A stretch of DNA of 64,000 bases from Polyangiales bacterium. Its GTDB lineage: Bacteria > Myxococcota_A > Polyangia > Polyangiales > Polyangiaceae. The position numbers and the translations under genes are program-made. This document shows, in pieces, positions 1-64,000 of this stretch; positions within the stretch are counted from its first letter, which is position 1, and the number at the start of each line of letters is the position of its first letter. Location: positions 1 to 64,000 of the forward strand of contig JBBRLQ010000012.1 of assembly GCA_038231275.1 (NCBI GenBank), read 5' to 3'. The notes below the pieces were generated by a model that was given only the letters and a program-made list of their open reading frames with translations, ran no database searches and was not told where the DNA came from.

Positions 1-2
1 GC

Positions 3-674
3 GACGCCGCTTGGCGCCGGTCCTTCTTCCTGGCAGTGTCTTTCATTGGCGGTTCCTTTCGGGTTAAGCACCTCGATCTTTCGATCGGGGCCGGTGGAAC
101 CGCCACCTTCAAATTTCAGCAGAGACCGGGACGTCGCCCGAACGGGATCAACTCGATCCAGATCCGAAGGCTTGGCCCGCACGCGGAGTACTTCGACCAA
201 GGATCGGATTGGCACCTGCTAGCGAGGAACGAACAAGGCAGCTGGGACCAGCACGTGATGGAGAACGCAGGCATCGTGCGACTCGCGCCCCCCGACGGGA
301 AGATGCCGCACTGGTTCGTCTTCTATTCGGCGCGCGGCTGGCAGAACGACAGCTATGCGATCGGCTACGCCGACTGCGGCGAGAACATCTACGGGCTCGC
401 CGGCGACGGCTGCCGAAAGGTGACCGCGCACGGCCCCTGGCTCGCCACGAGCTCCGACACACAGCTGTTCGGGCCGGGCACCCCCACCTTCTACAACGAC
501 CCGTCCGGCGAGAAGCGCATGAGCATCCAGGCGTGGCGCTACCCGGGCGGCGTGGAGGCAGGCAGCCCCAACGCGGCGAAGAATCACAAACAGGGACAGA
601 TCATGAAGACGTACTCGATCGGGATCGACGATCAGTATCGCCCGCATGTCGTCTTGCGTCGCGTCGATCTCTGA
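3..674 (+). CDS. Glycoside hydrolase family 43-like beta-propeller protein, 5'-truncated by the window edge
   Basis: Frame is open from position 3. MENAG, FVFYSARGWQNDSYAIGYA and GPW...FGPG resemble GH43 C-terminal blades. Confidence 0.6.
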   Translation, partial: DAAWRRSFFLAVSFIGGSFRVKHLDLSIGAGGTATFKFQQRPGRRPNGINSIQIRRLGPHAEYFDQGSDWHLLARNEQGSWDQHVMENAGIVRLAPPDGKMPHWFVFYSARGWQNDSYAIGYADCGENIYGLAGDGCRKVTAHGPWLATSSDTQLFGPGTPTFYNDPSGEKRMSIQAWRYPGGVEAGSPNAAKNHKQGQIMKTYSIGIDDQYRPHVVLRRVDL

Positions 675-862
675 CGGCCAAGCGCGCGACCCGGGGCGAT
701 CCGGATCGCACGAATGCGCGATCGGATCGATCGCAGCGCGATCGCGCGGATCGCCGTAACGGGCACGAAACCCTGATTTTCCTGGGGAATGGCGCGCGGC
801 ACGCCGCGTGTATTGAGGCTTGTCGAGGCGCGGCGATCGCGACCTCGAGGAGGCTTACCACC

Positions 863-1576
863 ATGTCCCATTCGACCACCATCCTCGTCTCGACGGTTCT
901 CGCAGCCCTCGTCGGCTGCAGCAGCGGCGGCAGCGGGAGCGGCGGCGACGGCTCGACGCGCACCCTCACCGGCAGCGTCGGCGGCGCCGGCGGAGGATCG
1001 ACGCGCGCGTACGGGGGCGTCGTCCTGGGCGCGGGGCTTCACGTCGCCGCGTACCGGCTTCATGCAAAAGGGGAGCGCGGCGCCCGCGTCGACGTCGCGC
1101 TCGACGCAAGCGGCCACTTCCGCGTCGACGTCGAGCGCGGCGCGCGGTACGTCGTGAACGTCGAAGGCGCGGATGGGCGCGGCGCGCTGCTCGTCACGTT
1201 CGGCGGCGGCAAGGGCGTCCTCGACGTTGGCGTTACCGGCGGCGGGAGCGAGATCGACGTCGGCGCGCTCAAGGTCGCCGGCGGCTTCGCGCAAGCTGCA
1301 GGCATCGCGGCCGGCGCCGGCGCGATCGCAGCCGCCGCGAGCGCCGAGGAGTACTTCGACGACGCCGAGGGCGCGCTCACGGCCGCGCGCGACGCGTGGG
1401 ACGCTGCCCGCAAGGCCACCGAGGCCGCGTGCGCCGACGCGAAGCAGTCCATCGCCGCCGCGCAGCAAGCGTGCACGCTCCCCGGCGCCGCGTGCGGAAG
1501 CTCGGTCGACGACGCGAAGGCCTCCGCCGACGCATCGTGCGCGGCGGCCAACGCGGCCCTCGCCAGCGCGCCGTAA
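863..1576 (+). CDS. Putative lipoprotein of unknown function
   Basis: GGAGG upstream of the ATG; signal peptide ending LAALVGC; Gly/Ser linker; Ala-rich helical C-terminus. Confidence 0.65.
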   Translation: MSHSTTILVSTVLAALVGCSSGGSGSGGDGSTRTLTGSVGGAGGGSTRAYGGVVLGAGLHVAAYRLHAKGERGARVDVALDASGHFRVDVERGARYVVNVEGADGRGALLVTFGGGKGVLDVGVTGGGSEIDVGALKVAGGFAQAAGIAAGAGAIAAAASAEEYFDDAEGALTAARDAWDAARKATEAACADAKQSIAAAQQACTLPGAACGSSVDDAKASADASCAAANAALASAP

Positions 1577-1617
1577 CGCGCGGACGCTTCTTCAGGCGTT
1601 CTCGAGGCGCGGGACGG

Positions 1618-2097
1618 TCACCTCCGACGGCTCCGCGCCGCCTCGAGATCCGCCTTCGCCTCGCGAGCGCCCGTCGCAGCCAGCGCATCGGCGCGCTCGT
1701 TCCCCGCGTTGCCGTTGTGCGCGCGCACCCACTGCCACGTCACGACGAGCCCTTTTCCGGAGATCGCGTCCGCGATGCGCCGCACGCTGTCGACGACGAG
1801 CGGGTCCACTTTGGCGAATGCGCGCGCGCGCCACGTCTCCAGGTTCTTCGCGAGGTTCTCGACGAGCGGCTGGTTGTCGGAGAAAACTTTCACGGCGGCC
1901 CCCTCCGGGATCGTCGCGAGCGCCTCGGCGACTGCGCGGTACTCCATCACCTTCGCGAGGGTCCCCGTCGCCTTGCCGTACCCTTCGCGCGCCGGCCCGT
2001 CGGGCGGCCTCACGACGAAGCCCCACCCGCCTGGGGCACCCTCCGCCGCCTTGCACGAGCCATCGGTGTAGCAAAGGTACGTGGAGCGCCCGGTCAC
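1618..2097 (-). CDS. rnhA: Ribonuclease HI
   Basis: YTDGSC...PGGWG, ME..A, FSD and WQWVRAHNGNAGNERADALA motifs. Confidence 0.92.
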   Translation of the reverse strand: MTGRSTYLCYTDGSCKAAEGAPGGWGFVVRPPDGPAREGYGKATGTLAKVMEYRAVAEALATIPEGAAVKVFSDNQPLVENLAKNLETWRARAFAKVDPLVVDSVRRIADAISGKGLVVTWQWVRAHNGNAGNERADALAATGAREAKADLEAARSRRR

Positions 2098-3182
2098 ACG
2101 TCACCCCCAAGGCGCTTGGCGAGCTCGGCGAGCTCGGGGATCTGCGCGAGCGCGTCGCGGTCGAAGCCGATTCGATCGGGCGCGAGCGCGAGGCGGTAGG
2201 ATTTCTGGAAGTTGCTCTCGATCGCCGCGTCGAGCCCTACTCCGCGCAGGTCTTCGCGCATGCGGCGGATGCGGCTGTCGTCGAGGCGCCCCACCAGATC
2301 GGGCAGCGCGATCCAGCCGCCCGCGTCCTTCGCATCCACGACGCGGCGCACGGCCAGCGCGAGGAGATCCCGATGCGGCGTCTCGCGCATTTCGATCCGC
2401 GCGTCGCCGCTCGTCACCACGTATCGCTTGCGTGCTTTCTGGCCGACCGGCGCGCCGGTGAAGAAGAGCTGCGCGGTGGCGGTCGCCGGCCGGCGCGCGA
2501 CCTCGTGCACCCAGCTCGTCGCCAGCGCGAGGAAGAGGACGAGCGTGAGCGACTTCGACGCGAGGTTCAGGACCCAGCGCCGATCGCCGCTCACGAGCGC
2601 ATCGGTGATCTCGGGGAGCTGCGCCGCCATCTGAAGCGCGACGGCGATCGCCGCGAGGAGCGCGAGCGACAGGAAGCCTCGCCGCAGGAACGATCGAAAG
2701 AGGCCGAACCCGTACAAGAGGAGGACCACTCCCGAAAGAAGCACGTCGGGGAGCTGCGCGACCCGCGACCTCGCGCCCAGCGCCACGTAGAGAGCGATCG
2801 TAAGGAGCGCGACGCCGAGCGAGCCGAGCAGCGCCGCCGCCCCCCACCCTCGCCACTCGCGCGCGCGCTGCAGCGGCTCGGGACCGTAGTCGAGGTGCGA
2901 CGCGAACAGCAGCAGGCACGCGCTGTTCGCGCTCGAGAGGAGCGGCCGGAGCGCGCTCGCGGTCGCCACCGGCGTGGGCGTAAGGAGCAAAATTCCCGTC
3001 ACCCCCCAGATCCCGACGGCGGCCCCGAGCCACAAAAGCCCGACGTCGCGCCGCGGTCCCGACGCGGCCTCTCCAGCACGCACGGGGGTGCCACGCCCCC
3101 ACATGGCGAGGATCGCCCAGGCCGCTCCCAGGCACATCGCGGCCTGGGAGAGCGCATACCACTCCGGTGCGGCTTCGGGCAT
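2094..3182 (-). CDS. Multi-pass (about 7 TM) membrane protein with a C-terminal putative winged-helix DNA-binding domain
   Basis: Seven hydrophobic segments, then a soluble tail (HRDLLALA...SRIRRMREDL...IESNFQKSYRL). Stop overlaps the rnhA GTG start. Confidence 0.55.
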   Translation of the reverse strand: MPEAAPEWYALSQAAMCLGAAWAILAMWGRGTPVRAGEAASGPRRDVGLLWLGAAVGIWGVTGILLLTPTPVATASALRPLLSSANSACLLLFASHLDYGPEPLQRAREWRGWGAAALLGSLGVALLTIALYVALGARSRVAQLPDVLLSGVVLLLYGFGLFRSFLRRGFLSLALLAAIAVALQMAAQLPEITDALVSGDRRWVLNLASKSLTLVLFLALATSWVHEVARRPATATAQLFFTGAPVGQKARKRYVVTSGDARIEMRETPHRDLLALAVRRVVDAKDAGGWIALPDLVGRLDDSRIRRMREDLRGVGLDAAIESNFQKSYRLALAPDRIGFDRDALAQIPELAELAKRLGGDV

Positions 3183-3329
3183 CGACCCCGAAACGCTCGC
3201 GCGCCGCGACGATTTGGTCAATCGGCACGCGCAGGCACAGCGCAGGCACGACGATTTCGGCGGCTCCTGCCTGCCGGTGCCGGCGCGCGGCACGGGCGGC
3301 CCGCGTCCTTCGCGCGCTACCCCGCGGGC

Positions 3330-4685
3330 ATGTCGTCGGCCCCCACGCAGTCCCCTGCCCAGTCCTCCGCTCAGTTCCCCGCCGAGCCCTCTGCCCTCTC
3401 CACCTCGCACGATCGCCACCCCCGAGGGTTCTGGTTCGTCTTCTGGGGAGAGCTGGCCGAGCGGGCGTGCTTCTACAGCATGCGCACGCTCCTCGCCCTC
3501 TACCTCGTCGACGTCCTGGCGTTCGGCCAATCGTCGGGGGCAGCGGTCATGCAGTTCTTTCTCGCGGCTTGCTACATCACTCCCCTCTTCGGCGGGTGGC
3601 TCGCGGATCGATACTTGGGCCGGTACCGCACGATCGCGCTCTTCGCGGCGCCGTACGTGATCGGGCAGCTGGTCCTCGCGGCCGTGCCGTCTCGCGTCGG
3701 CCTGGCGATCGCTCTGCCGCTCCTCGCGCTGGGATCGGGAGCGATCAAGCCGAACACGAGCACGCTGATGGGCCTGATGTACGAGCGCGAGAAAAAGCAG
3801 CACCTGCTCGGTCGCGCGTTCGCGTGGTTCTACGCCGCGATCAACGTGGGATCTGCGGTCGCGTCGCTCGCCCTCCCGCTCGTGCGCGTGCGATGGGGTT
3901 ACGCGGCGGCGCTCACCGTCCCCGCCGGGTTGATGGTGGTGGCCTTCGCGCTCTTCGCCGCGGGTCGGCGGCACTACCCGGTCGAGGACGTTCGCGCGCC
4001 GCGCGCTGCCGCCGCGGACGACGGGGAGAGCCCCGCGCGCGCGATCCGTCGGCTGGCGCCGGTCTTCGCGGTCCTGTCGGTCTTCTGGTTCGTCTACGAT
4101 CAGACCGCCTCCACGTGGGTCTTCTTCTCGCGCGCGCACCTCGATCTCGAGCTCTTCGCCGGCGTCACCATCACCGCGGAGCAGCTCCAGGCGGTGAACC
4201 CGGTGGCCGTCGTGGCGCTGACGCCGGCGTTCGCCAGCCTGTGGACGCGCTACAAGCTCACCGATCCGCAGAAGATGCTCGTGGGCTTCGTGATCGTCGT
4301 GCTCGCGATGGCGGCGATGGCGCTCGCCGCGCGCATCGCCGGCGAGGGACGGGTCACCGTCTGGTGGGTCGTGGTCGCGACGTTCACCATCACGCTCGCC
4401 GAGCTGTGCGTGAGCGTCGTCGGGCTCGAGTATGCGTTCCGCGAGGCGGGGCCGCGCGCGAAGTCGGCAGTAACCGCCGCGTTTCTCTTGACGGTGTTCA
4501 TCGGCAACTCCTTCGGCGGCGTCTTCGACGTGCTCTACGAGCGAATCTCGCCCGCGAGCTACTTCGCGCTCCAGGCGATCGTCGCGGTGCTCGCGACCGC
4601 AGCGTTCGCGAGGGTGACGGCCGTCAAGGGGAGCGCGGCAGCCCGCGGTGCACTCCCCGCGCGCTCAGGAGCCGGGGGGGCGTGA
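3330..4685 (+). CDS. POT/PTR family proton-dependent oligopeptide transporter
   Basis: ELAERACFYSMR (ExxERxxxY), GGWLADRYLGR, GSGAIKPN, FYAAINVGS. Confidence 0.93.
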   Translation: MSSAPTQSPAQSSAQFPAEPSALSTSHDRHPRGFWFVFWGELAERACFYSMRTLLALYLVDVLAFGQSSGAAVMQFFLAACYITPLFGGWLADRYLGRYRTIALFAAPYVIGQLVLAAVPSRVGLAIALPLLALGSGAIKPNTSTLMGLMYEREKKQHLLGRAFAWFYAAINVGSAVASLALPLVRVRWGYAAALTVPAGLMVVAFALFAAGRRHYPVEDVRAPRAAAADDGESPARAIRRLAPVFAVLSVFWFVYDQTASTWVFFSRAHLDLELFAGVTITAEQLQAVNPVAVVALTPAFASLWTRYKLTDPQKMLVGFVIVVLAMAAMALAARIAGEGRVTVWWVVVATFTITLAELCVSVVGLEYAFREAGPRAKSAVTAAFLLTVFIGNSFGGVFDVLYERISPASYFALQAIVAVLATAAFARVTAVKGSAAARGALPARSGAGGA

Positions 4686-6068
4686 GCCGCGAGGGAGCGT
4701 GTCGGCGCGGAAGGCGCGCGCCTTGATGCGGCGACGCACCGCCGACGAGATGACCGCGGCCATCGCCCCAGGAGCGACGACGCGGCTCGGATCCTCGACG
4801 AGGTGGAAGACGGGAATGAGCGCGCGCATGATTTCGGGATCGGCGTGGATGCCCTCGAGCATCAGGTCCAGGTACGGCTGCACGAGCTTGGCGCCGACCG
4901 GACGATCTCCCTCCGTCAGCGCCCACAAGAAATCGGCGCCCGACGCGAGGCCCCACACGCCCTTCAGGAATATTCCCTGCGCCGCGTGGTGGCGCGTGGG
5001 CAAGTCCGGCGACGTCGCGCCACCCCTCGCGAGCTCCGCCTGCAGGATCACCGCGCAGACCGCGCCCGTCGACATGCCCTGGCCATAGACCGGATTGAAC
5101 GCGCAGACTGCGTCGCCGAGCGCGACGAGACCACCGACGTCACCGCGCCATGACTCGTAGTGGCGAAAGCGATTGGTGGTCGACCGATTCTGCACGATGT
5201 CGCTCAGCGGCTCGCAGCGCTCGACCACGTCCGCGAGCGCCGGCGACGCGAGGCTCCGGAGGTAGTGCAGGAAGCCCTCCTCGTCGGTCGGCGGATAGTC
5301 CTTGCTGAATCCGACTGCCGTCACGAGCCAGCGATGCCCTTCGATCGGAAAGCCGACGCCGCCGCGCGGGAAGTCCGGCGGCACGCCTTCGATCCAGAGC
5401 CCGTCCCACCACCACTCGGCGGGCCGCGTCTCCGGCGGCGGGCGGCGATAGAACCGCGACGCGTAGCCCGCGAAGGCCTCGACGACCTCCTCCTTCGGCG
5501 GCGCGATCCCCTCCTCGGCGAGCCACTTGGGGATCTTGGTGCCTCGGCCGCTCGCGTCGACGACGAGGTCCGCGTCGAGGCGCACCGCCGCGCCGTCCTT
5601 CGCCTTCACGTTCACGCCGATCGCGCGGGGTCTTCGGCCCGACGTGTCGAGGCGGAGACGCTCCACGGTCGTACGCTCACGAAGCTCGACGTTCGCGAGT
5701 CGACGCAACGACCCGCGGACGATGCTCTCGATGAGGGGGCGGCTCGCCCACACCGTCTCGAGTCCGCTCGACGTGCGCGGCGCCCACCCCCACTTCCGGA
5801 GGATGGCGAAGCGCTCCGTGAAGTCGAAGACGTGCGCCCCCGCGGCGCGGAGCTCCGCCTCGAAGCCGGGGAACATTCGCTCGATTTCCTGCTGACCGCG
5901 CGCGAGCAGCGCGTGTGCATGATGGCTCTGCGGCACGCCCACGCGATGGTCGGCAGCATCGGGATACGTGTCGCGATCGACGATCGTGACGCGATCGACG
6001 TGCTCGGCGAGCACCCGCGCCGCGCACATTCCCACCATGCTTCCCCCGATCACGATCGCGTGCGTCAT
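4665..6068 (-). CDS. FAD-dependent oxidoreductase/monooxygenase
   Basis: N-terminal Rossmann motif VIGGSMVG, VDASGRG, GDAVCAFNPVYGQGM. Confidence 0.88.
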   Translation of the reverse strand: MTHAIVIGGSMVGMCAARVLAEHVDRVTIVDRDTYPDAADHRVGVPQSHHAHALLARGQQEIERMFPGFEAELRAAGAHVFDFTERFAILRKWGWAPRTSSGLETVWASRPLIESIVRGSLRRLANVELRERTTVERLRLDTSGRRPRAIGVNVKAKDGAAVRLDADLVVDASGRGTKIPKWLAEEGIAPPKEEVVEAFAGYASRFYRRPPPETRPAEWWWDGLWIEGVPPDFPRGGVGFPIEGHRWLVTAVGFSKDYPPTDEEGFLHYLRSLASPALADVVERCEPLSDIVQNRSTTNRFRHYESWRGDVGGLVALGDAVCAFNPVYGQGMSTGAVCAVILQAELARGGATSPDLPTRHHAAQGIFLKGVWGLASGADFLWALTEGDRPVGAKLVQPYLDLMLEGIHADPEIMRALIPVFHLVEDPSRVVAPGAMAAVISSAVRRRIKARAFRADTLPRGSRPPGS

Positions 6069-6124
6069 GCACCCCCCCGTCGACTCTACGGGGCCACCAC
6101 GCGCGGGCGCAATCCCGACCGTGA

Positions 6125-6697
6125 TTACTTCACGTCGATCGGCGAGACTGGCGTTTCTTTCGCGTAGCGAACGACGACGTCCCGGGCGGCGACCGACGGG
6201 CGACCCTCCACGACGACGCGTAGCGCGTAGCTGCCGGTGGGCACGCGGTCGAGCACGTACGCGCCGCTGGCGTCGGTGGTCGCGGTTCGATTCCTGCCCT
6301 CGATGGCGACGCGCGCTCCCTCGGCCGGCGCTCCGTTCGCGGTGACGACACCGCGCATGCTCCCCGCGGGAGTGAAGACGATGTCCGGCGCGACCTTCGT
6401 TTCGCCGTCACCGATGTCGACGAGCATCTCCTGCGTGACCTCGATCGTCGACGGCGCGTACGCCTTCACGAAGTACCGCGCGCCCTGCGTCCCGATGTTG
6501 AAGTGCCACTGGCCGCCCGGCCCCGTGATCACCGAGTCCTCGCTGAACTTTCGACCGGAGACGAACACGAAGACGCCGGAGCTGTCGGTCTCGCCGGTGA
6601 GCACGATCTTCCCATCGAATGTGCTCGTCGATCCCGAGCAGCCTAGGCTCGGCGCCGCCCATAAGGCGAAGACGACAGAGAGTCGGGGGAGGGCCAC
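6125..6697 (-). CDS. Lipoprotein with carboxypeptidase-regulatory-like (Cna-B-type) beta-sandwich domains
   Basis: Lipobox SLGC; GSMRGVV...GARV...TATTDASGAYVLDRVPTGSY. Confidence 0.7.
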   Translation of the reverse strand: MALPRLSVVFALWAAPSLGCSGSTSTFDGKIVLTGETDSSGVFVFVSGRKFSEDSVITGPGGQWHFNIGTQGARYFVKAYAPSTIEVTQEMLVDIGDGETKVAPDIVFTPAGSMRGVVTANGAPAEGARVAIEGRNRTATTDASGAYVLDRVPTGSYALRVVVEGRPSVAARDVVVRYAKETPVSPIDVK

Positions 6698-6853
6698 CTC
6701 GAGGACGAAGCACCCGCCGTGCCGAGCCGCGAACTACGCGAGGGCTCGATGGGCGCCACGGACCACCCGCGCTCTCCCGCCCCACACGCTCGCCCATGTC
6801 GGGGCGGAGAGGCGCGACGCTCTACGTGCGCGGCGCGGCAGGCGGAACGCGCG

Positions 6854-7129
6854 CTAGTTCCAGACCTTCGGATCGCTCTCGGCCGGGCGGGGCTCGAGCA
6901 CCTCCTCGACCTCGGCCGCGGCGCCGGCGTCGGCGCGATCGCGGTTGCGCGCGGCGTTCGCTTCGTACTCGGAGCGGCGCGGCGCCATGGTCTCGCGCTC
7001 GGCGGCGCGCTCCCACAAGTGCGCGGCCTCACGCAGCGCACGCGCGCGCGACGCGTCATCCGGGGCCTCCTTGGCCTTCATCTCCGCGGCGAGCGCCTTC
7101 GTGACGTGGGGATTGCGACCGAATGCCAT
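6854..7129 (-). CDS. Small hypothetical helical protein
   Basis: 91-aa ORF with an ATG start and protein-like composition, filling the intergenic gap. Confidence 0.6.
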   Translation of the reverse strand: MAFGRNPHVTKALAAEMKAKEAPDDASRARALREAAHLWERAAERETMAPRRSEYEANAARNRDRADAGAAAEVEEVLEPRPAESDPKVWN

Positions 7130-7209
7130 GCGCCTCTCTACCGCATTCCGAGGGGTCGCGTCATCGCTCCTGGCGCCGACGCCGCGCCGCGAATAACGTC
7201 TCGCGACGC

Positions 7210-9276
7210 ATGAGCGAGCCCAAGTCCGAGCCCCACTCCGCTGCTATCGCCCCGATCGTCGGTCCCGAACGGACCCTCCCGGAGATCACCCCGAAGGCCG
7301 TCGTCCTCGGCGTCCTCCTCGCGATGCTCATGGCGGCGGCCAACGCCTACCTCGGGCTGCGCGTCGGAATGACGGTCGCCGCGTCGATCCCGGCATCGGC
7401 CATCGCGCTCGGTGTGCTCCGCTTCTTCCGGCGCTCCAACATCCTGGAGAACAACCAGGTCCAGACGATGGCCTCAGCGGGCGCGTCGACGGTGTCGGGC
7501 GTCATCTTCACGGTGCCCGCGCTCGTGATGATGGGCGCATGGAAGGGGTACGATTACTGGCCGATCTTCCTCATGGTGGTGATCGGCGGCGTCATGGGCG
7601 TCGTCTTCACCACGCCGCTGCGGCGCGCGCTCATCGTCGACGCGGGGCTCACCTTCCCCGAGGGCCTCGCGACCGCCGAGGTGCTGAAGACCGGCGGCAT
7701 CGAGCGCGACGCGAGCAAGCCCGCGCCCGAGAACAAGACGGGCGCGCTCGGCTTCAAGCTCCTCGTCGAGGCGAGCGTGATCGGCGCCATCTTCAAGCTG
7801 TGCGAGGGCGCGCTCAAGATCTTCGCCGAGGGTGTGGCGACGTCGAAGGCGCTCTTCGGCGGAAAGTGGCTCTTCGCGGCCGACGTGACGCTCGCGCCAT
7901 CGCTCCTCGGGATCGGCTTCATCGTCGGACCGAACATCGGAACGCTGATGCTCTCGGGCGCGATCATCGGCACCATCCTCGGCGTCCCCATCAACTGGTG
8001 GCTCAACGAAGAGCGGCTGATGGCGACCGCGCAGATCCCCGTCGGGACGATGATGAGCGCGCTCGGGCCGGAGCAGTGGGAGGCGCTCGCCGGCGCGTCG
8101 TGGCAAGAGTGCCGTCGCATCGGCATCGGCTGCATGCTGGTCGGCGGCGTGTGGTCGCTCATCACGCTCTTCAAGCCGATGGTGAACGGAGTGAAGGCCA
8201 GCCTCGCCGCCTTCCGCGCCAAGCGCAGCGGCAAGGGCGGCGGCGCGCCGCGTACGGAGATGGACACGCCTCTCCCGATCCTCCTCGCGATCGCCGGCGT
8301 CATGACGATCCCGCTCTTCTTCGTGTTTCGCTCTTCGCTCGCCGGCTACGACGGCGCCAGCTTCATCGCGGCGATCATGACGGCGCTGATGCTGGTGTTC
8401 GGGTTTCTCTTTTGCAGCGTCGCTGGCTACATGGCGGGCTTAGTGGGGAGCTCGAACAACCCGGTGTCGGGCGTGACGATGGCCACGGTGGTCGTGTCGT
8501 CGCTCCTCCTGCTCCAGCTGATGGGCCACGACGGCATCGCTGGGCGCGTCGGGCCGGCGGCGGTGATTTACCTCGCCGCGTTCATCTGCACCGGCGCGTG
8601 CATCGCAGGCGACAACCTTCAGGACTTGAAGTGCGGGCACATCGTCGGTGCGACGCCGTACAAACAGCAGCTCTGCCTCGTGCTCGGCGCGATCGGGTCG
8701 GCGGCGGTGATCCCGCTCGTCCTCGGCGTGCTCGACTCCGATCAAGGGATCGGGCGGCCGTCGCACCCCGGCGCGCACCCGCTCGCGGCGCCGCAAGCGT
8801 CGCTGATGAAGGACTTGTCGACCGGCATCTTCGGCGCGGGCATCAACTGGAACTTCATCCTCTTCGGCTGCGGCCTCGCGGTCCTCATCATCGCGCTCGA
8901 CGAGGTGCTGAAGCGACGCAAGGCGAAGTTCCGCACCCCGATCCTCGCCGTCGCGGTCGGCATCTATCTGCCGTTCGGCTTGTCGGTGCTCATCTTCATC
9001 GGCGGCATGCTCTCGTGGCTGGCGGCGCGGCGCTTTGGCGCGAAGACCCACGAGGGGCGCGTCGCGCTCGAGAACTCGGGGATGCTCCTCGCGTCGGGCC
9101 TCATCACCGGTGAGGCCATCATGGGGGTCGGCATCGCGCTCGCGGTGGCCGCGGCGCCGGGCCTCTTGCCGACGACGCGCTTCGCTGGTGGAGGAACGGT
9201 CGCGCTCCTCGCGACGTTCGGGATGCTGGTTTACCTGTACGCGCGGACGCTCCGGGCGGCGCGCGCGATGCAGTAA
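7210..9276 (+). CDS. OPT family oligopeptide transporter
   Basis: AANAYLGLRVG, NILENN.VQT.ASAG, FPEGLATAEVL, GSSNNPVSG, DNLQDLK.G, APQASLM. Confidence 0.95.
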   Translation: MSEPKSEPHSAAIAPIVGPERTLPEITPKAVVLGVLLAMLMAAANAYLGLRVGMTVAASIPASAIALGVLRFFRRSNILENNQVQTMASAGASTVSGVIFTVPALVMMGAWKGYDYWPIFLMVVIGGVMGVVFTTPLRRALIVDAGLTFPEGLATAEVLKTGGIERDASKPAPENKTGALGFKLLVEASVIGAIFKLCEGALKIFAEGVATSKALFGGKWLFAADVTLAPSLLGIGFIVGPNIGTLMLSGAIIGTILGVPINWWLNEERLMATAQIPVGTMMSALGPEQWEALAGASWQECRRIGIGCMLVGGVWSLITLFKPMVNGVKASLAAFRAKRSGKGGGAPRTEMDTPLPILLAIAGVMTIPLFFVFRSSLAGYDGASFIAAIMTALMLVFGFLFCSVAGYMAGLVGSSNNPVSGVTMATVVVSSLLLLQLMGHDGIAGRVGPAAVIYLAAFICTGACIAGDNLQDLKCGHIVGATPYKQQLCLVLGAIGSAAVIPLVLGVLDSDQGIGRPSHPGAHPLAAPQASLMKDLSTGIFGAGINWNFILFGCGLAVLIIALDEVLKRRKAKFRTPILAVAVGIYLPFGLSVLIFIGGMLSWLAARRFGAKTHEGRVALENSGMLLASGLITGEAIMGVGIALAVAAAPGLLPTTRFAGGGTVALLATFGMLVYLYARTLRAARAMQ

Positions 9277-9286
9277 GTCCCTCGGG

Positions 9287-10642
9287 TCACGTCAGCATGT
9301 CGTCGAGCGCATGATCGACCGGCAAGCCGAACGGCGCGGCCACCGTCGTGTCGATGCCGAGCTTCTTCCTGAGCGCACGCTGGACGTGGGCGGGAAGGAT
9401 GCGGGTCGCCGTCGTGTCGTCGTACGCCTTCACCACGCTCGGATCGTTCGGATCGACGGGAAGCGGACGCAGCTGATCGTCGGTCGCTCCGAGGACACGT
9501 CCTCCTCGAATGCCGGGGCCCGCCAGCAGGATCGACGTCACGTTCCAGTGATCTTTTCCCTTGTCGACGTTGTAGCCCGGCGTCCGGCCGAAGTCGGAAC
9601 CCACCATCAGATAGAGCCGGTTCGAGAGTCCCATGGCGTCGGCCGTGGCGAGCACGTACCGAATCGTCAACGCGAGCATTCCGAGCTGGCGCGTCTGATT
9701 TCGGTCGTGATCGCGGTGCGTGTCGAAGCCGTCGAGCCCGAGGCTCGCGCTCGCGGCGAGCCCCGAAGCGAACGCGTGAAGCGCAAGCTCCCCCGCCTGC
9801 AGGTAGCGATCGAGCTCCTGGCTGTTGTAGTTGGCGGTCGCCAGCGCCGGGAACGCCGTGGCGCCCGTGACCGGTTTGCTCGGGAGCTGCTGCGCCAACG
9901 CACCCAGCGTGCCCATGCGCTGCTGCGCAGAGACGAGCGTCGCGACCGCGTCACCATCACGCTTGGAGCCCGCGCCCTTGGCGAGGCGATCGAGGCGCGT
10001 CGCTTGTGCGGCAGCGATGCGCGCGAGCGTGTCGGCGCTGTGGTAGGTGCGCTGCGATGCGGGCGGCGCGTCGGGGTTCACGACGTGAGGCAGGAACGAC
10101 TGCTTCGCCGCCCCCTGATTGGAGAGACGCGTGAGCTGCACGATGTTGCCCGTCGCCTCGTAACCGCCCGCGCTCAAATACGCGATGGGAAGCGGCGAGG
10201 ACGCCGAGCCGTTCGCCGCGATGAGGGCAGCGAGCGTGGGCAGCTCCTCGCTCGACTTGCCGCTCCAAACGTTCTTGGTGCCGGTGTCGTGGTTGTTGGT
10301 CTGGGTGTCGACCCCGTTGATGACGAGCAGCCTGCTCCCGAGCGCCGTGAAGAACGAGGGCGCGTCGTCGAGCTTCACGCTGCCGTCCATGAGATCGACG
10401 GGCGCCGCCGACACCGCTCCGACCTGGGTCGGGCTCGTGTACAGGTTTTGCTGGATGTCGGCGGTCGGCGCCTTCGCGTTGCAGAAGAGCGTGGGGTCCC
10501 ACCCTCCGCCCGCGTGAATCGTGAGGACGAGCGGACCGGTGTACCCGGCGTCCGCGCGCAGCCCTCGAAACGAAGGGAGCGCGAGGCTGAGGACACCGAG
10601 GCCGCCGGCCTGGAGGAGTCTGCGTCGGGAAAGGTGGATCAT
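9287..10642 (-). CDS. DUF1501 domain protein, Tat-exported
   Basis: Tat motif SRRRLLQ; GGGWD, FDTH, SDFGRTP, GKDHW, GPGIRGGRVLGATD. Confidence 0.88.
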   Translation of the reverse strand: MIHLSRRRLLQAGGLGVLSLALPSFRGLRADAGYTGPLVLTIHAGGGWDPTLFCNAKAPTADIQQNLYTSPTQVGAVSAAPVDLMDGSVKLDDAPSFFTALGSRLLVINGVDTQTNNHDTGTKNVWSGKSSEELPTLAALIAANGSASSPLPIAYLSAGGYEATGNIVQLTRLSNQGAAKQSFLPHVVNPDAPPASQRTYHSADTLARIAAAQATRLDRLAKGAGSKRDGDAVATLVSAQQRMGTLGALAQQLPSKPVTGATAFPALATANYNSQELDRYLQAGELALHAFASGLAASASLGLDGFDTHRDHDRNQTRQLGMLALTIRYVLATADAMGLSNRLYLMVGSDFGRTPGYNVDKGKDHWNVTSILLAGPGIRGGRVLGATDDQLRPLPVDPNDPSVVKAYDDTTATRILPAHVQRALRKKLGIDTTVAAPFGLPVDHALDDMLT

Positions 10643-10656
10643 GCGGTGCTCCGTGC

Positions 10657-13101
10657 TCACTCGTAGAGGAATTGGTAGTCGGAAAAGACGAAGGCGAGGA
10701 CCGCCATCCACGACGCGACCGTGAATTGTTTGTCGTCCTTGATTTGCGACGCGTCGGGGAGGAGGACGTCGCCGGAGTAGCAGCGGGCGTTGTAGTCCGG
10801 CTGGCCCTGCGTCCCGCAGGAGTAGATCTGGTCCTTCGTTCGGTCCCAGTGGCCGAGGCACGAGTCGTCGATCGTCACAGCCGGGGTCTTCTTGGCGAGC
10901 TCGTCGTGCGTTCCTTGAAAGATCCCGTAGACGAGATCGACGTCGGCGTCGGCCGCAGGATCGTGCTTGCCGCCCCACGCGCGGTCGAGGATGGCGGCGA
11001 TGTTCTTCTTGATGTCCGCGTCGCCGGCGCCCGGGAGCGTGGTGAGCTCGACGAAGGGGAAGAGCGCACGCTGCGCCGCGGGACGCGTGAAGTCCCAGGC
11101 GGTGACACGGCAGGCGACCTCGTCGGCGACGCGTGTGGCGATCGACGTGATGAGCGCGTTGGTCGCCGGCGCGCGGGATGTGATGGCGAACGAATCGATT
11201 CCGCCGTAGAGCGTACGCAGATCCTGGACGAGGAGATGAGGGCGCGCCTGTCCCGCGCCCCATGTGCTGCGGCTGTAGGTCACCGTCGTCACGGCTGCGA
11301 TCTTGCGATCGAGCTCCTCCGGCGTCAGCAGGTGGCCGAAGCCCAGCTCCGCGGACAGGAGCGGCGGGACCGTCGCGGGCGCCTTCGCGGCCCGGAAGAA
11401 CGGGCTCTTCACGACGCTCCGCACGAGTGACTTGAAGTCGTAGCCTTTGGCCACGAACGCATCGGCGAACCCGCGGATCGCGTGATCTTCGGCGTTCCAC
11501 GCGTCGAAGCGATCGCCGAAGGTCTTGGGGTCGTCATAGCTCGGGTAGCGAAGCACCGACCGGCCCACGATGCCTTGGAAGACCGTGCGCGCGGCGGCCA
11601 CGGCGAAGCGCGAGTCTTTCCCCATCGCGGCGCCGAGCCAAGAGAGCATCTTCGTCTCGTTGCCCGGCATGACGCTTGTGCCGAGGCCGGGCGGGAGCAT
11701 CTGTTGGTGCGGGGTCGTCGCCGCGGTGATCGTGAGGTTCTCGTCGAACTGCGCGGAGTCGCCGAAGTTGCTGAACGAGTTGGCGACCGGGTCGAGGACG
11801 GTGTGACAGACGGTGCACGCCGGCGAGTTGCGCGTCGGATTGGCGACGCCCGTGAGCGCGCCAGTGTCGAGCGGCCGCTGCGCGAGCTTCAGGATGTCCG
11901 TCGCGAGGAAGACACGCTGGGTCACGCGCGAACGCGCGCGCTGCACGTTGGTCGACGTGCTCACCCAACGCCCCAAATAGCCCGGCGTCGTGAGCACGCC
12001 CGCGTGCCCGAACGCGCCGGACTTTGCGCGCGTGATCTGAATTTCTTTCCAGACGTCGGCGTTGTCGGGGCTCGGCGCGGGGAATTGCGCGCCGAGGCCG
12101 TACAGCTGCGCGAGGTACGAGTTCGCCATGCCGTACGGCGCCGACAGCACCTCGGTGAAAGGCGCGTTCTTTCGAACGACGTTGGCGATGATCTCGATCG
12201 GCTCCGCGGTGAGCGCGTCCTCGATGGCCGACCATGTCGCGTAGAAATCCTGCGTGCACGCCGCCTTGTCGGTCGCCGTCGCACAGTACGTGTCGGGTCC
12301 CGCCTGCCCGACCTTCGCGTACGGAAATTCGGTATCCGCAAATTGGAAGACGCCGACCTGCACGCGCCGGCCACCGTCGGTCAGGAGCGCGTCGTTCCAC
12401 ATCTCCCGGACGCGATCGAGGAAGACGGCCTCGCTCAAGACCGCGTCGAGCGCCTTGTCGAAGCTCGCTTCGTCGGCGAGCGCCGCCTCTTCGGGCTTGG
12501 GGAGGCGACCGCCGAGGTTCAGCGCGGCCTTTCGGAACGTGGCGTTCCAATCGAGGAGGGTGACGTCGTCGAGCGGCGACGTCACACCTGAGCACGGCGG
12601 CGGTGGGGTCGTGACACGCGCGGCGAGCTCCTTGAAGATCGCGAGCTCGGGGCTGTCCGCCGCGACGACCGCGCCGCCGCCGTGGCCATCGCCACCCGTC
12701 GGTTTGACGAGGAGCTTCGGTGTCCCGCTGATCTCCTCGGTGACCATGCGCGAGAGGCTCGCCAAATTGCGCTGGAGGAAGTCGGGGTACGAATCCCACT
12801 CCAGCGTGAAGGCCGCGGCAGGGTGCGCGCCGTTGTCGCCCGTGCTCGCGCTCTCGCCCGGCGCATGGCACGACATGCACTTGCTGCTGAGCACGGGCCA
12901 CGCTTGACGCGCGAAGAAGTCCTCGGTGCTCACGCAGGCTATCGTGCCGCCCTCCGTTCCACCGTCGAGGTCGGTAGGCGGCGTCGGCTTTCCTCCAAGG
13001 GGGCCGTCCTCTTGCGATGCGCTGCACGCGCCCAACGTCGCTGCCACGAGCAGCGGCGCGGCCAAGAAGCGCGACGGGGAGCGAAAAAGTCCATCGAGCA
13101 T
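10657..13101 (-). CDS. Lipoprotein with c-type heme motifs (DUF1588/DUF1592-like partner of DUF1501)
   Basis: Lipobox LGAC; CMSCH and CTVCH; HAGVLTTPGYL; lies directly upstream of the DUF1501 gene. Confidence 0.75.
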   Translation of the reverse strand: MLDGLFRSPSRFLAAPLLVAATLGACSASQEDGPLGGKPTPPTDLDGGTEGGTIACVSTEDFFARQAWPVLSSKCMSCHAPGESASTGDNGAHPAAAFTLEWDSYPDFLQRNLASLSRMVTEEISGTPKLLVKPTGGDGHGGGAVVAADSPELAIFKELAARVTTPPPPCSGVTSPLDDVTLLDWNATFRKAALNLGGRLPKPEEAALADEASFDKALDAVLSEAVFLDRVREMWNDALLTDGGRRVQVGVFQFADTEFPYAKVGQAGPDTYCATATDKAACTQDFYATWSAIEDALTAEPIEIIANVVRKNAPFTEVLSAPYGMANSYLAQLYGLGAQFPAPSPDNADVWKEIQITRAKSGAFGHAGVLTTPGYLGRWVSTSTNVQRARSRVTQRVFLATDILKLAQRPLDTGALTGVANPTRNSPACTVCHTVLDPVANSFSNFGDSAQFDENLTITAATTPHQQMLPPGLGTSVMPGNETKMLSWLGAAMGKDSRFAVAAARTVFQGIVGRSVLRYPSYDDPKTFGDRFDAWNAEDHAIRGFADAFVAKGYDFKSLVRSVVKSPFFRAAKAPATVPPLLSAELGFGHLLTPEELDRKIAAVTTVTYSRSTWGAGQARPHLLVQDLRTLYGGIDSFAITSRAPATNALITSIATRVADEVACRVTAWDFTRPAAQRALFPFVELTTLPGAGDADIKKNIAAILDRAWGGKHDPAADADVDLVYGIFQGTHDELAKKTPAVTIDDSCLGHWDRTKDQIYSCGTQGQPDYNARCYSGDVLLPDASQIKDDKQFTVASWMAVLAFVFSDYQFLYE

Positions 13102-13266
13102 GCCGTTTAGGTTACCGGTCGACGACCCGCGGCCCAGGATCCGCAGACATCTGCCTCGTCGAATTGTGCGTGCTGAGGCGACAGGCAGCGTCGATGTCGC
13201 CCTTTGGCATTTTTTCGTCGAGTGTCGGGTACCCGGCCGCTTTGGTACCTGACCACGCCGGGTTCG

Positions 13267-13872
13267 TCAGCCGACGTTTTCCCAGCGAAACCCCAGCACC
13301 ATCGAGCGCGCTGCCACGTCGCGCTCCTCGACGCTCGCGGCACCTCGCCGTCCCGTCACGTTGAAGAGGGCGACCATGGTCGCGGGGACCGAGTCCATCC
13401 AGCCTTCCGCACGCGCGAGGCATCGCGGCAGGCCCTCGAAGCGCATCCGCAGCGACGCGTCGCTCGTGACCTCGACCTCGATGCGCGTCGCGTCGCGGTA
13501 AATCTGCGTCCACGCGCGCGGCGTCCAGCGCAGGATCCGGCCCGGGTCCACCCCGAAGAGGCGCACGGCGCTCGACAGCAGCGTATTGAGCAGCGTGCTG
13601 TCGAAGTCCGCGACGCCGAGGCGCAAGAAGAACATCTCGCGCCCGCCTCGCCCCAGCGCGTTCCACGCCACCTCCGTGGCGCGCGCGTTGATGGTCATCG
13701 GGAGCCACGCAAGCGTCGACGACTCGCGGATGAGCGCCATATCCTCGGTCGGGATGCCGCCGAGGATCACGTCACGCTTCGAAGGCTCCTGCGCCTCGAC
13801 GCAGCGCAGGAAGTTCTTCATATGGCGCGCGCGCACACCCTCTGTCGTCGTGGCCGTCTGGACCGTTTGCAC
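13267..13872 (-). CDS. Hypothetical protein (myxobacterial DUF2378-like)
   Basis: Protein-like ORF with an AWLP motif and a C-terminal FRW, resembling expanded myxobacterial families. Confidence 0.5.
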   Translation of the reverse strand: MQTVQTATTTEGVRARHMKNFLRCVEAQEPSKRDVILGGIPTEDMALIRESSTLAWLPMTINARATEVAWNALGRGGREMFFLRLGVADFDSTLLNTLLSSAVRLFGVDPGRILRWTPRAWTQIYRDATRIEVEVTSDASLRMRFEGLPRCLARAEGWMDSVPATMVALFNVTGRRGAASVEERDVAARSMVLGFRWENVG

Positions 13873-14030
13873 GCAGGCCTCCCCCGCATGCGTACGGTCG
13901 CGCGCGCGCTTGCTTTAGCTTCGGCGTACGAACTTACGACGCCGCGGGATCACCGGCAGCGCGAGACCCTCCGGCGCGAGCACCGCATGGTAGTCTCGCG
14001 GGCCGTGGTCGCACGTTTGCGGAGGATGCC

Positions 14031-14405
14031 ATGCACAGGAGCCGTCTCGCCGGGTTCATCATCGACTGCAAGGACACGGAGCCCTCGCGCGGCGCCGCGT
14101 TCTGGAGCCAGGCGCTCGGAATGCCGTCGCGCGGCGCGGAGGGCGAGCTGTACGAGTGCCTCGATGCGTCCGCGCGCGACCTCGTCGTCGAAATCCAGAA
14201 CGTCACGCACGAGAGCCGCGTGCACCTCGATATCGAGAGCGACGACATCGACGCCGAGGCGACACGCCTCGAGGCCCTCGGCGCGCGCCGTGTCGGCAAA
14301 GTGAAGACGTGGTGGTTGATGGAGGCGCCGACCGGCCAGCGCTTCTGCGTCGTGCGGGCGAAAGGCGACTTGACGAGCGCCCCCGGCGCGGGCGTGTGGC
14401 CGTGA
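14031..14405 (+). CDS. VOC/glyoxalase family protein
   Basis: IIDC...AAFWSQALG, RVHLDIESDD, WWLMEAPTGQRFCVV. Confidence 0.9.
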   Translation: MHRSRLAGFIIDCKDTEPSRGAAFWSQALGMPSRGAEGELYECLDASARDLVVEIQNVTHESRVHLDIESDDIDAEATRLEALGARRVGKVKTWWLMEAPTGQRFCVVRAKGDLTSAPGAGVWP

Positions 14406-14457
14406 TCGCTTAATCCCTCCTCTGCGTGCGCCGTTTCCAAGGTCGGAGGAACAGCAC

Positions 14458-15411
14458 GTGGCAAGCATCGACGGGAACCTCGAGGCGATTCGCCGGGTAC
14501 GGTGGATGGAGTTCTGCGCCATGGGCAGCGCCATCTCCGTCGTGATCGAGGACGTCGAGCACCGCGCGGTGCTCGAAGAGATCCCGCGATGGTTCACGCG
14601 CTGGGACCGCGCGCTCAACCGCTTCTTTCCGCACAGCGAGCTCGCGCGTCTCAATGCAGAGGCCGGCAAGGCGCTCAAGGTGAGCGCGACGCTCTGGAGC
14701 GCGCTCGAGACGGCGCTGTGCGCGGCGCACTGGTCGGACGGGCTCGTCGCACCCACCCTCCTCGACGCGATCGAGTCCGCCGGCTACGATCGCAGCCTTG
14801 GCCTCACGGGCGAGCCGCCGCCATCCTCCGTAGAGCGGGCGAGGAGGCGGGCCCAGGATTGGCGCGCCATCCAAACGAACCCCGTCACCCGCACCGTGAC
14901 GCTACCCACGACCGCGCGCGTCGACCTCGGCGGGATCGCGAAGGCCTGGGCTGCCGATCGTGCGTGCGCGCGCCTCGCGGCGTTCGGCGCTTCGATGATC
15001 GACGTCGGCGGAGACATCGCGATCAGCGCACCGCGCAAGAACGGCACCCCGTGGCCGGTCGTCGTCGCCGATCCGCGCAAGCCCGGCAAAGAGCTCCTGT
15101 CCCTCCACCTCTCGCGCGGCGGCGTCACCACGGTGGGGCGCGATTTCCGCAAATGGCAGCAAGGCGGCGCGTGGCAGGAGCACATCATCGACCCGCGGAC
15201 GCACACCGCGACGGCCACCGATGTCCTCACCGCCACCGTGATCGCCGAGACGGCCGTCGAGGCCGACGTCGCCGCGAAGACCATCGTGCTTCGTGGCGCG
15301 CGCGACGGCCTCGCGTGGATCGAGAAGCAGGACGGCCTCGGTGCGGTCGTCGTGACCGACGCCGGTGAGATCCGCATGAGCGCGCGCGTCAGTCCCTACC
15401 TCGCCGCCTGA
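14458..15411 (+). CDS. apbE: FAD:protein FMN transferase
   Basis: AMGS, SELARLN, DLGGIAKAWAAD, DVGGDI, HIIDPRT. Confidence 0.9.
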   Translation: MASIDGNLEAIRRVRWMEFCAMGSAISVVIEDVEHRAVLEEIPRWFTRWDRALNRFFPHSELARLNAEAGKALKVSATLWSALETALCAAHWSDGLVAPTLLDAIESAGYDRSLGLTGEPPPSSVERARRRAQDWRAIQTNPVTRTVTLPTTARVDLGGIAKAWAADRACARLAAFGASMIDVGGDIAISAPRKNGTPWPVVVADPRKPGKELLSLHLSRGGVTTVGRDFRKWQQGGAWQEHIIDPRTHTATATDVLTATVIAETAVEADVAAKTIVLRGARDGLAWIEKQDGLGAVVVTDAGEIRMSARVSPYLAA

Positions 15412-15884
15412 GCGGCCAGCGCGAGGAAGCCGTCGCGGTCCAGCGATCGCACGTCGGCGGGCAAGCGCGCGGCCGGCACGAGCTCGCCGCTCCCGTAACG
15501 CCACGCGCCGGCTTCGCGCACGAAGCGTGAAAGCTCTGCGAAGGACCGATCGTCGCCGCGCTCGAAGACGCGCGCGTAGAAGAGCACCTCGCCCGTGTCT
15601 GCGGTGGTCGATGTATGTAAAATACACAGATCGAGGAAGCGCTGGGTCTCTTTGGCCCGGGAGAGCTCGCGCGCCAGGTCGGCCGCCGGCACCGCACGAT
15701 CGGGGTGCGAGGCGGCGAGGGTCTGGACGAGGTAGCCGCCCAGGCCTCGTGCGAACGCGGCAAAGCGCGAGCGCATGAGGGCCTCCGGCGTCTCGGCGCG
15801 CGCGACGCCCGCGTGGATCGGGCCGCAGCAGGCCTTGTAGCGCTTGCCCGAGCGGCACGGACACTCGGCGGACGGGCCCTTCAC
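15396..15884 (-). CDS. ychJ: YchJ family (SEC-C motif) protein
   Basis: CPCRSGKRYKACC, PEALMRSRFAAF, ELSRFVRE.G.WRY. Confidence 0.9.
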   Translation of the reverse strand: MKGPSAECPCRSGKRYKACCGPIHAGVARAETPEALMRSRFAAFARGLGGYLVQTLAASHPDRAVPAADLARELSRAKETQRFLDLCILHTSTTADTGEVLFYARVFERGDDRSFAELSRFVREAGAWRYGSGELVPAARLPADVRSLDRDGFLALAAQAAR

Positions 15885-15927
15885 GGGATCATCCTACCAA
15901 CCTGCCGCGCGCCCCGCATTTCATCGT

Positions 15928-15963
15928 TAGAGCAAGCGTCGTTGCTACGTAACGCTTGCTCTA
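15928..15963. repeat. 12-bp perfect inverted repeat (TAGAGCAAGCGT / ACGCTTGCTCTA) with a 12-nt spacer
   Basis: Read directly from the sequence between the divergent ychJ and GreA-like genes. Confidence 0.8.
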
Positions 15964-16032
15964 GCCTTCAGGTGGGTCGCTCCAGTCGTTTGCCCGTCAC
16001 GGTCAAACGACTTCCGCTAAAAAAGCTCACGC

Positions 16033-16524
<492 letters not shown>

Positions 16525-16533
16525 GCGCTGCGG

Positions 16534-17970
16534 CTACGCGTCGCCCGTGACCGGCGCGCGGCCGAGGTGCCCCTTCGCGACCTTCAGGAAGCGTGCGCGC
16601 GCGGCGGCGTGATCGACGATGGGGCGCGGGTAGTTCTCTCCGAGGCGAACGCCGGCCTCGGCGAGGATCGCGGCGGGCGCCTCGGCGGGGCGATGAATGT
16701 ACTTTGCATGCATCCGCGCGAGCTCGGGAACCCATCGGCGAACGTAGCCGCCTTCCGGATCGAAGCGCTCGCCCTGGCTCGTGGGGTTGAAGACGCGAAA
16801 GTAGGGCTGCGCGTCACACCCGCAGCCCGCCGACCATTGCCACCCGGCGTCGTTCTGCGCCCAGTCGCCGTCGGTGAGGTACTTCAGGTAGTGCGCCTCG
16901 CCCAGCCGGAACGAGAGGAGGAGGTGCTTGGTCAGGAAGCTCGCCGACACCATACGCGCGCGGTTGTGAACGTAGCCCTCGGCGAGGAGCTGCCGCGCCG
17001 ACGCGTCGACCACCGGGTAGCCGGTCCTGCCCTCGGTCCACGCGCTCCACGCCGCCGCGTCGTCGCGCCACGGGAATCCCTCGAAGTCACGCCGAAACGG
17101 TCGCTCGAGGAGCTCCGGCCGCGTCCACAAGAGGCCGTGCGCGAAATCTCGCCAAAGGAGCTCGTCGTGGAACTTCGTGCGTTGCTCGGGGGCGTCGGCC
17201 AACGCCTCCCCCGCCGCGTTCCAGAGCGATCGAATCGACACCGTGCCGAACTTCAAGTCCGCGGAGAGCCGGCTCGTCCCCGCGCGATCCATGCGATCTC
17301 GATCCACGACGTAGCTGCGCGCCGCGCCAGCGAAGAACGCCTTCATCCGCGCGCGGCCCTCGCGCTCGCCCCCCGCAAGGACGTGCGGATTCTTCGGGAT
17401 GCCAAGGGACGCGAGCGTCGGGATCGGCGCCTCGTCCGCCTTCACGTCGACCGGAACCTTCGGGAGCGCGCGCGGCGCGGGGATCGCCCGCGCGACGTCG
17501 ACCTGCGCGCGAAACGCCCGCGCGAACGGCGTGAACACGGCGAACGGCGTATCGGCCCCCGTGCGCACGGACGCCGGCGGCGCGAGCAGCTCGCCTTCGT
17601 AGAGGACGAACGGCACCCGGAGCGCCGCCTCCACGCGCCGATCGCGCTCGCGCCCGAACGGCTCGGTCCAGCGATGGGCGACGACGCGATCGACCCGCCA
17701 GCGTGCCGCGAGCGCCGGCACGATTTCCGTGCTCTTGCCGGCGACCATGAGGAGACGCGATCCAAGGTGCGCGAGGTTCGCCTGGAGCGCCTCGAGTGAC
17801 TCGAGCAAGAACTGCATTCGGTGCGGCAGCGCCTGCGCGCGCTCGGGCGCGAAAAAATACGGGTCGAGGACGAACAGCGGGACCACCTCGCCGGCGGTGA
17901 CCGCATCGCGGAGAGGGGCGTGGTCGCTCACGCGAAGATCCTTGCCTCGGAACCAGACCAGCGTCCTCAC
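16534..17970 (-). CDS. phrB: Deoxyribodipyrimidine photolyase (cryptochrome/photolyase family)
   Basis: WFRGKDLRVSDH, TSRLS, ELLWRDF, GRTGYPVVDA, HNRARM, GWQWSAG, FRVFNP. Confidence 0.95.
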   Translation of the reverse strand: MRTLVWFRGKDLRVSDHAPLRDAVTAGEVVPLFVLDPYFFAPERAQALPHRMQFLLESLEALQANLAHLGSRLLMVAGKSTEIVPALAARWRVDRVVAHRWTEPFGRERDRRVEAALRVPFVLYEGELLAPPASVRTGADTPFAVFTPFARAFRAQVDVARAIPAPRALPKVPVDVKADEAPIPTLASLGIPKNPHVLAGGEREGRARMKAFFAGAARSYVVDRDRMDRAGTSRLSADLKFGTVSIRSLWNAAGEALADAPEQRTKFHDELLWRDFAHGLLWTRPELLERPFRRDFEGFPWRDDAAAWSAWTEGRTGYPVVDASARQLLAEGYVHNRARMVSASFLTKHLLLSFRLGEAHYLKYLTDGDWAQNDAGWQWSAGCGCDAQPYFRVFNPTSQGERFDPEGGYVRRWVPELARMHAKYIHRPAEAPAAILAEAGVRLGENYPRPIVDHAAARARFLKVAKGHLGRAPVTGDA

Positions 17971-18045
17971 TGGGCGGCGATCCTACCCAACGCGGTCCCC
18001 CCTTGCTATACGCGGCGGGCGGCGGGTGGCGCGCAATGGAGAGTC

Positions 18046-18762
18046 ATGACGAACGAAGCGTCTCCGGTGGTCGTATACGGGATCGGCGGCCTCGCGGTCG
18101 TCGTCGCCGCGCTCGTCATCGCCGGCATCGCGCGTGCGCACGTCGGCCGTCGTGGCGTGCTGATCGCGCTCGTCGTCGCCGCGGCGTGGCTCGGCCTCAC
18201 GGGTGTGCTCGCGGAGAGCGGCGTGCTCCTCCGAATGGACGCGCGACCGCCGCCGCTGCTTCTCGTGCTGGTCGCCTCGATGGGGATGGGCGCCGCTATC
18301 GGTTTTTCTCGGCTCGGGGTCGCGCTCGCGCGCGAGGTCCCGCTCGTCGCGCTGGTCGCGCTTCAGTCCTTTCGCCTCCCGCTCGAGCTCGTGATGCATG
18401 AAGCGGCGAAGGAGGGAACGATGCCCGTTCAGATGTCCTTCACTGGCTACAACTTCGACATCGTGACGGGCGCCGGCGCGGTGCTCGTCGCCGTCCTCCT
18501 CGCGACGGGCCGCGCACCGCTATGGATCGTGGGCCTCTGGAACACGATGGGCGCGGCGCTCCTCTTGATCGTCATGACGATCGGGGTTGCGTCGACCCCG
18601 CTCATCCATGCGTTCGGTACGGACCCGGCGCACGTGAACACGTTCGTCGGTCAGTTCCCGTTCGTGTGGCTCCCCGCGGTGCTCGTCGCGACCGCTCTCG
18701 CGGGCCACATCGTGATCGCGCGCCGCCTCAAGAGCGAGCTCGCGGTCGCCGCGCTTCAGTGA
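18046..18762 (+). CDS. Conserved integral membrane protein
   Basis: About 7 TM segments; LQSFRLPLE, GYNFDIVTG, FPFVWLP. Confidence 0.75.
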   Translation: MTNEASPVVVYGIGGLAVVVAALVIAGIARAHVGRRGVLIALVVAAAWLGLTGVLAESGVLLRMDARPPPLLLVLVASMGMGAAIGFSRLGVALAREVPLVALVALQSFRLPLELVMHEAAKEGTMPVQMSFTGYNFDIVTGAGAVLVAVLLATGRAPLWIVGLWNTMGAALLLIVMTIGVASTPLIHAFGTDPAHVNTFVGQFPFVWLPAVLVATALAGHIVIARRLKSELAVAALQ

Positions 18763-19187
18763 GCGTAGAGCGTCCGGCAGCTCCGCCCGATCTCGAGCTT
18801 CTTCATCCGGCGTGAGACGAGGACCTTCGCGAGCGCGTTGCCCTTGTCGTCGACGAGCGTGACCGGCAAGGTCCCGTCGCGCTCGCGTGCCGCGCTGCCG
18901 CTGGCGTCGCCGAGGAAGCGGCCGAGGCTCTCGGTCTTGAAATTCGGCGGCTCGCCGTAGGCGAGAAGCGCGACGTCATGGCAGAGGTTGATGACCTCGA
19001 CCGGCGGGCGCGGCCGATGGGGCTCCGGCTCCGGCTCCGGATCGGCGACCGGCGCGGCCCCCGCGTCGGCCGAGGAGACCGCGTCCTCGAAGTGTGGGGG
19101 GTTGGACGCGGCGGAGGGCGCGTTGGTCGGCGGCGCGGAGGCGCACGCGGCGAGGAAGGCGAGGAAGGCGGGCGAGAGGGCGCGCAT
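18756..19187 (-). CDS. Putative lipoprotein
   Basis: Lipobox LAAC, Pro-rich linker, small Cys-containing C-terminal domain. Confidence 0.6.
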   Translation of the reverse strand: MRALSPAFLAFLAACASAPPTNAPSAASNPPHFEDAVSSADAGAAPVADPEPEPEPHRPRPPVEVINLCHDVALLAYGEPPNFKTESLGRFLGDASGSAARERDGTLPVTLVDDKGNALAKVLVSRRMKKLEIGRSCRTLYAH

Positions 19188-19285
19188 GCGCACGAGTATA
19201 CCCGAGGCGCCGGCCTCCCCGGAACGCATGTGCAGGCCCTCACCGGCGCGGCGCGCCGGGCGCAGGCGCCTTATGATGTTGGACC

Positions 19286-19942
19286 ATGGGTCTCTTCTCC
19301 GACGCAAAGCTCCGCATGCCGACCTCCGACGAAGCGCTCCCCGGGCGCAGCGAACGGATGGCCGTCGCCAAGACGCACACCGTGAAGGGCACGAACATGG
19401 AGCCCCCATTCCCCGAAGGGATGCAGCTCGCCATGTTCGGGATGGGCTGTTTCTGGGGCGCCGAGCGCAAGATGTGGCAGGTCGAAGGTGTGTATTCTAC
19501 ACAGGTCGGCTACGCCGCCGGGCAGACGCCAAACCCAACGTACCGCGAGGTCTGCAGCGGCCGGACCGGTCACAACGAGGTGGTCCGCGTCGTCTTCGAT
19601 CCGAAAATCGTCTCGTACGAGGCGCTCCTCAAGGTCTTCTGGGAGAGCCACGATCCGACGCAAGGAATGCGGCAGGGCGGAGACACCGGGACGCAGTACC
19701 GCTCGGGCATCTACGCCTTCGGTCCCGAGCAGAAGGCGGTCGCGCTGGTCTCGAAGGAGGCGTACGGCAATGCGCTCGCGGCGGCCGGCCACCGGCCGAT
19801 CACGACCGAGGTGATCGACGCGCCGGAGTTCTACTACGCCGAGGATTATCACCAGCAGTACCTCGAGAAAAACCCCGACGGGTACTGCGGGATCGGGGGC
19901 ACCGGCGTCACGTGCCCCGTGGGTCTCGGTACGCGGGTCTGA
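19286..19942 (+). CDS. msrA: Peptide methionine (S)-sulfoxide reductase
   Basis: [33 protein letters not shown]. Confidence 0.97.
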
Positions 19943-19943
19943 C

Positions 19944-20291
19944 GTGGCGGACGATCCGCCGGAGTGCCTCGCGTGCGGGACCTGTTGCTTCTCCCGGCTC
20001 GAGACCTACGTGCCGGTGACCGGCGACGATCACGCGCGCCTGGGGGACCGCGCGGCGGATCTCGTCGTGTTTCACGGCAACCGCGCGTTCATGCGGATGA
20101 CGGGGGAGCACTGCGCGGCGCTGCGCGTGGACGCGGCGCGCGCGGAGTACGTGTGCAGCGTGTACGAAGTTCGTCCAGAGACGTGCCGGGCCCTCGCGCG
20201 TGGCTCGGCGGAGTGCCGCGGCGAGCTCGCGAGCAAGCGTGACCGGCCCGTCGAGGCGCTGATCCGCGCGCGGCCAAGCGCGGGAGCGTGA
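19944..20291 (+). CDS. YkgJ family cysteine-cluster protein
   Basis: CLACGTCC, CAAL, CSVYEVRPETCR, C. Confidence 0.85.
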   Translation: MADDPPECLACGTCCFSRLETYVPVTGDDHARLGDRAADLVVFHGNRAFMRMTGEHCAALRVDAARAEYVCSVYEVRPETCRALARGSAECRGELASKRDRPVEALIRARPSAGA

Positions 20292-20414
20292 CGTCGGGAC
20301 AGGAGTGCGCCGGCGCGGCGAAGGTCATGGGGCGCGGTGTCTCGTCGCGATCGGGCTTATTTTCCCGCATTGCGTGAAGAAACGCGCGGTACGGAAACTG
20401 CTGAGGAGCACGTC

Positions 20415-20813
20415 ATGCGGAACGCTCTCCTTGCCTGGCTCGTCGCGGCGTCGTGCGGGTGTAGCCCGTACGCGACGCTCTCCTTTCCAAACGTCCCGAG
20501 CCCGGTCCTCCTCGGTCCGGTCGAACGCGTTGGCGGCGCGACGGCCTCGGCGCCGCCCGTAGCCGCGCCGGCGGTGGCGCGCCTCGACGTCGAGATCGAG
20601 CGAAAGGTGGTCGCTACCCGGGCGAGCCGGAGGGCCAAGCTCGACGACCCGCGCAAGGCCTCGTTCGCGGCCCTCTCCGTCACCGACGCGCAAAAGGGCG
20701 CCGACGTGCACGTCGACGAGATCGCCGCGGGCTCGTACTTTTTCTTCGGGCTCGCCGTGGCGGTGCGCGACGACTGGGTCACCGTCAAGGGCGACGTCCG
20801 GAGGGCGCCGTGA
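20415..20813 (+). CDS. Putative lipoprotein
   Basis: GAGGAG RBS; signal ending ASCGC; stop overlaps the next start. Confidence 0.6.
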   Translation: MRNALLAWLVAASCGCSPYATLSFPNVPSPVLLGPVERVGGATASAPPVAAPAVARLDVEIERKVVATRASRRAKLDDPRKASFAALSVTDAQKGADVHVDEIAAGSYFFFGLAVAVRDDWVTVKGDVRRAP

Positions 20814-21265
20814 GGTCCGCGGCGTCGTTCGTGGCGCTGGTCGCGCTCGCGAGCGTCGGTTGCGCGGGAGCCCGGACCGAGGTCGTCGCTCCGCGCGCGG
20901 CGGTGCCCATCTCGCTGTCCCACGCCGTCCGCGCCGCAGACGGTTCGCTCGTGCCGGCCGCCGATCGCGAAATCGTGGGAACGTTCCACGACGAACGCAT
21001 GGCGTGGGGAATGTTCTACTCGGCGGTAAAGCTAACGCCGGAGAAGGACATCTCCGACGAGGTCAACGCGCAGGTCGCGCGCGTCGGCGGAGACGCGATC
21101 GTCACGTTGCGTATAGAGGCCCACGCGTGCGCGGCGACCTACTTCGCCGTCCTGAACGCGCTTCCGATGTGGCCGGGCTGCACGAAGATCACGATCGATG
21201 GCGACATCATCCGTGTTCGCCGCCACGACGTCGCGAGCACCGTCGCCACCGCGGAGGCGCCGTGA
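20810..21265 (+). CDS. Putative lipoprotein
   Basis: Lipobox SVGC; GGDAIV motif; GTGA overlaps at both ends. Confidence 0.65.
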   Translation: MRSAASFVALVALASVGCAGARTEVVAPRAAVPISLSHAVRAADGSLVPAADREIVGTFHDERMAWGMFYSAVKLTPEKDISDEVNAQVARVGGDAIVTLRIEAHACAATYFAVLNALPMWPGCTKITIDGDIIRVRRHDVASTVATAEAP

Positions 21266-21525
21266 CCCGGGCCGTCACCATGGTGCTCCTCCTCGGCGGA
21301 TGCGCGAGCGCGCCGACGACGCCGCCCATTACCGTTCCGCACGGTGTCCTCACCGACGAAGCGAGCGAGCGCCTTCACGCACGCTGCGAGGTGCGCGGCG
21401 TGCGAATGGTCGCGCGAGAGGACGTCGATCGCGCCGCCGCCTCCGCCGACGCGACGTTCACCGAGATCGTGTACCAGCCGAGCCCCGCCCACGTCGGCGT
21501 GGTGCTCTTCCGTTGCCCTCGATGA
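21262..21525 (+). CDS. Small putative lipoprotein
   Basis: GTG start overlapping the previous stop; lipobox LGGC; two further Cys. Confidence 0.5.
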   Translation: MTRAVTMVLLLGGCASAPTTPPITVPHGVLTDEASERLHARCEVRGVRMVAREDVDRAAASADATFTEIVYQPSPAHVGVVLFRCPR

Positions 21526-21574
21526 TCCCTCGCTTTGCGGCAGGAGCGTTTCGCTCCGCTGCGCGTCGCTCCAC

Positions 21575-22057
21575 TCAACGCGCAGCGTGCGTCCACGTGC
21601 CGCGAATGGTGATCTCGCCGCGCAGCGAGCTCGCGATGTCGCAGCGTTCGTGCGACTTGTGGTGGAGCGCGGCGACGACGGCATCGCTCGGCGGCTTGTC
21701 GCCGGAGAAGCGCACGTTGGGGCGCAGCTCGATGCGCGCGATGCCCGGCTTGCCGTCGCCCATGTCGGCGAGGTCGCCCACCGCCGCGTCCTCGTACGCG
21801 TCGACGACGTAGCCCTCCGCCGCCGCGAACGACAGAAACCAGAGCATGTGGCAGCTCGAGGCAGCCGCGACGAGCGCCTCTTCGGGATCGACGTTCGCCG
21901 GCTCGGAGTACGGCGGGCGCACGGCGTGCGGCGAGGCCGACGCGGCGACGACTGCGCCCCCGTCGAATCTCCACGTGTGCGCCCGACGATAGCGCCCGTT
22001 CGTGAACGGCTGGTCCTGACGAGCCCACGTCACGGCGGCGGTGTGCTGAGAGGTCAT
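21575..22057 (-). CDS. OsmC/Ohr family protein
   Basis: DPEEALVAAASSCHMLWFL and HERCDIASS. Confidence 0.9.
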   Translation of the reverse strand: MTSQHTAAVTWARQDQPFTNGRYRRAHTWRFDGGAVVAASASPHAVRPPYSEPANVDPEEALVAAASSCHMLWFLSFAAAEGYVVDAYEDAAVGDLADMGDGKPGIARIELRPNVRFSGDKPPSDAVVAALHHKSHERCDIASSLRGEITIRGTWTHAAR

Positions 22058-22130
22058 GTCGTCCGCTTGTATCCGAGTCTCCAAGAGACGCAAGCGCCCG
22101 CCCGACCATCACGCGTGTAGGCTGCGCCTC

Positions 22131-23009
22131 ATGAAGCAAGCCACCCGCCCGAACCCGCCCACGCGCGCCATCGGGCTCGAGCGTCAGCCCTTCCAGGACC
22201 TCTACCACTCCGTCCTCACCAGCTCGTGGAGCGCCTACTTCGGTGGTTTCGCCCTCGCGTTCCTCGTCGCCAACGCGATCTTCGCCGCGCTCTACACCAT
22301 CGTGCCGGGGTGCATCGCCAACGCCGAGCCCGGATCGTTTTACGACGCATTCTTTTTCAGCGTGCAGACCATGGCGACCATCGGGTACGGCGCCATGTCG
22401 CCGGCGACGCCGTACGGGCACATCGTCGTCACGCTCGAGGCGCTGGTCGGCATGCTCGGCGTCGCGATCGTGACCGGCCTCACCTTCGCAAAGTTCTCAC
22501 GCCCGACCTCGCGCGTGATCTTCAGCGAGAAGATCGTCCTCGCTCCGCGCAACGGCGTCATGCACCTGATGTTCCGGATGGGCAACGCGCGCCGGAACAT
22601 GGTGCTGGAGGCGCATCTGCGCGTCATCCTCCTGGTCGAGGACATCAGCGACGAGGGCCTCGTGATGCGCGTCCCGCTCGATCTGTCGCTCGTGCGAGAT
22701 CGCACCCCGATGTTCGCCCTCTCATGGACGGCGATGCACAAGATCGACGCCACTAGCCCCTTCTTCGGGGACGACGCGATGGCGAAGCTCCGCGCGAAGA
22801 AGGCCGAGATCTACCTCTCGCTGATGGGCTTCGACGAGACCTTCGCCCAGTCGATCCATGCGCGGTTCCGCTACCGCCTCGAGGACATCGTCCGCGCGGC
22901 GCGCTTCGTGGACGTCCTCACGATCGCCGAGGACGGAATGCGAACCCTCGACTACCGCAAGTTTCACGACGTGGTGCCGCACGAAGGCGGCGATCGTCAG
23001 CCGTCCTGA
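22131..23009 (+). CDS. Inward-rectifier potassium channel (KirBac)
   Basis: FFFSVQTMATIGYG selectivity filter, two TM helices, FAKFSRP, cytoplasmic Kir domain (LMFRMGN.R, SWT.MH.ID..SP). Confidence 0.95.
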   Translation: MKQATRPNPPTRAIGLERQPFQDLYHSVLTSSWSAYFGGFALAFLVANAIFAALYTIVPGCIANAEPGSFYDAFFFSVQTMATIGYGAMSPATPYGHIVVTLEALVGMLGVAIVTGLTFAKFSRPTSRVIFSEKIVLAPRNGVMHLMFRMGNARRNMVLEAHLRVILLVEDISDEGLVMRVPLDLSLVRDRTPMFALSWTAMHKIDATSPFFGDDAMAKLRAKKAEIYLSLMGFDETFAQSIHARFRYRLEDIVRAARFVDVLTIAEDGMRTLDYRKFHDVVPHEGGDRQPS

Positions 23010-23317
23010 CGCTTCTGATGATCGCGCAGCACGCGCGACGCGTGCTTGAAGGCGCAGTCCACCGCGGCGTAGGCGTCGACGTTCTTCTCGCTGGCGGCGT
23101 CGGCGACGACGAGCTCCGCGCCCGGCACCCTCATGTCCAGGCGCACGCGGTAGAGGCCTCCGTGGCGGTGGTGCGGGCTCGGCGCCTCGATGGCGACCTT
23201 GCAGCCCAAGATGCCGCGATGGAACAACGTCAGCTTCGACGCGTGCTCACGAACCCGTTCGCTCAGCGCCTCCGAAGGAGGCATTCCCCGGTACGTGACC
23301 TGGAGCGGGACTTCCAT
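22997..23317 (-). CDS. HPF/RaiA family ribosome-associated protein
   Basis: PLQVTYRGMPPSEAL, C.V.IEAP..HH, DAYAAVD.AF. Confidence 0.85.
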   Translation of the reverse strand: MEVPLQVTYRGMPPSEALSERVREHASKLTLFHRGILGCKVAIEAPSPHHRHGGLYRVRLDMRVPGAELVVADAASEKNVDAYAAVDCAFKHASRVLRDHQKRQDG

Positions 23318-23342
23318 TTCGATTCACCTCGTCGAGGGGTGT

Positions 23343-23359
23343 CGCATATGGCATGCCGA
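23343..23359 (-). promoter_or_regulatory. Possible sigma-54 (-24/-12) promoter of the HPF/RaiA gene
   Basis: Minus strand reads CGGCATGCCATATGC (GG-N10-GC) about 27 nt upstream of the ATG. Imperfect consensus. Confidence 0.35.
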
Positions 23360-23397
23360 GCGAGATCCTTCGAGAAACGTCGCCGTGGCGCGGGATC

Positions 23398-24846
23398 TCA
23401 AGCGCAACGTCTGCGCGTGCTCGCAACGATTGCCGGCTCACGGTCGCCGGCCCCGCGCGCGCGCTTGCCGACGATCTCGAGCGCGGCGACGCGGTATCCC
23501 TCGGCGAGCGTCGGGAAGTTGAACGTGTTCTCGACGAAGACGTCGACCTCGAGCCCGCCCAGCATCGCCATTTGCCCGGTGTGGACGAGCTCGGCCGCCC
23601 CCTCACCGACGATGTGGACGCCCACGATCTTCCGCCCGGCCGGATCGGACACGAGCTTCAGGAGCCCATCCTTGGTGCCGGCGATCTGCCCGCGCGTCAG
23701 CTCGTCGAAGCGCGCGCGACCGATGATCGCGTTGCCATAGCGGAGCTTGGCTTGGTTCTCGGTGAGGCCGACCTGCGAGATCTCGGGGATCGTGTAGATG
23801 CCGAGCGGCGTGAAGTCTCCGACGTTGCCTGCAGGCATTCCGAGCGCGTGGCAGATGGCGCGGCGCCCCTGCTCCATCGCGGTGGAGGCGAGCGAAGGCG
23901 GACCGATGACGTCGCCGACGGCGTAGATGCCGGGGACTACGGTGGCGCAGGTGTCGTCGACGGGCACGACTCCGGCGTCGTTCACCGCGAGGCCGGCGGA
24001 GGCGAGGTGGAGGTCCTCGACGTTGGCGACGCGGCCGAGCGCGCACAGGACCTTCTCGCTCTCGAGGACGTTGCCGTCCTTCAGCGTGGTGACCACCGTG
24101 CAGAGCCCGTCGTACGCGACCTCGCCCGCGACGGTGCTGCCCATGAAGACGCCACCGATGCGCTCGAAGGCCTCGACGAAGCGCATCGAGATCTCGGGAT
24201 CGAGGAACGCGAGCGGTCGCTCTGCGCGATCGATCATCGTGACCTTGACGCCGAGCGCCGCGAAGATGGAGGCGTACTCGCTGGCGATGACGCCGCCGCC
24301 GAGGACGACGAGCGACTTCGGCAGGTAGCGCATCGAGAGCACGGAGTCGCTGTCGAGGATGTGCTCGTGATCGATCGGGATGCCCGCCGGGCTGCGCGGG
24401 CGCGATCCGGTGGCGATCACGATCAGCGGAGCCTCCGCGTGGCGCACGTCGCGGTGCACCGCCTGGACCTCGACCTCGGTGGGGGACCGAAAGCGCGCCT
24501 TGCCTCGCCAGCGCTCGATGCCGTTGCGCGTGAGCTGGTCCTCGATGAAGCGCTCGTGCGCGACCACGACCTCGTCCATGCGCGAGAGCAGGCTCGCCAC
24601 CTGCACGGATTCGGGCAGGTCGATGTCGATGACGTGGCCGCTGCGGCGGCGGAACGACGTGAGCGCGAGCGCGGTCTCACGAAGCGTCTTGCTCGGGACG
24701 GTTCCACGGTGCACGCATGCGCCGCCGACGCTCATCTCCTGCTCGACGACCAGCACGCGCTTGCCGACCTTCGCCGCGCAGATGGCCGCCTTTTGCCCGG
24801 CAGGGCCCGAGCCAACGACGATCATGTCCCACTTGCTGGCGCTCAT
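23398..24846 (-). CDS. sthA: Soluble pyridine nucleotide transhydrogenase
   Basis: GSGPAG, GGACVHRGTVPSKTLRE (no second redox Cys), GGGVIASEY, FNFPTLAE.Y. Confidence 0.92.
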   Translation of the reverse strand: MSASKWDMIVVGSGPAGQKAAICAAKVGKRVLVVEQEMSVGGACVHRGTVPSKTLRETALALTSFRRRSGHVIDIDLPESVQVASLLSRMDEVVVAHERFIEDQLTRNGIERWRGKARFRSPTEVEVQAVHRDVRHAEAPLIVIATGSRPRSPAGIPIDHEHILDSDSVLSMRYLPKSLVVLGGGVIASEYASIFAALGVKVTMIDRAERPLAFLDPEISMRFVEAFERIGGVFMGSTVAGEVAYDGLCTVVTTLKDGNVLESEKVLCALGRVANVEDLHLASAGLAVNDAGVVPVDDTCATVVPGIYAVGDVIGPPSLASTAMEQGRRAICHALGMPAGNVGDFTPLGIYTIPEISQVGLTENQAKLRYGNAIIGRARFDELTRGQIAGTKDGLLKLVSDPAGRKIVGVHIVGEGAAELVHTGQMAMLGGLEVDVFVENTFNFPTLAEGYRVAALEIVGKRARGAGDREPAIVASTRRRCA

Positions 24847-25715
24847 CGCATCTCCTCCACCTGGGCAGAGATCTTCTCGGCGATCCCGAGGAGCCGCTCG
24901 ACATCTTGGGGATAGAGGTTCAGCGCCGCGACCGCGGGGTGCATCTCGATGTCTACGCTCGTCTCGCCATCGAGGCGATGCGCCAGATCGTCGGCGAGGC
25001 GGACGGTGAGCGCTCCTTCGCGGTTCGAGGGCGCCGCGGCGGGGTTGTGGTGATGGGCGATCGCCTCGCCGAGCCGGCCGGACAAGCCCCACTGCCGCGA
25101 CATCTCGCCGCCGACGTAGGCGTGGAGCACGGAGACGGCGTCGTCGATCTCCTCTTCGGAGAACGGCGTGGTCGTGGTGAGGTCCATTACGGACTGCAGG
25201 AGCACCGGCCGCCCCACGTCGTGGAGGAGTCCCGCGAGGAAGCTCTCCTCGACGTTCGACCTTCGCATCCGCGCGATCTCCTGCGCGTACAGCGCCGTCG
25301 CCAGCGAGTGGGCGAAGAGCTTCCGCAGTTGCTCCTCACGCCCCTGCACGCGAAAGACGCGATTCTGGCAGGAGATGACGAAGGCGAACTGACGTACGAG
25401 CTTCATCCCCAAGCGGCTCATCGCCTGCTGGAGCGACGCGACCTGCACGATCGCGCGATGCGTCGCCGAGTTGGCCATCCGCAGCATGTGGCCGGCCATC
25501 GCCTGATCGCGGCGGACGATCTCCGCGAGCTTGCGGATGTCGCACTCGTCGTCGCTCGTCAGCGCGACGACCTCGGCGGCAACCGCCGGGAGGATCGGGA
25601 GATCGAGGTAGCCGGCTTCGATGAGCTCTTCGAGGCGGTCACGCAAGCTGCGCCCATCGTCGGGGGGCGGCATCGTGCTTGGCGTCGAATCGTGATGGAT
25701 GTCGAGCGAGGCCAT
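24843..25715 (-). CDS. HDOD domain protein
   Basis: LPILP, D.AMAGHMLRMANS, AGLLHDVG, AIAHHH. Confidence 0.9.
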   Translation of the reverse strand: MASLDIHHDSTPSTMPPPDDGRSLRDRLEELIEAGYLDLPILPAVAAEVVALTSDDECDIRKLAEIVRRDQAMAGHMLRMANSATHRAIVQVASLQQAMSRLGMKLVRQFAFVISCQNRVFRVQGREEQLRKLFAHSLATALYAQEIARMRRSNVEESFLAGLLHDVGRPVLLQSVMDLTTTTPFSEEEIDDAVSVLHAYVGGEMSRQWGLSGRLGEAIAHHHNPAAAPSNREGALTVRLADDLAHRLDGETSVDIEMHPAVAALNLYPQDVERLLGIAEKISAQVEEMR

Positions 25716-25745
25716 ATCGGTGTGAACGGGTCTTCCTTCGGAGAG

Positions 25746-26975
25746 TTAAGGAGCAGTGTCCAGGGCGAGCGCGACGTCCATGCGCCACCCGTCGATCGGG
25801 CCGGCGAGGCCGAGCGCGAACTCGCGGCGGGGGTCCATTCGCGCGGCGCCGGCGGCGCGCTCGTGGGCGATCGCGTCGGCGACGTGAACGAGGGTGGCGA
25901 GCTGCGGGCGCGTGGGGAAATAGGGACCGGGCTCGTGGTGATCGGCGACCGCCTCCACGATCGTGCGCGGTAGCCCCCAAAGCCCCAACAGGTGTGCGCC
26001 GAGCTCGGCGTGGGTGGTGCCCCAGCGCTCCTTCTCGACGACGTGCGGCGGGACCCCGCGCTCTGCCGCAGCGTCGAGGACGTCGAAGTGCATCTCCGGC
26101 GTCATCGCGGCCACGAGCAGGACGCCCACGTCGTGGAGGAGACCCACCGTGAACGCCTCATTGGCGAGCTCCTTGCCCGCAATGATCTGTGCGATGCGGC
26201 CGACGACGAGCGAGTGGTCGTGCTGCGTCTCCGTCGCGAGGCGAGCTCCGGCGGGCAGGTCCTTGAAGGCGCGGAGAACGTCGCCGCCGAGGACGAGATT
26301 CTTCACCATCTCCTGCCCGAGCAGCGCGATCGCCTGCGAGACCCGGCTCACGCCGCGCCGAACGCCGAAGAGCGGCGAGTTCACCACGCGCAGAACGTGC
26401 GCCGTCATCGCCGCGTCGCGCTCCAGGATCGCGGAGACCGTCGCGACAGAGACATCGGGATCTCGCGTCGCCTCCGTCAGGGCGAGGTAGGTCGTAGGCG
26501 GCGACGGAAGGCGCATCGTGCCGGCGACCAGGGCCTTCATCGTCGGGTGAAGCGACGCGACGGAGAGCCGCACGCCCGCCTCGATCGCGTGCTCGAGCAT
26601 CGCGCGCTCGCACGGCTTGACGAGGACGCGATGTGCGCTGGCGGTCGATCTCACGGTCGCCGCGGCGTCCATTTCACCGCCGAGGACGATGCGGCCAGTG
26701 AGCGGGCGGCGGCGGCGGATCTCGGCCAACAGCTGCGCGCCGTCCATTCCCGGCATCGCCAGATCGCTGACGACCACGTCATGTGGCGCCTGCGCGAACT
26801 CGGCGAGCGCGCGCTCGGCGCCAAGTGCGAAGGACATTTCCCACCTGCCCTCGTTCGGGCGGAGGCCTTCGCGCAACCCATCGAGAACGTGAGGTTCGTC
26901 GTCCACGAAGAGGACCCTCGGCAGCACTGCGCCCGTCGGTGATTCGGGCGCCTGGCGGGTCGTAGCTTTCGTCAT
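25746..26975 (-). CDS. Response regulator receiver + HDOD domain protein
   Basis: VLFVDDE, SDLAMPGMDG, KP; then LPSPP, VLRVVNSPLFG, GLLHDVG, HAELGA. Confidence 0.9.
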   Translation of the reverse strand: MTKATTRQAPESPTGAVLPRVLFVDDEPHVLDGLREGLRPNEGRWEMSFALGAERALAEFAQAPHDVVVSDLAMPGMDGAQLLAEIRRRRPLTGRIVLGGEMDAAATVRSTASAHRVLVKPCERAMLEHAIEAGVRLSVASLHPTMKALVAGTMRLPSPPTTYLALTEATRDPDVSVATVSAILERDAAMTAHVLRVVNSPLFGVRRGVSRVSQAIALLGQEMVKNLVLGGDVLRAFKDLPAGARLATETQHDHSLVVGRIAQIIAGKELANEAFTVGLLHDVGVLLVAAMTPEMHFDVLDAAAERGVPPHVVEKERWGTTHAELGAHLLGLWGLPRTIVEAVADHHEPGPYFPTRPQLATLVHVADAIAHERAAGAARMDPRREFALGLAGPIDGWRMDVALALDTAP

Positions 26976-27078
26976 GTGTCGCACGCGCCGTCTCTGCGGC
27001 CACTCTCTCGTGTCGCGCCACGAACGACGAAACGGCCGAAAACTTGAGCGCGCGCGCCGTTGAGGCAGACTTGTAATC

Positions 27079-27942
27079 GTGGAGAAGCAGTCGTGGTCTC
27101 CGGTCTTCCTGGTGTCCTTGCTCTTGTTGGCGGAGTGCGCGCCCGTCCGTCGTGACGGCCCGCCGCCGGATCTTCCGACGCCCGACGCGCCAGTCGCGCG
27201 CGCGTCATCGGACTCCGTCGCGCGCGATCCGCCGGCCGCGGCGCCCGCGATGAGCTTCGTGCTCGACGCGCCCGCCGAGAACGCGGACGCCCCTTGTCCC
27301 GCCGAGATGGTCCTCGTCGACGGCATGTATTGTCCGAACGTGAAGCAAACGTGCGCGCGCTGGGTCGATCCTCCCACGAGCCCCTATCCGTTCACGCGGT
27401 GCGCGGAGTGGAAGAATCCGGCCGTCTGCGAGGGGGCCCGCGAGCACCGCCGCTACTGCATCGACCGCGAAGAGTTCGTGCGGGCGCCCGACGCGCTGCC
27501 CCTCGTGCACGCGTCGTGGACCGACGCAGAGGCCGCGTGCAGCGGCAAGGGCGCGCGCATGTGCAGCGAGGCCGAGTGGCAGTTCGCGTGCGAGGGCGAG
27601 GAGATGCTCCCCTACCCTTACGGTTTCACGCGCGACGCGACGGCGTGCAACTTCGACCGCACCGATCTCGGCAAGCCCAACGAGGGGCTGACCGATCACC
27701 GCACGCCACCCGACGCGTTCCCCCGCTGCCTCAGCCCGTTCGGCGTCCACGACATGGTCGGCAACGTCGACGAATGGACGCTCCGTGAAGGGATGAGCGC
27801 TCCAAACCGCTCTGCGCTGCACGGCGGCTGGTGGCTTCCGGGCCGCAACAACTGCCGCCAAGCGACCCTCGCGCACGCGGAGAGCTACATGGGACCGCAA
27901 GTCGGCTTCCGGTGCTGCCGCGACGCCGCCGTCTCCGACTGA
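27079..27942 (+). CDS. FGE-sulfatase (SUMF1/EgtB/PvdO) domain exported protein
   Basis: CPAEMV, YCIDR.E, RMCSEAEWQFACEG, SPFGVHDMVGNVDEW, GFRCC. Confidence 0.88.
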   Translation: MEKQSWSPVFLVSLLLLAECAPVRRDGPPPDLPTPDAPVARASSDSVARDPPAAAPAMSFVLDAPAENADAPCPAEMVLVDGMYCPNVKQTCARWVDPPTSPYPFTRCAEWKNPAVCEGAREHRRYCIDREEFVRAPDALPLVHASWTDAEAACSGKGARMCSEAEWQFACEGEEMLPYPYGFTRDATACNFDRTDLGKPNEGLTDHRTPPDAFPRCLSPFGVHDMVGNVDEWTLREGMSAPNRSALHGGWWLPGRNNCRQATLAHAESYMGPQVGFRCCRDAAVSD

Positions 27943-27948
27943 CACGAT

Positions 27949-30399
27949 CTACTGGGCGAGCATCGCGCGGACGCGTTCCAGTAGCTCGGCGGGCGTGAAC
28001 GGCTTCGCGAGAAACCCGGCCAGTCCCTTTCCTGCGAAGTGGCTCGTCGCCTCCTGCTCGGAGTACCCGCTCGAGAGGAGCACGCGGACCGTCGGATCCA
28101 TCTCGCAGAGGCGCCGGAAGGTCTCTTCGCCGCTCATGCGCGGCATCGTGACGTCGAGCACGACGGCGTCGATTCGACCGAGGTTCTGCGCGTAGACCTC
28201 GAGCGCCTCGTCACCGTCGCCCGCCACGAGCACGGTGTAGCCCTGCTGCGCGAGGATGCGTTTCACGACGCTGCGCACGCTCGCGTCGTCGTCGACGACG
28301 AGGACCGTGGCGGCCGACGACGGAGACGGGACGACGCTGACAGCGGGAATCGTCGGCGCATCGACCGCGGGAGGCGCCGCCGGGAAGAGGACCTTGAATG
28401 TCGTCCCCCGGCCGACCTCGCTCTCCACGTCGATCGCGCCGCGGTGCGCGCGCAGGATCCCGAGCGCCGCCGCGAGACCGAGGCCGCGGCCGGTGAACTT
28501 CGTCGAGAAGAAGGGGTCGAAGATCTTCGCGCGCGTCTCGGGCGTCATGCCGGCGCCGTCGTCCGACACTTGCAGGCAAACGTACACGCCGGGCGCGAGC
28601 CGATCGTCCAGGTACGTATCGGCGAGGTGCGCGCGGTCCACGTCGACCAGGCGCGTCGTGACCGTGATCGTGCCGGCGCGCTCGCCGATGGCGTCCGACG
28701 CGTTGGTGATGAGGTTCATCGCCAGCTGCCGGATCTGCGTGGGATCCCCTTCGATCCGGGGCAATTCGTGGCCTAGCGCATACTCGATGCGGACATTCTT
28801 CCCGATCACCGCGGACAGGAGGTGCGCCATCTCCTCGACGACGCGCCCCAGATCGATCCGCGCGATGACGAATCGCCCGCGGCCGGAGTACGCGAGGAGC
28901 TGCCGCGTCAGCTCGCTCGCCCGCAAGGCGGCCGTCTGGATGTCCTCCACGATCGCGCGCACCGGCGACTGCGGCGGAAGCTCCATGAGCGCGACGCCGG
29001 CGTTGCCGAGCACACTGACGAGCAGGTTGTTGAAGTCGTGCGCGACGCCGCCGGCGAGCACGCCCAGGCTCTCGGCCTTCTGCGCGCTCTGGAGCTTCTC
29101 CGCCAACCTCCGCGCTTCGGTGATGTCGCTGACGACGACCAGGATCGCCTCGCGGCCTTGCTCTCCTACGCGGGTGGCGGTCGACGAGTAGCAGACCTCC
29201 CGCCCCGTTCGCGTTCGCGTGGTGTTCTCGAAGCGCGCCGTCGTCCCTGCGAAGCGCAGGGCGAGCCGCTCCTTCAGCGACTCGACATTTTCGGGACGGA
29301 CGAAGTCGAGGTAGCGTTTGCCGACCAGCTCGTCGGGCAGCAAATCGAAGATCTCGCCGAATCGACGGTTCGTGTACGTGAAGACACCATCGCCGTCGAT
29401 GACCGCGATCCCCTCCCGCGTCGTCTCGACGATTTCGCGGTAACGTTTCTCGCTCTCGCGCAGGCGCGCCGCGACGCGCTCTTTGTCGGCGAAGAGGCGC
29501 GCGTTGGCGAGCGCGCCGACCGCGAGATCGGCAATCCCCTTGAGCAGCGCGAGCTCGTCGGGCGAGAGCTCCCGCATCTCGCCATACGTGATGACGTTGA
29601 GGTACCCCAGCACCTCGCCCTGCCGCACGAAACACGCGAACGCGAGCGAGCGCACGTCGTAGGTCTTGATCTTGTCGGAGTGGAGCAGGTTCGGGTCGGC
29701 CTGCATGTCGACGATCTGGGACACGCCGCGCGCGGCCACTTGGATGACCATCGGATACGGCGCCGCGGTCGGCTCGCGGTTGCTGGTGAGACCATGCCCA
29801 TATTGCGCGACGAGATCGCCGGTGGTCGGCTCATAGAGGGCGGCGACCACCGACGGCGCCGACAGGGCGAGCGCCGTCTCCTCGCACACCATCCGCATCG
29901 CGTCGTCCACACGGACGAGGGCGCTGAGCTTCTCGGCGATGCGCATGAGCACCTCGCCGCGTTGCTTCCCGATGCGCAGCTCCTCCTCGCGTCGCACGCG
30001 ATCGGTGACGTCCGTAGTGCACCCCTCGACGCGGACGCGGGCGCCGGTCTCGTCGTAAACGTGGAGCGCGCGCGACGACGCCCACCGGAGCTCGCCACGC
30101 TTGTAGAAACGGAAGTCGAGGGTGTACGTGTCCGGCGCGTCGACGAGCGCGCCCGCAAGTCGCGGCCGGTCATCGGGATGCACGGCGTCGAAGAACGTTT
30201 CGCTCGTGTACGGCGTGTCGGGCCCGAGGCCCAGGAAGGCCTGCGCATTGCGGCTGACGTAGAGCAGCTCGAACGTCCGGGCATCACGGACCCAGACCAT
30301 GTCTCCGAGCGCTTCGACGATCGACGTCGCGGCTGACGGGTCCTCCCCCAACGATCCTTCTCCTCGGCGATTCGGCGGCGCGCGCCAATGCATTGGCAT
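27949..30399 (-). CDS. Hybrid sensor histidine kinase (PAS-GAF-PAS-HisKA-HATPase-REC)
   Basis: H-box GGVAHDFNNLL, N-box NLITNASDA, DDGAGM, FFSTKFTGRGLGL, C-terminal receiver. Start codon uncertain. Confidence 0.93.
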   Translation of the reverse strand: MPMHWRAPPNRRGEGSLGEDPSAATSIVEALGDMVWVRDARTFELLYVSRNAQAFLGLGPDTPYTSETFFDAVHPDDRPRLAGALVDAPDTYTLDFRFYKRGELRWASSRALHVYDETGARVRVEGCTTDVTDRVRREEELRIGKQRGEVLMRIAEKLSALVRVDDAMRMVCEETALALSAPSVVAALYEPTTGDLVAQYGHGLTSNREPTAAPYPMVIQVAARGVSQIVDMQADPNLLHSDKIKTYDVRSLAFACFVRQGEVLGYLNVITYGEMRELSPDELALLKGIADLAVGALANARLFADKERVAARLRESEKRYREIVETTREGIAVIDGDGVFTYTNRRFGEIFDLLPDELVGKRYLDFVRPENVESLKERLALRFAGTTARFENTTRTRTGREVCYSSTATRVGEQGREAILVVVSDITEARRLAEKLQSAQKAESLGVLAGGVAHDFNNLLVSVLGNAGVALMELPPQSPVRAIVEDIQTAALRASELTRQLLAYSGRGRFVIARIDLGRVVEEMAHLLSAVIGKNVRIEYALGHELPRIEGDPTQIRQLAMNLITNASDAIGERAGTITVTTRLVDVDRAHLADTYLDDRLAPGVYVCLQVSDDGAGMTPETRAKIFDPFFSTKFTGRGLGLAAALGILRAHRGAIDVESEVGRGTTFKVLFPAAPPAVDAPTIPAVSVVPSPSSAATVLVVDDDASVRSVVKRILAQQGYTVLVAGDGDEALEVYAQNLGRIDAVVLDVTMPRMSGEETFRRLCEMDPTVRVLLSSGYSEQEATSHFAGKGLAGFLAKPFTPAELLERVRAMLAQ

Positions 30400-30493
30400 A
30401 GTCAACGGGATGACGTCTTCGCAAGCGCTTTGGCGAATGATCGATGGGCGCCAGCGGCCGCAGACGAGGCGCGGCGCTTGCACCGCCACGGGC

Positions 30494-32119
30494 ATGCACA
30501 CGCGAACTCGGCGCCTCGTCGCCTCCGTGAGCACCTGCGACCTCGACCGTGGCCGCGCGATCGCCAAGGACGGTCTCATCCTCCATCGCGACGAGCGGGG
30601 GATCGTAAAGGCCGCGCGAAACCGCTGCCGACACATGGGCGGCACGTTCCAGACCGAGCACGGTTGCCAGCTCAAATGCCCGCGCCACGGCTGGACCCTC
30701 GACGCGTCCACGATGCGCTACGTCAACCCGCAGGGGGATCTCGCGCAAGCGGAGCTCGAGGTCGAGGCCTCAGGCGATCTCCTATACGTCTTCGAGAGGA
30801 CGCCTCATCGGCCGTGGGCCGATCGACTGCCGCGCGAGGCGCTCGCCCGCGGGGAGCTGGTGGTCCGCTTCCTCGCGCACGCGTGCGTCGAGATCACGTG
30901 CGGCGCGAAACGAATCGTCACGGACCCGTGGCTCGTCGGTCCGGCGTTCACACGCGGGTGGTGGCTCGCCCACGAACCGCCGGCCGACGCGTTCGAGCGC
31001 CTCGCGCGCGCCGACGTCGTCTTCATCAGCCACGATCACTCCGATCATCTGAACGAGCACACCCTTCGTCGGCTCGCGGCGATGCGGTCCGACGCGCCGC
31101 TCGTCGTGCCTGGCTTCGCGAGCGGGCGGTGCGAGAGGCTCGTCCGCGCGCTCGGCTTCACGAACGTGACGCGCGCGCCGATCGGCGAATGGGTCCCGCT
31201 CGGTGGCGCGACGCGCCTCATGGTGCTCGGCGACGGCGCCGGGCGCGAGGACTCCGCGCTCCTCGTCGAGCACAAGGGTCACACGGTGCTCGACACCGTC
31301 GACTGCATGAACCCCAACGAGGGCGATCTGCCGGAGGTCGACGTCCTCCTCTCCCAGTTCGCCGGCGGCGCGAGCGGCTACCCGGTCTGCTGGGGCGAGC
31401 TCTACGACGCCGAGCGCGTCGCGCGCATCGTCAAGAAAAACCGCGCCCAGACGCGCGCCTATGTCCTCGATCTGGTGGCCGCGACGAAGCCGCGCGCGTG
31501 GATGCCGATCGCCGGCTACTTCGTGGAGGCGCACCCCGCCGACGCCGACGTGGCGCGCGCCAACCAGAAGAACGATCCCGACGCGATCGCCGAGGCCGTC
31601 TCGTCGCGCTTCCCTCGGGTGCGAACGCACCGCGCGATCCCTGGCGCGGTGATCGATCTCGCCGCGACCGAAGAGCGCGATCCGTCTTCGGAAGCGGGCG
31701 CCGCGCGACCTTCGCACGACGTCGCGCCGTATGTCGCCGCCATCGCCGCCGACGCCGCCCTTCCGGAGCTCGCCACGCTCGAGGGCGTGCAGCGCTACTT
31801 TGACTGGGCGGGATTTCGCGGCGATCTCGTGCTCCACGTGATCGAAACGACCGAGAATTTTCAGGAGATCGTGCGCGAGCTCTTCGTCGACTTCGCCAGC
31901 GGCGAGGTCTCGTCCGCGCGCCCGCCCACCTCCGCGCGCTACGAGCGCATGCGCGTGCGCAGCGACGTGTTCCGCCACGTCCTCCGTCGGGGCGCGTCGT
32001 GGGAGGAGATCAGCATCGGCTTCCAGGCGCGCTTCTACCGAGAGCCGGACGTCTACAACATGGACTTCTGGATGCACTTCCAGCACGCGCTCCCGGAGAC
32101 GCCGGCCTTGCTTGGATGA
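30494..32119 (+). CDS. CMP-N-acetylneuraminate hydroxylase (CMAH)-like protein (Rieske + metallo-beta-lactamase fold)
   Basis: Rieske CRHMGG...CPRHGW; DPWLVGPAFTRGWWL.HEPP; SHDHSDH; FAGGASG.P; AGYFVE.HP.D; YFDWAGF; IGFQ.R...FW.HFQ. These are collinear with animal CMAH as recalled. Confidence 0.85.
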   Translation: MHTRTRRLVASVSTCDLDRGRAIAKDGLILHRDERGIVKAARNRCRHMGGTFQTEHGCQLKCPRHGWTLDASTMRYVNPQGDLAQAELEVEASGDLLYVFERTPHRPWADRLPREALARGELVVRFLAHACVEITCGAKRIVTDPWLVGPAFTRGWWLAHEPPADAFERLARADVVFISHDHSDHLNEHTLRRLAAMRSDAPLVVPGFASGRCERLVRALGFTNVTRAPIGEWVPLGGATRLMVLGDGAGREDSALLVEHKGHTVLDTVDCMNPNEGDLPEVDVLLSQFAGGASGYPVCWGELYDAERVARIVKKNRAQTRAYVLDLVAATKPRAWMPIAGYFVEAHPADADVARANQKNDPDAIAEAVSSRFPRVRTHRAIPGAVIDLAATEERDPSSEAGAARPSHDVAPYVAAIAADAALPELATLEGVQRYFDWAGFRGDLVLHVIETTENFQEIVRELFVDFASGEVSSARPPTSARYERMRVRSDVFRHVLRRGASWEEISIGFQARFYREPDVYNMDFWMHFQHALPETPALLG

Positions 32120-32136
32120 AGCTCCGGGGGACCGTG

Positions 32137-33396
32137 TTAGGGACCGCTCTTCTCCCTCAGGAACCACGTCGTCATCGGGCCCTTGCCCTTCACATCGACC
32201 GTGCCGCGCGGCTCGAATTCGAAGCGGCCTTGGAGCGCGTGCTTGACGGCATCCGTCACGTGGACTTCGCCGGGCACGCCGTGCGACTCCATCCGCGCTG
32301 CCGTGTTCACGGTGTCGCCCCAGAGGTCGTAGGCGAACTTGCGATGGCCAATCACGCCAGCGATCACGGGCCCTGTGTGGATGCCGATGCGTATCGAGAG
32401 TTCGACCCCGTGCTTGCGGGCGAAACGAGCCGGAACGTGCACCATTGCCAGCGCCATTCGCGCGGCCGCTTCGACGTGATCCGGGCGCGGGACTGGGACG
32501 CCCGCTGCCACCATGTACGCGTCACCGATGGTCTTGATCTTCTCGAGACCGAGACGGTCGGCCTCGTCATCGAAGGCCGAGAACACATCATCGAGCAGAG
32601 CGACCAGGGCAACCGGTTCGGTACGCTGTGCGAGCGTCGTGAATCCTACGATGTCGGCGAACAGGATGGTCGCTTCGTCGAAGCTCTCCGCTGGAACGCG
32701 CCCGTCCGCGAGCAGCCGCGCGGCGATGGAAGCCGGAAGGGTGTTGTTCAGCAGCGCCTCGGTTTGCCGGTGCGCTCTTCGGGCCAACTTCTCCGCGTGC
32801 TCCGCCGTGCGGGCGAAGAAGTACGTGACGGCCGAGACGAAGAGGAACGCCGAGACCTCATTGCCCGTGTGCATCTTCGAAAGGAGCGAGGGGGAGAGCG
32901 CAACCGGCGGCGTAGCGCCCTCATAGTGCACCGCCAGCAGCAGGAAAGCGCCGAGGCCCATCACGATGCCTCCCACCGTCACGGCGCGCCGCTCCCAGGG
33001 CATGAGCAGCAGCACCGGTAGGGTCGCGAGGATCCAAAACTGAAACCCGGCGTCGAGCCCGAGGTAGTGCACACACAGCGCTTGATGCGTGGCTACCTCG
33101 CCCACGACGAGCGGGACCGCGATCTGGATCCGTCCTGTCTTCTGCAAGAGCTGGCGCGCCCCAATGAAGACGAGCACGCTAAAGACGTTGTAGACTGCAA
33201 GCGCCGGCACACCGAGAGCCCCGAAGAGCGCGATGAAAGCAGCGTGGATTACGATTCCTCCGACGGAGGCGCGGCGGAGCGTGATGGCGGTGCGCTCGGG
33301 CAAGCCGACCGAGCGCTCGTCGCCCGATAGGGAGGTGAACGTCGTCGCGAATCTCTCGCCTTTCGTTTCGCCGACGGGCAAAGCAGGGCGGGCCAT
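32137..33396 (-). CDS. Membrane-bound class III adenylate/guanylate cyclase
   Basis: N-terminal TM helices; TILFADIVGFT, KIKTIGDAYM, RIGIHTG, YDLWGDTVNTAARMES. Start uncertain. Confidence 0.93.
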   Translation of the reverse strand: MARPALPVGETKGERFATTFTSLSGDERSVGLPERTAITLRRASVGGIVIHAAFIALFGALGVPALAVYNVFSVLVFIGARQLLQKTGRIQIAVPLVVGEVATHQALCVHYLGLDAGFQFWILATLPVLLLMPWERRAVTVGGIVMGLGAFLLLAVHYEGATPPVALSPSLLSKMHTGNEVSAFLFVSAVTYFFARTAEHAEKLARRAHRQTEALLNNTLPASIAARLLADGRVPAESFDEATILFADIVGFTTLAQRTEPVALVALLDDVFSAFDDEADRLGLEKIKTIGDAYMVAAGVPVPRPDHVEAAARMALAMVHVPARFARKHGVELSIRIGIHTGPVIAGVIGHRKFAYDLWGDTVNTAARMESHGVPGEVHVTDAVKHALQGRFEFEPRGTVDVKGKGPMTTWFLREKSGP

Positions 33397-33484
33397 TTCG
33401 CGGCAAGCATCGCATGGCTCGAAGGGGACCTGTGACACTACGCGCGCCGCCACGACGTACGCGGGCCGACTGAGAGCATGGTGC

Positions 33485-33994
33485 GTGCGCTCCGTGGTCG
33501 CGCTCGTTCTGATCGTGCCTCGCGCCGCGAGCGCTGACTTGACCGGTAGCCAGGGCATCCTTGAGCACGTCGATGAGGTGGTCTCCCAACTCGATGTCGC
33601 GGCGCTCGACGCCGATCAGCGGAAGGCACTCCTTGCGGACCGTCTAACGCTCAACCTAGGCCTCCTGGTGCCGGGTTACGGCTCGTATGCGCTGGACACC
33701 AAGGTGTACGGCGAGTTGCGGCCCACGGCGATCCTGTTTGACTGGGTTCTGGGAGGCGTCGCGCCGGTTGGGCTGGCCACGTTGGCGATCGCGGACAACG
33801 ATCTCTCCTCCAGTACCCGAGCCGGATTGGCCTGGTCCGCCGCCGCGCTGTACGTGGCTACACGCCTCGGCGTTCTTATCGTGGGGAACCTTCACATCAG
33901 CGACTACAACGCGGCGATGCGTGTGCGGCTGGGGCTGACGGCCTCGGGCAGGCCACACCGCGGCTGGACGATCGGTGCGACCGCCCAGTGGTAG
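33485..33994 (+). CDS. Hypothetical exported/membrane protein
   Basis: Signal-like N-terminus (..PRAASA), hydrophobic segments, terminal Trp. Start uncertain. Confidence 0.5.
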   Translation: MRSVVALVLIVPRAASADLTGSQGILEHVDEVVSQLDVAALDADQRKALLADRLTLNLGLLVPGYGSYALDTKVYGELRPTAILFDWVLGGVAPVGLATLAIADNDLSSSTRAGLAWSAAALYVATRLGVLIVGNLHISDYNAAMRVRLGLTASGRPHRGWTIGATAQW

Positions 33995-34065
33995 CGCGAC
34001 CCAGCGCACGACGCGCCTACGCGCGGATCTGAGCGAGCGGCTGCGTTCGCGTCGCCTCGAGATCC

Positions 34066-36519
34066 TCAGCGCGGGCACGCCGTGGGGTAGAGGAGGTATT
34101 TGTCGCGCTTCACACGAAACGCCGCGAGCTCCTTGTCCCACGTCGCCTCGATCTCAGGCAGCGTCTTGCCTTGCGCGATCGCGTCGAGCGCCGCGCGGTT
34201 CGCGAGGAGGCGATTCACGTCGTCGAAGTGCCACTTGCCGGCGTGGAGCGTCCGCAAATCGCTGGCCAGCGCGAGGCCGGCGCGTACCGGCTCGAAGCGC
34301 GCGCGATCGGTGACGGTGATGCGAACGCCCGAGCAGCGCTCGCCCTTGTACGGCGCCGCCTGCGGAGTGAAGGTGGTCGCGGCGAACGAGACACCGGGGA
34401 TCCCGCGACCGGTCAGCGCGGCGGCGAGCACAGGCCCGTCGACGAACGGCGCGCCGACGACCTCGAACGGCGTGTCGGTGCCGCGACCGACGGAGAGGTT
34501 CGTCCCCTCGACGAGCCCCACCGCCGGATAGAGGAGCGCCTCGGTGACGCTGCGGAGGTTGGGTGACGGGTTCACCCACGAGAGGCCCGTCGCTTCGAAA
34601 TAGTCGCCGCGCCGCCATCCCTGCGCCGCCACCACGTCGAGCGTCGCGCCGAGGTGGTCCTCCGCATCGAAGAGGAGCGCGAGCTCGCCGATCGTCATCC
34701 CGTGGCGAACGGGCAGCGGGCCGTGGTGCACGAAGCTCTTGGACGCCGCGTCGACGAGCGGACCGGCGACGTCGAGGCCGTCGATCGGATTGGGCCGGTC
34801 GAGGACCATGAAGGCCACGCGCGCGAGGCTGGCCGCCTTCATCGCGCGGCGCAGCGTCGACGGGTACGTGTAGTAGCGCGTGCCGACGTCCTGCACATCG
34901 AAGACGAGGACGTCGAGCCCCTCGAGCGTCTCTGGCGGCGGCGCGAACGTGGCGCCGTAGAGGCTCACGACCGGGAGGCCCGTGGTCGCGTCGCGCCCGT
35001 CGGGGAGGAGCCCCTCCTTGTCGGCGCCGAGGCCGTGCTCCGGCGTGAAGATGCGCACCAGCGTCATGCCCGGCGCGGTCGCGAGGAGATCGATCGTGCG
35101 CGTCCCGTCTTTCGCGCGCCCCGACGCGTTGGTGAGGAGGCCAACCTTCTTCCCGCGCAGGCGCAAAAAACGCTCGGCGCGCAGGACGTCGATCCCCGTC
35201 AGGACGTCGCGCCCGTCGTGCTCGCACGGCGACGGCGTGCGCGCGAGACCTGCGACCTCTGCGGCGATCGTTCCGATTTTCGCCTCGAGCTCGTGGACGG
35301 CGCCGCGCCCGTACGGGTGAACGCGGTTGCTGAGGAAGAGGACGAACAGGTCCGCGTCCGGATCGATCCACAGCGACGTACCGGTGAACCCGCCGTGGCC
35401 GAACGCGTGCCGGGAGAGGCCCTCACCGCGGTGCTTGGTGAACGCGCTCGACATGTCCCAGCCGAGCGCACGGATTCCGCCGGGCACGTCGTGCGGCGCG
35501 AGGAACGCGGCGAAGGTCGACGGTGAGACGACGCGCGCGCCGGAAATCTGGCCTTTCCCGAGCCACGCCTGCGCGAAACGAGACAGGTCGCGCGCGGTGG
35601 AGAAGAGGCCCGCGTGACCCGCGACGCCGCCGAGCGCGTAGGCGCGAGGATCGTGGACCTCGCCCTGCATGAAGCCGGCGTCGGGGCGCATCTCCGTCGG
35701 CGCCGCGCGGGCGCGCATCGGCTCGGGCGGCGTGAACGACGTCTCGCGCATGCCGATCGGCGCGAAGACGTTCTCGGCCGCGAAGGTCGCCACGTCCTTT
35801 CCGCTCACCCGATGGACGAGCTCGGCCAACACCATGAAGCCGACGTCGGAGTAGACGAGGCGCTCGCCGGCGGGCCATCGCGCCGGCGCGTCGAGGATGC
35901 GTCGCCACGCCTCGTCCGGTCCGCGCGCGAAGTCGCTCATCGGGTTGTCGGCGACGAGCCCTCCCACGTGAAGGAGCAGCTGCCGCACGGTGGTGGCCCC
36001 TTTCCCTCCGTGCGCGAACTCGGGAAGGTACGTCGCGACCGGCTCGTCGACGGCGACTTGCCCGCGATCGACGAGCACCATCACGCTGGCCGCCGTCGCG
36101 ATCGGCTTGGTGAGCGACGCGAGATCGAACACGGTGTCGATCTGCATCGGCAGTCGCGCCGGCGCGAGCGCGCGCTGCCCGAAGGCGCGCTTGTAGAGGA
36201 TCTCGTCCTTTCGCCCCACCACGACGACGCAGCCGGGCATCTTGCCCTCGACGAGCGCCGCCTCCGCCGCGGCCGCGATGCCGGCGAAGCGCGGGTCCTC
36301 GACGGAAGGACCCGCGAAGGGATCGGTAGCGGCGCCGTCCGCAGCAAACGCGGTGGCCGCCTCGACGTCGGCGTCGGAAACGAACGCGCCGGCGGCTCCC
36401 GAGGAGACGGGAGCGACCGGCGCGCGGGCATCGGGCGGCGGAGACTCGGCGCAGAACGTCAGGAGCGCGCCGAGGATGATCGGAGCGACGACGAGAGCAG
36501 CGCGAAGCGCGCGGGCCAC
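34066..36519 (-). CDS. Serine hydrolase (beta-lactamase-like) fused to a DUF1343/NamZ-type exo-beta-N-acetylmuramidase
   Basis: FDLASLTK (SxxK), YSD, HGGFTG; then GIDVL, PEHG, DVQDVGTRYYTY, LDRPNP, PSPNL, EGTNLSVGRGT. Confidence 0.9.
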   Translation of the reverse strand: MARALRAALVVAPIILGALLTFCAESPPPDARAPVAPVSSGAAGAFVSDADVEAATAFAADGAATDPFAGPSVEDPRFAGIAAAAEAALVEGKMPGCVVVVGRKDEILYKRAFGQRALAPARLPMQIDTVFDLASLTKPIATAASVMVLVDRGQVAVDEPVATYLPEFAHGGKGATTVRQLLLHVGGLVADNPMSDFARGPDEAWRRILDAPARWPAGERLVYSDVGFMVLAELVHRVSGKDVATFAAENVFAPIGMRETSFTPPEPMRARAAPTEMRPDAGFMQGEVHDPRAYALGGVAGHAGLFSTARDLSRFAQAWLGKGQISGARVVSPSTFAAFLAPHDVPGGIRALGWDMSSAFTKHRGEGLSRHAFGHGGFTGTSLWIDPDADLFVLFLSNRVHPYGRGAVHELEAKIGTIAAEVAGLARTPSPCEHDGRDVLTGIDVLRAERFLRLRGKKVGLLTNASGRAKDGTRTIDLLATAPGMTLVRIFTPEHGLGADKEGLLPDGRDATTGLPVVSLYGATFAPPPETLEGLDVLVFDVQDVGTRYYTYPSTLRRAMKAASLARVAFMVLDRPNPIDGLDVAGPLVDAASKSFVHHGPLPVRHGMTIGELALLFDAEDHLGATLDVVAAQGWRRGDYFEATGLSWVNPSPNLRSVTEALLYPAVGLVEGTNLSVGRGTDTPFEVVGAPFVDGPVLAAALTGRGIPGVSFAATTFTPQAAPYKGERCSGVRITVTDRARFEPVRAGLALASDLRTLHAGKWHFDDVNRLLANRAALDAIAQGKTLPEIEATWDKELAAFRVKRDKYLLYPTACPR

Positions 36520-36537
36520 CCGTTCAGAGTACCCGAA

Positions 36538-37464
36538 TCAGTGCGAAACGCAGGCTCCCTGCTTGTTCGACCACTCGAGCTGCACCGTGTAGCCGGCCAC
36601 GGTCGCCGCGGTGCCGTTGCAGATGTCGCCAATCTCGCCGTTGGCGTTGTCGTACCAAGCGAGCGGGGGGCCCGCGGTCTTGGCGAGACCCACCGCCGCG
36701 TCGGTCACCGCCTCGATCATCTCGTGCGACGACACCTCGGTGACGTTGTTGTCCGGCGTTCCGGCGCCGCAACCGTTCTGGCAGCCGTCGTGGTCGAGGT
36801 CGGGGATGACGCCGTAGAACACGTACTTGCCGGACTGCTTGAAGGTGCCGTGGTACGCGCAGAACTGGACGCACGACGCGCCGGCGCCGCCCGGCCCGGT
36901 GATGTGCATGCCCGGCGGGAAGTGCACCATGTAGAGGTTGTTCACGCCGTCCGTCTTGGGGAGGTGCCCGGCGGTGATCTGCTTGGTGATCTCGCGCTGG
37001 ATCGTCTTGTCGGTGATCGTCTTCGACGTCGTGCTCGGCGTGATGACGTGCGCGCCCTGGAACGAGCCGCGGCCGATCGACTGCGTGCTGGTGTTGTACT
37101 CCTTGAGCCAGTCGAAATAGGCGCTCTGCGTGATCGCGCCGTAAAACGCGTTGAGGTGCGCCTGGTGCGCGGCGCCGGCGCCCCAGTAGACGGCGATGAC
37201 CTTGACCGACGGGATGACCGGGCCGCCGTAGTAGGTGAGGTGCGCGCCGGCGGGGGCCGCGCTCTGGATGGGGGCGGCCTGATCGACGCCGAGGAGGGGC
37301 ATCGTGTGGACGCGGTTCGAGGACTCCATGTCGAGCGCGGAGTCGATCGCGAGGTCACTGTCCGACGACGCGGCGTTCTCCTCGCCGGGCGCGGACGCGC
37401 ACGCGGCAAGCGAGAGACCCAACCCGACCGTCACGACACCGAGGCTCTTGCACGCGTGAATCAT
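36538..37464 (-). CDS. Secreted lipoprotein, Phi-1/EXORDIUM-related with an HEMIE motif
   Basis: Lipobox LAAC; LTYYGGPVI, FCAYH, SHEMIEAVTD, WYD...GEIGDIC, VQLEWSN. Confidence 0.6.
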   Translation of the reverse strand: MIHACKSLGVVTVGLGLSLAACASAPGEENAASSDSDLAIDSALDMESSNRVHTMPLLGVDQAAPIQSAAPAGAHLTYYGGPVIPSVKVIAVYWGAGAAHQAHLNAFYGAITQSAYFDWLKEYNTSTQSIGRGSFQGAHVITPSTTSKTITDKTIQREITKQITAGHLPKTDGVNNLYMVHFPPGMHITGPGGAGASCVQFCAYHGTFKQSGKYVFYGVIPDLDHDGCQNGCGAGTPDNNVTEVSSHEMIEAVTDAAVGLAKTAGPPLAWYDNANGEIGDICNGTAATVAGYTVQLEWSNKQGACVSH

Positions 37465-37587
37465 GTTCGACCGCTCCTCGCTCGAAGTTGCTGGGTGCCT
37501 TCGAGCGGCGGCAGCTAACGCCGGTGGGGCTTCGTCGTCCATCGTGTTTCACCCGCCGAAATCACTTTGGTGCGGTAGAAGGCGAGC

Positions 37588-38445
37588 GTGTCTTCCATCG
37601 ACGCTGATGTGAGAGTTAAGGCAGGTCCGAAAGGAACCGCCGTGGCGGACGGCAGTGGGGCGATCGTGATCGCCGCGCGTGGCGATCGATCCATCGTTGC
37701 GCGCGCGCGCGCCGAGAGTCCGCTCAAGCTCCTCTTCCCTCGCAACCACGGCAGCGCGCAGTGGGTGTTCACGGCGACGTACGGCGGCGGCCTCGTGGAC
37801 GGCGACGCGATCGCGCTCGACGTCGACGTGCTGGACGGCGCGGCGGCGCTCGTGTCGACGCAGTCGTCGACTAAGGTGTACCGCTCGCCGCGCGGCACGT
37901 CGCAAACGCTTCGGGGGCGCGTCGGAGAAGGCGCGCTGCTCGCGGTTCTGCCCGATCCGGTCGCGTGCTTCGCGGGCGCGCGATACGCGCAGCGCGCCGA
38001 GGTGACTCTGGCGGCCGGCGCCTCGCTGCTGTTCGTGGATTCGATGACGTGCGGGAGGGCGGCGCGCGGCGAGCGCTGGGACTTCGCGCGCTATGCGTCG
38101 CGCACGACGATCACGCGCGGCGGGCGCGCGCTCGCGATCGATGCCACCGTGCTCTCGCCCGACGACGGCGACCTACGCGCGCGCATGGGCCGCTTCGACG
38201 CGCTCGCGACGGCGTTCGCCTTCGGACCGCGCGCACGAGCGTCGCGCGACGCGCTGCTCGCGGTCGGCGCGGTCGACGCGCCCGTGCGAGGGGACGTCGT
38301 CGCGGCCGCCAGCCATCTCGGCGACGACGGCGCCGTCGTTCGCCTCGCCGCGACGAGCACGGCGGCCCTGCTGGCGGCGCTTCGACGCGCGCTCGCCCCC
38401 CTCGCCGAGGTCCTCGGCGACGATCCGTTCGCGCGAAAGTGGTGA
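37588..38445 (+). CDS. ureD: Urease accessory protein UreD
   Basis: PLKLL.P, YGGGLVDGD, STQSSTKVY, LPDPV.CF..A.Y.Q, GR.ARGERWDF. Confidence 0.9.
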   Translation: MSSIDADVRVKAGPKGTAVADGSGAIVIAARGDRSIVARARAESPLKLLFPRNHGSAQWVFTATYGGGLVDGDAIALDVDVLDGAAALVSTQSSTKVYRSPRGTSQTLRGRVGEGALLAVLPDPVACFAGARYAQRAEVTLAAGASLLFVDSMTCGRAARGERWDFARYASRTTITRGGRALAIDATVLSPDDGDLRARMGRFDALATAFAFGPRARASRDALLAVGAVDAPVRGDVVAAASHLGDDGAVVRLAATSTAALLAALRRALAPLAEVLGDDPFARKW

Positions 38446-38450
38446 TCACC

Positions 38451-39425
38451 TCATTGAAGCGCGCGCGGGCGACGACGCCACGTGACGCGCGTTGCAGGGC
38501 CGGACGTGCGCGAGATTTCGTCGATCTCGCGCGCAAACGCGTCGAGCTGCGAGAGGCTCCCGAGCTTCGGAACGATTAGGACCTCGCCATCGGACAGCGT
38601 CACGGGCGGCACCAGACGGCCTGGCGGCGCGGGCGCTCCGAGCGGGCGAAGCGCATCGACCTCGGGGCTGCGGCCCGGCGCGAGCTTCGCGGTCACGGCG
38701 CGGGCCGCGGCGCGCACATCGTCCGCGCGCGATCGCGACGAACCGGCGAGCGACGCGGCGTCGAGTGCCAGCGCGATTCGTGTCTCCGGCGTGCGCGCAC
38801 GCGCCCTCAGCGCCTCCAGCGCAACGTCGCACCCCTCCCCTTCGATCTTCACGACCGCCGCGGCCGCCAGCGGCCACGCCAAGAAACGCGCACGGTTCTC
38901 TCCCTCGTCGCGATCGCGCGCGACGCCGTCGCGAAAGAGCGCGAAGCACGGCGCGCCGGCGGGGGCCTCCGTGCACGACGCGCCGATCCCGACCGTCAGC
39001 GCGCCGTCGGACGAGGACGCGGTCCTTCGCGCGATGTAGTGCGCCGCCGTCAGCGTCGGCGCGAGGCGCTGCCTGACCGCGCGAACGGCCTCGTCGGGCG
39101 GCCCGTCCTCGAGGTCCTCTCCGAGCGGATTTTTGCGGATCTCCACGCGCGCAGCGAGGAGCCTCAGGCCTATCTCGAGCTCGGCGAGCTCGGCGTCGGA
39201 GAGCGCCGCGAGGGCGACGCCCATGACCTGCGCTTCGCCCTCCTCTCGTATCGCCGTTGGGGCGACCGCCCCGGCCGGCGTGATCCAAACGACCGGCGAG
39301 GCGATCCCGACGTTCGTGTCGTTCAGGTCGTTCGCGACGATCGGCGCGTGTCGAAGCGACGGGCGCACGAGCGCGAAGAGGCCCATCGCCGCAGCGACGA
39401 GCGCGCCCCACTTTCCCGGCGCCAC
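38451..39425 (-). CDS. Hypothetical protein with an N-terminal membrane anchor
   Basis: GAGGAG upstream of the GTG; hydrophobic N-terminus; co-oriented with upstream genes. Confidence 0.5.
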   Translation of the reverse strand: MAPGKWGALVAAAMGLFALVRPSLRHAPIVANDLNDTNVGIASPVVWITPAGAVAPTAIREEGEAQVMGVALAALSDAELAELEIGLRLLAARVEIRKNPLGEDLEDGPPDEAVRAVRQRLAPTLTAAHYIARRTASSSDGALTVGIGASCTEAPAGAPCFALFRDGVARDRDEGENRARFLAWPLAAAAVVKIEGEGCDVALEALRARARTPETRIALALDAASLAGSSRSRADDVRAAARAVTAKLAPGRSPEVDALRPLGAPAPPGRLVPPVTLSDGEVLIVPKLGSLSQLDAFAREIDEISRTSGPATRVTWRRRPRALQ

Positions 39426-39429
39426 CTCC

Positions 39430-40140
39430 TCACCCCTGATGGCGGCGGCGCGCCGCGAACTCGCCGCCGGTGCCCGTCGTGCCGCTGGCGAGCGTGTCCG
39501 TGACGTGCGCCGTGAAGCTCCCGGTGAGCGTGCCGGCGCTGGCGCAGCTGACCTTGAAGTCGTTCCCGTGGAAGGTGGCGTCACACGACGCGGCCCCCTG
39601 CGAGAGGTGCCATACTCCGCCGAGATCGCCGAAGCTCGAGGCCAACGTGCTCACGCGCGTGCCCACGAGGCTTCCCCTGATGGCCACGTGCCACCACGCG
39701 GCGTCCACGTACGTGCAGCTCGCCGCGAGGCCGCCCGCCCCGAGCTGCGCATCACAGCGCTCCCCGGCGCCGCGCCCCGTCCCCGTGAGGGCCCACGTGC
39801 CTCCGACGTCGAGCGGAAAGGCGCCGGTGTCGAGCGGTGCGGACGCGCGGGAGAGGTCGATCACGTGGACCCCGGAGGCGCTCCGCGACGTGAGCGTCAT
39901 CGCGTCACCTGCGCCGCGCAGCTCGAGAGTATTTTCGCCGACCGTAAGCTCCACGTGCGACCTCTCGAGGACGAGCGTGCCAGTGGTCGACGACGCGGCG
40001 CTGGGCGTCGCCGTGAGATCCCACGTGCCGGAGAGGGCCGACGCGGCGAGCGGGGCCTCGCTCGAGCCGTCGACGAGAGTGCCTCCACACGAAATCGCAG
40101 CGAGACCGATGACGAGAAAAGGAAGAAGCATGGGCCGCAT
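39430..40140 (-). CDS. Putative lipoprotein with repeated GxW beta-strand units
   Basis: GGAGG RBS; lipobox AISC; three G.W.L repeats. Confidence 0.65.
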   Translation of the reverse strand: MRPMLLPFLVIGLAAISCGGTLVDGSSEAPLAASALSGTWDLTATPSAASSTTGTLVLERSHVELTVGENTLELRGAGDAMTLTSRSASGVHVIDLSRASAPLDTGAFPLDVGGTWALTGTGRGAGERCDAQLGAGGLAASCTYVDAAWWHVAIRGSLVGTRVSTLASSFGDLGGVWHLSQGAASCDATFHGNDFKVSCASAGTLTGSFTAHVTDTLASGTTGTGGEFAARRRHQG

Positions 40141-40310
40141 GGGCACCTCCATATTCGAAGACCTCGCACGCACTGCAAACGTCGCGCCGCTCGAGCTCGC
40201 GCCGATTGATCGCGATTTCGTCGTCGCGCGCGACACGTGGGCGCGATCGCGCGGCGCAGAGCACGACGGGGGCGCCATAGCGCAGTGGCGCATCACGGTA
40301 CGCACGGCGA

Positions 40311-40889
40311 TCATCCTTTGATGAACCGCGCGACGACCGGGCGCGGCATGGATCCGTGGACCGCGCCGGGCGCCCATTTCATCTCCAGCGGACCGCCGGC
40401 GAACGTGACGAGATAACTCGGCGTGGAGAGGATGTTGGGCCCGAACGCCAACACGAAGGTGTCCGGGTAGCAGCACGACAAGTCTTTCCCCCACGAAAAC
40501 GTTCCCTGGCGTGAGGCGTCGCGCGAGAAGACGTTGGCGCCATCGGGGACGAGCGCGAAGAACTGACCGCTCGGCAAGAGCTCGATCGCCGCGGGCGCCG
40601 TCGGGTCGGACGCCTCGCAGAGGAACCAGCGGCCATCGAGAAGAGCGCGCGCGGCCAGCCCGGTCTCGGGCTCCGGAGCGCTCGGCGTCGCCGCGCAGCG
40701 ACGCGCGACGGCGCCGAGATCGACGGGCGCGGCGGGGTTCACGTTCGAAACGCGCGCGTCGTCGTAGCCGACGTCGAGCGACTGCCCGCCGCACGCGCCG
40801 GCGCACGCGACGCATGCGGCCGCGACGATGCCTCCCACGGTCTTTCTCGTCGCAGTGCGCATCACGGGAGTGCTTGGGGACAGGGTCAT
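40311..40889 (-). CDS. Putative lipoprotein
   Basis: Lipobox AGAC; GRWFLC; downstream of the ECF/anti-sigma pair. Confidence 0.6.
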   Translation of the reverse strand: MTLSPSTPVMRTATRKTVGGIVAAACVACAGACGGQSLDVGYDDARVSNVNPAAPVDLGAVARRCAATPSAPEPETGLAARALLDGRWFLCEASDPTAPAAIELLPSGQFFALVPDGANVFSRDASRQGTFSWGKDLSCCYPDTFVLAFGPNILSTPSYLVTFAGGPLEMKWAPGAVHGSMPRPVVARFIKG

Positions 40890-40907
40890 CGCGTCATTTC
40901 CAAATCG

Positions 40908-41639
40908 TCATTGCGGCATCGACGCGAGCGTCGCGTTGACGGAGCCTAGGGAGACCGAGCGCGGGAATCGCTCGCGAAACCGCTCCCCGCGCGCGCGCGC
41001 TTCGGTGTAGCGGGCTGCCGCGGCGAGCGCTTTCACGGCGAGGGCCTCGCGCTCCTCGGCCAGCGCCCCTTGCGGGTAGGTGCGCTCGTGACGCTCGACC
41101 GCCAGGAGGGCCGCGTCGGGCTCACCGCGCGCCAGCGCCGCGCGCGCGCCGTCGAGGAGCATGCGTTCGGCCGCGAGCCCACGCGCGTCGATGACGGGGA
41201 CCGACGGCGCCGGCGCGCGGGCCGTCGCGGCGTTCGCGGGCGACGGGGCCACCGATGGCGACGGTGGCACGTCGAGGATTTCGAGGACCGTGCTCGACGG
41301 CCCTGGCACGACGCGCTCGACGTAGGTGACGCGCGCCGGTGGAGTTGGCGTCGACGCGCGCATCCCGAGCGCGCCGACCGTCACGCCGACGAGCAGCGCG
41401 CCAACCAGGCCGGCGACCGGATGTGCACCCATCGTGCGCGCAAGGGACGACCGAGCGCCGCCGTCATCCACACCGCCACCACCGCCACCGTCACCGCCAC
41501 CGCCTGAGGGCGGCAGCAGCGCGATCCTCGCCTCCACCGCGCCCAGCACGCGCGCGCGGAGCTCGTCGGGCGGCGCGGGCGCGAAGCCTTTCTCGGCCGC
41601 CACGAGCGCGGCGAGCTCTTCGTCGATCGGATCGGTCAC
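40908..41639 (-). CDS. Putative anti-sigma factor (single TM, Pro-rich linker, C-terminal TPR-like helices)
   Basis: GTG overlaps the sigma stop. LAAER.LL..AR.AL..G...HERTYPQG.LAEERE..F..RFP.S. Confidence 0.7.
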   Translation of the reverse strand: MTDPIDEELAALVAAEKGFAPAPPDELRARVLGAVEARIALLPPSGGGGDGGGGGGVDDGGARSSLARTMGAHPVAGLVGALLVGVTVGALGMRASTPTPPARVTYVERVVPGPSSTVLEILDVPPSPSVAPSPANAATARAPAPSVPVIDARGLAAERMLLDGARAALARGEPDAALLAVERHERTYPQGALAEEREALAVKALAAAARYTEARARGERFRERFPRSVSLGSVNATLASMPQ

Positions 41640-42187
41640 GGGTGCCGCACCTTTCTCGCGCCGCCGAGACGTCGGGCGGCGGCCGCGACGTCGGCCCGCG
41701 CGCTCCGCAAGCGCGAGCTCACGGTGCCGTCCGGAATACCGAGCGCCTGGGCCACCTCGGCGGTCGTCAGCTCCTCGAGATCGTGGAGCACGAACACCGA
41801 CCGGCGATCGGCGTCCAGCGTATCGAGCGCCTCCGCCAGGAGCTCGCGCTGGCGGGCGCGGTCGAGCGCGTTCTCGGGAGCGCTCGAGGGGGCCGCGGCA
41901 TCCGGCTGCTCGCCGAGGATTTCGGCGCGGTGGCGCGCGAGACGCCGGTGCTCCGACGCCACGCGCGCCGCAAACGCGCATAGCCAGGGGCGCGCAGGAC
42001 GCGCGGAGTCGTAGGTGCCAATCGCCTTGTACACGCGGAAAAATACCTCGTTCGCGAGGTCCTCGCGGTCCGCCTCGGCCACACCGAGACGTCGCAGGAC
42101 GTTCCACACGAAGCCGAAGTTCTCGGAAAAGAGGGCGCGAAAGACGACCGCCACCTCCTCTACTTGGCGCGTGGTGGGCTGGCTCAT
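41636..42187 (-). CDS. ECF RNA polymerase sigma-70 factor
   Basis: Region 2 FVWNVLRRLG..EDLANEVF..RPWL; region 4 FVLHDLEE...GTVSSRL. Confidence 0.92.
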   Translation of the reverse strand: MSQPTTRQVEEVAVVFRALFSENFGFVWNVLRRLGVAEADREDLANEVFFRVYKAIGTYDSARPARPWLCAFAARVASEHRRLARHRAEILGEQPDAAAPSSAPENALDRARQRELLAEALDTLDADRRSVFVLHDLEELTTAEVAQALGIPDGTVSSRLRSARADVAAAARRLGGARKVRHP

Positions 42188-43200
42188 CGAAAAATCTGCA
42201 CGCCAAGGCCGACGCCGACGTCGAACGACACCGAGGGCGCCGTGAAGACGAGCGCGCCGTTCATGTAAGCACGGTGAGGCGTGAAGGAGCCGAGGCCGGA
42301 GAGTGCGCCGAACGCGTAGACGGGGCCCGCGAGGGCAACCGCCGCGCCGAACCGCGCGCCGGCACCCGTGAACAAGGCCGCCGCGGATCGAGGCGCGCTC
42401 ACCTCGCTCGTCGTGGCGCGAAATGAACCGAGCGCGCCGAGGACGCACGCGAACGGACGCCACCTCTCGCCGACGAGAACGCCGCACGCGCTCGCGACGA
42501 TGAGCGCGCGCGAGGCCTCCACGCGCCCGCCCCCTGGAATCGCGTCGGACGCGGGCAGCTCGTAGTGTCCATCGACGCCGAGGGACCAGAACCTCCCGAC
42601 CACGCGCGCGCCGAGGCTGCCCCCGAGCGTCGGCGACGGCGCGCCCGCCGCGACACCGTGCCCTCCGAGCTCCAACGCAAGGCCGAGCGTGCGCGGAGCT
42701 TCCGGAGCGGCTGGCCCCGGGTCGGGCGACGCGGTCGCGGCGGGGGGCGTGACCGGCGCGGCAGGCGAGGGCTCCGCGAGCGGCGGCGTCGACGGGGCTG
42801 GGTCCGGCGCAGGCGCGGACGGCGCAGGCGTATCGAGATCGTCGATCGCGATGCTGATCGCGAGCGCGAGGCTCTTCACCACCTCGCCGCAGTCGCTCGT
42901 CGTGGACGGAAGCGCGCGCTCGCCGAGCGACACGCCGGCGTCGTCGAGGATCTTGAGCTCGGCCGAATAGCCGCTCGGTCCTTTCTGGATCTGCGCCACG
43001 ATCGTCCGGTTCGCGGTCGGAAAAAACGGATCGTAGCCCAGTCGATCGGCGACGGCGCGCCGCAGCGTGGCCTCGTCGGGGCACCCTTGCGCGCCGGGCC
43101 CGCGGACGTACGTGAGGCGCGACGTCGGCGACGCGCGCGCGGATCCCGTGACGGCGACGGTCGCGACGGCCGCCACGAGCAGGGCGAGACCGCCTCTCAT
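42184..43200 (-). CDS. Exported protein with an N-terminal Cys-containing domain, Pro-rich linker and C-terminal beta-barrel-like domain
   Basis: Signal peptide (ARA); CPDE..L; amphipathic beta strands; stop overlaps the sigma start. Confidence 0.65.
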   Translation of the reverse strand: MRGGLALLVAAVATVAVTGSARASPTSRLTYVRGPGAQGCPDEATLRRAVADRLGYDPFFPTANRTIVAQIQKGPSGYSAELKILDDAGVSLGERALPSTTSDCGEVVKSLALAISIAIDDLDTPAPSAPAPDPAPSTPPLAEPSPAAPVTPPAATASPDPGPAAPEAPRTLGLALELGGHGVAAGAPSPTLGGSLGARVVGRFWSLGVDGHYELPASDAIPGGGRVEASRALIVASACGVLVGERWRPFACVLGALGSFRATTSEVSAPRSAAALFTGAGARFGAAVALAGPVYAFGALSGLGSFTPHRAYMNGALVFTAPSVSFDVGVGLGVQIFR

Positions 43201-43288
43201 CGACGTTGGACGCTAGACGAATCTCCCGCGGCGCGCACGGGGAAGCAGAAAGGCAAATGAGCGACGGCCCTCGCCGCCAAGCGAGGGT

Positions 43289-44521
<1,233 letters not shown>

Positions 44522-44590
44522 TCGCGCTCCCCACGCGCTCTCAACGCAGCGCATCAATTCGAAAGAGAAGCGCGTTAGAGTGGCCGCGCC

Positions 44591-45252
44591 ATGCACCTCT
44601 CTCCTCGCGATCTCGACAAGCTGATCCTGCACGGCGCGGGCGTGCTCGCGCAGAAGCGCCTCGCGCGTGGCCTTCGCCTCAACTACCCCGAGACGATCGC
44701 CCTCCTCGCGACGCAGCTCCTCGAGCTCATTCGCGACGGCCGCTCGGTCGCGGAGCTGATGGACCTTGGCCGGCGCATGCTCGGCCGCGCGAACGTGATG
44801 CCCGGCGTCGGCGCGATGATCCACGAGGTTCAAGTCGAGGGCACGTTCCCCGACGGCACGAAGCTCGTGACCGTGCACGAGCCGATCGCGCTCGATCATG
44901 GAGACCTCGCGCTCGCCTTGCATGGCTCGTTCTTGCCGATCCCGCCGGCCTCGTCGTTCCCGTTCGACGCGGCGAAGGAAGACCCCGTCACGCCGGGCGC
45001 GTTCGAGGTGAAGCCCGGCACTATCGAGCTGAACCCCGGCCGCCCTGCGACGCAGCTCTCCGTGAAAAATACTGGGGATCGTCCCATCCAGGTCGGCAGC
45101 CACTACCCCTTCGCCGACACGAACTCCGCGCTCCACTTCGATCGCGCGGAGGCGCAGGGCAAGCGCCTCGACATCCCCGCCGGCACCGCCATCCGCTTCG
45201 AGCCCGGCGACGAGCGCACCGTCGACCTCATTCCGTGCGCGGGAGCTGCGCC

Positions 45253-45256
<4 letters not shown>
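44591..45256 (+). CDS. ureA: Urease fused gamma-beta subunit
   Basis: [11 protein letters not shown]...[12 protein letters not shown]...[14 protein letters not shown] (gamma) joined to [14 protein letters not shown]...[15 protein letters not shown] (beta). Confidence 0.95.
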
Positions 45257-46968
<1,712 letters not shown>

Positions 46969-46982
46969 CGTATGCTCGTTGG

Positions 46983-47636
46983 ATGCGGCGAGGGGTGCGT
47001 CTCGCGTTCGCGACCGTGACGATCGGCTTCGGCGCCGCGTGTGGGCTGACGTTGAGCGGTTCCGGAGATCTCGCGCCAGACGACGCGGGCTCGAGCGGAT
47101 CGTACGAGGCGGCGGCGCTCGGGCCGGCGAGTGACGGGACCGTGCCCACGGGCGCCGCCGACGGCGCGAGCACGAACGACGCGTCGGGGGACGCCGCGGG
47201 CGGAAGCGACGCCAGAGGAGGGAGCGACGCCTCTTCGAAAGACGCCGCCGACGCGGCTCCCGGCACCGACGCAAATCCCCCGCCCGATGCGCGGAACGAC
47301 ACGGGTACGACGAACACCATCACGTGCCCGAGCGGCGGCACCGTCTCCGACTGCGCGCAATGCAGCGGCAATCCGCTGCTCTGCGCGATGTGCAAAACCA
47401 GCTCGGTCGAGTACATCTGCGTCCCGCCGGGCTCGTCGTGCTACGCCGACTACCGCACGTCCGGCTACGACTGGTGCCGGTGCTCGCCGGGCAACCCGTC
47501 GTCGTGCGTTCTCCCGCAGCAAGAGTGCAACACGTACGACGGCGGCGTGTGCGTCACCTGCGGAGAGCGCCAGACGCAAGGCTTCCCCTGCAAGAGCGGC
47601 GGGTCGTGCAACGAGTCCGCGGCCAAGTGCCAGTAG
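46983..47636 (+). CDS. Cys-rich lipoprotein
   Basis: Lipobox GAAC, Asp/Ala/Gly linker, Cys-rich C-terminus; sits between ureC and ureF. Confidence 0.7.
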   Translation: MRRGVRLAFATVTIGFGAACGLTLSGSGDLAPDDAGSSGSYEAAALGPASDGTVPTGAADGASTNDASGDAAGGSDARGGSDASSKDAADAAPGTDANPPPDARNDTGTTNTITCPSGGTVSDCAQCSGNPLLCAMCKTSSVEYICVPPGSSCYADYRTSGYDWCRCSPGNPSSCVLPQQECNTYDGGVCVTCGERQTQGFPCKSGGSCNESAAKCQ

Positions 47637-47729
47637 CCGCGGCGGTCCTTGGTGTCAGCGCGCATCTCCCTCGCGCCGCGGTAGGCGCTTGCCGATGGAC
47701 AGGCCACGTGCGAAAGCTGGGGCACGCGC

Positions 47730-48389
47730 ATGCGCTGGCTCCTGCTGCAGCTCGCCGACTCGGCGTTCCCAACGGGAGGATTTGCGCACTCCGCGGGGCT
47801 CGAGGCCGCGGTCCACCTCGGTGAGGTGACGACGTCGGCCGAGCTGGCGGCGTTCGTCGACGACGCGATCTCGCAGGCCGGCCACTTCGCGCTGCCCTTC
47901 GTGGGAGCGGCGCACGATGATCCCGCGCGCCTCGCGGAGCTCGACGAGACGTGCGATGCGCAGCTCACGAGCCACGTCGCCAATCGCGCGAGCCGAACCC
48001 AGGGCCGTTCGTTCGCAGCCACGTGCGCGCGCGTGTTCGATGCGCCGTCGCTCGCGCCCATCGACGAGGCCTGCCGAACGCGCGCGCTGCATGCGCACCT
48101 CGCGCCGGTGCTCGGGGCCGCGATGCGCGCCGTCGACGTTGCGCGCGACGATGCACTGACGCTTCATCTCCATGGGGTCGTGCGCGGCCTCGCGTCTGCG
48201 GCGGTGCGCCTCGGGATCGTCGGACCGCACGAAGCGCAGCGCCTCGTCCACGCGCGCGGGGCGACGATGGATCGCGTCCTCGTCGCGTGCGCAGCTCTCG
48301 CACCCGAGGACGCGCACCAGACCGCGCCGCTCCTGGACATTTTCGGGGGAACCCACGATCGCCTCTATTCGCGCCTCTTTCAGTCCTGA
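47730..48389 (+). CDS. ureF: Urease accessory protein UreF
   Basis: LQLADSAFPTGGFAHSAGLE, AS..QG, H..LYSRLFQS. Confidence 0.95.
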   Translation: MRWLLLQLADSAFPTGGFAHSAGLEAAVHLGEVTTSAELAAFVDDAISQAGHFALPFVGAAHDDPARLAELDETCDAQLTSHVANRASRTQGRSFAATCARVFDAPSLAPIDEACRTRALHAHLAPVLGAAMRAVDVARDDALTLHLHGVVRGLASAAVRLGIVGPHEAQRLVHARGATMDRVLVACAALAPEDAHQTAPLLDIFGGTHDRLYSRLFQS

Positions 48390-48395
48390 GGTTCC

Positions 48396-49127
48396 ATGGG
48401 CCACGACCACGATCACGACCACGACCATCCCCACGACCACGTGCACGAGCGGCTCGCGCATCCGGGGCTGTTTCGTGACCGGGCTCCGGCGCGACCGAGG
48501 GAGTTCGGGAAGCGCGCGTTCACCGTGGGGATCGGAGGGCCGGTAGGGAGCGGGAAGACGGCGCTCGTCCTCGCGCTCTGCAAGAGACTGCGCGACGGCG
48601 TGCGTCTCGGCGTCGTCACGAACGACATCTTCACGCGCGAGGACGCGGAGTTCTTGCAGCGCAACGACGCACTCGCGCACGAGCGCATTCGCGCCGTCGA
48701 GACCGGTGGCTGCCCCCACGCCGCGATCCGCGAGGACATCAGCCACAACCTCGACGCGCTCGAGCAGCTCCACATCGACGCCGCGCCCGAGCTCCTCCTT
48801 CTGGAGAGCGGCGGCGACAACCTGGCGGCGCAGTTCAGCCGCGAGCTCGTCGACTACACGATCTACGTCATCGACGTGGCAGGCGGCGACAAGGTGCCGC
48901 GCAAGGGCGGGCCGGGGATCACGCAGAGCGATCTCCTCGTCATCAACAAGATCGATCTCGCCCCGCACGTCGGCGCGAGCCTCGACGTGATGAAACGCGA
49001 CTCCGAGCGGATGCGCCAGGGGGGGCCGTTCGTCTTTGCGCAGTGCCGAGAGGGGACGGGGATCGACGAGATCGCGCGCCGGGTGCTCGCGGCGCGAACC
49101 GACGCACTCGGCCAGTCGCGCACGTGA
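48396..49127 (+). CDS. ureG: Urease accessory GTPase UreG with a His-rich N-terminus
   Basis: [33 protein letters not shown]-terminal [13 protein letters not shown]. Confidence 0.97.
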
Positions 49128-50035
49128 GCTCCACGCTGACCGCGCTGCTCGAGGAGACGACACCGCCGCCCGCGTCGGCCGACGTCCACGCATACCTCGC
49201 CCATCTCGCCGCGCTCCCCAAAACGCTCGGCACCGTTGAGCGCGCGGCGCGTGCCGGTGCGCTCGCGGATCGGCTCGGGTTCGCGTTCGCCGGCGGCTAC
49301 CACGCGGCGCTGAACCGACTCTGTCCTAGCGTCGTTCGGGCGTGCCTGTGCGCGACCGAGTCGGGCGGCGGCCACCCGCGCGCGATGAAGACGCGCCTCA
49401 CGGTGCGCGAGGACGGCGAGGGCTTCGCACTGTCGGGCACCAAGACGTTCGCCACGCTGGCACGCGCCGCGACGACGCTGCTCGTCGTCGCCAGCGTCGG
49501 CGAGAAGGCGGGCAAGAACGATCTCCGCGTCGTTCGCCTCCCGGCCGATCGCGAAGGTGTAGAGTACACAGATCTTCCGCCGACGCGGTTCGCCCCTGAA
49601 ATCCCGCACGCCGTGCTCCGCTTCGACGGGACGCGCGTGGAGGCGGACGAGGTCCTGGAGGGCGACGGCTACGACACGTACCTGAAGCCGTTTCGCACGA
49701 TCGAGGACGTTCACGTGCTCGCCGCGGCGATCGGGTACGTCGTACGAACGGGCCGCGCGTACGGCTTCGCGCGCGAGACGATCGAGGCGCTCTTCGCGCA
49801 CCTGGCGGCGCTGATGGCGCTCGGCGAAGCGCCGCCGCTCGATCGAGGGGCGCACGTCGCGCTCGCTGGCGTCCTCTCGTCGGTCCGCGCGACGCTCGCC
49901 GACGCCGCGCCGCACTGGGCCGGCGCGCCCGACGACGTGCAGCAGCGATGGCTCCGAGACGCGCCCCTGCTCCACGTCGCCGATCGCGTCCGCGCGGCAC
50001 GCACGGACGCGGCGTGGGAGCCGAAGGCGCGATAA
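49124..50035 (+). CDS. Short acyl-CoA dehydrogenase-like protein
   Basis: [33 protein letters not shown] overlap with ureG. Confidence 0.75.
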
Positions 50036-50038
50036 GCT

Positions 50039-50554
50039 GTGGACTCGATGCCGAACGCGACCTTCCGCACGATCCGCCGTGAAGACGATGCCGCCGTGGC
50101 CTCCATCATCCGTACCGTCATGCCGGAGTTCGGCGCGAGCGGCCCCGGCTTCGCGATCCTCGATCCCGAGGTCGACGCGATGACCGCCGCCTACTCGGGT
50201 CCGCGCAGCGTCTACTACGTCGCCCTTAGCGGCGCGCGCGTGGTCGGCGGCGGCGGCGTGGGCCCGCTCTTCGGCGCGGACGCGGACGTGTGCGAGCTCC
50301 GCAAGATGTACTTCCTCACCGAAGCGCGGGGCACCGGGGCCGGCAAGGCGCTCCTCGCCGAGTGCATCGTCGCCGCTCGCGGCCTCGGATACCGCACGAT
50401 GTACCTCGAGACGCTGACCGGCATGGACGCCGCGCGCACGCTCTACGAAAAGGCCGGATTTGCCCGCCTCGACGCGCCGATGGGGAAGACCGGCCATTTC
50501 GGGTGCAACCGCTTCTATGCCCTCTCGTTGTCGGCGGAAGGGAGCGCGACGTGA
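50039..50554 (+). CDS. GNAT family N-acetyltransferase
   Basis: ELRKMYF..EARG.GAG, YLET, LYEKAGF. Confidence 0.9.
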   Translation: MDSMPNATFRTIRREDDAAVASIIRTVMPEFGASGPGFAILDPEVDAMTAAYSGPRSVYYVALSGARVVGGGGVGPLFGADADVCELRKMYFLTEARGTGAGKALLAECIVAARGLGYRTMYLETLTGMDAARTLYEKAGFARLDAPMGKTGHFGCNRFYALSLSAEGSAT

Positions 50555-51306
50555 TCGATCTCCGGAAGAAGACCTGCCTCGTCACCGGCGCCTCCGGCGG
50601 CATCGGCGCGGTCATCGCCCGCACGCTGCACGCGCAAGGGGCCACGGTCGTCCTGCATTACCACCAGGGGAAGGCGGCGGCCGACGCGCTCGCCGCCACG
50701 CTCGGCGCGCGCGCCATCTGCGTCGGCGCCGATCTGGGCACTGATGAAGGACCCACCGCGCTGTTCCGCGACGCGCTCGCCAAAGCGGGCGAGATCGACG
50801 TCCTCGTGAACAACGCCGCGACGATGCCAGAGGCGCGCGTCGAAGGGGACCTGGCGTCGTGGCACGCGGGCTGGCGGCAGACGCTGCAGGTGAACCTCGT
50901 CGCGGCCGCCGACTTGTGCCGGGAGGCCATCACGCATTTTCAGAGTCGAAAGGGCGGCATCCTCGTGAACATCGCGAGCCGCGCGGCGTTCCGCGGGGAC
51001 AGCCCCGAGTACATGGCGTACGCGGCGTCGAAGGCCGGGCTCGTCGCGCTCACGCGAAGCATCGCGCGCGGCTTCGCGAAGGACGGCGTGCTCGCCTACG
51101 GCGTCGCGCCTGGCTTCGTCACCGTCGGAATGCCCGCCGAGCACTACCGCGTTCACGGCACCAAGCGCATCGTCGCGGAGATCCCGCTCGGCGAGATCTC
51201 GCCGCCCGAGGACGTCGCCAACGTCGTCGCCTTCCTCGCCTCGGGCCTCGCGCGCCATGCGACGGGCACCACCATCGACGTCAACGGCGCGTCGTACGTC
51301 CGCTGA
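50551..51306 (+). CDS. SDR family oxidoreductase
   Basis: TGASGGIG, NNA, YAASK, APGFV. Confidence 0.92.
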   Translation: MIDLRKKTCLVTGASGGIGAVIARTLHAQGATVVLHYHQGKAAADALAATLGARAICVGADLGTDEGPTALFRDALAKAGEIDVLVNNAATMPEARVEGDLASWHAGWRQTLQVNLVAAADLCREAITHFQSRKGGILVNIASRAAFRGDSPEYMAYAASKAGLVALTRSIARGFAKDGVLAYGVAPGFVTVGMPAEHYRVHGTKRIVAEIPLGEISPPEDVANVVAFLASGLARHATGTTIDVNGASYVR

Positions 51307-51346
51307 CGCTCGTTCCTCGATCGTCCGCTGACGCTCGTTCCTCGAT
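51297..51346. repeat. Exact 25-bp tandem duplication
   Basis: CGTCCGCTGACGCTCGTTCCTCGAT at 51297-51321 and 51322-51346. Confidence 0.9.
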
Positions 51347-52197
51347 CAACGGCACACGACGCTGGGCCACCTTCCTTCGGGCACGCCCGTCGCCATTGCG
51401 TGCGCGCGAGCGAGCACGCCGGCGCACGTGTCGACGCGCGCGGCGATCGTGTAGGGGACGTAGGTGCCGTCCTCCGGCGCGGCGGCGTCGCGCGAAGCTT
51501 TTCCGTGATGGCCTTCGGTCCCTTGCGACACGACGCCCACGATGTCGCCAGTCTCGCGCGACCACACCGGACCGCCCGAGTCGCCGGGGCGCGCGAGGCC
51601 GCTCACCACGATCGAGCCGGCCATCACGCCGGTGGTGACCCCGCTGCGGTACCCACGAAGGAGCGCCCGCTGCGACCAGCCGGCCGCCGGCACCGTCTTC
51701 GATCCGTCGCGCGTCCCGAAACCGGACGCCATCAGATCCTCGTCCTCCCACGGTTCGGCCACGACGCGCGCCGATCGCGTCGGCACCTCGGGCGGGAGGT
51801 TCGTCTCGAGGACGAGCGCCGCGATGTCGCCGCGCGCCGTCTCGTTCCAGCACGGGCATGTCACGACGCCGACGACGCCGACGCGCCCCCACGGCAAATA
51901 GTCTCCGCCGAGCTCGACGCGAATGTCGCCCGGCGCGTGGCGCACCCACTTGTCGCCGTGATCGACGACGCAGTGCTGCGCGGTCAAGACGACTCCCGGC
52001 TCGACGAGCGCGCCCGAGCACGAGCCGCCGTGGGACAGGACGTGGACGATCCAGTCGTCGGGCGTGGCGTCGATGTGCGACAGATCGAGGAGGTGGGTGT
52101 CCGCCTCGAGCCGCAGGCTCGTGGAGAGCGAGAGGCGCGGATAATGGGCGCAGCTTGCGGCGAGGAGCGAGAGCGCGAGGACGACGCGCTTCAGCAT
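51346..52197 (-). CDS. Trypsin-like (S1) serine protease lipoprotein
   Basis: CSGALV, LTAQHC, DIAAL, GDSGGP; lipobox AASC. Confidence 0.88.
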   Translation of the reverse strand: MLKRVVLALSLLAASCAHYPRLSLSTSLRLEADTHLLDLSHIDATPDDWIVHVLSHGGSCSGALVEPGVVLTAQHCVVDHGDKWVRHAPGDIRVELGGDYLPWGRVGVVGVVTCPCWNETARGDIAALVLETNLPPEVPTRSARVVAEPWEDEDLMASGFGTRDGSKTVPAAGWSQRALLRGYRSGVTTGVMAGSIVVSGLARPGDSGGPVWSRETGDIVGVVSQGTEGHHGKASRDAAAPEDGTYVPYTIAARVDTCAGVLARAHAMATGVPEGRWPSVVCR

Positions 52198-52354
52198 GCG
52201 CGACGGATTTGCAAGGGTCGCGCCCCCACGCAGCGACGCCAAGCGCGCGAGCTCGCAGGCGACGCCGAGCCCATGCGGGATCGGGCGCCTCTGCTGCGTT
52301 TCGAACGCGAGAGCTTGCGCCCCGGCGCCGGGTGTCGCACATCTTAAGGAGAGA

Positions 52355-52717
52355 ATGTCCGACGAACCGGAGCAGGACAGCGACGTCGTCTACCTCCACA
52401 GCCCGACCGACGACGGCGACGGCGTTCGCGTCGTCCGCGCGCGTCAGGGCAAGGTGGAGATGGGCGAGGTGCGTCCCATCGCCGAGGGCAAGCCGCTCTC
52501 CGGCGAGATCGTCAGTCTTCGTCCGCGCGAGGGCTCGCCTCGGGTATGCGACGTGAAGGTCGAGTACGCGAAGACGGACGACGCAAAGCCCGCGAGCGCC
52601 TCGGGGAGCGCCGCGAAGGGCCCCGCGCAAGTCGCGACGACGACGTACCGCGACAACTGGGAGTCGATCTTCGGAAACGCCGGCCGCCGCTCGAAGAAGG
52701 CCGCCGTCCTGAATTGA
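52355..52717 (+). CDS. Small hypothetical protein
   Basis: AAGGAG RBS; GPAQVAT..YRDNWESIFG C-terminal motif. Confidence 0.7.
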   Translation: MSDEPEQDSDVVYLHSPTDDGDGVRVVRARQGKVEMGEVRPIAEGKPLSGEIVSLRPREGSPRVCDVKVEYAKTDDAKPASASGSAAKGPAQVATTTYRDNWESIFGNAGRRSKKAAVLN

Positions 52718-53044
52718 TCGCGCGCGTCTGGACAAACTCGTCCGTAGTGCGCACGTTGCGGAGCACTCGAGGCTCTCGGGGCGAAGTCATCTGCGCACCA
52801 AACCGCGCTGCCGCCCGCACCCTCACAACGTTTTTTCGGCCGAAACGCCGAGGCACCTTTCAGACAATTCGCATCGGTCCACGGCGACGTGCGGCTTCTC
52901 GTTCGTTCATCCGTTCGAGAAGGCGCACGACCGCCGGAATGAGCCCACGCCTTCGGCGTGACGCGCAGCCGGGGAGCCACGTTTGCTCCACGCGCCGATG
53001 CACCGTTTTCCCGCGCCCATCCGGCAAGGCCCCACAAGCAAGCT

Positions 53045-53141
53045 CGGAGATTGTTGGTTCGACTCCAACCGGCTGCACCGCGTTCTCGGACGCTCTCGCA
53101 CGCAGCTGTAGCCTAACGGTAAGGCACCGGCCTCTTAAGCC
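53045..53141 (+). ncRNA. Circularly permuted tRNA-Lys(CUU)-like domain; probable YrlA-type Y RNA (true RNA ends unknown, probably wider)
   Basis: The 3' half comes first: GG, AGATT, T-arm GTTGG-TTCGACT-CCAAC, CGGCTGC, ACC (53046-53079). The 5' half follows: GCAGCTG, TA, D-arm GCCT-AACGGTA-AGGC, A, CCGGC-CTCTTAA-GCC (53102-53141). It lies upstream of a TROVE-vWA-like gene. Confidence 0.8.
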
Positions 53142-53321
53142 AAAAGCCATGGCTTTCCCACTCGGGCGTGGGCAATTCTTTTCAAAAGATCGAGATCACC
53201 GCCGCGTGGACGCCAAACGTTCGCGCGCCCGAGCCGCAGGTTAAATCGGGCACACGAACGGCGGCCGCGCGTCCCGCGGCGGGGTTCTCTCAGTTATTCT
53301 TCCCTTCCTTCGGAGGTCCCC

Positions 53322-55094
53322 ATGAACACGAACCAGACGCGCGCGCCCCTTCCGGAGTCGCAGCTCGGGCCTGCCGAGCGGCTGCTCGATCTCGTGCTCA
53401 ACTCGTCGGCGCACCTCTGGCACAACCGGCCGGGGCTCGACGTCCGCGGTGTGTGGCACGCGGCCCGCGGCGCGAAGGTGCGCGGCACCGCCGCGAAGCC
53501 GGGCCTCTTCGTTCCGGCGGCGCGCGGCCTCTACGCGCGCCTCCTCGAGATCTACACGCTCAACGCCGATCTCATGGCGCACTTCGCGTCGTACGCGCTC
53601 CTCGAGACCGAGTGGCGCGATCTGAAGGTCGCGTGCGCCGCGCTCATGCTCGTTCAGGGCAAGAGCGGCCAGCCGATCAAGGAGGACCTTGCCAAGGGCG
53701 CCGCCGTCGCGTTCTACGACGACGACTACCGTGCGATCGGCGAGGCGATGGTCCTCTTCTACGCCAAGAAGAGCACCAAGATGCTCACGCCCAAGGGCGT
53801 GCTCCGCGTCGGGGAGCTCCTCGAGGTTCCGGAGATCGCTGCGCTGAACCGCGCCGCGGGATTCGGCGACGCGACGGGCGGCAAGGCGCCGCTCGGACGC
53901 TGGAAGCGCGCGGCCACCAAGTGGCTCGCCGCGCGCGAGAAGAACCGCGTGATGCTCGAGGGCCTGGTCCGCGCCGGCTACAAGGAGACCATCAAGAAGA
54001 TCGCCCGAAAGGCCGGCTACAAGCCGGAGACGCAGGCCTTCTTCGAGATCCTCGGTTGGAAGCAGAAGCAGGCGGACGGCGGTCACCGCACCGTCGGCCT
54101 CGGCGCCGACCTCAAGCTGGAAAAGCGCGAGCGCTTCGACGGCGTGAGCGAGGCCGAGATCTGCGAGCGCATCGAGCAAGATCGCCTGTCGTACAAGGAC
54201 GTCGTCGGGCGCCTGCCCAAGGACGTCGGGCTCACCCCGGCGATCATGGTCGCGCTCCTGCCGTCGCTCAGCGATCGCGATCTGCGCATGCTCACCCCCA
54301 CCCTCGAGGAGCTCGGGCTCATGACCGAGCCGGAGATCCGCGCGAAGTGGGAGAAGGCCATCCTCTCGTCGACCGACCAGCGCTCGCTCACCACGGCCAA
54401 GAACGTGAAGAGCAAGGCGCTCAAGGAGAAGCTCGAGGAGGCCGCCGACAACGCCGCGAAGAACGCGGTCAAGGCGGCGACCAAGGACAGCGACGTCCGC
54501 GTCATCTTCCTCGTCGACAAGTCGGGGAGCATGACGAACGCCATCGAGCAGTCGAAGGAGGCGCTCTCGCGAATCCTCGCCGGTTTCCCTGGAGAAAAGC
54601 TGCATGTTGCAACCTTCGACACGACCGGGACGGTCCTCCGCCCCAAGGCGGCGTCGCGGGCGGCGGTGCAGCACATGCTCCAGGGCATCACGGCCGGCGG
54701 CGGCACGATGCACGGCGCGGCGGTGCGCGCGCTCCACGAGGCGGGCGTGTCTTTCCCCAAAGAGAGCAAGCTCGTCGTCATCGTGGTCGGAGACGAGGCG
54801 GGCGAGACCGGCGAGCAACTGGCCCACGCCTTCCGCGCCTTCGGCTTCGACGTCGCGGCGCTCGCGCTCATGCTCCCCTCGCAGGCGGGTCGCGGCTACA
54901 CGGTCCGAAACTGCGCGACTGCGCTGGGCATCCCGTTCAGCGAGGTCACGCTCGATCAGTTCGCCGATCCGTATCAGGTGACCCGCGTCCTCACAGCCCT
55001 CCTCGAGGCGCCCAAGATGATCGCGGGCCCCGTGAAGCAGGCGGGCTGGGTGGAGAAGGTCATGAAGACCAAGCTCCTCGAATTGCCCAACTAG
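53322..55094 (+). CDS. Divergent Ro60/Rsr-like protein (TROVE-like helical domain + C-terminal vWA)
   Basis: The vWA MIDAS (FLVDKSGSM, GGT, VVGDE) is clear. N-terminal LMAHFASYAL..WRDL...AAL, PLGRWKRA..KWL and LRML..LEELG echo TROVE blocks. Adjacent to a Y-RNA-like element. Confidence 0.65.
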   Translation: MNTNQTRAPLPESQLGPAERLLDLVLNSSAHLWHNRPGLDVRGVWHAARGAKVRGTAAKPGLFVPAARGLYARLLEIYTLNADLMAHFASYALLETEWRDLKVACAALMLVQGKSGQPIKEDLAKGAAVAFYDDDYRAIGEAMVLFYAKKSTKMLTPKGVLRVGELLEVPEIAALNRAAGFGDATGGKAPLGRWKRAATKWLAAREKNRVMLEGLVRAGYKETIKKIARKAGYKPETQAFFEILGWKQKQADGGHRTVGLGADLKLEKRERFDGVSEAEICERIEQDRLSYKDVVGRLPKDVGLTPAIMVALLPSLSDRDLRMLTPTLEELGLMTEPEIRAKWEKAILSSTDQRSLTTAKNVKSKALKEKLEEAADNAAKNAVKAATKDSDVRVIFLVDKSGSMTNAIEQSKEALSRILAGFPGEKLHVATFDTTGTVLRPKAASRAAVQHMLQGITAGGGTMHGAAVRALHEAGVSFPKESKLVVIVVGDEAGETGEQLAHAFRAFGFDVAALALMLPSQAGRGYTVRNCATALGIPFSEVTLDQFADPYQVTRVLTALLEAPKMIAGPVKQAGWVEKVMKTKLLELPN

Positions 55095-55117
55095 AATAGC
55101 GAGGAGAGAGGAACGCT

Positions 55118-56086
55118 TTGGCCGACTACCGAAAGTTCCTCTCCAAGGTCGAGACGAGCGTGCTCCCGTATTTCGGCGGCACGCGCGTCGACACCTCCTC
55201 ACGTCGCTTGCGTCTCCCGAGCGCGCTGGACGCGCCCGGCTGGTACACGTTCGAGATCAAGGGGCGTGAGGCCTTTCCGAAGGATCCGGCGGACGCGCCG
55301 GATCTCTCGGACCTACCGCTCGCGCGCGGTCACGTCGTCGGGCGCTGGCTCGTCGGCGACAACGCGGGCGCGGTGGAGATGGAGCTCTTTTCAGAAGAAG
55401 AGCCTCCGGTGCTCGCGCCATGCCGCGCGCGCGTTTGGTACGGGGGAGAGGTCCTCTTCGAGGGCCTCGACTTCGAGGGCGAAGCCGAGCTATCCGCGCG
55501 CGAAGCGCTGGAGGATGGCCGCTCCCTCGAGGGCATCAAGGGCGTCGGCGCGCCGTTACGGGCCGCGTTCGCCTACGCGGTGCTCGCACGCACGTCGCGC
55601 GAGCTCACCATCCCATTCTCTCCAAAAGAAGTACGAAAGGATCTCCTCACCATCGCTGGAACTGGGCCCGACGGCGCCGCGAGTTCGCTGCGCCGCCTCG
55701 AGCACGAGCGACGCATGTGGCGCGCGCTTCACCCCGAAGAGGCCCTCCTGCGCGGAGAGGCTCCTCCTCCCGTTCGCCACCACGGCCCCCAGCCGACGCT
55801 CGCGAACGCCGAAGAACGCGCCGACGCCGCCCTCGAAGCGGCAGGCGCGCGCCTGCTCGCCGTCCGTCGCCTCGGCGATCGCCAGCTCGAGGTTCGGTAT
55901 CGCTTCATGGACGAGCGCTTCGTCACCGTGTGCGACGCGCTCACGCTGCAGATCCACGACGCCGGCGTCTGCCTCGGTCACGGCGAAGAGCGCGGCGATC
56001 GCCTGCTCACACTCGAGAGCCTTCCGTCCGTCATCAAGGAGGCGATCGACACCGACGTCCTCGTCATCACTCGCGGCTTCGCTTGA
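55118..56086 (+). CDS. Hypothetical protein with a C-terminal E2/UBC-like Cys motif
   Basis: TTG start with a purine-rich RBS. C-terminal IHDAGVCL...TLESLPSVI resembles the E2 G-x-C-L active site and following helix. Confidence 0.5.
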   Translation: MADYRKFLSKVETSVLPYFGGTRVDTSSRRLRLPSALDAPGWYTFEIKGREAFPKDPADAPDLSDLPLARGHVVGRWLVGDNAGAVEMELFSEEEPPVLAPCRARVWYGGEVLFEGLDFEGEAELSAREALEDGRSLEGIKGVGAPLRAAFAYAVLARTSRELTIPFSPKEVRKDLLTIAGTGPDGAASSLRRLEHERRMWRALHPEEALLRGEAPPPVRHHGPQPTLANAEERADAALEAAGARLLAVRRLGDRQLEVRYRFMDERFVTVCDALTLQIHDAGVCLGHGEERGDRLLTLESLPSVIKEAIDTDVLVITRGFA

Positions 56087-56166
56087 AAGGAAGGACTCGC
56101 GCGTGAACAAATCGGCGGCCAGCTCGTCGAAGCAGAAACGTTCTCACCGAAGAAAGGCGGCATCCC

Positions 56167-56409
56167 ATGGCGATTCTGAACATCACGTACAACGGTCTGT
56201 CGGCGGACTACCCGCTCGACATGAACTACGACCTGTCGGACGCCGACGTCCGGCGTATCGCGCTCGAGGTCGTGCGTTCGGGCGGCGTCGGCGGCCTCCA
56301 GATCGCGAACCTCGACGAGCGCGCCTTCGCGGCGCACGTGATCGACCGGTTCCAGGGCCAGGACGGTGCCCCGCGCATCTACCTGCGTCCCAAGGTCCCG
56401 TTCGGTTGA
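56167..56409 (+). CDS. Small ubiquitin-like (beta-grasp) candidate ending in Gly
   Basis: 80 aa; beta-beta-alpha-beta pattern; C-terminal IYLRPKVPFG; directly upstream of an E1 gene. Confidence 0.6.
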   Translation: MAILNITYNGLSADYPLDMNYDLSDADVRRIALEVVRSGGVGGLQIANLDERAFAAHVIDRFQGQDGAPRIYLRPKVPFG

Positions 56410-56412
56410 ATT

Positions 56413-56466
56413 TCGTTTGGAACGAGTCTTTTCAGTGGAATCTACTGAAAGGATTCGTTCGAACGA
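56413..56466 (+). promoter_or_regulatory. Long AT-rich intergenic RNA hairpin (about 25 bp)
   Basis: TCGTTTGGAACGAGTCTTTTCAGTGG pairs with CTACTGAAAGGATTCGTTCGAACGA using G-U wobbles and one bulge. Confidence 0.75.
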
Positions 56467-56482
56467 TTCCATTGAAAGGAGC

Positions 56483-57070
56483 ATGCGGGTGCGGATCGTG
56501 TTCTGCGGCGTGGGCGCGCTCGGCTCGACGGCGGCGGTCCTGTGCCGAAACCTGCCTTCGACGCTGGCGTTCGTCGACTTCGATCGTGTCGAGGCGAAGA
56601 ACCTCGCGGCGCAGGCGTACGTCAAGCCGTCCATCGGGAAGAACAAGGCCGATGCGCTGAAGCTCCAGCTGCTGAATTTCTACGGCATCAAGGCGGAGGC
56701 GTTCGGCGTCCGGCTGGGCGCCGAGAACGTCGCGACGCTGCTCGGCGCCGCGGATCTGATCGTCGACGCGTTCGACAACCAGGCGAGCCGGCTCGTCCTG
56801 TCCACCTATGCGCGTGCGGCGAGAAGGGCGCTCGTGCACGGCGCGCTCTCGGGCGACGGGACGTTCGGCTTGGTCCGTTGGGACGAGCGCTTCGTGCCCG
56901 ACGCCGAGGACGAGGCGGGCCAGGCCACGTGCGAGGGCGGCGAGCACCTGCCGCTCATCGGTCTGCTTGGCGCGGCGCTCGCGCGCGCGATCCAGGATTT
57001 CGTGAAGAGCGGCGCGCGGCGCGACTCGATGGTGAGCCTCGCGGCGGTGACGCCGACCGCGTCCACGTGA
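56483..57070 (+). CDS. ThiF/MoeB/E1-like adenylyltransferase
   Basis: GVGALG, DFDRVE.KNL..Q, GKNKA, DAFDN..SR; a single Cys in ATCEG; no Zn-binding CxxC pairs. Confidence 0.9.
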   Translation: MRVRIVFCGVGALGSTAAVLCRNLPSTLAFVDFDRVEAKNLAAQAYVKPSIGKNKADALKLQLLNFYGIKAEAFGVRLGAENVATLLGAADLIVDAFDNQASRLVLSTYARAARRALVHGALSGDGTFGLVRWDERFVPDAEDEAGQATCEGGEHLPLIGLLGAALARAIQDFVKSGARRDSMVSLAAVTPTAST

Positions 57071-57108
57071 GGCACGCCTCCACGTGAGGCACCCTCTACG
57101 TGAGGCGC
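57062..57108. repeat. Three imperfect direct repeats of TCCACGTGAGGCAC
   Basis: Copies at 57062, 57079 and 57095, between convergent stop codons. Confidence 0.8.
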
Positions 57109-57791
57109 GCGATCAAGCGCTCGGCGAGCTTGGGTCCGCGCCCCTCGTCTTCGTGCTTGAAGAACACCCACGCCTCGCCCCACGGCTGCGCGCGGATCGA
57201 ATCGGCCCACGCGGCGAGCTCGGCGTCGGTGTACTCGACCTCGCGCAGGCGCAAGTAGCCGAACGGCGCGGTGGGGACGAGCGGCGTCTTGCCCTCTTCG
57301 GTCTCGACCGCGCAGAGCGCGACGTTCTTCGCGCGAAGCGCGGCGTACACCTCGTCGTCGAACCACGACGCGTGACGGAACTCGATCGCCGCGCGCACCG
57401 ACGGCGGGAGGAGCTCGAGCAAATGCGCGAGGCGCCCGAGGTCCTTCTTGAAGTTCGGCGGGAGCTGGAAGAGGAGCGGCCCCTGCTTCGGCCCCAGCTC
57501 GCTCGCGACGCGGAGGAAATGCCCGACCGGGTCCGCGACCTCTTTCAGCCTGGAAAAATGGGTGATTCGTTGCGGTGCCTTCAAGACGAACGCGAAGTCG
57601 TCGGGCGTCTGCGCGGCCCAGCCGGAGACGACCTTGGCGAGCGGCATCCGGTAGAACGTATTATTGATCTCGACGGTGCCGAAGCGCGACGCGTAAAAGC
57701 CGAGCATCGCGTCGGCCTTGAGCTTCTCTGGGTAGAAGCTCCCCTTCCACTCTTTGTAGGCGTAGCCGCTCGTCCCGACGCGGACCTTCAT
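57096..57791 (-). CDS. DUF72 family protein
   Basis: VGTSGYAY.EW.G.FYP, VEINNTFY, KAP..ITH, LFQLPP, EFRH.SW, YLRL. Confidence 0.92.
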   Translation of the reverse strand: MKVRVGTSGYAYKEWKGSFYPEKLKADAMLGFYASRFGTVEINNTFYRMPLAKVVSGWAAQTPDDFAFVLKAPQRITHFSRLKEVADPVGHFLRVASELGPKQGPLLFQLPPNFKKDLGRLAHLLELLPPSVRAAIEFRHASWFDDEVYAALRAKNVALCAVETEEGKTPLVPTAPFGYLRLREVEYTDAELAAWADSIRAQPWGEAWVFFKHEDEGRGPKLAERLIARLT

Positions 57792-58696
57792 GACGATTTG
57801 GCGGTGGCGCGCGGCGCGCGGCCCAGGTGCGCGAGGAGGAGCGCGTTCACCTCGTTCGGCGCGTCGATCTGCACCCAGTGCGACGCGTTGGGCAAGAACT
57901 CCACGCGCGCGTCGGGGACCCAGCGCGCGTCGGGGCGAGCCATCTCCTTGCCGAGGAACGCGTCCTGCTCTCCCCAGATCACGAGAGTGCTCGCCGGGAT
58001 CGGACGGTACGCGGGGACACGCCCGCGAGCGGCGCCCTGGAGCGCGGCGCGGTAGTAGTTGAGGGGGCCGTTCAGGTTGCGCGCGCGACGCGCGGCTTCG
58101 ACGTACTTGTCCACGTCGGCGCGGGGGTAGCCCTTGAACGTGCGCCGCAGGAAGTCGAAGTCCTTCCGCGACAACACACGCTCCGGGATTCCCGGGAGCT
58201 GGAAGAGGAACATGTACCAGCTCTTCTTCAGCTGCGCGGGGCGCCGGAGGCCCTTCAGCATCTCACGGGGATGCGGCACGTTGAGGATCACGAGGCGCTC
58301 GGTCATCTCGGGGCGACGCATCGCGAACTCCCACGCGACGAAGCCACCCCAATCGTGGCCGACGACGTGCGCCCTTTCGCGGCCGAAGGCGCGGAGGAGG
58401 CCAGCCACGTCGCCGACGAGCTTCTCGATCCGGTACGCCTCGATGCCGAACGGCTGATCGCTCAGGTTGTAGCCGCGCATGTCGGGGGCGACGACGCGGT
58501 AGCCCGCCGCCGCGAGCGCGGGGATCTGATGACGCCACGACCACCAGAACTCGGGGAAGCCGTGGAGGAGGACCACCAGCGGCCCAGACTCCGGCCCCGC
58601 GACCGCGCAGTGGAGCCGGAGCTCACCGACGTCGACGTGCACGTGTGAAACGACCGGCACGGAGGGCGTGGTGGGATCAGGGGCGGCCGTTTGCAT
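57788..58696 (-). CDS. Alpha/beta hydrolase (epoxide hydrolase-like)
   Basis: HGFPE, GHDWGG, NYYR, WGEQD, SHWV. Confidence 0.92.
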   Translation of the reverse strand: MQTAAPDPTTPSVPVVSHVHVDVGELRLHCAVAGPESGPLVVLLHGFPEFWWSWRHQIPALAAAGYRVVAPDMRGYNLSDQPFGIEAYRIEKLVGDVAGLLRAFGRERAHVVGHDWGGFVAWEFAMRRPEMTERLVILNVPHPREMLKGLRRPAQLKKSWYMFLFQLPGIPERVLSRKDFDFLRRTFKGYPRADVDKYVEAARRARNLNGPLNYYRAALQGAARGRVPAYRPIPASTLVIWGEQDAFLGKEMARPDARWVPDARVEFLPNASHWVQIDAPNEVNALLLAHLGRAPRATAKSS

Positions 58697-58734
58697 AGGC
58701 GGTGTTCTACAGCGGGGCGCGCTATCATGGAAGC

Positions 58735-59727
58735 ATGGGGCGTGGGCGGGCGATCCTGGCGGCGACGTGGGTCGCGTGCGCCTCGGCGGCGTGCGGCCTC
58801 GAGCTATCGGGCGGGCTCATCCCCGACGACGGGAGCGACGCGGGCTACGACGGAAGCACTAGCGGCGACGGCACGATCCCGGGCGACGGCAGCGTCAGCG
58901 ACGCGACCGGCGGAGGCGACGGCGCCAACGGAGGCGATGGCGCGAGCAGAGGCGACGGCGCCGGCGGACGCGACGCACGAGCCGACGCAGGCGCGGACAC
59001 CGCGCCCCCGTACGATGCCGCCGCCGCGTGCGGCCAATGCGCCACTGCCGGCGGAACGTGCCAGGGCGGCACCTGCGTCTTTTCGTGCACGACCAACGGA
59101 GCGTGCCCGAGCAAGATCGTCTGCCCCGCCGGCATCCCGTGCGACGTCCGGTGCACAGGCACCAGCGCGTGCGGCAATGGTATCGACTGCAACGCCGCCG
59201 CGTCGTGCACGATCGACTGCAGCGGCCACACCTCCTGCCCCGGCACCATTGGATGCGGCGGGAGCGCGTGCAGCGTCGCGTGCGGCGTCGGGGTCCCGAA
59301 CGGAACGAACACGCAGTGCGGCAGCGCGATCACCTGCACGGCGACCGACTGCACCATCCAGTGCCGTGCGCACGGCTCGTGCCCCTCGACCGTGGCGTGC
59401 ACCGCCAAGAGATGTGCGATCGAATGCGGTGTCGACGCAGGCAGCGGCGCGAACAACCAGTGCGGCACCGGCGTCACGTGCACGGCCTCCGAGACGTGCC
59501 GCATCGCGTGCGCCTCTCACGGAGCATGTCCGGCGCCCACCGTCGCGCGCGCCGACGCGGCGACCATCGCGTGCTCGGGTGACATGTCGTGCGGGAGCAA
59601 GGTGACGTGCATCGGGCAGGCGTGCGAGATCGACTGCTTCACGGGAAGCCCCAAGGCGTGCACGGCGGGCGCGTGCTGCGACGCGGGGACGTGCACGCTG
59701 AACGGCGTCACGAGCTCGTGCCCATGA
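58735..59727 (+). CDS. Cys-rich lipoprotein with repeated C-x3-C units
   Basis: Lipobox SAAC, Asp/Gly/Ala linker, periodic Cys repeats (C.I.C.....C....C). Confidence 0.75.
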   Translation: MGRGRAILAATWVACASAACGLELSGGLIPDDGSDAGYDGSTSGDGTIPGDGSVSDATGGGDGANGGDGASRGDGAGGRDARADAGADTAPPYDAAAACGQCATAGGTCQGGTCVFSCTTNGACPSKIVCPAGIPCDVRCTGTSACGNGIDCNAAASCTIDCSGHTSCPGTIGCGGSACSVACGVGVPNGTNTQCGSAITCTATDCTIQCRAHGSCPSTVACTAKRCAIECGVDAGSGANNQCGTGVTCTASETCRIACASHGACPAPTVARADAATIACSGDMSCGSKVTCIGQACEIDCFTGSPKACTAGACCDAGTCTLNGVTSSCP

Positions 59728-59853
59728 CGGCGTGAGGGGCAGCGGCGCACGGGGCGCTCGTTGTGTTTCGCCCACGTGTCGAAGGCGTTTCGTGAGGACG
59801 CGCGGCGACGGATTCACTCGCCGGGACGCGCGCCGAACCCCTATACGAACGCC

Positions 59854-61059
59854 ATGAGCTCCCCGCCGATCGGCATCGACGCCCTCGCCCTCGCGGTCCC
59901 CGAAGGGTACCTAGAGCTCGCCGAGCTGGCGGGCGCGCGCGGCGTTCCGAAGGAGAAGTATGTCGATGGCCTCGGCGTGCGCCGCATGGCGATCGCGCAG
60001 GCGCACGAGGATCCCGTCGCGCTCGCCGCCGACGCGGGGCGGCGACTCTTCGAGACGGCGCGCGTCGATCCGGCCACCATCGGGCTCGTGGTCGTCGGGA
60101 CCGAGACCGCGGTCGATCATAGCAAGCCCATCGCCGCGTACCTCCACGGCATGCTGGGGTTGCCGCGCGAGTGCCGCGTCTACGAGACGAAGCACGCGTG
60201 CTTCGGCGGCACGGCGGGACTGCTCACCGCGCACGATTGGATCGCCTCTGGGAGCGCGCGGGGCCGGAGCGCGCTCGTCGTGTGCACCGACATCGCGCGG
60301 TACGAGCTGGGCGGCGCCGGAGAGCCGACGCAGGGAGCCGGCGCGGTCGCGATCCTCGTCACGGAGTCGCCGCGCCTCTTCGCGCTCGATCGCGGGGTCA
60401 CCGGGTCCTTCGCGCGCGACGTCTTCGACTTCTGGCGTCCGCTCGATCGCAAAGACGCGATCGTCGACGGGCGGCTCTCGGTGCAGTGTTACCTGGACGC
60501 GCTCGCCGGCGCGTACGACGCGTGGACGCTGGCCTGCGCGCGGGCTGGGATCGACACCGCCGACGTCGCGCGCCGCTGCTACCACGTGCCGTACGGCAAG
60601 ATGGCGCGCAAGGCGCACCGGCACCTCGCGGCGCTTCGCGGTCTCGACGAGGCGCAGGCCGACGCGAGCTTCGCGACCGAGGTTGCCTCTTCGCTCCGCT
60701 TCTCCGCCGAGGTCGGGAACGTCTACACCGCCTCGCTGTATTTCGCGCTCGCGTCGCTGCTCGACGCGGAGGCCGCGGCGCTCGACGGTGAGCGCGTCGG
60801 ACTCTTCAGCTACGGGTCGGGGTGCTGCGCGGAGTATTTCTCCGGCACGGTCGTGCCGGGCGCGGGTCTCTTCGCGCGCGCCCTCGCGCTCGCGGCTCCG
60901 CTCGAGGCGCGCCGATCGATGAGCGTCGCCGGGTACGAGGCGGTCCGGCGCGCCGACGCGCACGCCGATCGACGCGGCGTCGATCCCGCGCGGGTCCTCC
61001 CTGCCGGGCGCGCGGCGTTCATGGGTGTCGAGGGCCATCGGCGCGTCTATCGCGCGTGA
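59854..61059 (+). CDS. Hydroxymethylglutaryl-CoA synthase family protein
   Basis: GTET.VDHSK, ETKHACFGGT, GEPTQGAGA, HVPYGKM, GNVYTAS, FSYGSG. Confidence 0.9.
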   Translation: MSSPPIGIDALALAVPEGYLELAELAGARGVPKEKYVDGLGVRRMAIAQAHEDPVALAADAGRRLFETARVDPATIGLVVVGTETAVDHSKPIAAYLHGMLGLPRECRVYETKHACFGGTAGLLTAHDWIASGSARGRSALVVCTDIARYELGGAGEPTQGAGAVAILVTESPRLFALDRGVTGSFARDVFDFWRPLDRKDAIVDGRLSVQCYLDALAGAYDAWTLACARAGIDTADVARRCYHVPYGKMARKAHRHLAALRGLDEAQADASFATEVASSLRFSAEVGNVYTASLYFALASLLDAEAAALDGERVGLFSYGSGCCAEYFSGTVVPGAGLFARALALAAPLEARRSMSVAGYEAVRRADAHADRRGVDPARVLPAGRAAFMGVEGHRRVYRA

Positions 61060-61101
61060 GCCTCGCGACGGCGCCGCGGGGCGCGCTATACGTCGACGAC
61101 A

Positions 61102-62211
61102 ATGGCGATCGGGGCGCACGCACGCAGAGCGGCGATCTTCACGGTGCTCGCCGCGCCGGCCACCGCGCACGCGCAGCCGTCCGCGCCAGGTGTGATCGAC
61201 GTCGAGTGGCGCGCGCCGGCCGGATGCCCAAGCGCGGCGGATCTGAAGGCAGAGGTCGCGCGCATCGTCGGCCAGGCGCCTGGCGCGCGCCGATCGGTGG
61301 TGGCGCGCGGGGAGGTCGAGAAGACGGACCGCGGCACGTGGCGTGTGGTGCTCACGACGCGCGCCGACGACGCGCCGGGGCGGCGAACATTCGAGGCGGA
61401 GACGTGCAGGGCCGCGACCGACGCGGCGGCGCTGATTCTGGCGATCACGGTAAACCCTCTCGCCACACCGGAGCCGCCGCCGGTAACTCCGACTCCCCCG
61501 CCGCCTGCACCGACTTCGATGCCGACGCCGACTCCGACCCCGACCCCGACGCCGACTCCGACCCCGACCCCGACCCCGACTCCGACCCCGACTCCGACCC
61601 CGACCCCGACCCCGACCCCGACTCCGACCCCGACCCCGACGCCGACTCCGACGCCGACTCCGACGCCGACTCCCTCCTTGTCCTTCCCCCCTTCCCACCT
61701 CGGCGTCGGTGCCTCCTTGGGGATGGAAACCGGCACCCTCCCCTCTGTCGCGGTCGGTGCGCAAGCCTCCCTCGCGTGGCTCCTCGGCGACGCTCGTCTC
61801 GAGATCGCGGGGGCCTACTGGGCGCTGCAGCAGGCGACGGCGGCGACCGGGTCGGGCGCGGGGTTGCGACTCGTCACGTTGGGCGCGCGGGTGGCGTATG
61901 CGTGGCGCGCGGGGCCGATTCACGTCGGGCCGCTCGCGGGAGCAGAGGTCGACGCGATGAGCGCCGAGGGATTTGGCGGGGCGGCTTCGTTTCAAAAGAG
62001 CGCGACGTGGGCGAGCGTCGTCGCGGGAGGGCTCGCGACCTGGTCGCCATTTTCGCGGATCGCGTTGCGCGTCGGGCTCGAGGCGGCGATTCCGCTGGCG
62101 CGGCCGTCGTTCGTGGTCCTCGAGCCCGCGCCGTCCCCGCCGATCGAGGTGCATCGCCCGGCGGCGGTCGCGGGACGGGCGTTCGTCGGGGCCGAAGTGC
62201 GCTTTTTCTGA
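61102..62211 (+). CDS. Exported protein with an N-terminal Cys domain, long Pro-Thr linker and beta-barrel-like C-terminus
   Basis: Signal (AHA); WRAPAGCP; (PT)n; terminal FF. Same architecture as 42184-43200. Confidence 0.7.
61522..61674 (+). repeat. Coding hexamer microsatellite (CCGACN)n, about 25 Pro-Thr units
   Basis: Seen directly. Confidence 0.9.
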
Positions 62212-62254
62212 CGGATTGCCCCGCGGCCGGGCACTGCTACATGGACCCGTGCCG

Positions 62255-62893
62255 ATGGCTGCCGCAGTTCCCGTTCTCACCCCCAACGCCGACCGCGCGC
62301 ACCTGGCGATGCCGGCGCTCGTCTTCGCGGACGTCTATCGGGAAGAGTTCGCCTTCGTGTGGCGGAGCGCGCGCGCGCTCGGTGTGAAACCGCCGGCGCT
62401 GGACGACGTCGCGCAGGAGATCTTCGTGGTCGTTCACAGGCGCCTGACCGAGTTCGCCGGGCGCTCGACGCTCCGAACGTGGCTGTCGGGCATCGTGCTC
62501 AACGTCGTGCGGCACCATCGGCGCTCGGTGGCGCGGAAGAGCCCTCACGAGCTGTCGCGCGAGGAGCCCGCTGATCCCGCGCTCCTCCACGCGCGCGGGC
62601 GCGATCCGCACGAGGCGGCGGAGCTCGCGGAGGGGACGCGCCTGCTCCAGCAGATCCTCGACGAGCTCGACGACGACAAGCGCGAGGTGCTCGTGCTCGC
62701 GGAGCTCGAGGAGCTGCCGATCCGCGAAATGGCGGAGGCGCTGGGGCTCAAGCTCAATACCGCGTACTCGCGCTTGCGCCTCGCGCGCGCCGACTTCGAC
62801 GAAGCCCTCGCCCGCCACCGCGCGCGCGACGCGAGCCGGTTGACGCGGGCGAGCCAGGCGAGCCACACGAGAACCAATGGGAGGCGACCGTGA
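62255..62893 (+). CDS. ECF RNA polymerase sigma-70 factor
   Basis: FVWRSAR.LG..DDVAQEIF..RTWL; region 4 LVLAELEE...NTAYSRLR. Confidence 0.92.
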   Translation: MAAAVPVLTPNADRAHLAMPALVFADVYREEFAFVWRSARALGVKPPALDDVAQEIFVVVHRRLTEFAGRSTLRTWLSGIVLNVVRHHRRSVARKSPHELSREEPADPALLHARGRDPHEAAELAEGTRLLQQILDELDDDKREVLVLAELEELPIREMAEALGLKLNTAYSRLRLARADFDEALARHRARDASRLTRASQASHTRTNGRRP

Positions 62894-63681
62894 GCGAGCT
62901 GGATCCCGAGGGCCGCGCGCTGTTTCGTGGCGCACGAAGGGACCTCGCGCCGAGCGAGGCGGACCGCGCGCGCGTGGAAGAGGCGCTGGCGGTGCGCTTC
63001 GGCGTGGCGGCGGCCGCGGGCGCGGCGGTCGCGGGAGCGGCAACGTCGGCATCGGCCAGCGTCGCACCGGCGGCGGCGGGCATCGTGGGAGTAAGCGGGG
63101 GCGCGACGACGGCGGGCGCCGCGGCCACGGCGGGCGGAGCCTCCGCGCTGCTCCTCGCGACCAAGTGGGTGGGCGCCGCTGCACTCGTCGGCGTCCTCGG
63201 CGCGACCGGCACCGCAGCGTACCGCGCGACTTGGAGATCGACCTCGACCTCGACTCCGACCTCGACTCCGACTCCGACCACGACCACGACCCCGACGCCG
63301 ACCCCGACGCCGGCGCCGACCCCGACTCCGGTCGTCATGGCTCCCCCGCCCCGCGAGCAGGAGACACCTCGCCCTCGCGTGGCTCGCGCCGCCGCTGCGA
63401 CCGCCGGCTCCGTCGGCGACGAGACGCGCATGATCCGCGACGCCGACGCTGCCCTGCGAAGCGGCGACGCGGCGCGGGCGCTCACGCTCCTCGACGCGCA
63501 CGCGCACAGCTACCCCAACGGGGTTCTGGCCGAGGAGCGCGCCGTCGAGCGTATCTTCGCGCTGTGCAAGCTGGGCCGGGACGACGACGCGCGACGCGAG
63601 GGCCACCGCTTCCTCGACGCGCATCCCGAGTCGCCTCTCGCGGGGAGCGTCGCCGCGTCGTGCGCGGGCCCGCGCCGCTGA
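62890..63681 (+). CDS. Putative anti-sigma factor (TM, Pro/Thr linker, TPR-like C-terminus)
   Basis: GTGA overlap with the sigma gene; HAHSYPNGVLAEER...FL..HP.SP. Paralogous to 40908-41639. Confidence 0.7.
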   Translation: MSELDPEGRALFRGARRDLAPSEADRARVEEALAVRFGVAAAAGAAVAGAATSASASVAPAAAGIVGVSGGATTAGAAATAGGASALLLATKWVGAAALVGVLGATGTAAYRATWRSTSTSTPTSTPTPTTTTTPTPTPTPAPTPTPVVMAPPPREQETPRPRVARAAAATAGSVGDETRMIRDADAALRSGDAARALTLLDAHAHSYPNGVLAEERAVERIFALCKLGRDDDARREGHRFLDAHPESPLAGSVAASCAGPRR

Positions 63682-63782
63682 CGCGCGACGGTGCACGAGA
63701 ACGCGGCGTCACTTTTTCGTGACGGACGAGCCTCGCGCCGGGCACTCCCCTCATGAGACTTTTCTTTCGAAAGGACCGTCAC

Positions 63783-64000
63783 GTGAAAAGAGCCCTCTTT
63801 CTTAGCGCGCTCCTCGTTCCTTCCATCGCGATCGCCGCGTGCAGCGGCGGGGTCGTTCCCGTCGCGCAGGACGCGGCCGACGGAGGCTCCGCCGGCTCGT
63901 CGAGCGGCACCAGCGGCACCAGCAGCAGCGGCAGCAGCGGCGCGAGCAGCAGCGGCAGCAGCGGTACCAGCGGCGCGAGCGGGAGCGGCAGCAGCGGGGC
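63783..64000 (+). CDS. Putative lipoprotein, 3'-truncated by the window edge
   Basis: AAGGA RBS; GTG start; lipobox IAAC; Ser/Gly-rich linker runs off the end. Confidence 0.7.
   Translation, partial: MKRALFLSALLVPSIAIAACSGGVVPVAQDAADGGSAGSSSGTSGTSSSGSSGASSSGSSGTSGASGSGSSG

Follow-up and report, generated by a model that had tools for sequence, protein, structure and literature searches.

The window, meaning the whole stretch of 64,000 nucleotides from a Polyangiales bacterium that was analyzed here, carries an intact gene for a full-length homologue of CMP-N-acetylneuraminate monooxygenase (CMAH, EC 1.14.18.2), which stands by itself, with a divergent sensor kinase gene on one side and a convergent adenylate cyclase gene on the other. 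The genes and features of the locus are listed below.

27952-30717, minus strand: open reading frame of a PAS hybrid sensor kinase/response regulator, upstream and divergent, identified by Pfam; its true start is probably further in.
30382..30405, no strand assigned: block of conserved sequence located where the sensor kinase gene and the CMAH-homologue gene diverge, from the comparison of the window with the related locus L003.
30494..32119, plus strand: CMAH-family monooxygenase gene of 541 codons and a stop, from translation, homologues and an AlphaFold2 model.
30551..30709, plus strand: Rieske [2Fe-2S] domain, residues 20-72 (Pfam PF00355, E = 2.8e-7, above the cut-off).
30857..31663, plus strand: metallo-beta-lactamase (MBL)-fold catalytic domain, about residues 122-390 (Pfam Lactamase_B_3 and Lactamase_B_2).
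31031..31048, plus strand: HxHxDH metal-binding motif, H180, H182, D184 and H185, from alignment conservation.
31691..32116, plus strand: C-terminal domain (about residues 400-541), which aligns colinearly with animal CMAH all the way to its end.
32140-33615, convergent and downstream: adenylate cyclase gene (Pfam).
34069-36537, minus strand: fusion of a beta-lactamase and NamZ (exo-MurNAc-ase), about 2 kb downstream of the CMAH homologue (Pfam).
Beyond the beta-lactamase and NamZ fusion: urease cluster (Pfam).

Translation of the open reading frame at 30494-32119 gave 541 amino acids followed by a stop. The open frame on this strand extends from 30299 to 32119, and the ATG at 30494 is internal to this longer frame. 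A start at this ATG is supported because it is kept in the 81%-identical relative L003, where the sequence upstream of it has diverged, and because the N-termini of the homologues coincide with it in a 22-sequence alignment. Upstream, the block at 30382..30405 is near-identical in the window and L003, with diverged DNA on either side. A promoter scan from 30100 to 32400 found no sigma-70-like promoter, and the three terminator-like sites located on the other strand inside the gene are close to the level obtained with shuffled sequence. The GC content of the gene (0.70) and its GC3 (0.87) are both like those of the neighbour genes, and the GC content of the window is about 70% across its full length.

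As in the window, L003 (a Myxococcales assembly) presents in order an HDOD gene, an HDOD-response regulator, an FGE-sulfatase, the kinase, the CMAH homologue, the NamZ fusion and ureD. The adenylate cyclase gene is absent from this order, and the NamZ fusion is directly downstream of the CMAH homologue there. Because the gene order is common to the two, the CMAH-homologue gene can be regarded as a stable chromosomal resident of the lineage, apparently monocistronic and outside any sugar cluster. The earlier note had seen neither a sialic acid pathway nor a cytochrome b5 gene in the window, and this was borne out: in the 122 open reading frames examined with Pfam (48 and 74), we found no NeuB, CTP_transf_3, Epimerase_2 or sialyltransferase domain and no Cyt-b5 or ferredoxin domain; an electron-donor gene may be located elsewhere. 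Nor does the window have a Maf gene or a methyltransferase partner. When the window was searched by tblastn with all members of ten gene families that neighbour related loci, nothing was obtained at E ≤ 1e-3 except a generic SDR (50.5 kb). Likewise, L003, the closest relative for which the surroundings are available, has no neu genes, partner genes, cytochrome b5 or ferredoxin within 10 kb of its CMAH homologue.

The protein starts with a Rieske domain, in which the cluster ligands are provided by C45-x-H47 and C62-x-x-H65 (CRH...CPRH). An alignment of 132 sequences has C45, H47 and C62 in every one of them, with H65 conserved to at least 90%, and the family profile matched the Rieske ferredoxin T4moC (E = 2e-9). 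In the catalytic domain, Pfam MBL-fold models matched residues 124-236 above their cut-offs. The HxHxDH motif, read as SHDHSDH in the protein, does not vary among the 22 aligned sequences, and its conservation over the 132 sequences is at least 90%. The 22-sequence alignment contains 54 invariant columns, among them C45, H47, C62, H65, H180, H182, D184, H185, D253 and D270; in the larger alignment, D253 and D270 stay invariant or at least 90% conserved. No Pfam model matched the C-terminal domain (about residues 400-541), where the motifs YFDWAGF, IGFQAR and FWMHFQ are located; further motifs of the translation are GPAFTRGWWLAHEPP, FAGGASGYP, AGYFVEAHPAD and KNDP. The Rieske domain, the HxHxDH fold and the long motifs listed in the earlier note are thus all present in the translation, and they are common to the animal sequences. 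None of the NCBIfam models is specific to the protein; the matches obtained there were weak and partial.

The AlphaFold2 model, built from the 132 aligned sequences, had a mean pLDDT of 95.3 and a pTM of 0.93; in its C-terminal domain, a loop near residue 395 is the exception to the high confidence. The PDB holds no CMAH entry, and searches by sequence and by fold matched separate domains only. With Foldseek, the best PDB matches were FrsH (E = 4e-11), NAPE-PLD and CmlA, all to the MBL domain and with a TM-score of about 0.34 normalised to the query. The family profile matched the diiron MBL-fold monooxygenases FrsH (E = 9.4e-16) and CmlA (E = 6.9e-12): the HxHxDH motif aligned with HNHQDH of both, D270 aligned with an Asp of CmlA, and D253 fell near a conserved acidic stretch of CmlA. 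Among the relatives with a solved structure, CmlA and FrsH (PDB 4jo0 and 8a90), which use the MBL fold for O2 activation, come closest to the catalytic domain and have the HxHxDH motif and the MBL fold in common with it. However, they are without a Rieske domain, their substrates are amino acids bound to carrier proteins, and the sequence alignment covers only about 165 residues. We also considered a Rieske non-haem iron oxygenase of the alpha-subunit type and rejected it: those enzymes have, after the Rieske domain, a START/Bet v1-like catalytic domain whose iron site is of the 2-His-1-carboxylate type, whereas here the Rieske domain alone matches and the catalytic domain is an MBL fold.

In a word-indexed homologue search, 130 proteins were obtained at E ≤ 0.001; the figures that follow are drawn from the 120 matches listed. 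Among these, at least 12 are named animal CMAH from starfish, fishes, hemichordates and amphioxus, with 37-40% identity over 83-99% of the protein (E = 3.8e-112 to 5.9e-88). A protein of the alga Mesostigma is 42% identical, the bacterial and metagenomic homologues are 45-81% identical, and three homologues from other assemblies reach 78-81%. Close relatives in the same list are already labelled 'CMP-N-acetylneuraminate monooxygenase' or 'Rieske 2Fe-2S domain-containing protein [Polyangiaceae bacterium]'. By BLASTP, the starfish (Asterias) protein P0094 aligned over 572 colinear columns with 38% identity (E = 8e-130), a similarity of sequence that is far beyond chance. The earlier note had described a full-length animal-type CMAH homologue, and the 541 residues, colinear with the animal enzymes to the end at 37-40% identity, confirm it.

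The order of domains is the same as in animal CMAH (Rieske, MBL fold, C-terminal domain), and the long motifs and metal ligands are common to both. The protein is nevertheless shorter: it is without the about 40-120 residues by which CMAH extends further at the C-terminus, an extension that ends in a hydrophobic tail in several forms, invertebrate and unnamed. Animal CMAH converts CMP-Neu5Ac to CMP-Neu5Gc and requires NADH, cytochrome b5 and b5 reductase, and no structure of it has been reported (PMC4819959). In contrast to the animal enzyme with its cytochrome b5 partner, no such partner is visible for the protein in the window; nor is it linked there to a sialic acid pathway, and its activity is a predicted one.

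The earlier note also held non-animal homologues to be sparse, and this was contradicted. We scanned two family motifs over 185,579 species genomes, one genome per species, and found relatives in 107 of them. The 78 loci kept come from at least 15 named bacterial phyla and from haloarchaea, with Pseudomonadota (27), Bacteroidota (16), Campylobacterota (7), Acidobacteriota (6) and Myxococcota (5) followed by others. An exhaustive search of representative clusters gave 2267 matches at E ≤ 0.001, 672 at E ≤ 1e-10 and 189 at E ≤ 1e-30; the weakest of the 2267 may have one domain only in common with the family. Bacterial homologues are not new either. CMAH homologues were described in two green algae and 60 prokaryotes by Peri et al. 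(2018; PMC5767959), who follow Simakov et al. (2015) on bacterial CMAH-like sequences. Microbial genomes, Helicobacter included, are stated in two reviews to carry CMAH-like sequences of unexamined activity, and according to the same reviews no microbe has been shown to make Neu5Gc de novo (PMC6288428, PMC6724515). With 107 relatives, 189 clusters at E ≤ 1e-30 and reports in print from 2015 to 2018, neither sparseness nor novelty can be maintained. Our literature search found no functional test of a bacterial CMAH homologue, only statements that the function is untested, and the words glycolyl, Neu5Gc and CMAH do not occur in the text of the SugarBase preprint. As judged from its sequence, the protein is an additional member of an already reported, biochemically uncharacterised bacterial CMAH-like group.

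NamH is the Rv3818-type enzyme of Mycobacteriales that hydroxylates UDP-MurNAc. CMAH has been described as a distant homologue of NamH (PMC6481270), which combines a UlaG-type MBL domain with a Rieske domain (PMC10050696) and converts an N-acetyl to an N-glycolyl group by the same chemistry as CMAH (PMC6481270, PMC10050696). The motif scan of species genomes left no Mycobacteriales locus among the loci kept, and when homologues were sought from an actinobacterial member of the family, its own subfamily alone was recovered and no NamH. Two NamH-type proteins were obtained by tblastn on plasmid records, L079 (a Nocardia CDS of 517 aa) and L080 (a Tsukamurella CDS of 529 aa that adjoins acyltransferase and HAD genes, with serS nearby), and were assigned to this type by the Pfam Rv3818 domain and gene context. 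The domain in question, PF25451 (SCP2_Rv3818), is present in L079 (E = 3.8e-48) and L080 (E = 7.5e-44), whereas it gave no match at E ≤ 0.1 in our protein. In both NamH-type proteins the order is MBL, SCP2_Rv3818 and a Rieske domain at the C-terminus, opposite to that of our protein, where the Rieske domain comes first. The alignment with L080 covered the MBL part only (26% identity, 330 columns, E = 1e-13), and the Rieske motifs of the two proteins paired out of order. NamH thus has the same two cofactor domains and a detectably homologous MBL domain; however, it has a permuted order and forms a separate deep branch.

The MBL-domain tree (62 rows, 284 columns, IQ-TREE PMSF with a short search) comprised 60 rows hand-picked from 262 and the two NamH-type rows, which root it on a very long branch. 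As expected from the domain order, all 60 rows of CMAH architecture formed one clade (SH-aLRT 100), parted from the NamH-type rows by this very long branch, and the protein and six animal rows fell inside a 44-row clade (SH-aLRT 96). A FastTree analysis of the 262 rows, restricted to sequences of 470-720 aa after removal of 6 near-duplicates, contained a 128-row set with the protein and 12 animal rows (support 96). In the full-length tree of 84 rows, the protein clustered with L003 and P0003 (100), and these three were inside a 9-row Myxococcota clade (93) with L005 and L014. The clade holding all 7 animal rows and 16 further representatives had a support of 95. Both clades and the Mesostigma protein belong to a 38-row group (84), with no resolved branching inside it; in these trees the clade of the protein is one of the bacterial lineages nearest the clade with the animal enzymes. 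The domain order, the NamH match at 26% over the MBL part only and the rooted trees place the protein with animal CMAH, apart from NamH-type and generic Rieske/MBL proteins, and the BLAST and phylogeny proposed in the earlier note thus came out on the CMAH side.

The reading that we prefer, and hold with middling confidence, is that of a CMP-nonulosonic acid N-acetyl hydroxylase, with CMP-Neu5Ac as first candidate substrate and with a pathway located elsewhere in the genome. From the diiron MBL-fold relatives, the likeness to T4moC and the electron needs of animal CMAH, we infer a relay from the Rieske cluster to iron and an O2-dependent hydroxylation of the acetamido methyl, and it is on these that our view of the metal content, electron path and substrate is based. 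The gene encodes an intact soluble monooxygenase of the CMAH family, made of a Rieske [2Fe-2S] domain, an MBL fold that would house a non-haem iron site (probably a binuclear one) and a C-terminal domain specific to the family. An external donor would reduce the Rieske cluster, the electron would move from there to the metal site, O2 would be activated at this site, and the methyl of the N-acetyl group on a nucleotide-activated sugar would be hydroxylated to give the N-glycolyl form. The most likely substrate would be a CMP-nonulosonic acid, and a first guess at the reaction is CMP-Neu5Ac to CMP-Neu5Gc. As the CMAH homologue stands alone between the divergent kinase gene and the convergent cyclase gene, genes for the sugar pathway and for an electron donor would lie in other parts of the genome. 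In favour of this reading, the solved structures nearest to the catalytic domain are those of diiron MBL-fold hydroxylases that activate O2; against it, the window and L003 are without neu genes and many relatives are located in legionaminic-type clusters. The identity of 38% to animal CMAH does not fix the substrate.

Evidence on the pathway comes from the neighbourhoods of the related loci. All open reading frames of the 78 loci were clustered, and recurrent clusters were named by Pfam on one representative each; L059, without a clustered CMAH reading frame, was left out, giving 77 loci. At least one NeuA-, NeuB- or NeuC-type gene was found in 25/77 loci and all three in 19/77; when only the loci having at least 8 kb on both sides were considered, a neu-type gene was present in 21 of 51. 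Since 20 kb is well under 1% of a typical genome, this linkage would be far above the expectation for an unrelated gene. Bacterial Neu5Gc synthesis is therefore plausible at the level of the family, on the strength of the neuA/B/C linkage. L005, a Myxococcota relative with 48% identity and a member of the same 9-row clade, opens with a TylF gene on the opposite strand; then come, all on one strand, genes for a Maf-like transferase, NeuB, NeuC and NeuA, followed by the CMAH homologue and a TylF methyltransferase. Its NeuA reading frame ends at the base where the CMAH reading frame starts. No dehydratase or aminotransferase gene was found within 10 kb in L005, which points to a Neu5Ac-type route.

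The same chemistry may instead act on another CMP-nonulosonic acid (legionaminic, pseudaminic or one yet unknown), the product being an N-glycolyl derivative other than Neu5Gc. We consider this unlikely for our protein. In its favour, the homologue in L006, L008, L032, L055 and L062 occurs in legionaminic-type clusters together with an SDR dehydratase, a DegT aminotransferase and an NTP-transferase, typical of legionaminic acid routes, and a possible N-glycolyl legionaminic acid was proposed in Tannerella forsythia UB4 from mass alone (PMC5378307). However, L005, the nearest pathway-linked relative, has NeuB, NeuC and NeuA only, and the protein belongs to the clade supported at 96 with the animal enzymes, which act on CMP-Neu5Ac.

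As improbable, in our view, is that the protein is an orphan member of the family, drifted to an unrelated, non-sugar substrate or no longer used. Whereas 25 of the 77 loci of the bacterial group are neu-linked, the sub-clade of the protein and L003 is unlinked: among the five loci of the wider clade (window, L002, L003, L005 and L014), neu genes are nearby in L005 only, and the window, L002 and L003 have neither neu genes nor a TylF-type gene nearby. Such a drift would fit the absence of pathway genes around the homologue in the window, L003, L002 and L014, and the signalling genes that adjoin it in the window. Against it, the protein keeps all 54 invariant columns of the 22-sequence alignment, every metal ligand included. 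The reading frame is intact, its GC3 is like that of the neighbours, and the identity to three homologues from other assemblies is 78-81%; together with the invariant columns, these features argue for purifying selection.

A role like that of NamH, in which the protein would hydroxylate UDP-MurNAc or a different UDP-N-acetyl sugar destined for the cell wall, appears very unlikely. The two cofactor domains and the chemistry are those of NamH (PMC6481270, PMC10050696), and the beta-lactamase and NamZ fusion follows the CMAH homologue, at a distance of 2 kb in the window and as the next gene in L003; this gene is, however, convergent, and the pairing occurs in two closely related syntenic genomes only. 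Moreover, the Rieske domain in first position, the missing SCP2_Rv3818 domain, the 26% identity over the MBL part only and the very long branch between the groups all separate the protein from L079 and L080. Contamination with eukaryotic DNA or a very recent acquisition from an animal, which has the resemblance alone in its favour, is refuted by a GC of 0.70 and a GC3 of 0.87 as in the neighbours, by bacterial genes on both flanks in an order common to the Myxococcales assembly L003, and by animal sequences only 37-40% identical when dozens of bacterial homologues among the matches listed are 45-81% identical, and its probability is negligible.

Neu5Gc is regarded as a marker of deuterostome cells that is absent from microbes, and humans raise antibodies to it. 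A bacterial enzyme making CMP-Neu5Gc would change this view; it would also provide an easily expressed soluble model for CMAH, with a bearing on the source of the animal gene. That CMP-Neu5Gc or a different N-glycolyl nonulosonic acid is synthesised de novo in this bacterium, and that a clade of Myxococcota/Nitrospirota type was the stock of the eukaryotic, and hence the animal, CMAH, is a tentative proposal that we hold to be doubtful. The glycobiology question is a real one, to which the window contributes one intact member of a bacterial clade close to the animal enzymes, without pathway context; this copy adds little beyond the relatives with a better genomic context, and those of the L005 type, with a neuB-neuC-neuA operon, are better experimental targets.

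Besides the neu genes, a class I or TylF-type methyltransferase was located within 400 bp of the CMAH homologue in 21/77 loci, which hints at further O-methylated products, and 38/77 loci had a neu-type gene or a methyltransferase, one or the other. A TylF-type gene adjoins the homologue in L014 (Polyangia), L001 (Nitrospira) and L007 (Nitrospinaceae). Finally, a FAD_binding_6 reductase-like neighbour was observed in four related loci.

We observed a conserved gene arrangement beside the CMAH homologue in the window and in L003, the syntenic locus of a Myxococcales assembly. In both genomes, the CMAH gene is adjoined by a fusion in which one ORF joins a serine beta-lactamase-like domain with both NamZ (exo-beta-N-acetylmuramidase) domains. 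The flanking features were as follows:
window 30382-30405: conserved ~24-base block upstream of the CMAH start codon
window 32140-33615, minus strand: adenylate/guanylate cyclase gene, separating the CMAH gene from the NamZ fusion
window 34069-36537, minus strand: beta-lactamase/NamZ fusion ORF
L003 11788-14376, minus strand: beta-lactamase/NamZ fusion ORF

L003 has no cyclase gene at the corresponding site, an indel that distinguishes the two closely related genomes. Between the window and L003, the ~24-base block has stayed almost unchanged, whereas the DNA on either side has diverged. It is a possible regulatory site within the stretch that the CMAH gene shares with the divergently oriented sensor kinase gene.

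Regarding the related loci with CMAH homologues (L001-L078), a Methyltransf_11-type or TylF-type methyltransferase gene was found within 400 bp of the homologue at 21 of the 77 loci counted, and the ORF ends of such pairs often touch or overlap. Examples of methyltransferase genes near a CMAH homologue, the last two from the same Myxococcota clade as L003, are:
L004 3903-4598
L011 9241-9921
L005 11590-12393
L014 9013-9960

This pairing hints at a hydroxylation coupled to a methylation step. The window itself is without a methyltransferase gene of these two types. Four alphaproteobacterial loci (L023, L027, L028 and L072) have a gene of the FAD_binding_6 (ferredoxin-NADP reductase-like) type close to the CMAH homologue, and its product is a candidate bacterial electron donor. 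At gastric Helicobacter loci (L060, L064, L068, L069, L073; L040), Rieske, cytochrome b and cytochrome c1 genes together with a PLP enzyme gene adjoin the homologue, which is present in two copies, on separate contigs, in H. cynogastricus.

The NamH-type proteins of Nocardia (L079) and Tsukamurella (L080) share the same chemistry with CMAH, but their domain order is permuted: an MBL domain is followed by an Rv3818-specific SCP2-like domain and then by the Rieske domain. Their genes are:
L079 4016-5569
L080 4016-5605

Within the family, the clade that diverges most, with Acidobacteriota, Actinomycetota, haloarchaea and others, has proteins of ~600-660 aa, often with an additional N-terminal DUF1858 (PF08984) domain (P0268, P0272 and others; L051-L078 group).

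Elsewhere in the window, ~4.7 kb (38450-43200) between the ureD and ureAB/ureC genes hold several long ORFs with high GC3, none of which has a Pfam match. We also found:
window 22050-23006, plus strand: KirBac-type inward-rectifier potassium channel ORF (IRK and IRK_C domains)

Follow-up and report, generated by a model that had tools for sequence, protein, structure and literature searches.

Why a Ro60-like protein and a Y-RNA-like small RNA should be encoded in one line with the proteins that would activate a ubiquitin-like modifier (Ubl) is the question raised by a short segment of the window, i.e. the whole stretch of 64,000 nt of myxobacterial DNA that was analysed. In a sequence-only reading, this segment had been described as five co-oriented elements, namely an RNA, a Ro-like protein, a protein of 322 residues (p322), a small Ubl candidate and a ThiF/E1 enzyme; all five were found, all on the + strand (table 1). 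The window neighbours of the locus are ordinary metabolic genes, including those for urease, a short-chain dehydrogenase (SDR) and HMG-CoA synthase.

Table 1. Elements of the locus, with positions counted from the first nucleotide of the window.
Element	Position	Strand	Basis
Y-RNA-like small RNA	52995..53181	+	covariance model R1, 132 bits, E 2.1e-35
Ro60-like protein, 590 aa	53322..55094	+	Foldseek PDB, Pfam vWA, MIDAS
p322, 322 aa, TTG start	55118..56086	+	AF2 model, invariant Cys285
Ubl candidate, 80 aa	56167..56409	+	homologue alignment, invariant C-terminal Gly
Minimal E1-type adenylating enzyme (ThiF/MoeB family), 195 aa	56483..57070	+	Pfam ThiF, invariant motifs

The locus is real and conserved. 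Three of its proteins, when searched, returned 1231, 298 and 1159 homologues at E≤0.001, the called frames have a GC3 of 0.81-0.93, and the structure of the RNA is accompanied by compensatory changes in 49 copies, so that the arrangement is more than the product of chance. In the reading that we consider the probable one, albeit with a good deal of reserve, a single operon provides both a divergent bacterial ribonucleoprotein (RNP) of the Ro60 type and a minimal module for Ubl activation/conjugation. No description of a Ro/Y-RNA pair joined to a ubiquitin-like cassette was found in the literature searched, in which the closest work was incompletely covered, and the pairing is probably new, as a variant on the Ro/Y-RNA theme.

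The Y-RNA-like RNA

Comparison of its copies shows a small RNA, ~160 nt long, in whose predicted structure a circularly permuted tRNA-like domain is carried by a terminal stem of the Y-RNA type. The structured core, as read from the sequence, spans 53013-53169. In the terminal stem, 53013-53018 pairs with 53164-53169 and 53023-53031 with 53151-53159; enclosed by it are the T arm (53053-53069), an acceptor-like stem of 7 bp (53070-53076/53102-53108) closed by a 25-nt loop, the equivalent of U8-A9, the D arm (53111-53125) and, at the anticodon position, a weak hairpin (53129-53141). The 3′ end, which lies 141 nt upstream of the Ro-like gene on the same strand, consists of a stem plus U-run (53157-53181, the run beginning at 53176), and a terminator-like site with a T-run is found at 53157-53172. 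The start at 52888 that had been proposed is about 100 nt too early and takes in an unrelated hairpin (52882-52936). The permuted, tRNA-like character claimed for the RNA is borne out by a conserved family with a covariation-supported structure and a terminal stem of the Y-RNA type. In a consensus built from 17 hand-picked copies, 19 of the 31 pairs show compensatory changes; in the 49 copies retrieved at E≤1e-16, the positions concerned are 96.2% paired and compensatory changes are present in 24/31 pairs, backing all five helices. No shuffle out of 500 reached these values, and slid controls were 36-48% paired.

The order of T arm, closed acceptor stem and D arm is that of the YrlA RNAs, whose 5′ motif is GNCGAAN0-1G, according to the available part of Chen et al. 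2014 (PMC4201824). This motif is present in its strict form in 15 of the 49 copies and in a loose form in 31, and the window RNA has UCCGGCAAG at the same position. With the Rfam YrlA model (RF02553) no match to the window RNA was obtained at E≤10, full-length sub-threshold matches were obtained in all five related loci tested (25.2-47.2 bits, best E 1.5e-7; six of the seven matches in relatives span the full model), and the gathering score of 69 bits was reached by no copy tested. Two features set the family apart from YrlA: in 24/49 copies the D arm is succeeded on its 3′ side by a hairpin resembling an anticodon arm, so that the Ro-type stem departs from the position of the variable loop, and the normal, unpermuted order is found in the tRNA-like part of at least five copies. 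A copy of the RNA lies within 1.6 kb upstream of the Ro-like gene, on the same strand, in 41/78 loci; none was detected within this distance in the other 37, two of which were rechecked with filters off and were still negative. Both the 141 nt of the window and the 1.6 kb of the survey fall inside the distance of 4 kb from the Ro60 gene that was taken as the limit for a YrlA-type RNA.

The Ro60-like protein

The sequence-only reading had assigned a TROVE domain and a von Willebrand factor A (vWA) domain to the 590-residue protein. The predicted model shows a Ro60-like fold, with a helical TROVE-like ring formed by the N-terminal domain (residues ~1-385) followed by the C-terminal vWA domain with its MIDAS site. 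By Foldseek, ranks 1-11 among the PDB matches are all Ro60/TROVE proteins (491-582 columns, E 2e-8 to 2.3e-6, probability 1.00), including Xenopus Ro (1yvp), Deinococcus radiodurans Rsr (2nvo) and the Ro60 of a Thermus phage (9l5y). The model is of moderate quality (pLDDT 71.9, pTM 0.48), and its superposition on Ro60 gives TM-scores of 0.35-0.56 with an rmsd of 8-11 Å. The vWA assignment is also obtained from sequence, Pfam VWA_2 matching residues 394-491 (1.8e-10), and the MIDAS residues are complete (D399, S401, S403, T462 and D491) and invariant in 32 sequences. Thus, the vWA part of the claim stands by Pfam and the TROVE part stands by fold, but not by sequence: at a cut-off as lax as E≤10, Pfam TROVE (PF05731) has no match among 32 members of the family, and the sequence profile finds only vWA proteins among PDB sequences.

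The Ubl candidate and the E1

The 80-residue protein ends in Gly, as had been noticed; this last residue (RIYLRPKVPFG) is invariant. The search with this protein is the one that returned 1159 homologues, and its family, in which R70 and the stretch Y72-G80 are invariant in 29 sequences, shows a tail of 1-8 residues after this Gly in 25 of the 29 aligned homologues. No Pfam, PDB or Atlas family was matched by the protein, which, judging from the alignment, behaves like a candidate family of Ubl precursors with a putative beta-grasp fold. Tails and a JAB/JAMM peptidase occur together in 23 loci, and two of the five tail-less Ubls, that of the window included, belong to loci without JAB.

This peptidase is typical of the related loci (53/58), keeps the motif E...HxHx7SxxD in 56 sequences and is weakly matched by Pfam Prok-JAB (1.7e-4); the JAB-containing form of the cassette was missing from the earlier account, as were the tRNA arrays around some of the loci. 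No JAB was detected in the window by tblastn, and the gap between p322 and the Ubl measures only 80 nt. In the closest relative, L001, JAB is 5′-truncated and E1 is missing. Given these losses, the cassette is eroding in the lineage of the window.

The E1 assignment is confirmed by a Pfam ThiF match (9.6e-20). The frame is open from a GTG at 56366 to 57070, and the ATG at 56483, preceded by the Shine-Dalgarno-like GAAAGGAG, is the likely start, giving 195 residues, which is the median length of the homologues. The motifs GxGAxGS, DFD, KN, FDN and ATCEGGxHLP, including the Cys within ATCEGG, are invariant in 32 distinct homologues. In 30 loci, the window among them, the Ubl and E1 matches lie close together, the distance from the end of the former to the start of the latter ranging from -6 to +143 nt.

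An enzyme of this kind could also belong to a sulphur-carrier pathway of the ThiS/MoaD/CysO/TtuB type, in which Ubl and E1, with or without JAB, would provide a thiocarboxylate as sulphur donor, Cys285 of p322 would serve as a persulfide relay, and tRNAs or the tRNA-like Y RNA, for example, would be thiolated. Its minimal, MoeB/ThiF-like build is in keeping with this, the best NCBIfam and PDB matches being ThiF, MoeB and Uba4 and the 195 residues leaving no separate catalytic-cysteine or ubiquitin-fold domain, as are the tRNA-like RNAs and the tRNA arrays around the system. However, known sulphur carriers end in Gly-Gly, and Phe-Gly, before any tail, is the ending of the present family in 29/29 sequences. 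Furthermore, the NCBIfam ThiF/MoeB matches lie far below their cut-offs (best 78 versus 159 bits), and the Pfam scan of the conserved neighbours found no rhodanese, cysteine desulfurase or PP-loop thiolase. Thus, even though PMC3980101, in the available part, connects Ubl/E1/JAMM sets with the thiolation of tRNA in Thermus and archaea, a sulphur-carrier pathway appears distinctly unlikely here.

p322: E2, adaptor or target

The designation of p322 as ‘E2-like’ in the sequence-only reading found no support in the searches by fold and by sequence. In its favour are an invariant cysteine and the order of secondary-structure elements. The motif DAGVCL contains D281, G283, C285 and L286, all invariant, with Cys285 present in 30/30 aligned homologues. 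In the AF2 model (pLDDT 86.3, pTM 0.80), a beta-rich N-terminal domain (residues 1-120) and a helical middle part with a variable linker precede a C-terminal domain (~228-322) in which helix, four strands, Cys285 and helix succeed one another. The core of UBC domains has the same order of helix, four-strand meander, catalytic Cys and helix. Foldseek with the whole chain against PDB and BFVD returned nothing at E≤0.001, the sequence profile found no E2, and there was no match to the Prok-E2 or UBC Pfam families, to the PADLOC E1-E2 models or to a solved E2. p322, which is specific to this family, is a candidate thioester carrier or adaptor.

Conjugation might also proceed without an E2, as in archaeal SAMPylation, with p322 as an RNA-binding/adaptor subunit or the main target of the Ro-like particle and its cysteine in another role, e.g. 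metal binding or redox. The lack of a UBC-fold match, the beta-rich N-terminal half, which bears a weak, non-significant Foldseek resemblance to OB/S1-type modules, and the genomic distribution of p322 are on the side of this proposal: p322 tracks the Ro-like gene, from which it is at most 600 nt away in 62/69 loci, far more closely than it tracks Ubl/E1, and keeps its place next to the Ro-like gene and JAB in the clade that has Ubl/E1 elsewhere. Against it, the cysteine belongs to an invariant D-x-G-x-C-L motif that immediately follows a four-strand meander with flanking helices, and a phage retains p322 alongside Ubl, E1 and JAB. This proposal is rather unlikely.

Linkage of the two modules

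The usual order in related loci is RNA, Ro-like, p322, JAB, Ubl and E1, and gene order is conserved across Myxococcota. The Ro-like, p322 and JAB genes are almost always adjacent, and all four proteins are found in 25 loci. The linkage, whose presence in other genomes the sequence-only reading had proposed to check, is conserved, also in a phage, and in the neighbourhood survey the order held and the RNA was found upstream as described above, but Ubl and E1 are next door in only about half of the loci: within the 6 kb downstream of the Ro-like gene that were fetched, both are present in 24/55 loci and both are missing in 27/55, mostly in one clade.

These absences, together with the loss of cassette parts in the window's lineage, are what might be expected if the Ubl/E1 pair were unrelated to the Ro/Y RNP and merely its neighbour. 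On the other hand, in a Ro-like tree rooted on the phage copy, the 25 full loci, which share the same order, are scattered over deep clades with flanks that vary by lineage. In addition, three loci (L043, L050 and L065) carry a second Ro-like paralogue that has neither p322 nor JAB and is still followed by Ubl and E1. The phage in question, KX853510 (197 kb), encodes homologues of all five proteins, at 36-53% identity, and a Y-like RNA (59.4 bits) within ~11 kb. Mere adjacency can, therefore, be regarded as highly improbable. KX853510 is a jumbo phage in which all six parts stand together, and its Ubl carries a 60-residue extension.

Bacterial E1-E2-Ubl-JAB cassettes act in defence, as in Bil systems and CBASS with Cap2/Cap3. 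A function in anti-phage defence of this kind, or in phage counter-defence, in which viral or host proteins would be tagged and the Ro/Y RNP would sense tRNA cleavage, would fit the generic ‘E1-E2’ models of PADLOC, which match the E1 (best 4.1e-15), and the genomic surroundings, since the whole set in the phage adjoins an array of 30 tRNA genes and tRNA arrays also surround five of the bacterial loci. The four to five other proteins scanned against PADLOC-DB 2.0, however, matched no model, the neighbours are ordinary metabolic genes with flanks that differ among lineages, and the proteins are highly conserved, with 66-75% identity between families for the Ro-like one, their distribution on the tree looking vertical. 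Defence of this kind is an improbable explanation.

Relation with known systems

In the Ro60 (Rsr)/YrlA/Yrn systems (Salmonella rsr-yrlBA-rtcBA; Deinococcus Rsr-Yrn1-PNPase), as is predicted here by fold, a helical ring is combined with vWA/MIDAS. The RNA gene likewise precedes that of the protein, closely and in the same orientation; the RNA has the T arm, acceptor, D arm order and, in its terminal stem, a 5′ motif with CGA, and it occurs in tandem copies and in phages. The present family differs in escaping Pfam TROVE and the Rfam YrlA threshold, in the RNA features noted above (the additional hairpin and the unpermuted copies) and in its partners, with p322, JAB, Ubl and E1 taking the place of RtcB/RtcA or PNPase.

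With TtuB/TtuC of Thermus, SAMP/UbaA/HvJAMM1 and Urm1/Uba4, as far as they are described in the available part of PMC3980101, the locus shares a small MoeB/ThiF-like E1, a carrier with C-terminal Gly and a JAMM peptidase, as well as the lack of a canonical E2/E3 and a link to tRNA biology; in TtuB/TtuC and SAMP/UbaA, one minimal set supports both tRNA thiolation and protein conjugation (Shigi 2014, PMC3980101, same part). Here, by contrast, the carrier has a Phe-Gly ending, often with a tail, no thiolase or sulfurtransferase is linked, and a Ro-like RNP and p322 are found instead.

Prokaryotic E1-E2-Ubl-JAB operons (Iyer et al. 2006 and Burroughs et al. 2011, as cited in the available part of PMC7159879) also have co-oriented E1, Ubl and JAB genes, with a Cys protein at the place expected for the E2. 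In the present case this protein is unmatched to E2s and RING/E3 is absent; the set, a chromosomal one with an apparently vertical inheritance, is coupled to an RNA and a Ro-like protein. Finally, the ‘ternary’ conflict systems of the vWA-MoxR/FtsH type, which include a Ubl tri-ligase module, likewise couple a vWA protein to JAB-E1-Ubl in developmentally complex bacteria (Kaur et al. 2020, PMC7159879, available part). Their MoxR/FtsH AAA+ ATPases, RING E3, Ubl-E2 fusion and effector-associated domains have no equivalent here and, within that part of the source, they include no RNA or TROVE-like domain.

Proposed mechanism and role

By analogy with Ro60, the ring of the Ro-like protein would bind the stem of the Y RNA and the ends of other RNAs, and p322 may be recruited through the MIDAS site of the vWA domain, through the tRNA-like part of the Y RNA, or through both. 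Gly80 of the Ubl would be adenylated by E1 and then form a thioester with the conserved Cys of E1 itself and/or with Cys285 of p322, prior to attachment to the Ro-like protein or to proteins on captured RNAs. JAB, where present, would both trim the Ubl precursor and remove conjugates.

To call the RNP an ‘E3-like RNA adaptor’ or a ‘damage sensor’ is speculation. A role in the surveillance of tRNA or translation RNAs, possibly in a conflict between phage and host over tRNAs, is suggested by the mimicry of tRNA, by the tRNA arrays next to some loci and by the phage copy.

The operon and its surroundings

The window is G+C-rich, and between 52.9 and 57.1 kb it carries four co-oriented open reading frames with strong third-position G+C bias (0.81-0.93), separated by gaps of 23, 80 and 73 nt. 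In order, they encode a TROVE-like/vWA protein (Ro-like), a protein with Cys285 (p322), a ubiquitin-like candidate (Ubl) and a ThiF-type enzyme (E1; see the table). Pfam recognizes vWA domains in the Ro-like protein (VWA_2, 1.8e-10, residues 394-491) and ThiF in the E1 (9.6e-20), with no match for the two middle proteins; NCBIfam and PADLOC return for the operon proteins generic E1 matches only, all under curated cut-offs. A PRTRC cassette was considered and dropped, its ThiF model giving the E1 a generic 28.9 bits against a cut-off of 144.75. Translation of the E1 most likely begins with the ATG at 56483; GAAAGGAG precedes this codon, and the resulting 195 aa are typical of homologues.

The five elements of the sequence-only reading (a tRNA-like RNA, a vWA protein, the 322-aa and 80-aa proteins and a ThiF/E1 enzyme) are all real; its interval, 52888..57070, holds for the elements, with a start about 100 nt too far upstream. 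In the RNA, a perfect T arm (GTTGG-TTCGACT-CCAAC) is recognisable, as are an acceptor-like stem of 7 bp with a loop connecting its strands, and U8-A9 with a D arm (GCCT-AACGGTA-AGGC). Neither ARAGORN nor Rfam at gathering thresholds detects an RNA at this site, where the Rfam tRNA model reaches only 19.9 bits. A strong, G+C-rich hairpin lies just 5' of the RNA, within the interval of that reading; no U-run follows it, and its conservation in L001, a related locus, is limited to its 3' edge.

The genes flanking the operon are unremarkable chromosomal ones (urease subunits, a short-chain dehydrogenase (SDR), a trypsin-like protease, DUF72, a hydrolase, HMG-CoA synthase and an ECF sigma factor), and flanking genes vary by lineage among related loci. 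An Rfam 5_ureB_sRNA match (72.6 bits, above gathering), antisense within the urease alpha-subunit gene, is most likely conserved urease coding sequence and not an sRNA gene.

Coordinates of the features in the window, in related bacterial loci (L001-L080) and in the phage locus (L081)
Locus	Feature	Position	Strand	Remark
Window	Y-like RNA	52995-53181		132 bits with R1
Window	Ro-like ORF	53322-55094	+	590 aa
Window	p322 ORF	55118-56086	+	322 aa
Window	Ubl candidate ORF	56167-56409	+	80 aa
Window	E1 ORF	56366/56483-57070	+	234/195 aa
Window	hairpin	52882-52936	+
Window	5_ureB_sRNA match	45433-45690	-
Window	urease alpha-subunit gene	45235-46968	+
Window	tRNA-Ser	34433-34519
L001	JAB remnant; Ubl gene without E1 after it	8418-8993, 9285-10500
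L008	E1 directly after JAB	3179-4172
L012	E1 directly after JAB	8805-9796
L057	unpermuted RNAs	5628-5786, 5807-5964		conserved terminal stem kept
L072	unpermuted RNA	5830-5968		conserved terminal stem kept
L036	unpermuted RNA	3238-3395		conserved terminal stem kept
L080	unpermuted RNA	5040-5200		conserved terminal stem kept
L040	tRNA array	1591-5167
L043	tRNA array start	13303-13712
L050	tRNA array	12176-13695
L058	tRNA arrays	4123-4608, 10093-12174
L065	tRNA array	11733-13745
L081 (KX853510)	30 tRNAs, Ro-like, p322, DHH/DHHA1 phosphoesterase, JAB, Ubl, E1, Y-like RNA, tRNA	5067-19819

Homologues and locus set

Among 8000 candidates scored, 1231 homologues of the Ro-like protein were found at E<=0.001; the same threshold gave 298 for p322 and 1159 for the 80-aa protein, and the named homologues are all Myxococcota (Archangium, Myxococcus, Corallococcus, Hyalangium, Labilithrix). 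When one genome per species was scanned, 285 pattern matches were obtained, 230 of them encoding a relative; the best 80, each with 6-kb flanks, form the locus set. The titles of the 80 records name myxobacterial taxa or generic (delta)proteobacteria, besides one Comamonas; the latter (L079, BNCN01000002.1, Comamonas sp. KCTC 72670) has the gene order of the Myxococcus loci L070 and L078, and its title may be a mislabel. A plasmid search gave partial matches only, at 24-30% identity over 22% and 56% of the query.

The Y-like RNA

The T-arm and D-arm motifs occur in 18 copies from 15 sources at a distance of 30-61 nt, flanked by a kept 5' strand (GCGCCC..CCGAnGAGGCCCnACAcGCA) and a kept 3' strand (GGCUUCnUCACUCGGGCGC plus a U-run). 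The RNAalifold consensus of 17 aligned copies comprises 31 pairs in five helices, with compensatory changes in 19 of the 31 pairs. R1, the covariance model built from this alignment, gives 93 matches at E<=0.01 across the window and the 80 loci, some of the weak partial ones being genuine tRNAs. In an alignment fitted to R1, and so biased toward structure, the 49 matches at E<=1e-16 are 96.2% paired, with both-side changes in 24/31 pairs, and the hand-made 17-copy alignment gives the same picture; none of 500 shuffles of the 49-copy set reaches any of the measures, and slid controls are 36-48% paired.

Copies are single or tandem, with up to five R1 matches upstream in L080. Of the 78 loci with enough upstream sequence, 41 have a same-strand copy no more than 1.6 kb before the Ro-like gene, and the remaining 37 have no R1 copy in that interval; two Labilithrix loci give no R1 match even with filters off.

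In six Labilithrix-type loci (L006, L014, L016, L017, L021, L056), no tRNA-like RNA precedes the Ro-like gene. A short, conserved hairpin region rich in G+C (GUCGGGAGCC core), about 150-300 nt 5' of that gene, is common to several of these loci and may be a reduced Y RNA; L021 and L056 have an additional GCCCyACACGC motif resembling the Y-RNA 5' strand. In Myxococcaceae-type loci (L013, L053, L060, L070, L078, L079), some 700-900 nt before the Ro-like gene, two Y-like RNA copies flank a gene for a calcineurin-like phosphoesterase (Pfam Metallophos, 1.2e-14). RNA-repair operons commonly include phosphoesterases.

The architecture resembles that of bacterial YrlA RNAs, in which, as Chen et al. 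2014 (PMC4201824) describe them, a T arm, a closed acceptor stem and a D arm follow one another within a stem formed by both ends: the Y-like RNA has this order and the enclosing end stem. The YrlA 5' motif GNCGAAN0-1G, as given by the same authors (Chen et al. 2014, PMC4201824), is present in strict form in 15 and in loose form in 31 of the 49 copies. The Rfam YrlA model gives sub-threshold, mostly full-length matches in all five related loci tested (25-47 bits against a gathering threshold of 69; best E 1.5e-7) and none to the window copy, whose acceptor loop contains a 25-nt insertion. Unlike YrlA, however, 24/49 copies carry directly after the D arm an anticodon-arm-like stem of 4-5 bp with a 7-nt loop, so that the Ro-type stem departs at the variable-loop position; in the window copy this stem has 3 bp only. 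A second difference concerns at least five copies, from four loci, whose Y-type stem encloses an unpermuted tRNA-like domain of normal order; ARAGORN calls these copies tRNA-Met, tRNA-Arg or tRNA-Ser, and in one L057 copy checked by hand, the three top acceptor pairs are mismatched. Both topologies occur within one array in L080.

The Ro-like protein

The AlphaFold2 model of the 590-aa protein, built from 32 homologues, is of moderate confidence (pLDDT 71.9, pTM 0.48). When it is compared with the PDB by Foldseek, ranks 1-11 are Ro60/TROVE entries, aligned over 491-582 columns, which include the 'Trove domain' crystal structure 9kop (E 2e-8, TM 0.56), Xenopus Ro with RNA (1yvp), Deinococcus Rsr (2nvo) and Thermus phage Ro60 (9l5y); isolated vWA domains follow after rank 11. 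The MIDAS residues D399, S401, S403, T462 and D491 are invariant. The Pfam TROVE model matches none of 32 family members at E<=10, and the family profile retrieves only vWA proteins from PDB sequences. Because the predicted fold matches Ro60/TROVE yet the sequence relationship is invisible, the protein is designated Ro60-like by fold and context, and not a demonstrated TROVE-family member. The earlier assignment as TROVE/vWA is borne out for the vWA domain and, by Foldseek, for a TROVE-like fold, and fails as a Pfam TROVE sequence match. The Ro60 family is thereby extended to proteins undetected by that model, which surveys based on TROVE annotation will have overlooked.

The Ro/Y reading of the RNA and the 590-aa protein is solid, since three independent lines concur: the fold, the RNA architecture with its sub-threshold YrlA matches, and the same-strand adjacency.

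The Ubl, E1 and JAB cassette

According to ORF clustering over all loci and tblastn, the Ro-like gene is usually followed by those for p322, a ~128-aa protein, the 80-aa protein and E1, in this order. The ~128-aa protein, a JAB/JAMM peptidase (JAB), has a JAMM motif, E...HSHPxGPxxFSxxDxxTM, kept in 56 distinct sequences, and matches Pfam Prok-JAB weakly (1.7e-4, under the cut-off). Presence was counted over 81 loci including the window, with loci having enough sequence to judge as denominators: p322 lies within 600 nt of the Ro-like gene in 62/69 and anywhere downstream in 65/69, JAB is found in 53/58, Ubl and E1 each in 26/55, both together in 24/55 and neither in 27/55. The linkage proposed from the window alone is conserved in other genomes, all four partners being found in 25 loci of 81, and also in phage KX853510. 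When the tree of the Ro-like protein is rooted with the phage copy, loci with the full order are found across the deep clades, and those without nearby Ubl/E1 form one large clade of Myxococcaceae and Archangiaceae. Absence within 6 kb need not mean absence from the genome, as within this clade L043, L050 and L065 have a second Ro-like paralogue without p322/JAB, followed 3-5 kb later by Ubl and E1, and in L035 (Archangium) Ubl and E1 lie about 3 kb past JAB. In L008 and L012, E1 directly follows JAB, with no Ubl between them or elsewhere in the fetched sequence.

In the 80-aa family, R70 and Y72-G80 (YLRPKVPFG) are invariant, and 25 of the 29 aligned homologues continue past the glycine with a variable tail of 1-8 residues; judged from the alignment, this is the pattern of a modifier precursor. 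Pfam, NCBIfam and PADLOC give no match for this protein, its profile against the PDB one chance match, and the Atlas search returns its own Myxococcota clusters only. In the E1, the motifs for nucleotide binding and adenylation are retained, and the Cys in ATCEGGxHLP is invariant. The main rival explanation, by which the Ubl/E1 part would be a sulphur carrier like TtuB/TtuC or Urm1/Uba4, draws on the fact that these systems, in the account of PMC3980101, likewise touch tRNA; it is weakened by the Phe-Gly end of the Ubl, and because no thiolase or sulfurtransferase is linked, and is considered quite unlikely.

Tail and JAB occur together in 23 loci and are both missing in two (the window and L014); three loci have JAB without a tail and four a tail without nearby JAB. 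The window has no JAB gene, and its Ubl terminates exactly at the glycine. In L001, the closest relative of the window (Ro-like 91% identical), a JAB remnant, 5'-truncated so that its N-terminal part is missing, overlaps the p322 end, and no E1 follows the Ubl gene. The cassette thus appears to be eroding, or being trimmed, in this small lineage.

p322 as a candidate E2

The p322 model is confident (pLDDT 86.3, pTM 0.80) and begins with a beta-rich domain (residues 1-120), followed by helices and a variable low-complexity linker; the C-terminal unit comprises a helix (231-241), four strands (245-281), Cys285 and a helix (302-311), with D281, G283, C285 and L286 invariant. The order of these elements and the G-[IV]-C-L context may be like those of a UBC core. 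No match was obtained with Pfam, NCBIfam, PADLOC or PDB sequences, and none at E<=0.001 when the whole model was compared by Foldseek with the PDB or BFVD; the C-terminal-domain profile gives chance-level WD40 matches only in the PDB, the ESM Atlas no usable match. An exhaustive profile search retrieved 736 representatives; the 150 of them listed all belong to the same family of ~300-380 aa and give no bridge to a known one. These tests were negative or uninformative, and the E2 role of p322 is inferred from its position and cysteine. That the system is instead E2-less, with p322 as adaptor or target, is regarded as unlikely.

Phage copy and tRNA arrays

Against phage records, tblastn of the Ro-like protein gives one match, in KX853510, a 197-kb Caudoviricetes (36% identity, 98% of the query), whose annotation places 30 tRNA genes immediately before the match and a ThiF-like gene about 7 kb after it, and has no CDS for the Ro-like and p322 genes. 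The family HMMs detect all five proteins there (Ro-like 457 bits, p322 129, JAB 68, Ubl 48, E1 182), with E-values that refer to the ORFs of that single locus. The cysteine motifs of p322 and E1 are kept there, as are the JAMM motif and, in the Ubl, RPKTPFG with a 60-residue extension after it; a Y-like RNA (59.4 bits) lies just past the E1 region.

When ARAGORN was run on the 80 loci, the system was found next to arrays of 17-24 tRNAs at L040, L050, L058 and L065, while L043 contains the beginning of one. These five of 80 loci come from at least three families; the window has one distant tRNA-Ser only. This recurrent setting and the phage copy link the system to the interest in phage-host conflict over tRNAs.

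Proposed function and relation to known systems

Functional coupling of the Ro/Y unit to a Ubl-activating module is supported by the conservation of gene order across deep clades, by the phage copy and by the Ubl and E1 that follow the second Ro-like paralogue. By analogy with Deinococcus, where Ro60 is described as tethered to PNPase by Y RNA, p322 may be recruited through the tRNA-like domain, the MIDAS site or both. Once charged by the E1, the Ubl would be attached to the particle or to proteins bound to captured RNAs. A bolder version gives the Y RNA the part of an E3, as specificity factor in a ubiquitin-like ligase; taken as a whole, it is distinctly improbable. According to it, the stem would dock on the Ro-like ring and the tRNA-shaped domain would dock charged p322 or E1, the tag going onto any protein, or even RNA 3' end, threaded into the ring; alternative adaptors would be provided by the two tRNA-like topologies and by tandem copies that differ in their anticodon-like loops, and phages would use the system during infection to safeguard or redirect the tRNA pool.

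A literature search, with Burroughs and Aravind 2016 and Sim et al. 2020 outside its scope, found no link of Ro60/TROVE or Y RNAs to a Ubl, E1 or JAB module. The nearest case is that of the Nidhogg viruses of Asgard archaea, which encode Ro60 and three E1-like proteins, unconnected in that account (10.1101/2021.07.29.454249). Coupling of vWA proteins to Ubl tri-ligase modules is described for the MoxR/FtsH ternary systems (PMC7159879), which are alike in this respect and, as far as that description goes, different in every other part. The pairing of Ro/Y RNA with a Ubl module would be newly recognised, with real uncertainty, a prior mention being possible.

For bacterial Ro60 and Y RNA, what is known, as presented in Chen et al. 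2014 (PMC4201824) and other work, is only PNPase tethering in Deinococcus and co-regulation with RtcB. The locus supplies a conserved genetic partner of another kind, a Ubl activation/conjugation module, for Ro60/Y-RNA particles and the YrlA tRNA-like domain, and with it a concrete, biochemically testable hypothesis for what these particles do. If true, bacterial protein tagging would be coupled to an RNA-surveillance particle, with parallels in eukaryotic ribosome quality control and in the old association of Ro60 with Ro52 (TRIM21).

Follow-up and report, generated by a model that had tools for sequence, protein, structure and literature searches.

This locus raises the question of what a complete tRNA-Lys(CUU) cloverleaf, encoded with its two halves in exchanged order, is for. 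It lies in the window, the whole stretch of 64,000 nucleotides of a Polyangiales contig analyzed here. The initial annotation had described a 97-nucleotide permuted tRNA mimic and offered three readings of it, namely, a decoy or sensor for anticodon nucleases, a relic of the tRNA origin of a Y RNA, or a true permuted tRNA gene. The tRNA-like module proves to be real; it is not free-standing and instead sits within a scaffold at 53010-53172. That scaffold and module belong to a real structured RNA family seems to us almost certain. The overall explanation that we favor, as the more probable one, is that the module forms the tRNA-like core of a non-coding, YrlA-type RNA of ~170 nucleotides in which the anticodon loop is a specificity element, and among the three earlier readings the decoy or sensor appears to fit best. 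Y RNAs, like the Ro60 proteins that partner them, have been conserved from bacteria to humans, and the role of the tRNA-like domain in bacterial Y RNAs is a question for which this family could be a natural experiment, as the same scaffold is found with a permuted, a normal-order, or no tRNA body.

A permuted tRNA-like module within a scaffold

When the halves of 53046-53141 are swapped, with 53102-53141 joined to 53046-53082, ARAGORN calls a tRNA-Lys(CUU) of 74 nucleotides, a canonical cloverleaf with all tertiary-pair nucleotides, and each tRNA element listed in the initial annotation is found where it was described. In native order, ARAGORN makes no tRNA call in 53000-53190 or in a scan of the window, and the Rfam tRNA model (RF00005) gives 19.9 bits, below its gathering score of 29. 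The family model R1 matches the window at 53008-53174 with 119.5 bits. The features of the predicted RNA are as follows (single nucleotides are numbered by the last digits of their position).

About 53010 to 53182, + strand: predicted whole RNA of ~170 nucleotides, with scaffold, permuted tRNA-like module, and U-rich tail
53010 to 53018, + strand: P1 5' strand CCCGCGCCC, partner 53164-53172
53019 to 53023, + strand: internal loop, 5' side, ATCCG, facing the invariant CACUC, with nnCCG as the consensus of 97 scaffolds
53024 to 53031, + strand: P2 5' strand GCAAGGCC, partner 53151-53158
53032 to 53039, + strand: unpaired conserved motif CYACANGC, here CCACAAGC, a candidate protein-binding bulge
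53046 to 53141, + strand: permuted tRNA-like module
53046 to 53047, + strand: GG, tRNA positions 42-43, pairing with C128 and C127
53048 to 53052, + strand: variable loop AGATT, from the ARAGORN cloverleaf of the swapped sequence and read from the letters
53053 to 53069, + strand: T arm GTTGG-TTCGACT-CCAAC
53070 to 53076, + strand: acceptor 3' strand CGGCTGC, followed by A77 C78 C79
53077 to 53101, + strand: acceptor-closing linker of 25 nucleotides, with hairpin 53080-53093, GCGT-TCTCGG-ACGC
53102 to 53108, + strand: acceptor 5' strand GCAGCTG, from the ARAGORN cloverleaf and covariation
53109 to 53126, + strand: U8 A9 (T109 A110), D arm GCCT-AACGGTA-AGGC (53111-53125), and A26 (A126)
53127 to 53141, + strand: anticodon arm, with CCGGC, loop CTCTTAA (53132-53138), and GCC (53139-53141); anticodon CTT at 53134-53136
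53142 to 53150, + strand: spacer AAAAGCCAT from the anticodon hairpin to the P2 3' strand, varying in length and sequence in the family
53151 to 53158, + strand: P2 3' strand GGCTTTCC, from covariation
53159 to 53165, + strand: invariant motif CACTCGG, which makes up the internal loop on its 3' side as well as the first P1 pairs
53164 to 53172, + strand: P1 3' strand GGGCGTGGG, from covariation
53176 to 53182, + strand: U-rich tail TTCTTTT; TTT lies at most 20 nucleotides past P1 in 73 of the 97 scaffolds

Within the module, T52 of the variable loop is able to form the 15:48 pair with A116, and equivalents of G18 and G19 are present. The single-sequence folding energy is ordinary (z scores of -0.61 and -0.99). 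Two local alternatives were noted: the spacer 53142-53150 can pair with 53151-53156, and a hairpin at 53157-53172, scored as terminator-like, is an alternative fold to P1.

Neither a sigma-70-like promoter in 52600-53400 nor a shared motif upstream of 41 first modules was found, and a sigma-54-like match judged by eye was dropped as too weak. Two soil metatranscriptome runs cover only the coding region 53355-53658, with relatives about 90% alike, and have no bearing on transcription of the RNA; read coverage of the RNA region comes only from a DNA run, possibly the one from which this DNA derives.

Covariation and controls

The initial annotation had named covariation across homologous loci as a check on the fold, and it is plainly present. 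In an alignment of 34 of the 50 referenced modules, made with MAFFT and not fitted to structure, 88.5% of cells are paired, compared with 67.0% in shuffles (0 of 500 reach the observed value) and at most 42.2% in slid controls, and both sides change at 31 of 41 pairs; the T, acceptor, and D helices of this set had been preselected for pairing by the parser, whereas P1, P2, and the anticodon stem had not. Unguided RNAalifold gives 29 pairs, 23 of them compensatory, and again finds P1 and P2, the T and acceptor stems, and the lower part of the anticodon stem. P1, which closes the whole fold and is also seen in the single-sequence minimum free energy structure, is paired in 92.8% of cells with both-side changes at 7 of 9 pairs, and P2 in 91.5% with such changes at 6 of 8. 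In the conserved motifs of the scaffold, A27, C28, A29, G31, and C32 of alignment A4 (the CYACANGC motif) are invariant in all 34 sequences, and A153 to G157 (in CACTCGG) are likewise invariant. A third scaffold helix, P3 (53036-53038 with 53147-53149), was rejected, being 61.8% paired and free of covariation.

The order of T arm, closed acceptor, and D arm, recognized earlier as YrlA-like, is borne out by the same alignment. The T stem is paired in 100% of cells with three of five pairs compensatory (it reads ACGGG/CCCGT in G001), the acceptor stem, of seven pairs with one G-U, in 90.8% with both-side changes at all seven pairs across the family, and the D stem in 83.1% with three of four pairs compensatory. 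The lower three pairs of the anticodon stem are 95.6% paired and all compensatory. The initial annotation had also located the break between the halves in the 3' strand of this stem, which agrees with the pairing of position 27 across the family: its partner lies in the 5' segment in 25 of 30 sequences, whereas the local 3' nucleotide pairs with it in only 5 of 22. At the two column pairs that correspond to the GG at 53046-53047, 51:134 holds GC in 21 sequences, AU in 3, CG in 1, and other combinations in 5, and 50:135 holds AU in 13, GC in 9, GU in 1, and others in 7. Chance can be excluded, because these helices covary across 34 related modules and because reversed or shuffled upstream regions, parsed and swapped in the same way, yield no ARAGORN call (0 from 4, 7, 1, and 3 parser hits), whereas real upstream regions yield 49 calls from 68 parser hits.

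The linker of about 25 nucleotides with its own hairpin, another element of the earlier description, is matched in G001 (GCGTC/GACGC) and L077 (GAGCCC/GGGCTC), where the hairpin is retained through compensatory changes. Linkers of 24-26 nucleotides occur in the window, G001, and L077, and linkers of just 4-9 nucleotides in most relatives. This difference bears on whether, in the lineage of the window, the RNA might be processed into a tRNA-like Y RNA whose acceptor end is free and which, with A73 as its discriminator and CUU as its anticodon, LysRS might charge. RNase P would then cut before G102, and the 3' side would be trimmed to A77-C78-C79 and completed to CCA. The long-linker members have what such a route would use, in that the 5' acceptor strand is preceded by single-stranded sequence and the 3' strand is followed by A-C-C, and PMC4201824 describes a precedent in the Mycobacterium smegmatis YrlA, which is cleaved by RNase P and receives CCA. 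In most relatives, however, the acceptor is closed by the short loop, e.g., GCAA, without a discriminator, and varying anticodons are set on generic bodies, with CAG on a class I body and CUA among them. We consider processing of this kind improbable.

A family of scaffolds in Myxococcota

Across Myxococcota, the scaffold is found upstream of a conserved protein of 590 amino acids in one to seven tandem copies, and its payload may be a tRNA in permuted order, a tRNA-like body in normal order, or simple hairpins. We found 97 distinct scaffolds and 66 genome loci with the protein. After swapping, ARAGORN calls a tRNA in 45 of 53 scaffold-embedded permuted modules from genomes and in 32 of 38 distinct modules of a metagenome sample picked by scaffold motifs alone; with CACTCGG as a probe, 41 further modules were recovered from metagenomes. 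The arrays combine up to seven modules with different triplets, some modules of the same arrays lack the tRNA body or the anticodon hairpin, and normal-order modules score 60-66 bits with the Rfam tRNA model, above its threshold. Among the permuted modules called as tRNAs, the anticodons number at least 29.

These relatives weigh on the reading of the window sequence as a true circularly permuted tRNA gene, from which the scaffold would be excised, the ends ligated, and the acceptor opened to give a working tRNA-Lys(CUU). The canonical cloverleaf of the swapped sequence would suit such a gene, as would the presence of RtcB in the genome, albeit unlinked, at C18. Against this, the genome already has three tRNA-Lys(ctt) calls, the nearest of which is identical to the module at only 51 of 74 positions, and the scaffold is conserved and covarying, unlike a disposable leader. 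According to 10.1101/312249, moreover, no bacterial splicing endonuclease is known. This third reading of the initial annotation is disfavored chiefly because the acceptors of most relatives are closed by 4-9 nucleotides, commonly as tetraloops, and because one scaffold carries many anticodons, CUA included, on generic bodies; we find it hardly credible. The match to the tRNA-Lys(ctt) of the contig array does not point to that gene as the source of the module, as other tRNAs tie with it at 51.

Linkage between RNA and protein gene was also seen from the side of the RNA, where, among 20 metagenome loci selected by the RNA and flanked by sufficient sequence, 13 have the RNA on the same strand, 36-544 nucleotides upstream of the protein gene. 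It could be speculated from this position that the RNAs are cis-acting leaders of the vWA operon, i.e., attenuators or autoregulatory protein sites and not free RNAs. The frequent U-rich tail past P1 and the terminator-like hairpin at 53157-53172 are in keeping with a leader, and a separate promoter for the gene was not seen. Arrays reach seven modules, however, and copies occur far from any such gene (one at G034:C14, and one inside a tRNA array of the genome of the window), while attenuation needs no tRNA-grade tertiary design, which makes a leader unlikely.

On contig C2 of the same genome, a second permuted tRNA-like RNA is followed ~740 nucleotides downstream by a Band-7 gene. Near canonical TROVE genes of relatives, R1 gives weak matches for which a reading as YrlA RNAs with anticodon arms was rejected, as Rfam shows them to be ordinary array tRNAs; L109:1501-1628 stands as a YrlA-like RNA without an anticodon hairpin. 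A full-text literature search found no description of the RNA family, and Burroughs and Aravind 2016 and a 2020 review may bear on priority.

The anticodon loop keeps its architecture and exchanges its triplet

The initial annotation had made the conservation of the CUCUUAA loop decisive for its reading. The exact loop recurs only in a sister genome, and in this respect the expectation fails; the architecture is kept elsewhere, with the triplet variable. Among 60 loops, with a loop length of seven nucleotides, Y32 is found in 60, U33 in 53, R37 in 51, and A38 in 45, while positions 34-36 have entropies of 1.74-1.93 bits and spell 29 different anticodons. Ten Corallococcus-type modules are 94% identical per column and yet carry seven different loops. 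In these ten loci, a Fitch count gives 11 changes at positions 34-36, where the rate at 300 four-fold sites in the neighboring gene would predict 1.65, and none of 100,000 random triplets of four-fold sites reaches 11 changes; the scope of this test is one clade of ten related sequences with an atypical D arm, and three sites. Mean pairwise difference is 0.64 for the triplet versus 0.14 for four-fold sites. Four-fold sites may be slowed by codon bias in a high-GC genome, and recombination could swap whole loops without selection; both are caveats to the rate comparison. On balance, we think it likely that the loop is functional and under diversifying change.

The anticodon hairpin could instead be a structural leftover, with the elbow working as in YrlA and the unread letters of the loop drifting. 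The same-array modules without a tRNA body or anticodon hairpin would accord with this, as would the YrlA structure, which functions without an anticodon loop (10.1101/312249). A drifting loop is nevertheless at odds with the fixed length of seven nucleotides and the retained Y32, U33, and R37, and 11 triplet changes exceed drift unless the four-fold sites are constrained. A leftover is thus unlikely in our view, and the relic of the initial annotation is disfavored by the same combination of a kept Y32-U33/R37 signature and a fast-changing triplet.

A reader of the loop might also be another nucleic acid. As a guide, the triplet would capture tRNAs or mRNA sites by loop-loop pairing for a Ro60-like ring, for decay or repair, and a U-turn loop that presents positions 34-36 for pairing, with diverse triplets combined in arrays, would lend itself to this. 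Three base pairs give little specificity, however, and to our knowledge the complements of the common triplets CUU, CGA, and GUU are not usual bacterial anticodons; a guide is very unlikely. We favor the anticodon loop as a specificity element, constant in architecture across the family and quick to exchange its triplet. Missing from YrlA, this loop changes faster here than any other part of the locus, which points to an anticodon-loop reader as the missing partner.

The probable partner protein and downstream genes

The gene that starts 140 nucleotides downstream of the U tail, on the same strand, is followed by further conserved genes.

53322 to 55094, + strand: partner gene, 590 amino acids, with an N-terminal helical domain and a vWA domain with MIDAS, Ro60-like predicted fold
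55118 to 56086, + strand: conserved gene X, 322 amino acids, found by tblastn as the immediate downstream neighbor of the vWA gene in 60 of 63 loci
56167 to 56409, + strand: open reading frame of 80 amino acids ending ...PKVPFG, candidate ubiquitin-like protein, directly before the ThiF-like gene in 30 loci
56483 to 57070, + strand: ThiF/E1-like adenylyltransferase core (PF00899, E value of 9.6e-20), reading frame open from 56366

The initial annotation had taken the neighbor for a TROVE-vWA protein. The vWA half of this assignment holds at the sequence level, as vWA is the only Pfam domain matched, whereas the TROVE half is suggested by the predicted fold and absent from sequence comparisons. 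PF05731 (TROVE) matches none of 36 family members at E values of 10 or less, and a six-frame search of G000 with PF05731 matched nothing. With the N-terminal domain alone, hhalign gives a probability of 6.5% to TROVE and of 1.3% and 0.7% to two TROVE subsets, and PDB sequence searches, with one protein or the profile as query, gave nothing for this domain; a separate hhalign probability of 95.7% is carried by the vWA part. By structure, the AlphaFold model (pLDDT of 87.4) has Ro60/TROVE proteins as all of its 12 best Foldseek hits (E values of 1.7e-8 to 6.8e-7), and VIA-align to Ro60 gives Z scores of 13.4-14.5 with a root mean square deviation of 5.2-5.7 over 418-442 residues, where vWA-only matches reach a Z score of 14.7. 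The MIDAS residues D399, S401, and S403 are invariant, and the model has an extra beta-rich insert near residues 38-58 and 118-132. In a protein atlas, neighbors are TROVE clusters at 0.84, which serves as a lead only. The partner would thus represent a Ro60-like family that sequence profiles miss and that predicted structure matches over its full length. The family is almost wholly limited to Myxococcota records, and relatives in viral contigs were not found with this query. In our assessment, the RNA is probably the partner of this vWA protein.

Gene X has no family in Pfam, NCBIfam, or PADLOC, no atlas match, and no PDB sequence match. Its best Foldseek E value is 0.019, and a wide structural search reaches Z scores of at most 7.0, to OB folds, in the range of common arrangements. 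The name Band 7, given in two UniRef entries, was rejected, with no PF01145 match and an hhalign probability of 0.1% against nine Band-7 reading frames. The ThiF/E1-like gene is present in 29 loci, and no RtcB ligase is linked to the locus.

Proposed function

The ends of the predicted RNA pair into a two-helix scaffold of P1 and P2 with two invariant single-stranded motifs, the bulge CYACANGC and the internal loop CACUC, at which the Ro60-like vWA protein probably docks. The permuted tRNA body, i.e., the T arm, the linker-closed acceptor stem, and the D arm, projects from this scaffold, with the 27:43 and 28:42 pairs joining the 5' and 3' segments. At this junction, unlike in YrlA, a hairpin of 3-4 base pairs with a canonical seven-nucleotide anticodon loop, CUU here, branches off, and the RNA therefore displays both a tRNA elbow and an anticodon loop.

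The loop would most probably serve as a bait, a decoy, or a sensor, aimed at enzymes that recognize the anticodon loops of tRNAs, above all anticodon nucleases. The setting would be a system of RNA damage or conflict, to which an OB-like protein and a ubiquitin-like/E1 pair also belong in many genomes. We put forward a role as bait or sensor for anticodon nucleases specifically as a tentative proposal. As a further tentative reading, the myxobacterial arrays could be "anticodon displays," an innate polymorphic set of baits or sensors against the anticodon-directed nucleases of bacterial and phage warfare. Such displays would consist of one protein-binding scaffold with interchangeable tRNA bodies and a triplet replaced faster than silent sites, up to seven of them arrayed before the Ro60-like protein gene, and the vWA protein together with the linked ubiquitin-like/E1 pair might signal that a bait had been cut or an enzyme captured.

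The family is uncatalogued and large, and its fast-changing anticodon letters hint at a role in conflicts over tRNA. It links Ro60-like proteins, tRNA gene arrays, and a ubiquitin-like/E1 pair, and it provides a covariance model for an RNA class missed by annotation, the normal-order modules of which are probably mislabeled as tRNA genes. Cultured myxobacteria such as Corallococcus and Archangium make the question testable.

Comparison with known systems

YrlA RNAs are bound by Ro60 and carry Psi55 and D modifications. PMC4201824 describes YrlA as a tRNA mimic and Ro60 as binding a conserved bulged helix formed by the ends of Y RNAs. Like YrlA (RF02553), the window RNA runs from T arm through closed acceptor stem to D arm, pairing of its 5' and 3' ends starts at the anticodon stem (27:43 and 28:42) and continues into P2 and P1, and the tRNA tertiary nucleotides are retained. 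Also as for YrlA, the gene beside it on the same strand encodes a protein with a vWA domain and a putative ring, and a second Y-like RNA that has no tRNA body often stands in tandem with it. It departs from YrlA, as the initial annotation had observed, in its intact seven-nucleotide loop, CUCUUAA, on a branch hairpin with a covarying 3-bp stem; YrlA as described in 10.1101/312249 has no anticodon loop. The scaffold differs as well, having its own invariant motifs, and RtcB is unlinked. The identification as YrlA, for which a model search had been suggested, does not hold by model: RF02553 (gathering score of 69 bits) has no match at E values of 10 or less in 52600-53400 or of 1 or less in the window, with a best genome-wide match of 36.7 bits elsewhere. 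The YrlA motif GNCGAAN0-1G, a proposed Ro60 contact near the 5' end, is absent from the window RNA; it is present in 15 of 97 scaffolds, mostly of one clade, against 0.7 per 97 in shuffles. YrlA lies at most about 4 kb from a Ro60 (TROVE) orthologue, while the partner here has the predicted fold without the TROVE sequence match.

A second comparison is with b7a-tRNA, the Band-7-associated tRNA-like RNA predicted by Burroughs and Aravind 2016 and discussed in 10.1101/312249, where tRNA-like RNAs are proposed as cofactors of RNA repair. Both RNAs strongly resemble real tRNA and are tied to a putative RNA-repair scaffold protein; unlike b7a-tRNA, the window module is permuted, and its neighbor gene X is not Band-7. 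In red and green algae and Thermofilum, permuted tRNA genes (PMC3978253) share the order of 3' half first with acceptor ends joined in the transcript, and these RNAs become working tRNAs by a bulge-helix-bulge cut and ligation (discussed in 10.1101/312249). Here, by contrast, a conserved scaffold with covariation occupies the junction, short loops seal most of the acceptors, and the host is bacterial.

The partner protein, for its part, resembles Ro60/Rsr (PDB 1YVP, 2NVO, and 9NEN) in a predicted structure that aligns across both domains, in its MIDAS, and in the location of its gene beside tRNA-like RNAs, and differs in the lack of a sequence-level TROVE signal, the beta-rich insert, and near exclusivity to Myxococcota. 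Taken together, we regard this RNA as a further variant among tRNA mimics of the Y RNA/YrlA kind.

Structure of the scaffolded RNA

The permuted tRNA element at 53045-53141 is part of a longer predicted RNA of about 170 nt, a scaffold whose end helices, P1 and P2, enclose the tRNA-like body.

Scaffold features of the window RNA (forward strand)
53010-53018 with 53164-53172: P1, CCCGCGCCC paired with GGGCGUGGG
53024-53031 with 53151-53158: P2, GCAAGGCC paired with GGCUUUCC
Internal loop between P1 and P2: 3' side CACUC
5' bulge: CCACA, then AGC
53176-53182: U-rich tail, 3' of P1

The order within 53045-53141 is T arm, 3' acceptor strand with A-C-C, linker, 5' acceptor strand, U8-A9, D arm with GG in the loop, A26, and CCGGC-CUCUUAA-GCC, and the 25-nt linker joining the acceptor strands carries its own hairpin. 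When the halves were rejoined in tRNA order by script (53102-53141 joined to 53046-53082), ARAGORN called a 74-nt tRNA-Lys(ctt). The native order gave no ARAGORN tRNA call and scored 19.9 bits with the Rfam tRNA model, below the threshold of 29. The same parse and swap of real upstream regions yielded 49 ARAGORN tRNA calls from 68 parser hits, and reversed or shuffled upstream regions none from 4, 7, 1, and 3 parser hits. The permuted tRNA-Lys(CUU) cloverleaf proposed in the initial annotation is thus borne out. Single-sequence folding of the window RNA recovers P1, the T arm, and the acceptor, at an ordinary folding energy (z -0.61 and -0.99).

A conserved family of modules

Downstream of the RNA lies its probable partner, the vWA gene (53322-55094, 590 aa). 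Full-length orthologues were found in 3 of the 60 related genomes searched; in a large protein collection, relatives are about 70% identical, and all source names given are Myxococcota. In the 66 genome loci fetched for this protein, one to seven tandem modules of one scaffold type stand upstream of the vWA gene, giving 97 distinct scaffolds that share a 5' CYACANGC, a 3' CACUCGG, and covarying P1 and P2. Three kinds of insert occur: permuted tRNA bodies, plain hairpins, and tRNA-like bodies in normal order, three of which exceed the Rfam tRNA threshold (60 to 66 bits). Of 68 permuted candidates identified by the parser, 53 lie within a scaffold, and 45 of these were called tRNA by ARAGORN after the swap. 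An independent sample, metagenomes scanned with the two scaffold motifs only, returned 41 matches in 39 loci; 32 of the 38 distinct modules were called tRNA after the swap. Twenty matches are followed by 1200 nt or more of sequence, and in 13 of them the vWA gene starts 36 to 544 nt downstream on the same strand. The RNA family is real, conserved, and unannotated; we infer its transcription, binding, and function.

Outside the window, an array of 20 tRNA genes occupies the end of the same contig (226768-229169) and includes, between tRNA-Phe and tRNA-Asp, a scaffold-motif module with a hairpin insert (227582-227681; 44.5 bits with R1, our covariance model of the RNA). In the window, the stretch between RNA and start codon (53185-53300) is about 88% identical to that of the sister genome, holds GC-rich inverted repeats, and may be a structured leader; the sister leader carries a GACCCC/GACGCC-type hexamer-repeat insertion that the window lacks.

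Covariation and position of the break

From the 50 referenced permuted modules, 34 were aligned with MAFFT to assess covariation: the window group, short-linker modules, and three Corallococcus-type rows; the other 16 were near-duplicates, had long linkers, or parsed poorly. The named structure is paired in 88.5% of cells against 67.0% in shuffles, with 0 of 500 shuffles as high and slid controls at 42.2% or less, and both sides change at 31 of 41 pairs. By helix, pairing reaches 92.8% in P1, 91.5% in P2, and 80.9% in the anticodon stem, which are free of pre-selection, and 100% in the T stem, 90.8% in the acceptor (7/7 pairs compensatory), and 83.1% in the D stem, which the parser pre-selected for pairing. 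Unguided RNAalifold returned 29 pairs, of which 23 are compensatory; they make up P1, P2, the T stem, the acceptor, and the three lowest pairs of the anticodon stem. A proposed third helix, P3, was rejected (61.8% paired, zero covariation).

In 25 of 30 sequences, position 27 finds its pairing partner in the 5' segment (GC 21, AU 3, CG 1); the local 3' nucleotide serves in only 5 of 22, and position 28 could pair either way; the window pairs at the break are C127-G47 and C128-G46. It follows that the scaffold exits the tRNA body within the 3' strand of the anticodon stem, where the initial annotation had placed the break, and the anticodon loop is carried by a branch hairpin of 3 to 4 bp.

A fast-changing anticodon loop

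We compared 60 loops: 31 from permuted modules (an intact lower stem was required, dropping 22 of 53), 19 from normal-order modules within a scaffold (what remained of 36 native ARAGORN calls once 17 were set aside, 15 as ordinary tRNAs lacking a scaffold motif and 2 as irregular), and 10 from Corallococcus-type modules.

Conservation of the anticodon loop
Position 32: pyrimidine in 60/60
Position 33: U in 53/60
Position 37: purine in 51/60
Position 38: A in 45/60

Metagenome loops agree (Y32 21/21, U33 17/21, R37 18/21). The triplet 34-36 takes 29 different forms in the 60 loops, with an entropy of 1.74 to 1.93 bits, and the ten Corallococcus-type modules carry seven different loops despite 94% identity per column. 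On the adjacent-gene tree of the latter, positions 34-36 show 11 changes where 300 four-fold degenerate sites predict 1.65; this test covers one clade and three sites, codon bias may slow four-fold sites in a high-GC genome, and recombinational loop exchange would give an identical picture. Random triplets of four-fold sites never reached 11 changes in 100,000 draws, and mean pairwise difference is 0.64 for the triplet against 0.14 for four-fold sites. The window and the sister genome have CUCUUAA in common, and their T stems differ by compensatory changes.

The tRNA bodies are not matched to the anticodon: a class I body bears CAG, for example, and one relative (G049) has CUA. The modules are therefore displays of anticodon loops and not copies of particular tRNAs. 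A putative role of the RNA as bait or sensor is the reading that would best fit these sequences.

The probable partner protein

Sequence searches of the partner protein found a vWA domain only. None of 36 diverse family members gave a TROVE (PF05731) match at E ≤ 10, an N-terminal-only profile was not significant against TROVE ORFs of relatives (probabilities 6.5%, 1.3%, and 0.7%), and PF05731 has no match anywhere in the window genome. AlphaFold gave a confident model (pLDDT 87.4, pTM 0.80), whose top 12 Foldseek matches are all Ro60/TROVE structures (about 500 to 620 columns, E 1.7e-8 to 6.8e-7). A second-look aligner gave Z 13.4 to 14.5 at rmsd 5.2 to 5.7 Å over 418 to 442 residues against human, frog, and Deinococcus Ro60 and a 'Trove domain' entry; structural matches to vWA alone score up to Z 14.7 across about 160 residues, and the N-terminal part therefore lengthens the alignment without raising the score. 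The protein is Ro60-like in predicted fold, and homology to Ro60 is probable.

Contigs of two soil metatranscriptome runs, less than 95% alike, partly cover the vWA gene near its 5' end (53355-53658), which hints at expression of the gene's relatives in soil; DNA carry-over is also possible.

Gene neighborhood

Gene X (55118-56086, 322 aa, no known family) is conserved: of 63 loci searched, 60 have it downstream of the vWA gene. Its model, which runs from N-terminal beta barrels through a long helical section to a sheet at the C-terminus, bears only a weak OB-fold resemblance (Z ≤ 7.0), and one fused relative has a JAB domain (E 1.9e-4). A Band-7 assignment was rejected. At 56167-57070, an 80-aa ORF ending in PKVPFG, with a C-terminal glycine, directly precedes a ThiF/E1-like gene; the two are conserved together downstream in about 30 related loci and could be a candidate ubiquitin-like conjugation or sulfur-carrier pair of the Ro60-like operon. 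RtcB is unlinked to the locus.

Ordinary tRNA arrays adjoin canonical or weak TROVE genes in four relatives (G017, G007, G015, and G038; loci L108, L111, L109, and L112, respectively) and lie upstream of scaffold modules in three family loci (L027, L046, and L048); within this bacterial order, Ro60-type genes and tRNA arrays seem to occur together. The sole ARAGORN tRNA call of the window is an ordinary tRNA-Ser(CGA) gene (34433-34519). A 5_ureB_sRNA match (45433-45690, minus strand; 72.6 bits, above the Rfam threshold) and a CobW/UreG-type GTPase ORF (48396-49127) mark what is probably a urease gene region.

Comparison with known tRNA mimics

YrlA, a bacterial Y RNA, 'lacks the anticodon loop', carries GNCGAAN0-1G, and adjoins TROVE genes (PMC4201824; 10.1101/312249). 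The window RNA shares its arm order and closed acceptor (PMC4201824; 10.1101/312249), whereas it retains the anticodon loop that YrlA lacks (10.1101/312249). The YrlA model RF02553 has no match at the window RNA, which also lacks the GNCGAA motif; 15 of the 97 scaffolds, mostly of one clade, contain it. The b7a-tRNA, an authentic-looking tRNA predicted beside Band-7 genes, differs in that its neighbor is a Band-7 gene and gene X is not (10.1101/312249).

Two further permuted RNAs were seen. One, elsewhere in the window genome (contig C2, 377417-377528; L115:4918-5029), lacks the scaffold motifs, has the anticodon hairpin ACAGA-UUCGUAA-UCUGA, and, at a sub-threshold 36.7 bits, is the genome's best RF02553 match; some 740 nt downstream, the same strand carries a Band_7 gene (77 bits). 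The other, a YrlA-like permuted mimic in a relative (L109:1501-1628; G015:C162:2118-2245), lacks an anticodon hairpin, has the shared CUACACG motif, and immediately follows an ORF whose TROVE match is at threshold level.

The literature searched contained no paper on the RNA family; a 2016 paper beyond that search might mention it. The window RNA adds a new variant to the Y RNA/YrlA-type tRNA mimics, and its family is set apart by a kept, fast-changing anticodon loop, a scaffold of its own, and a Ro60-like partner missed by sequence profiles.
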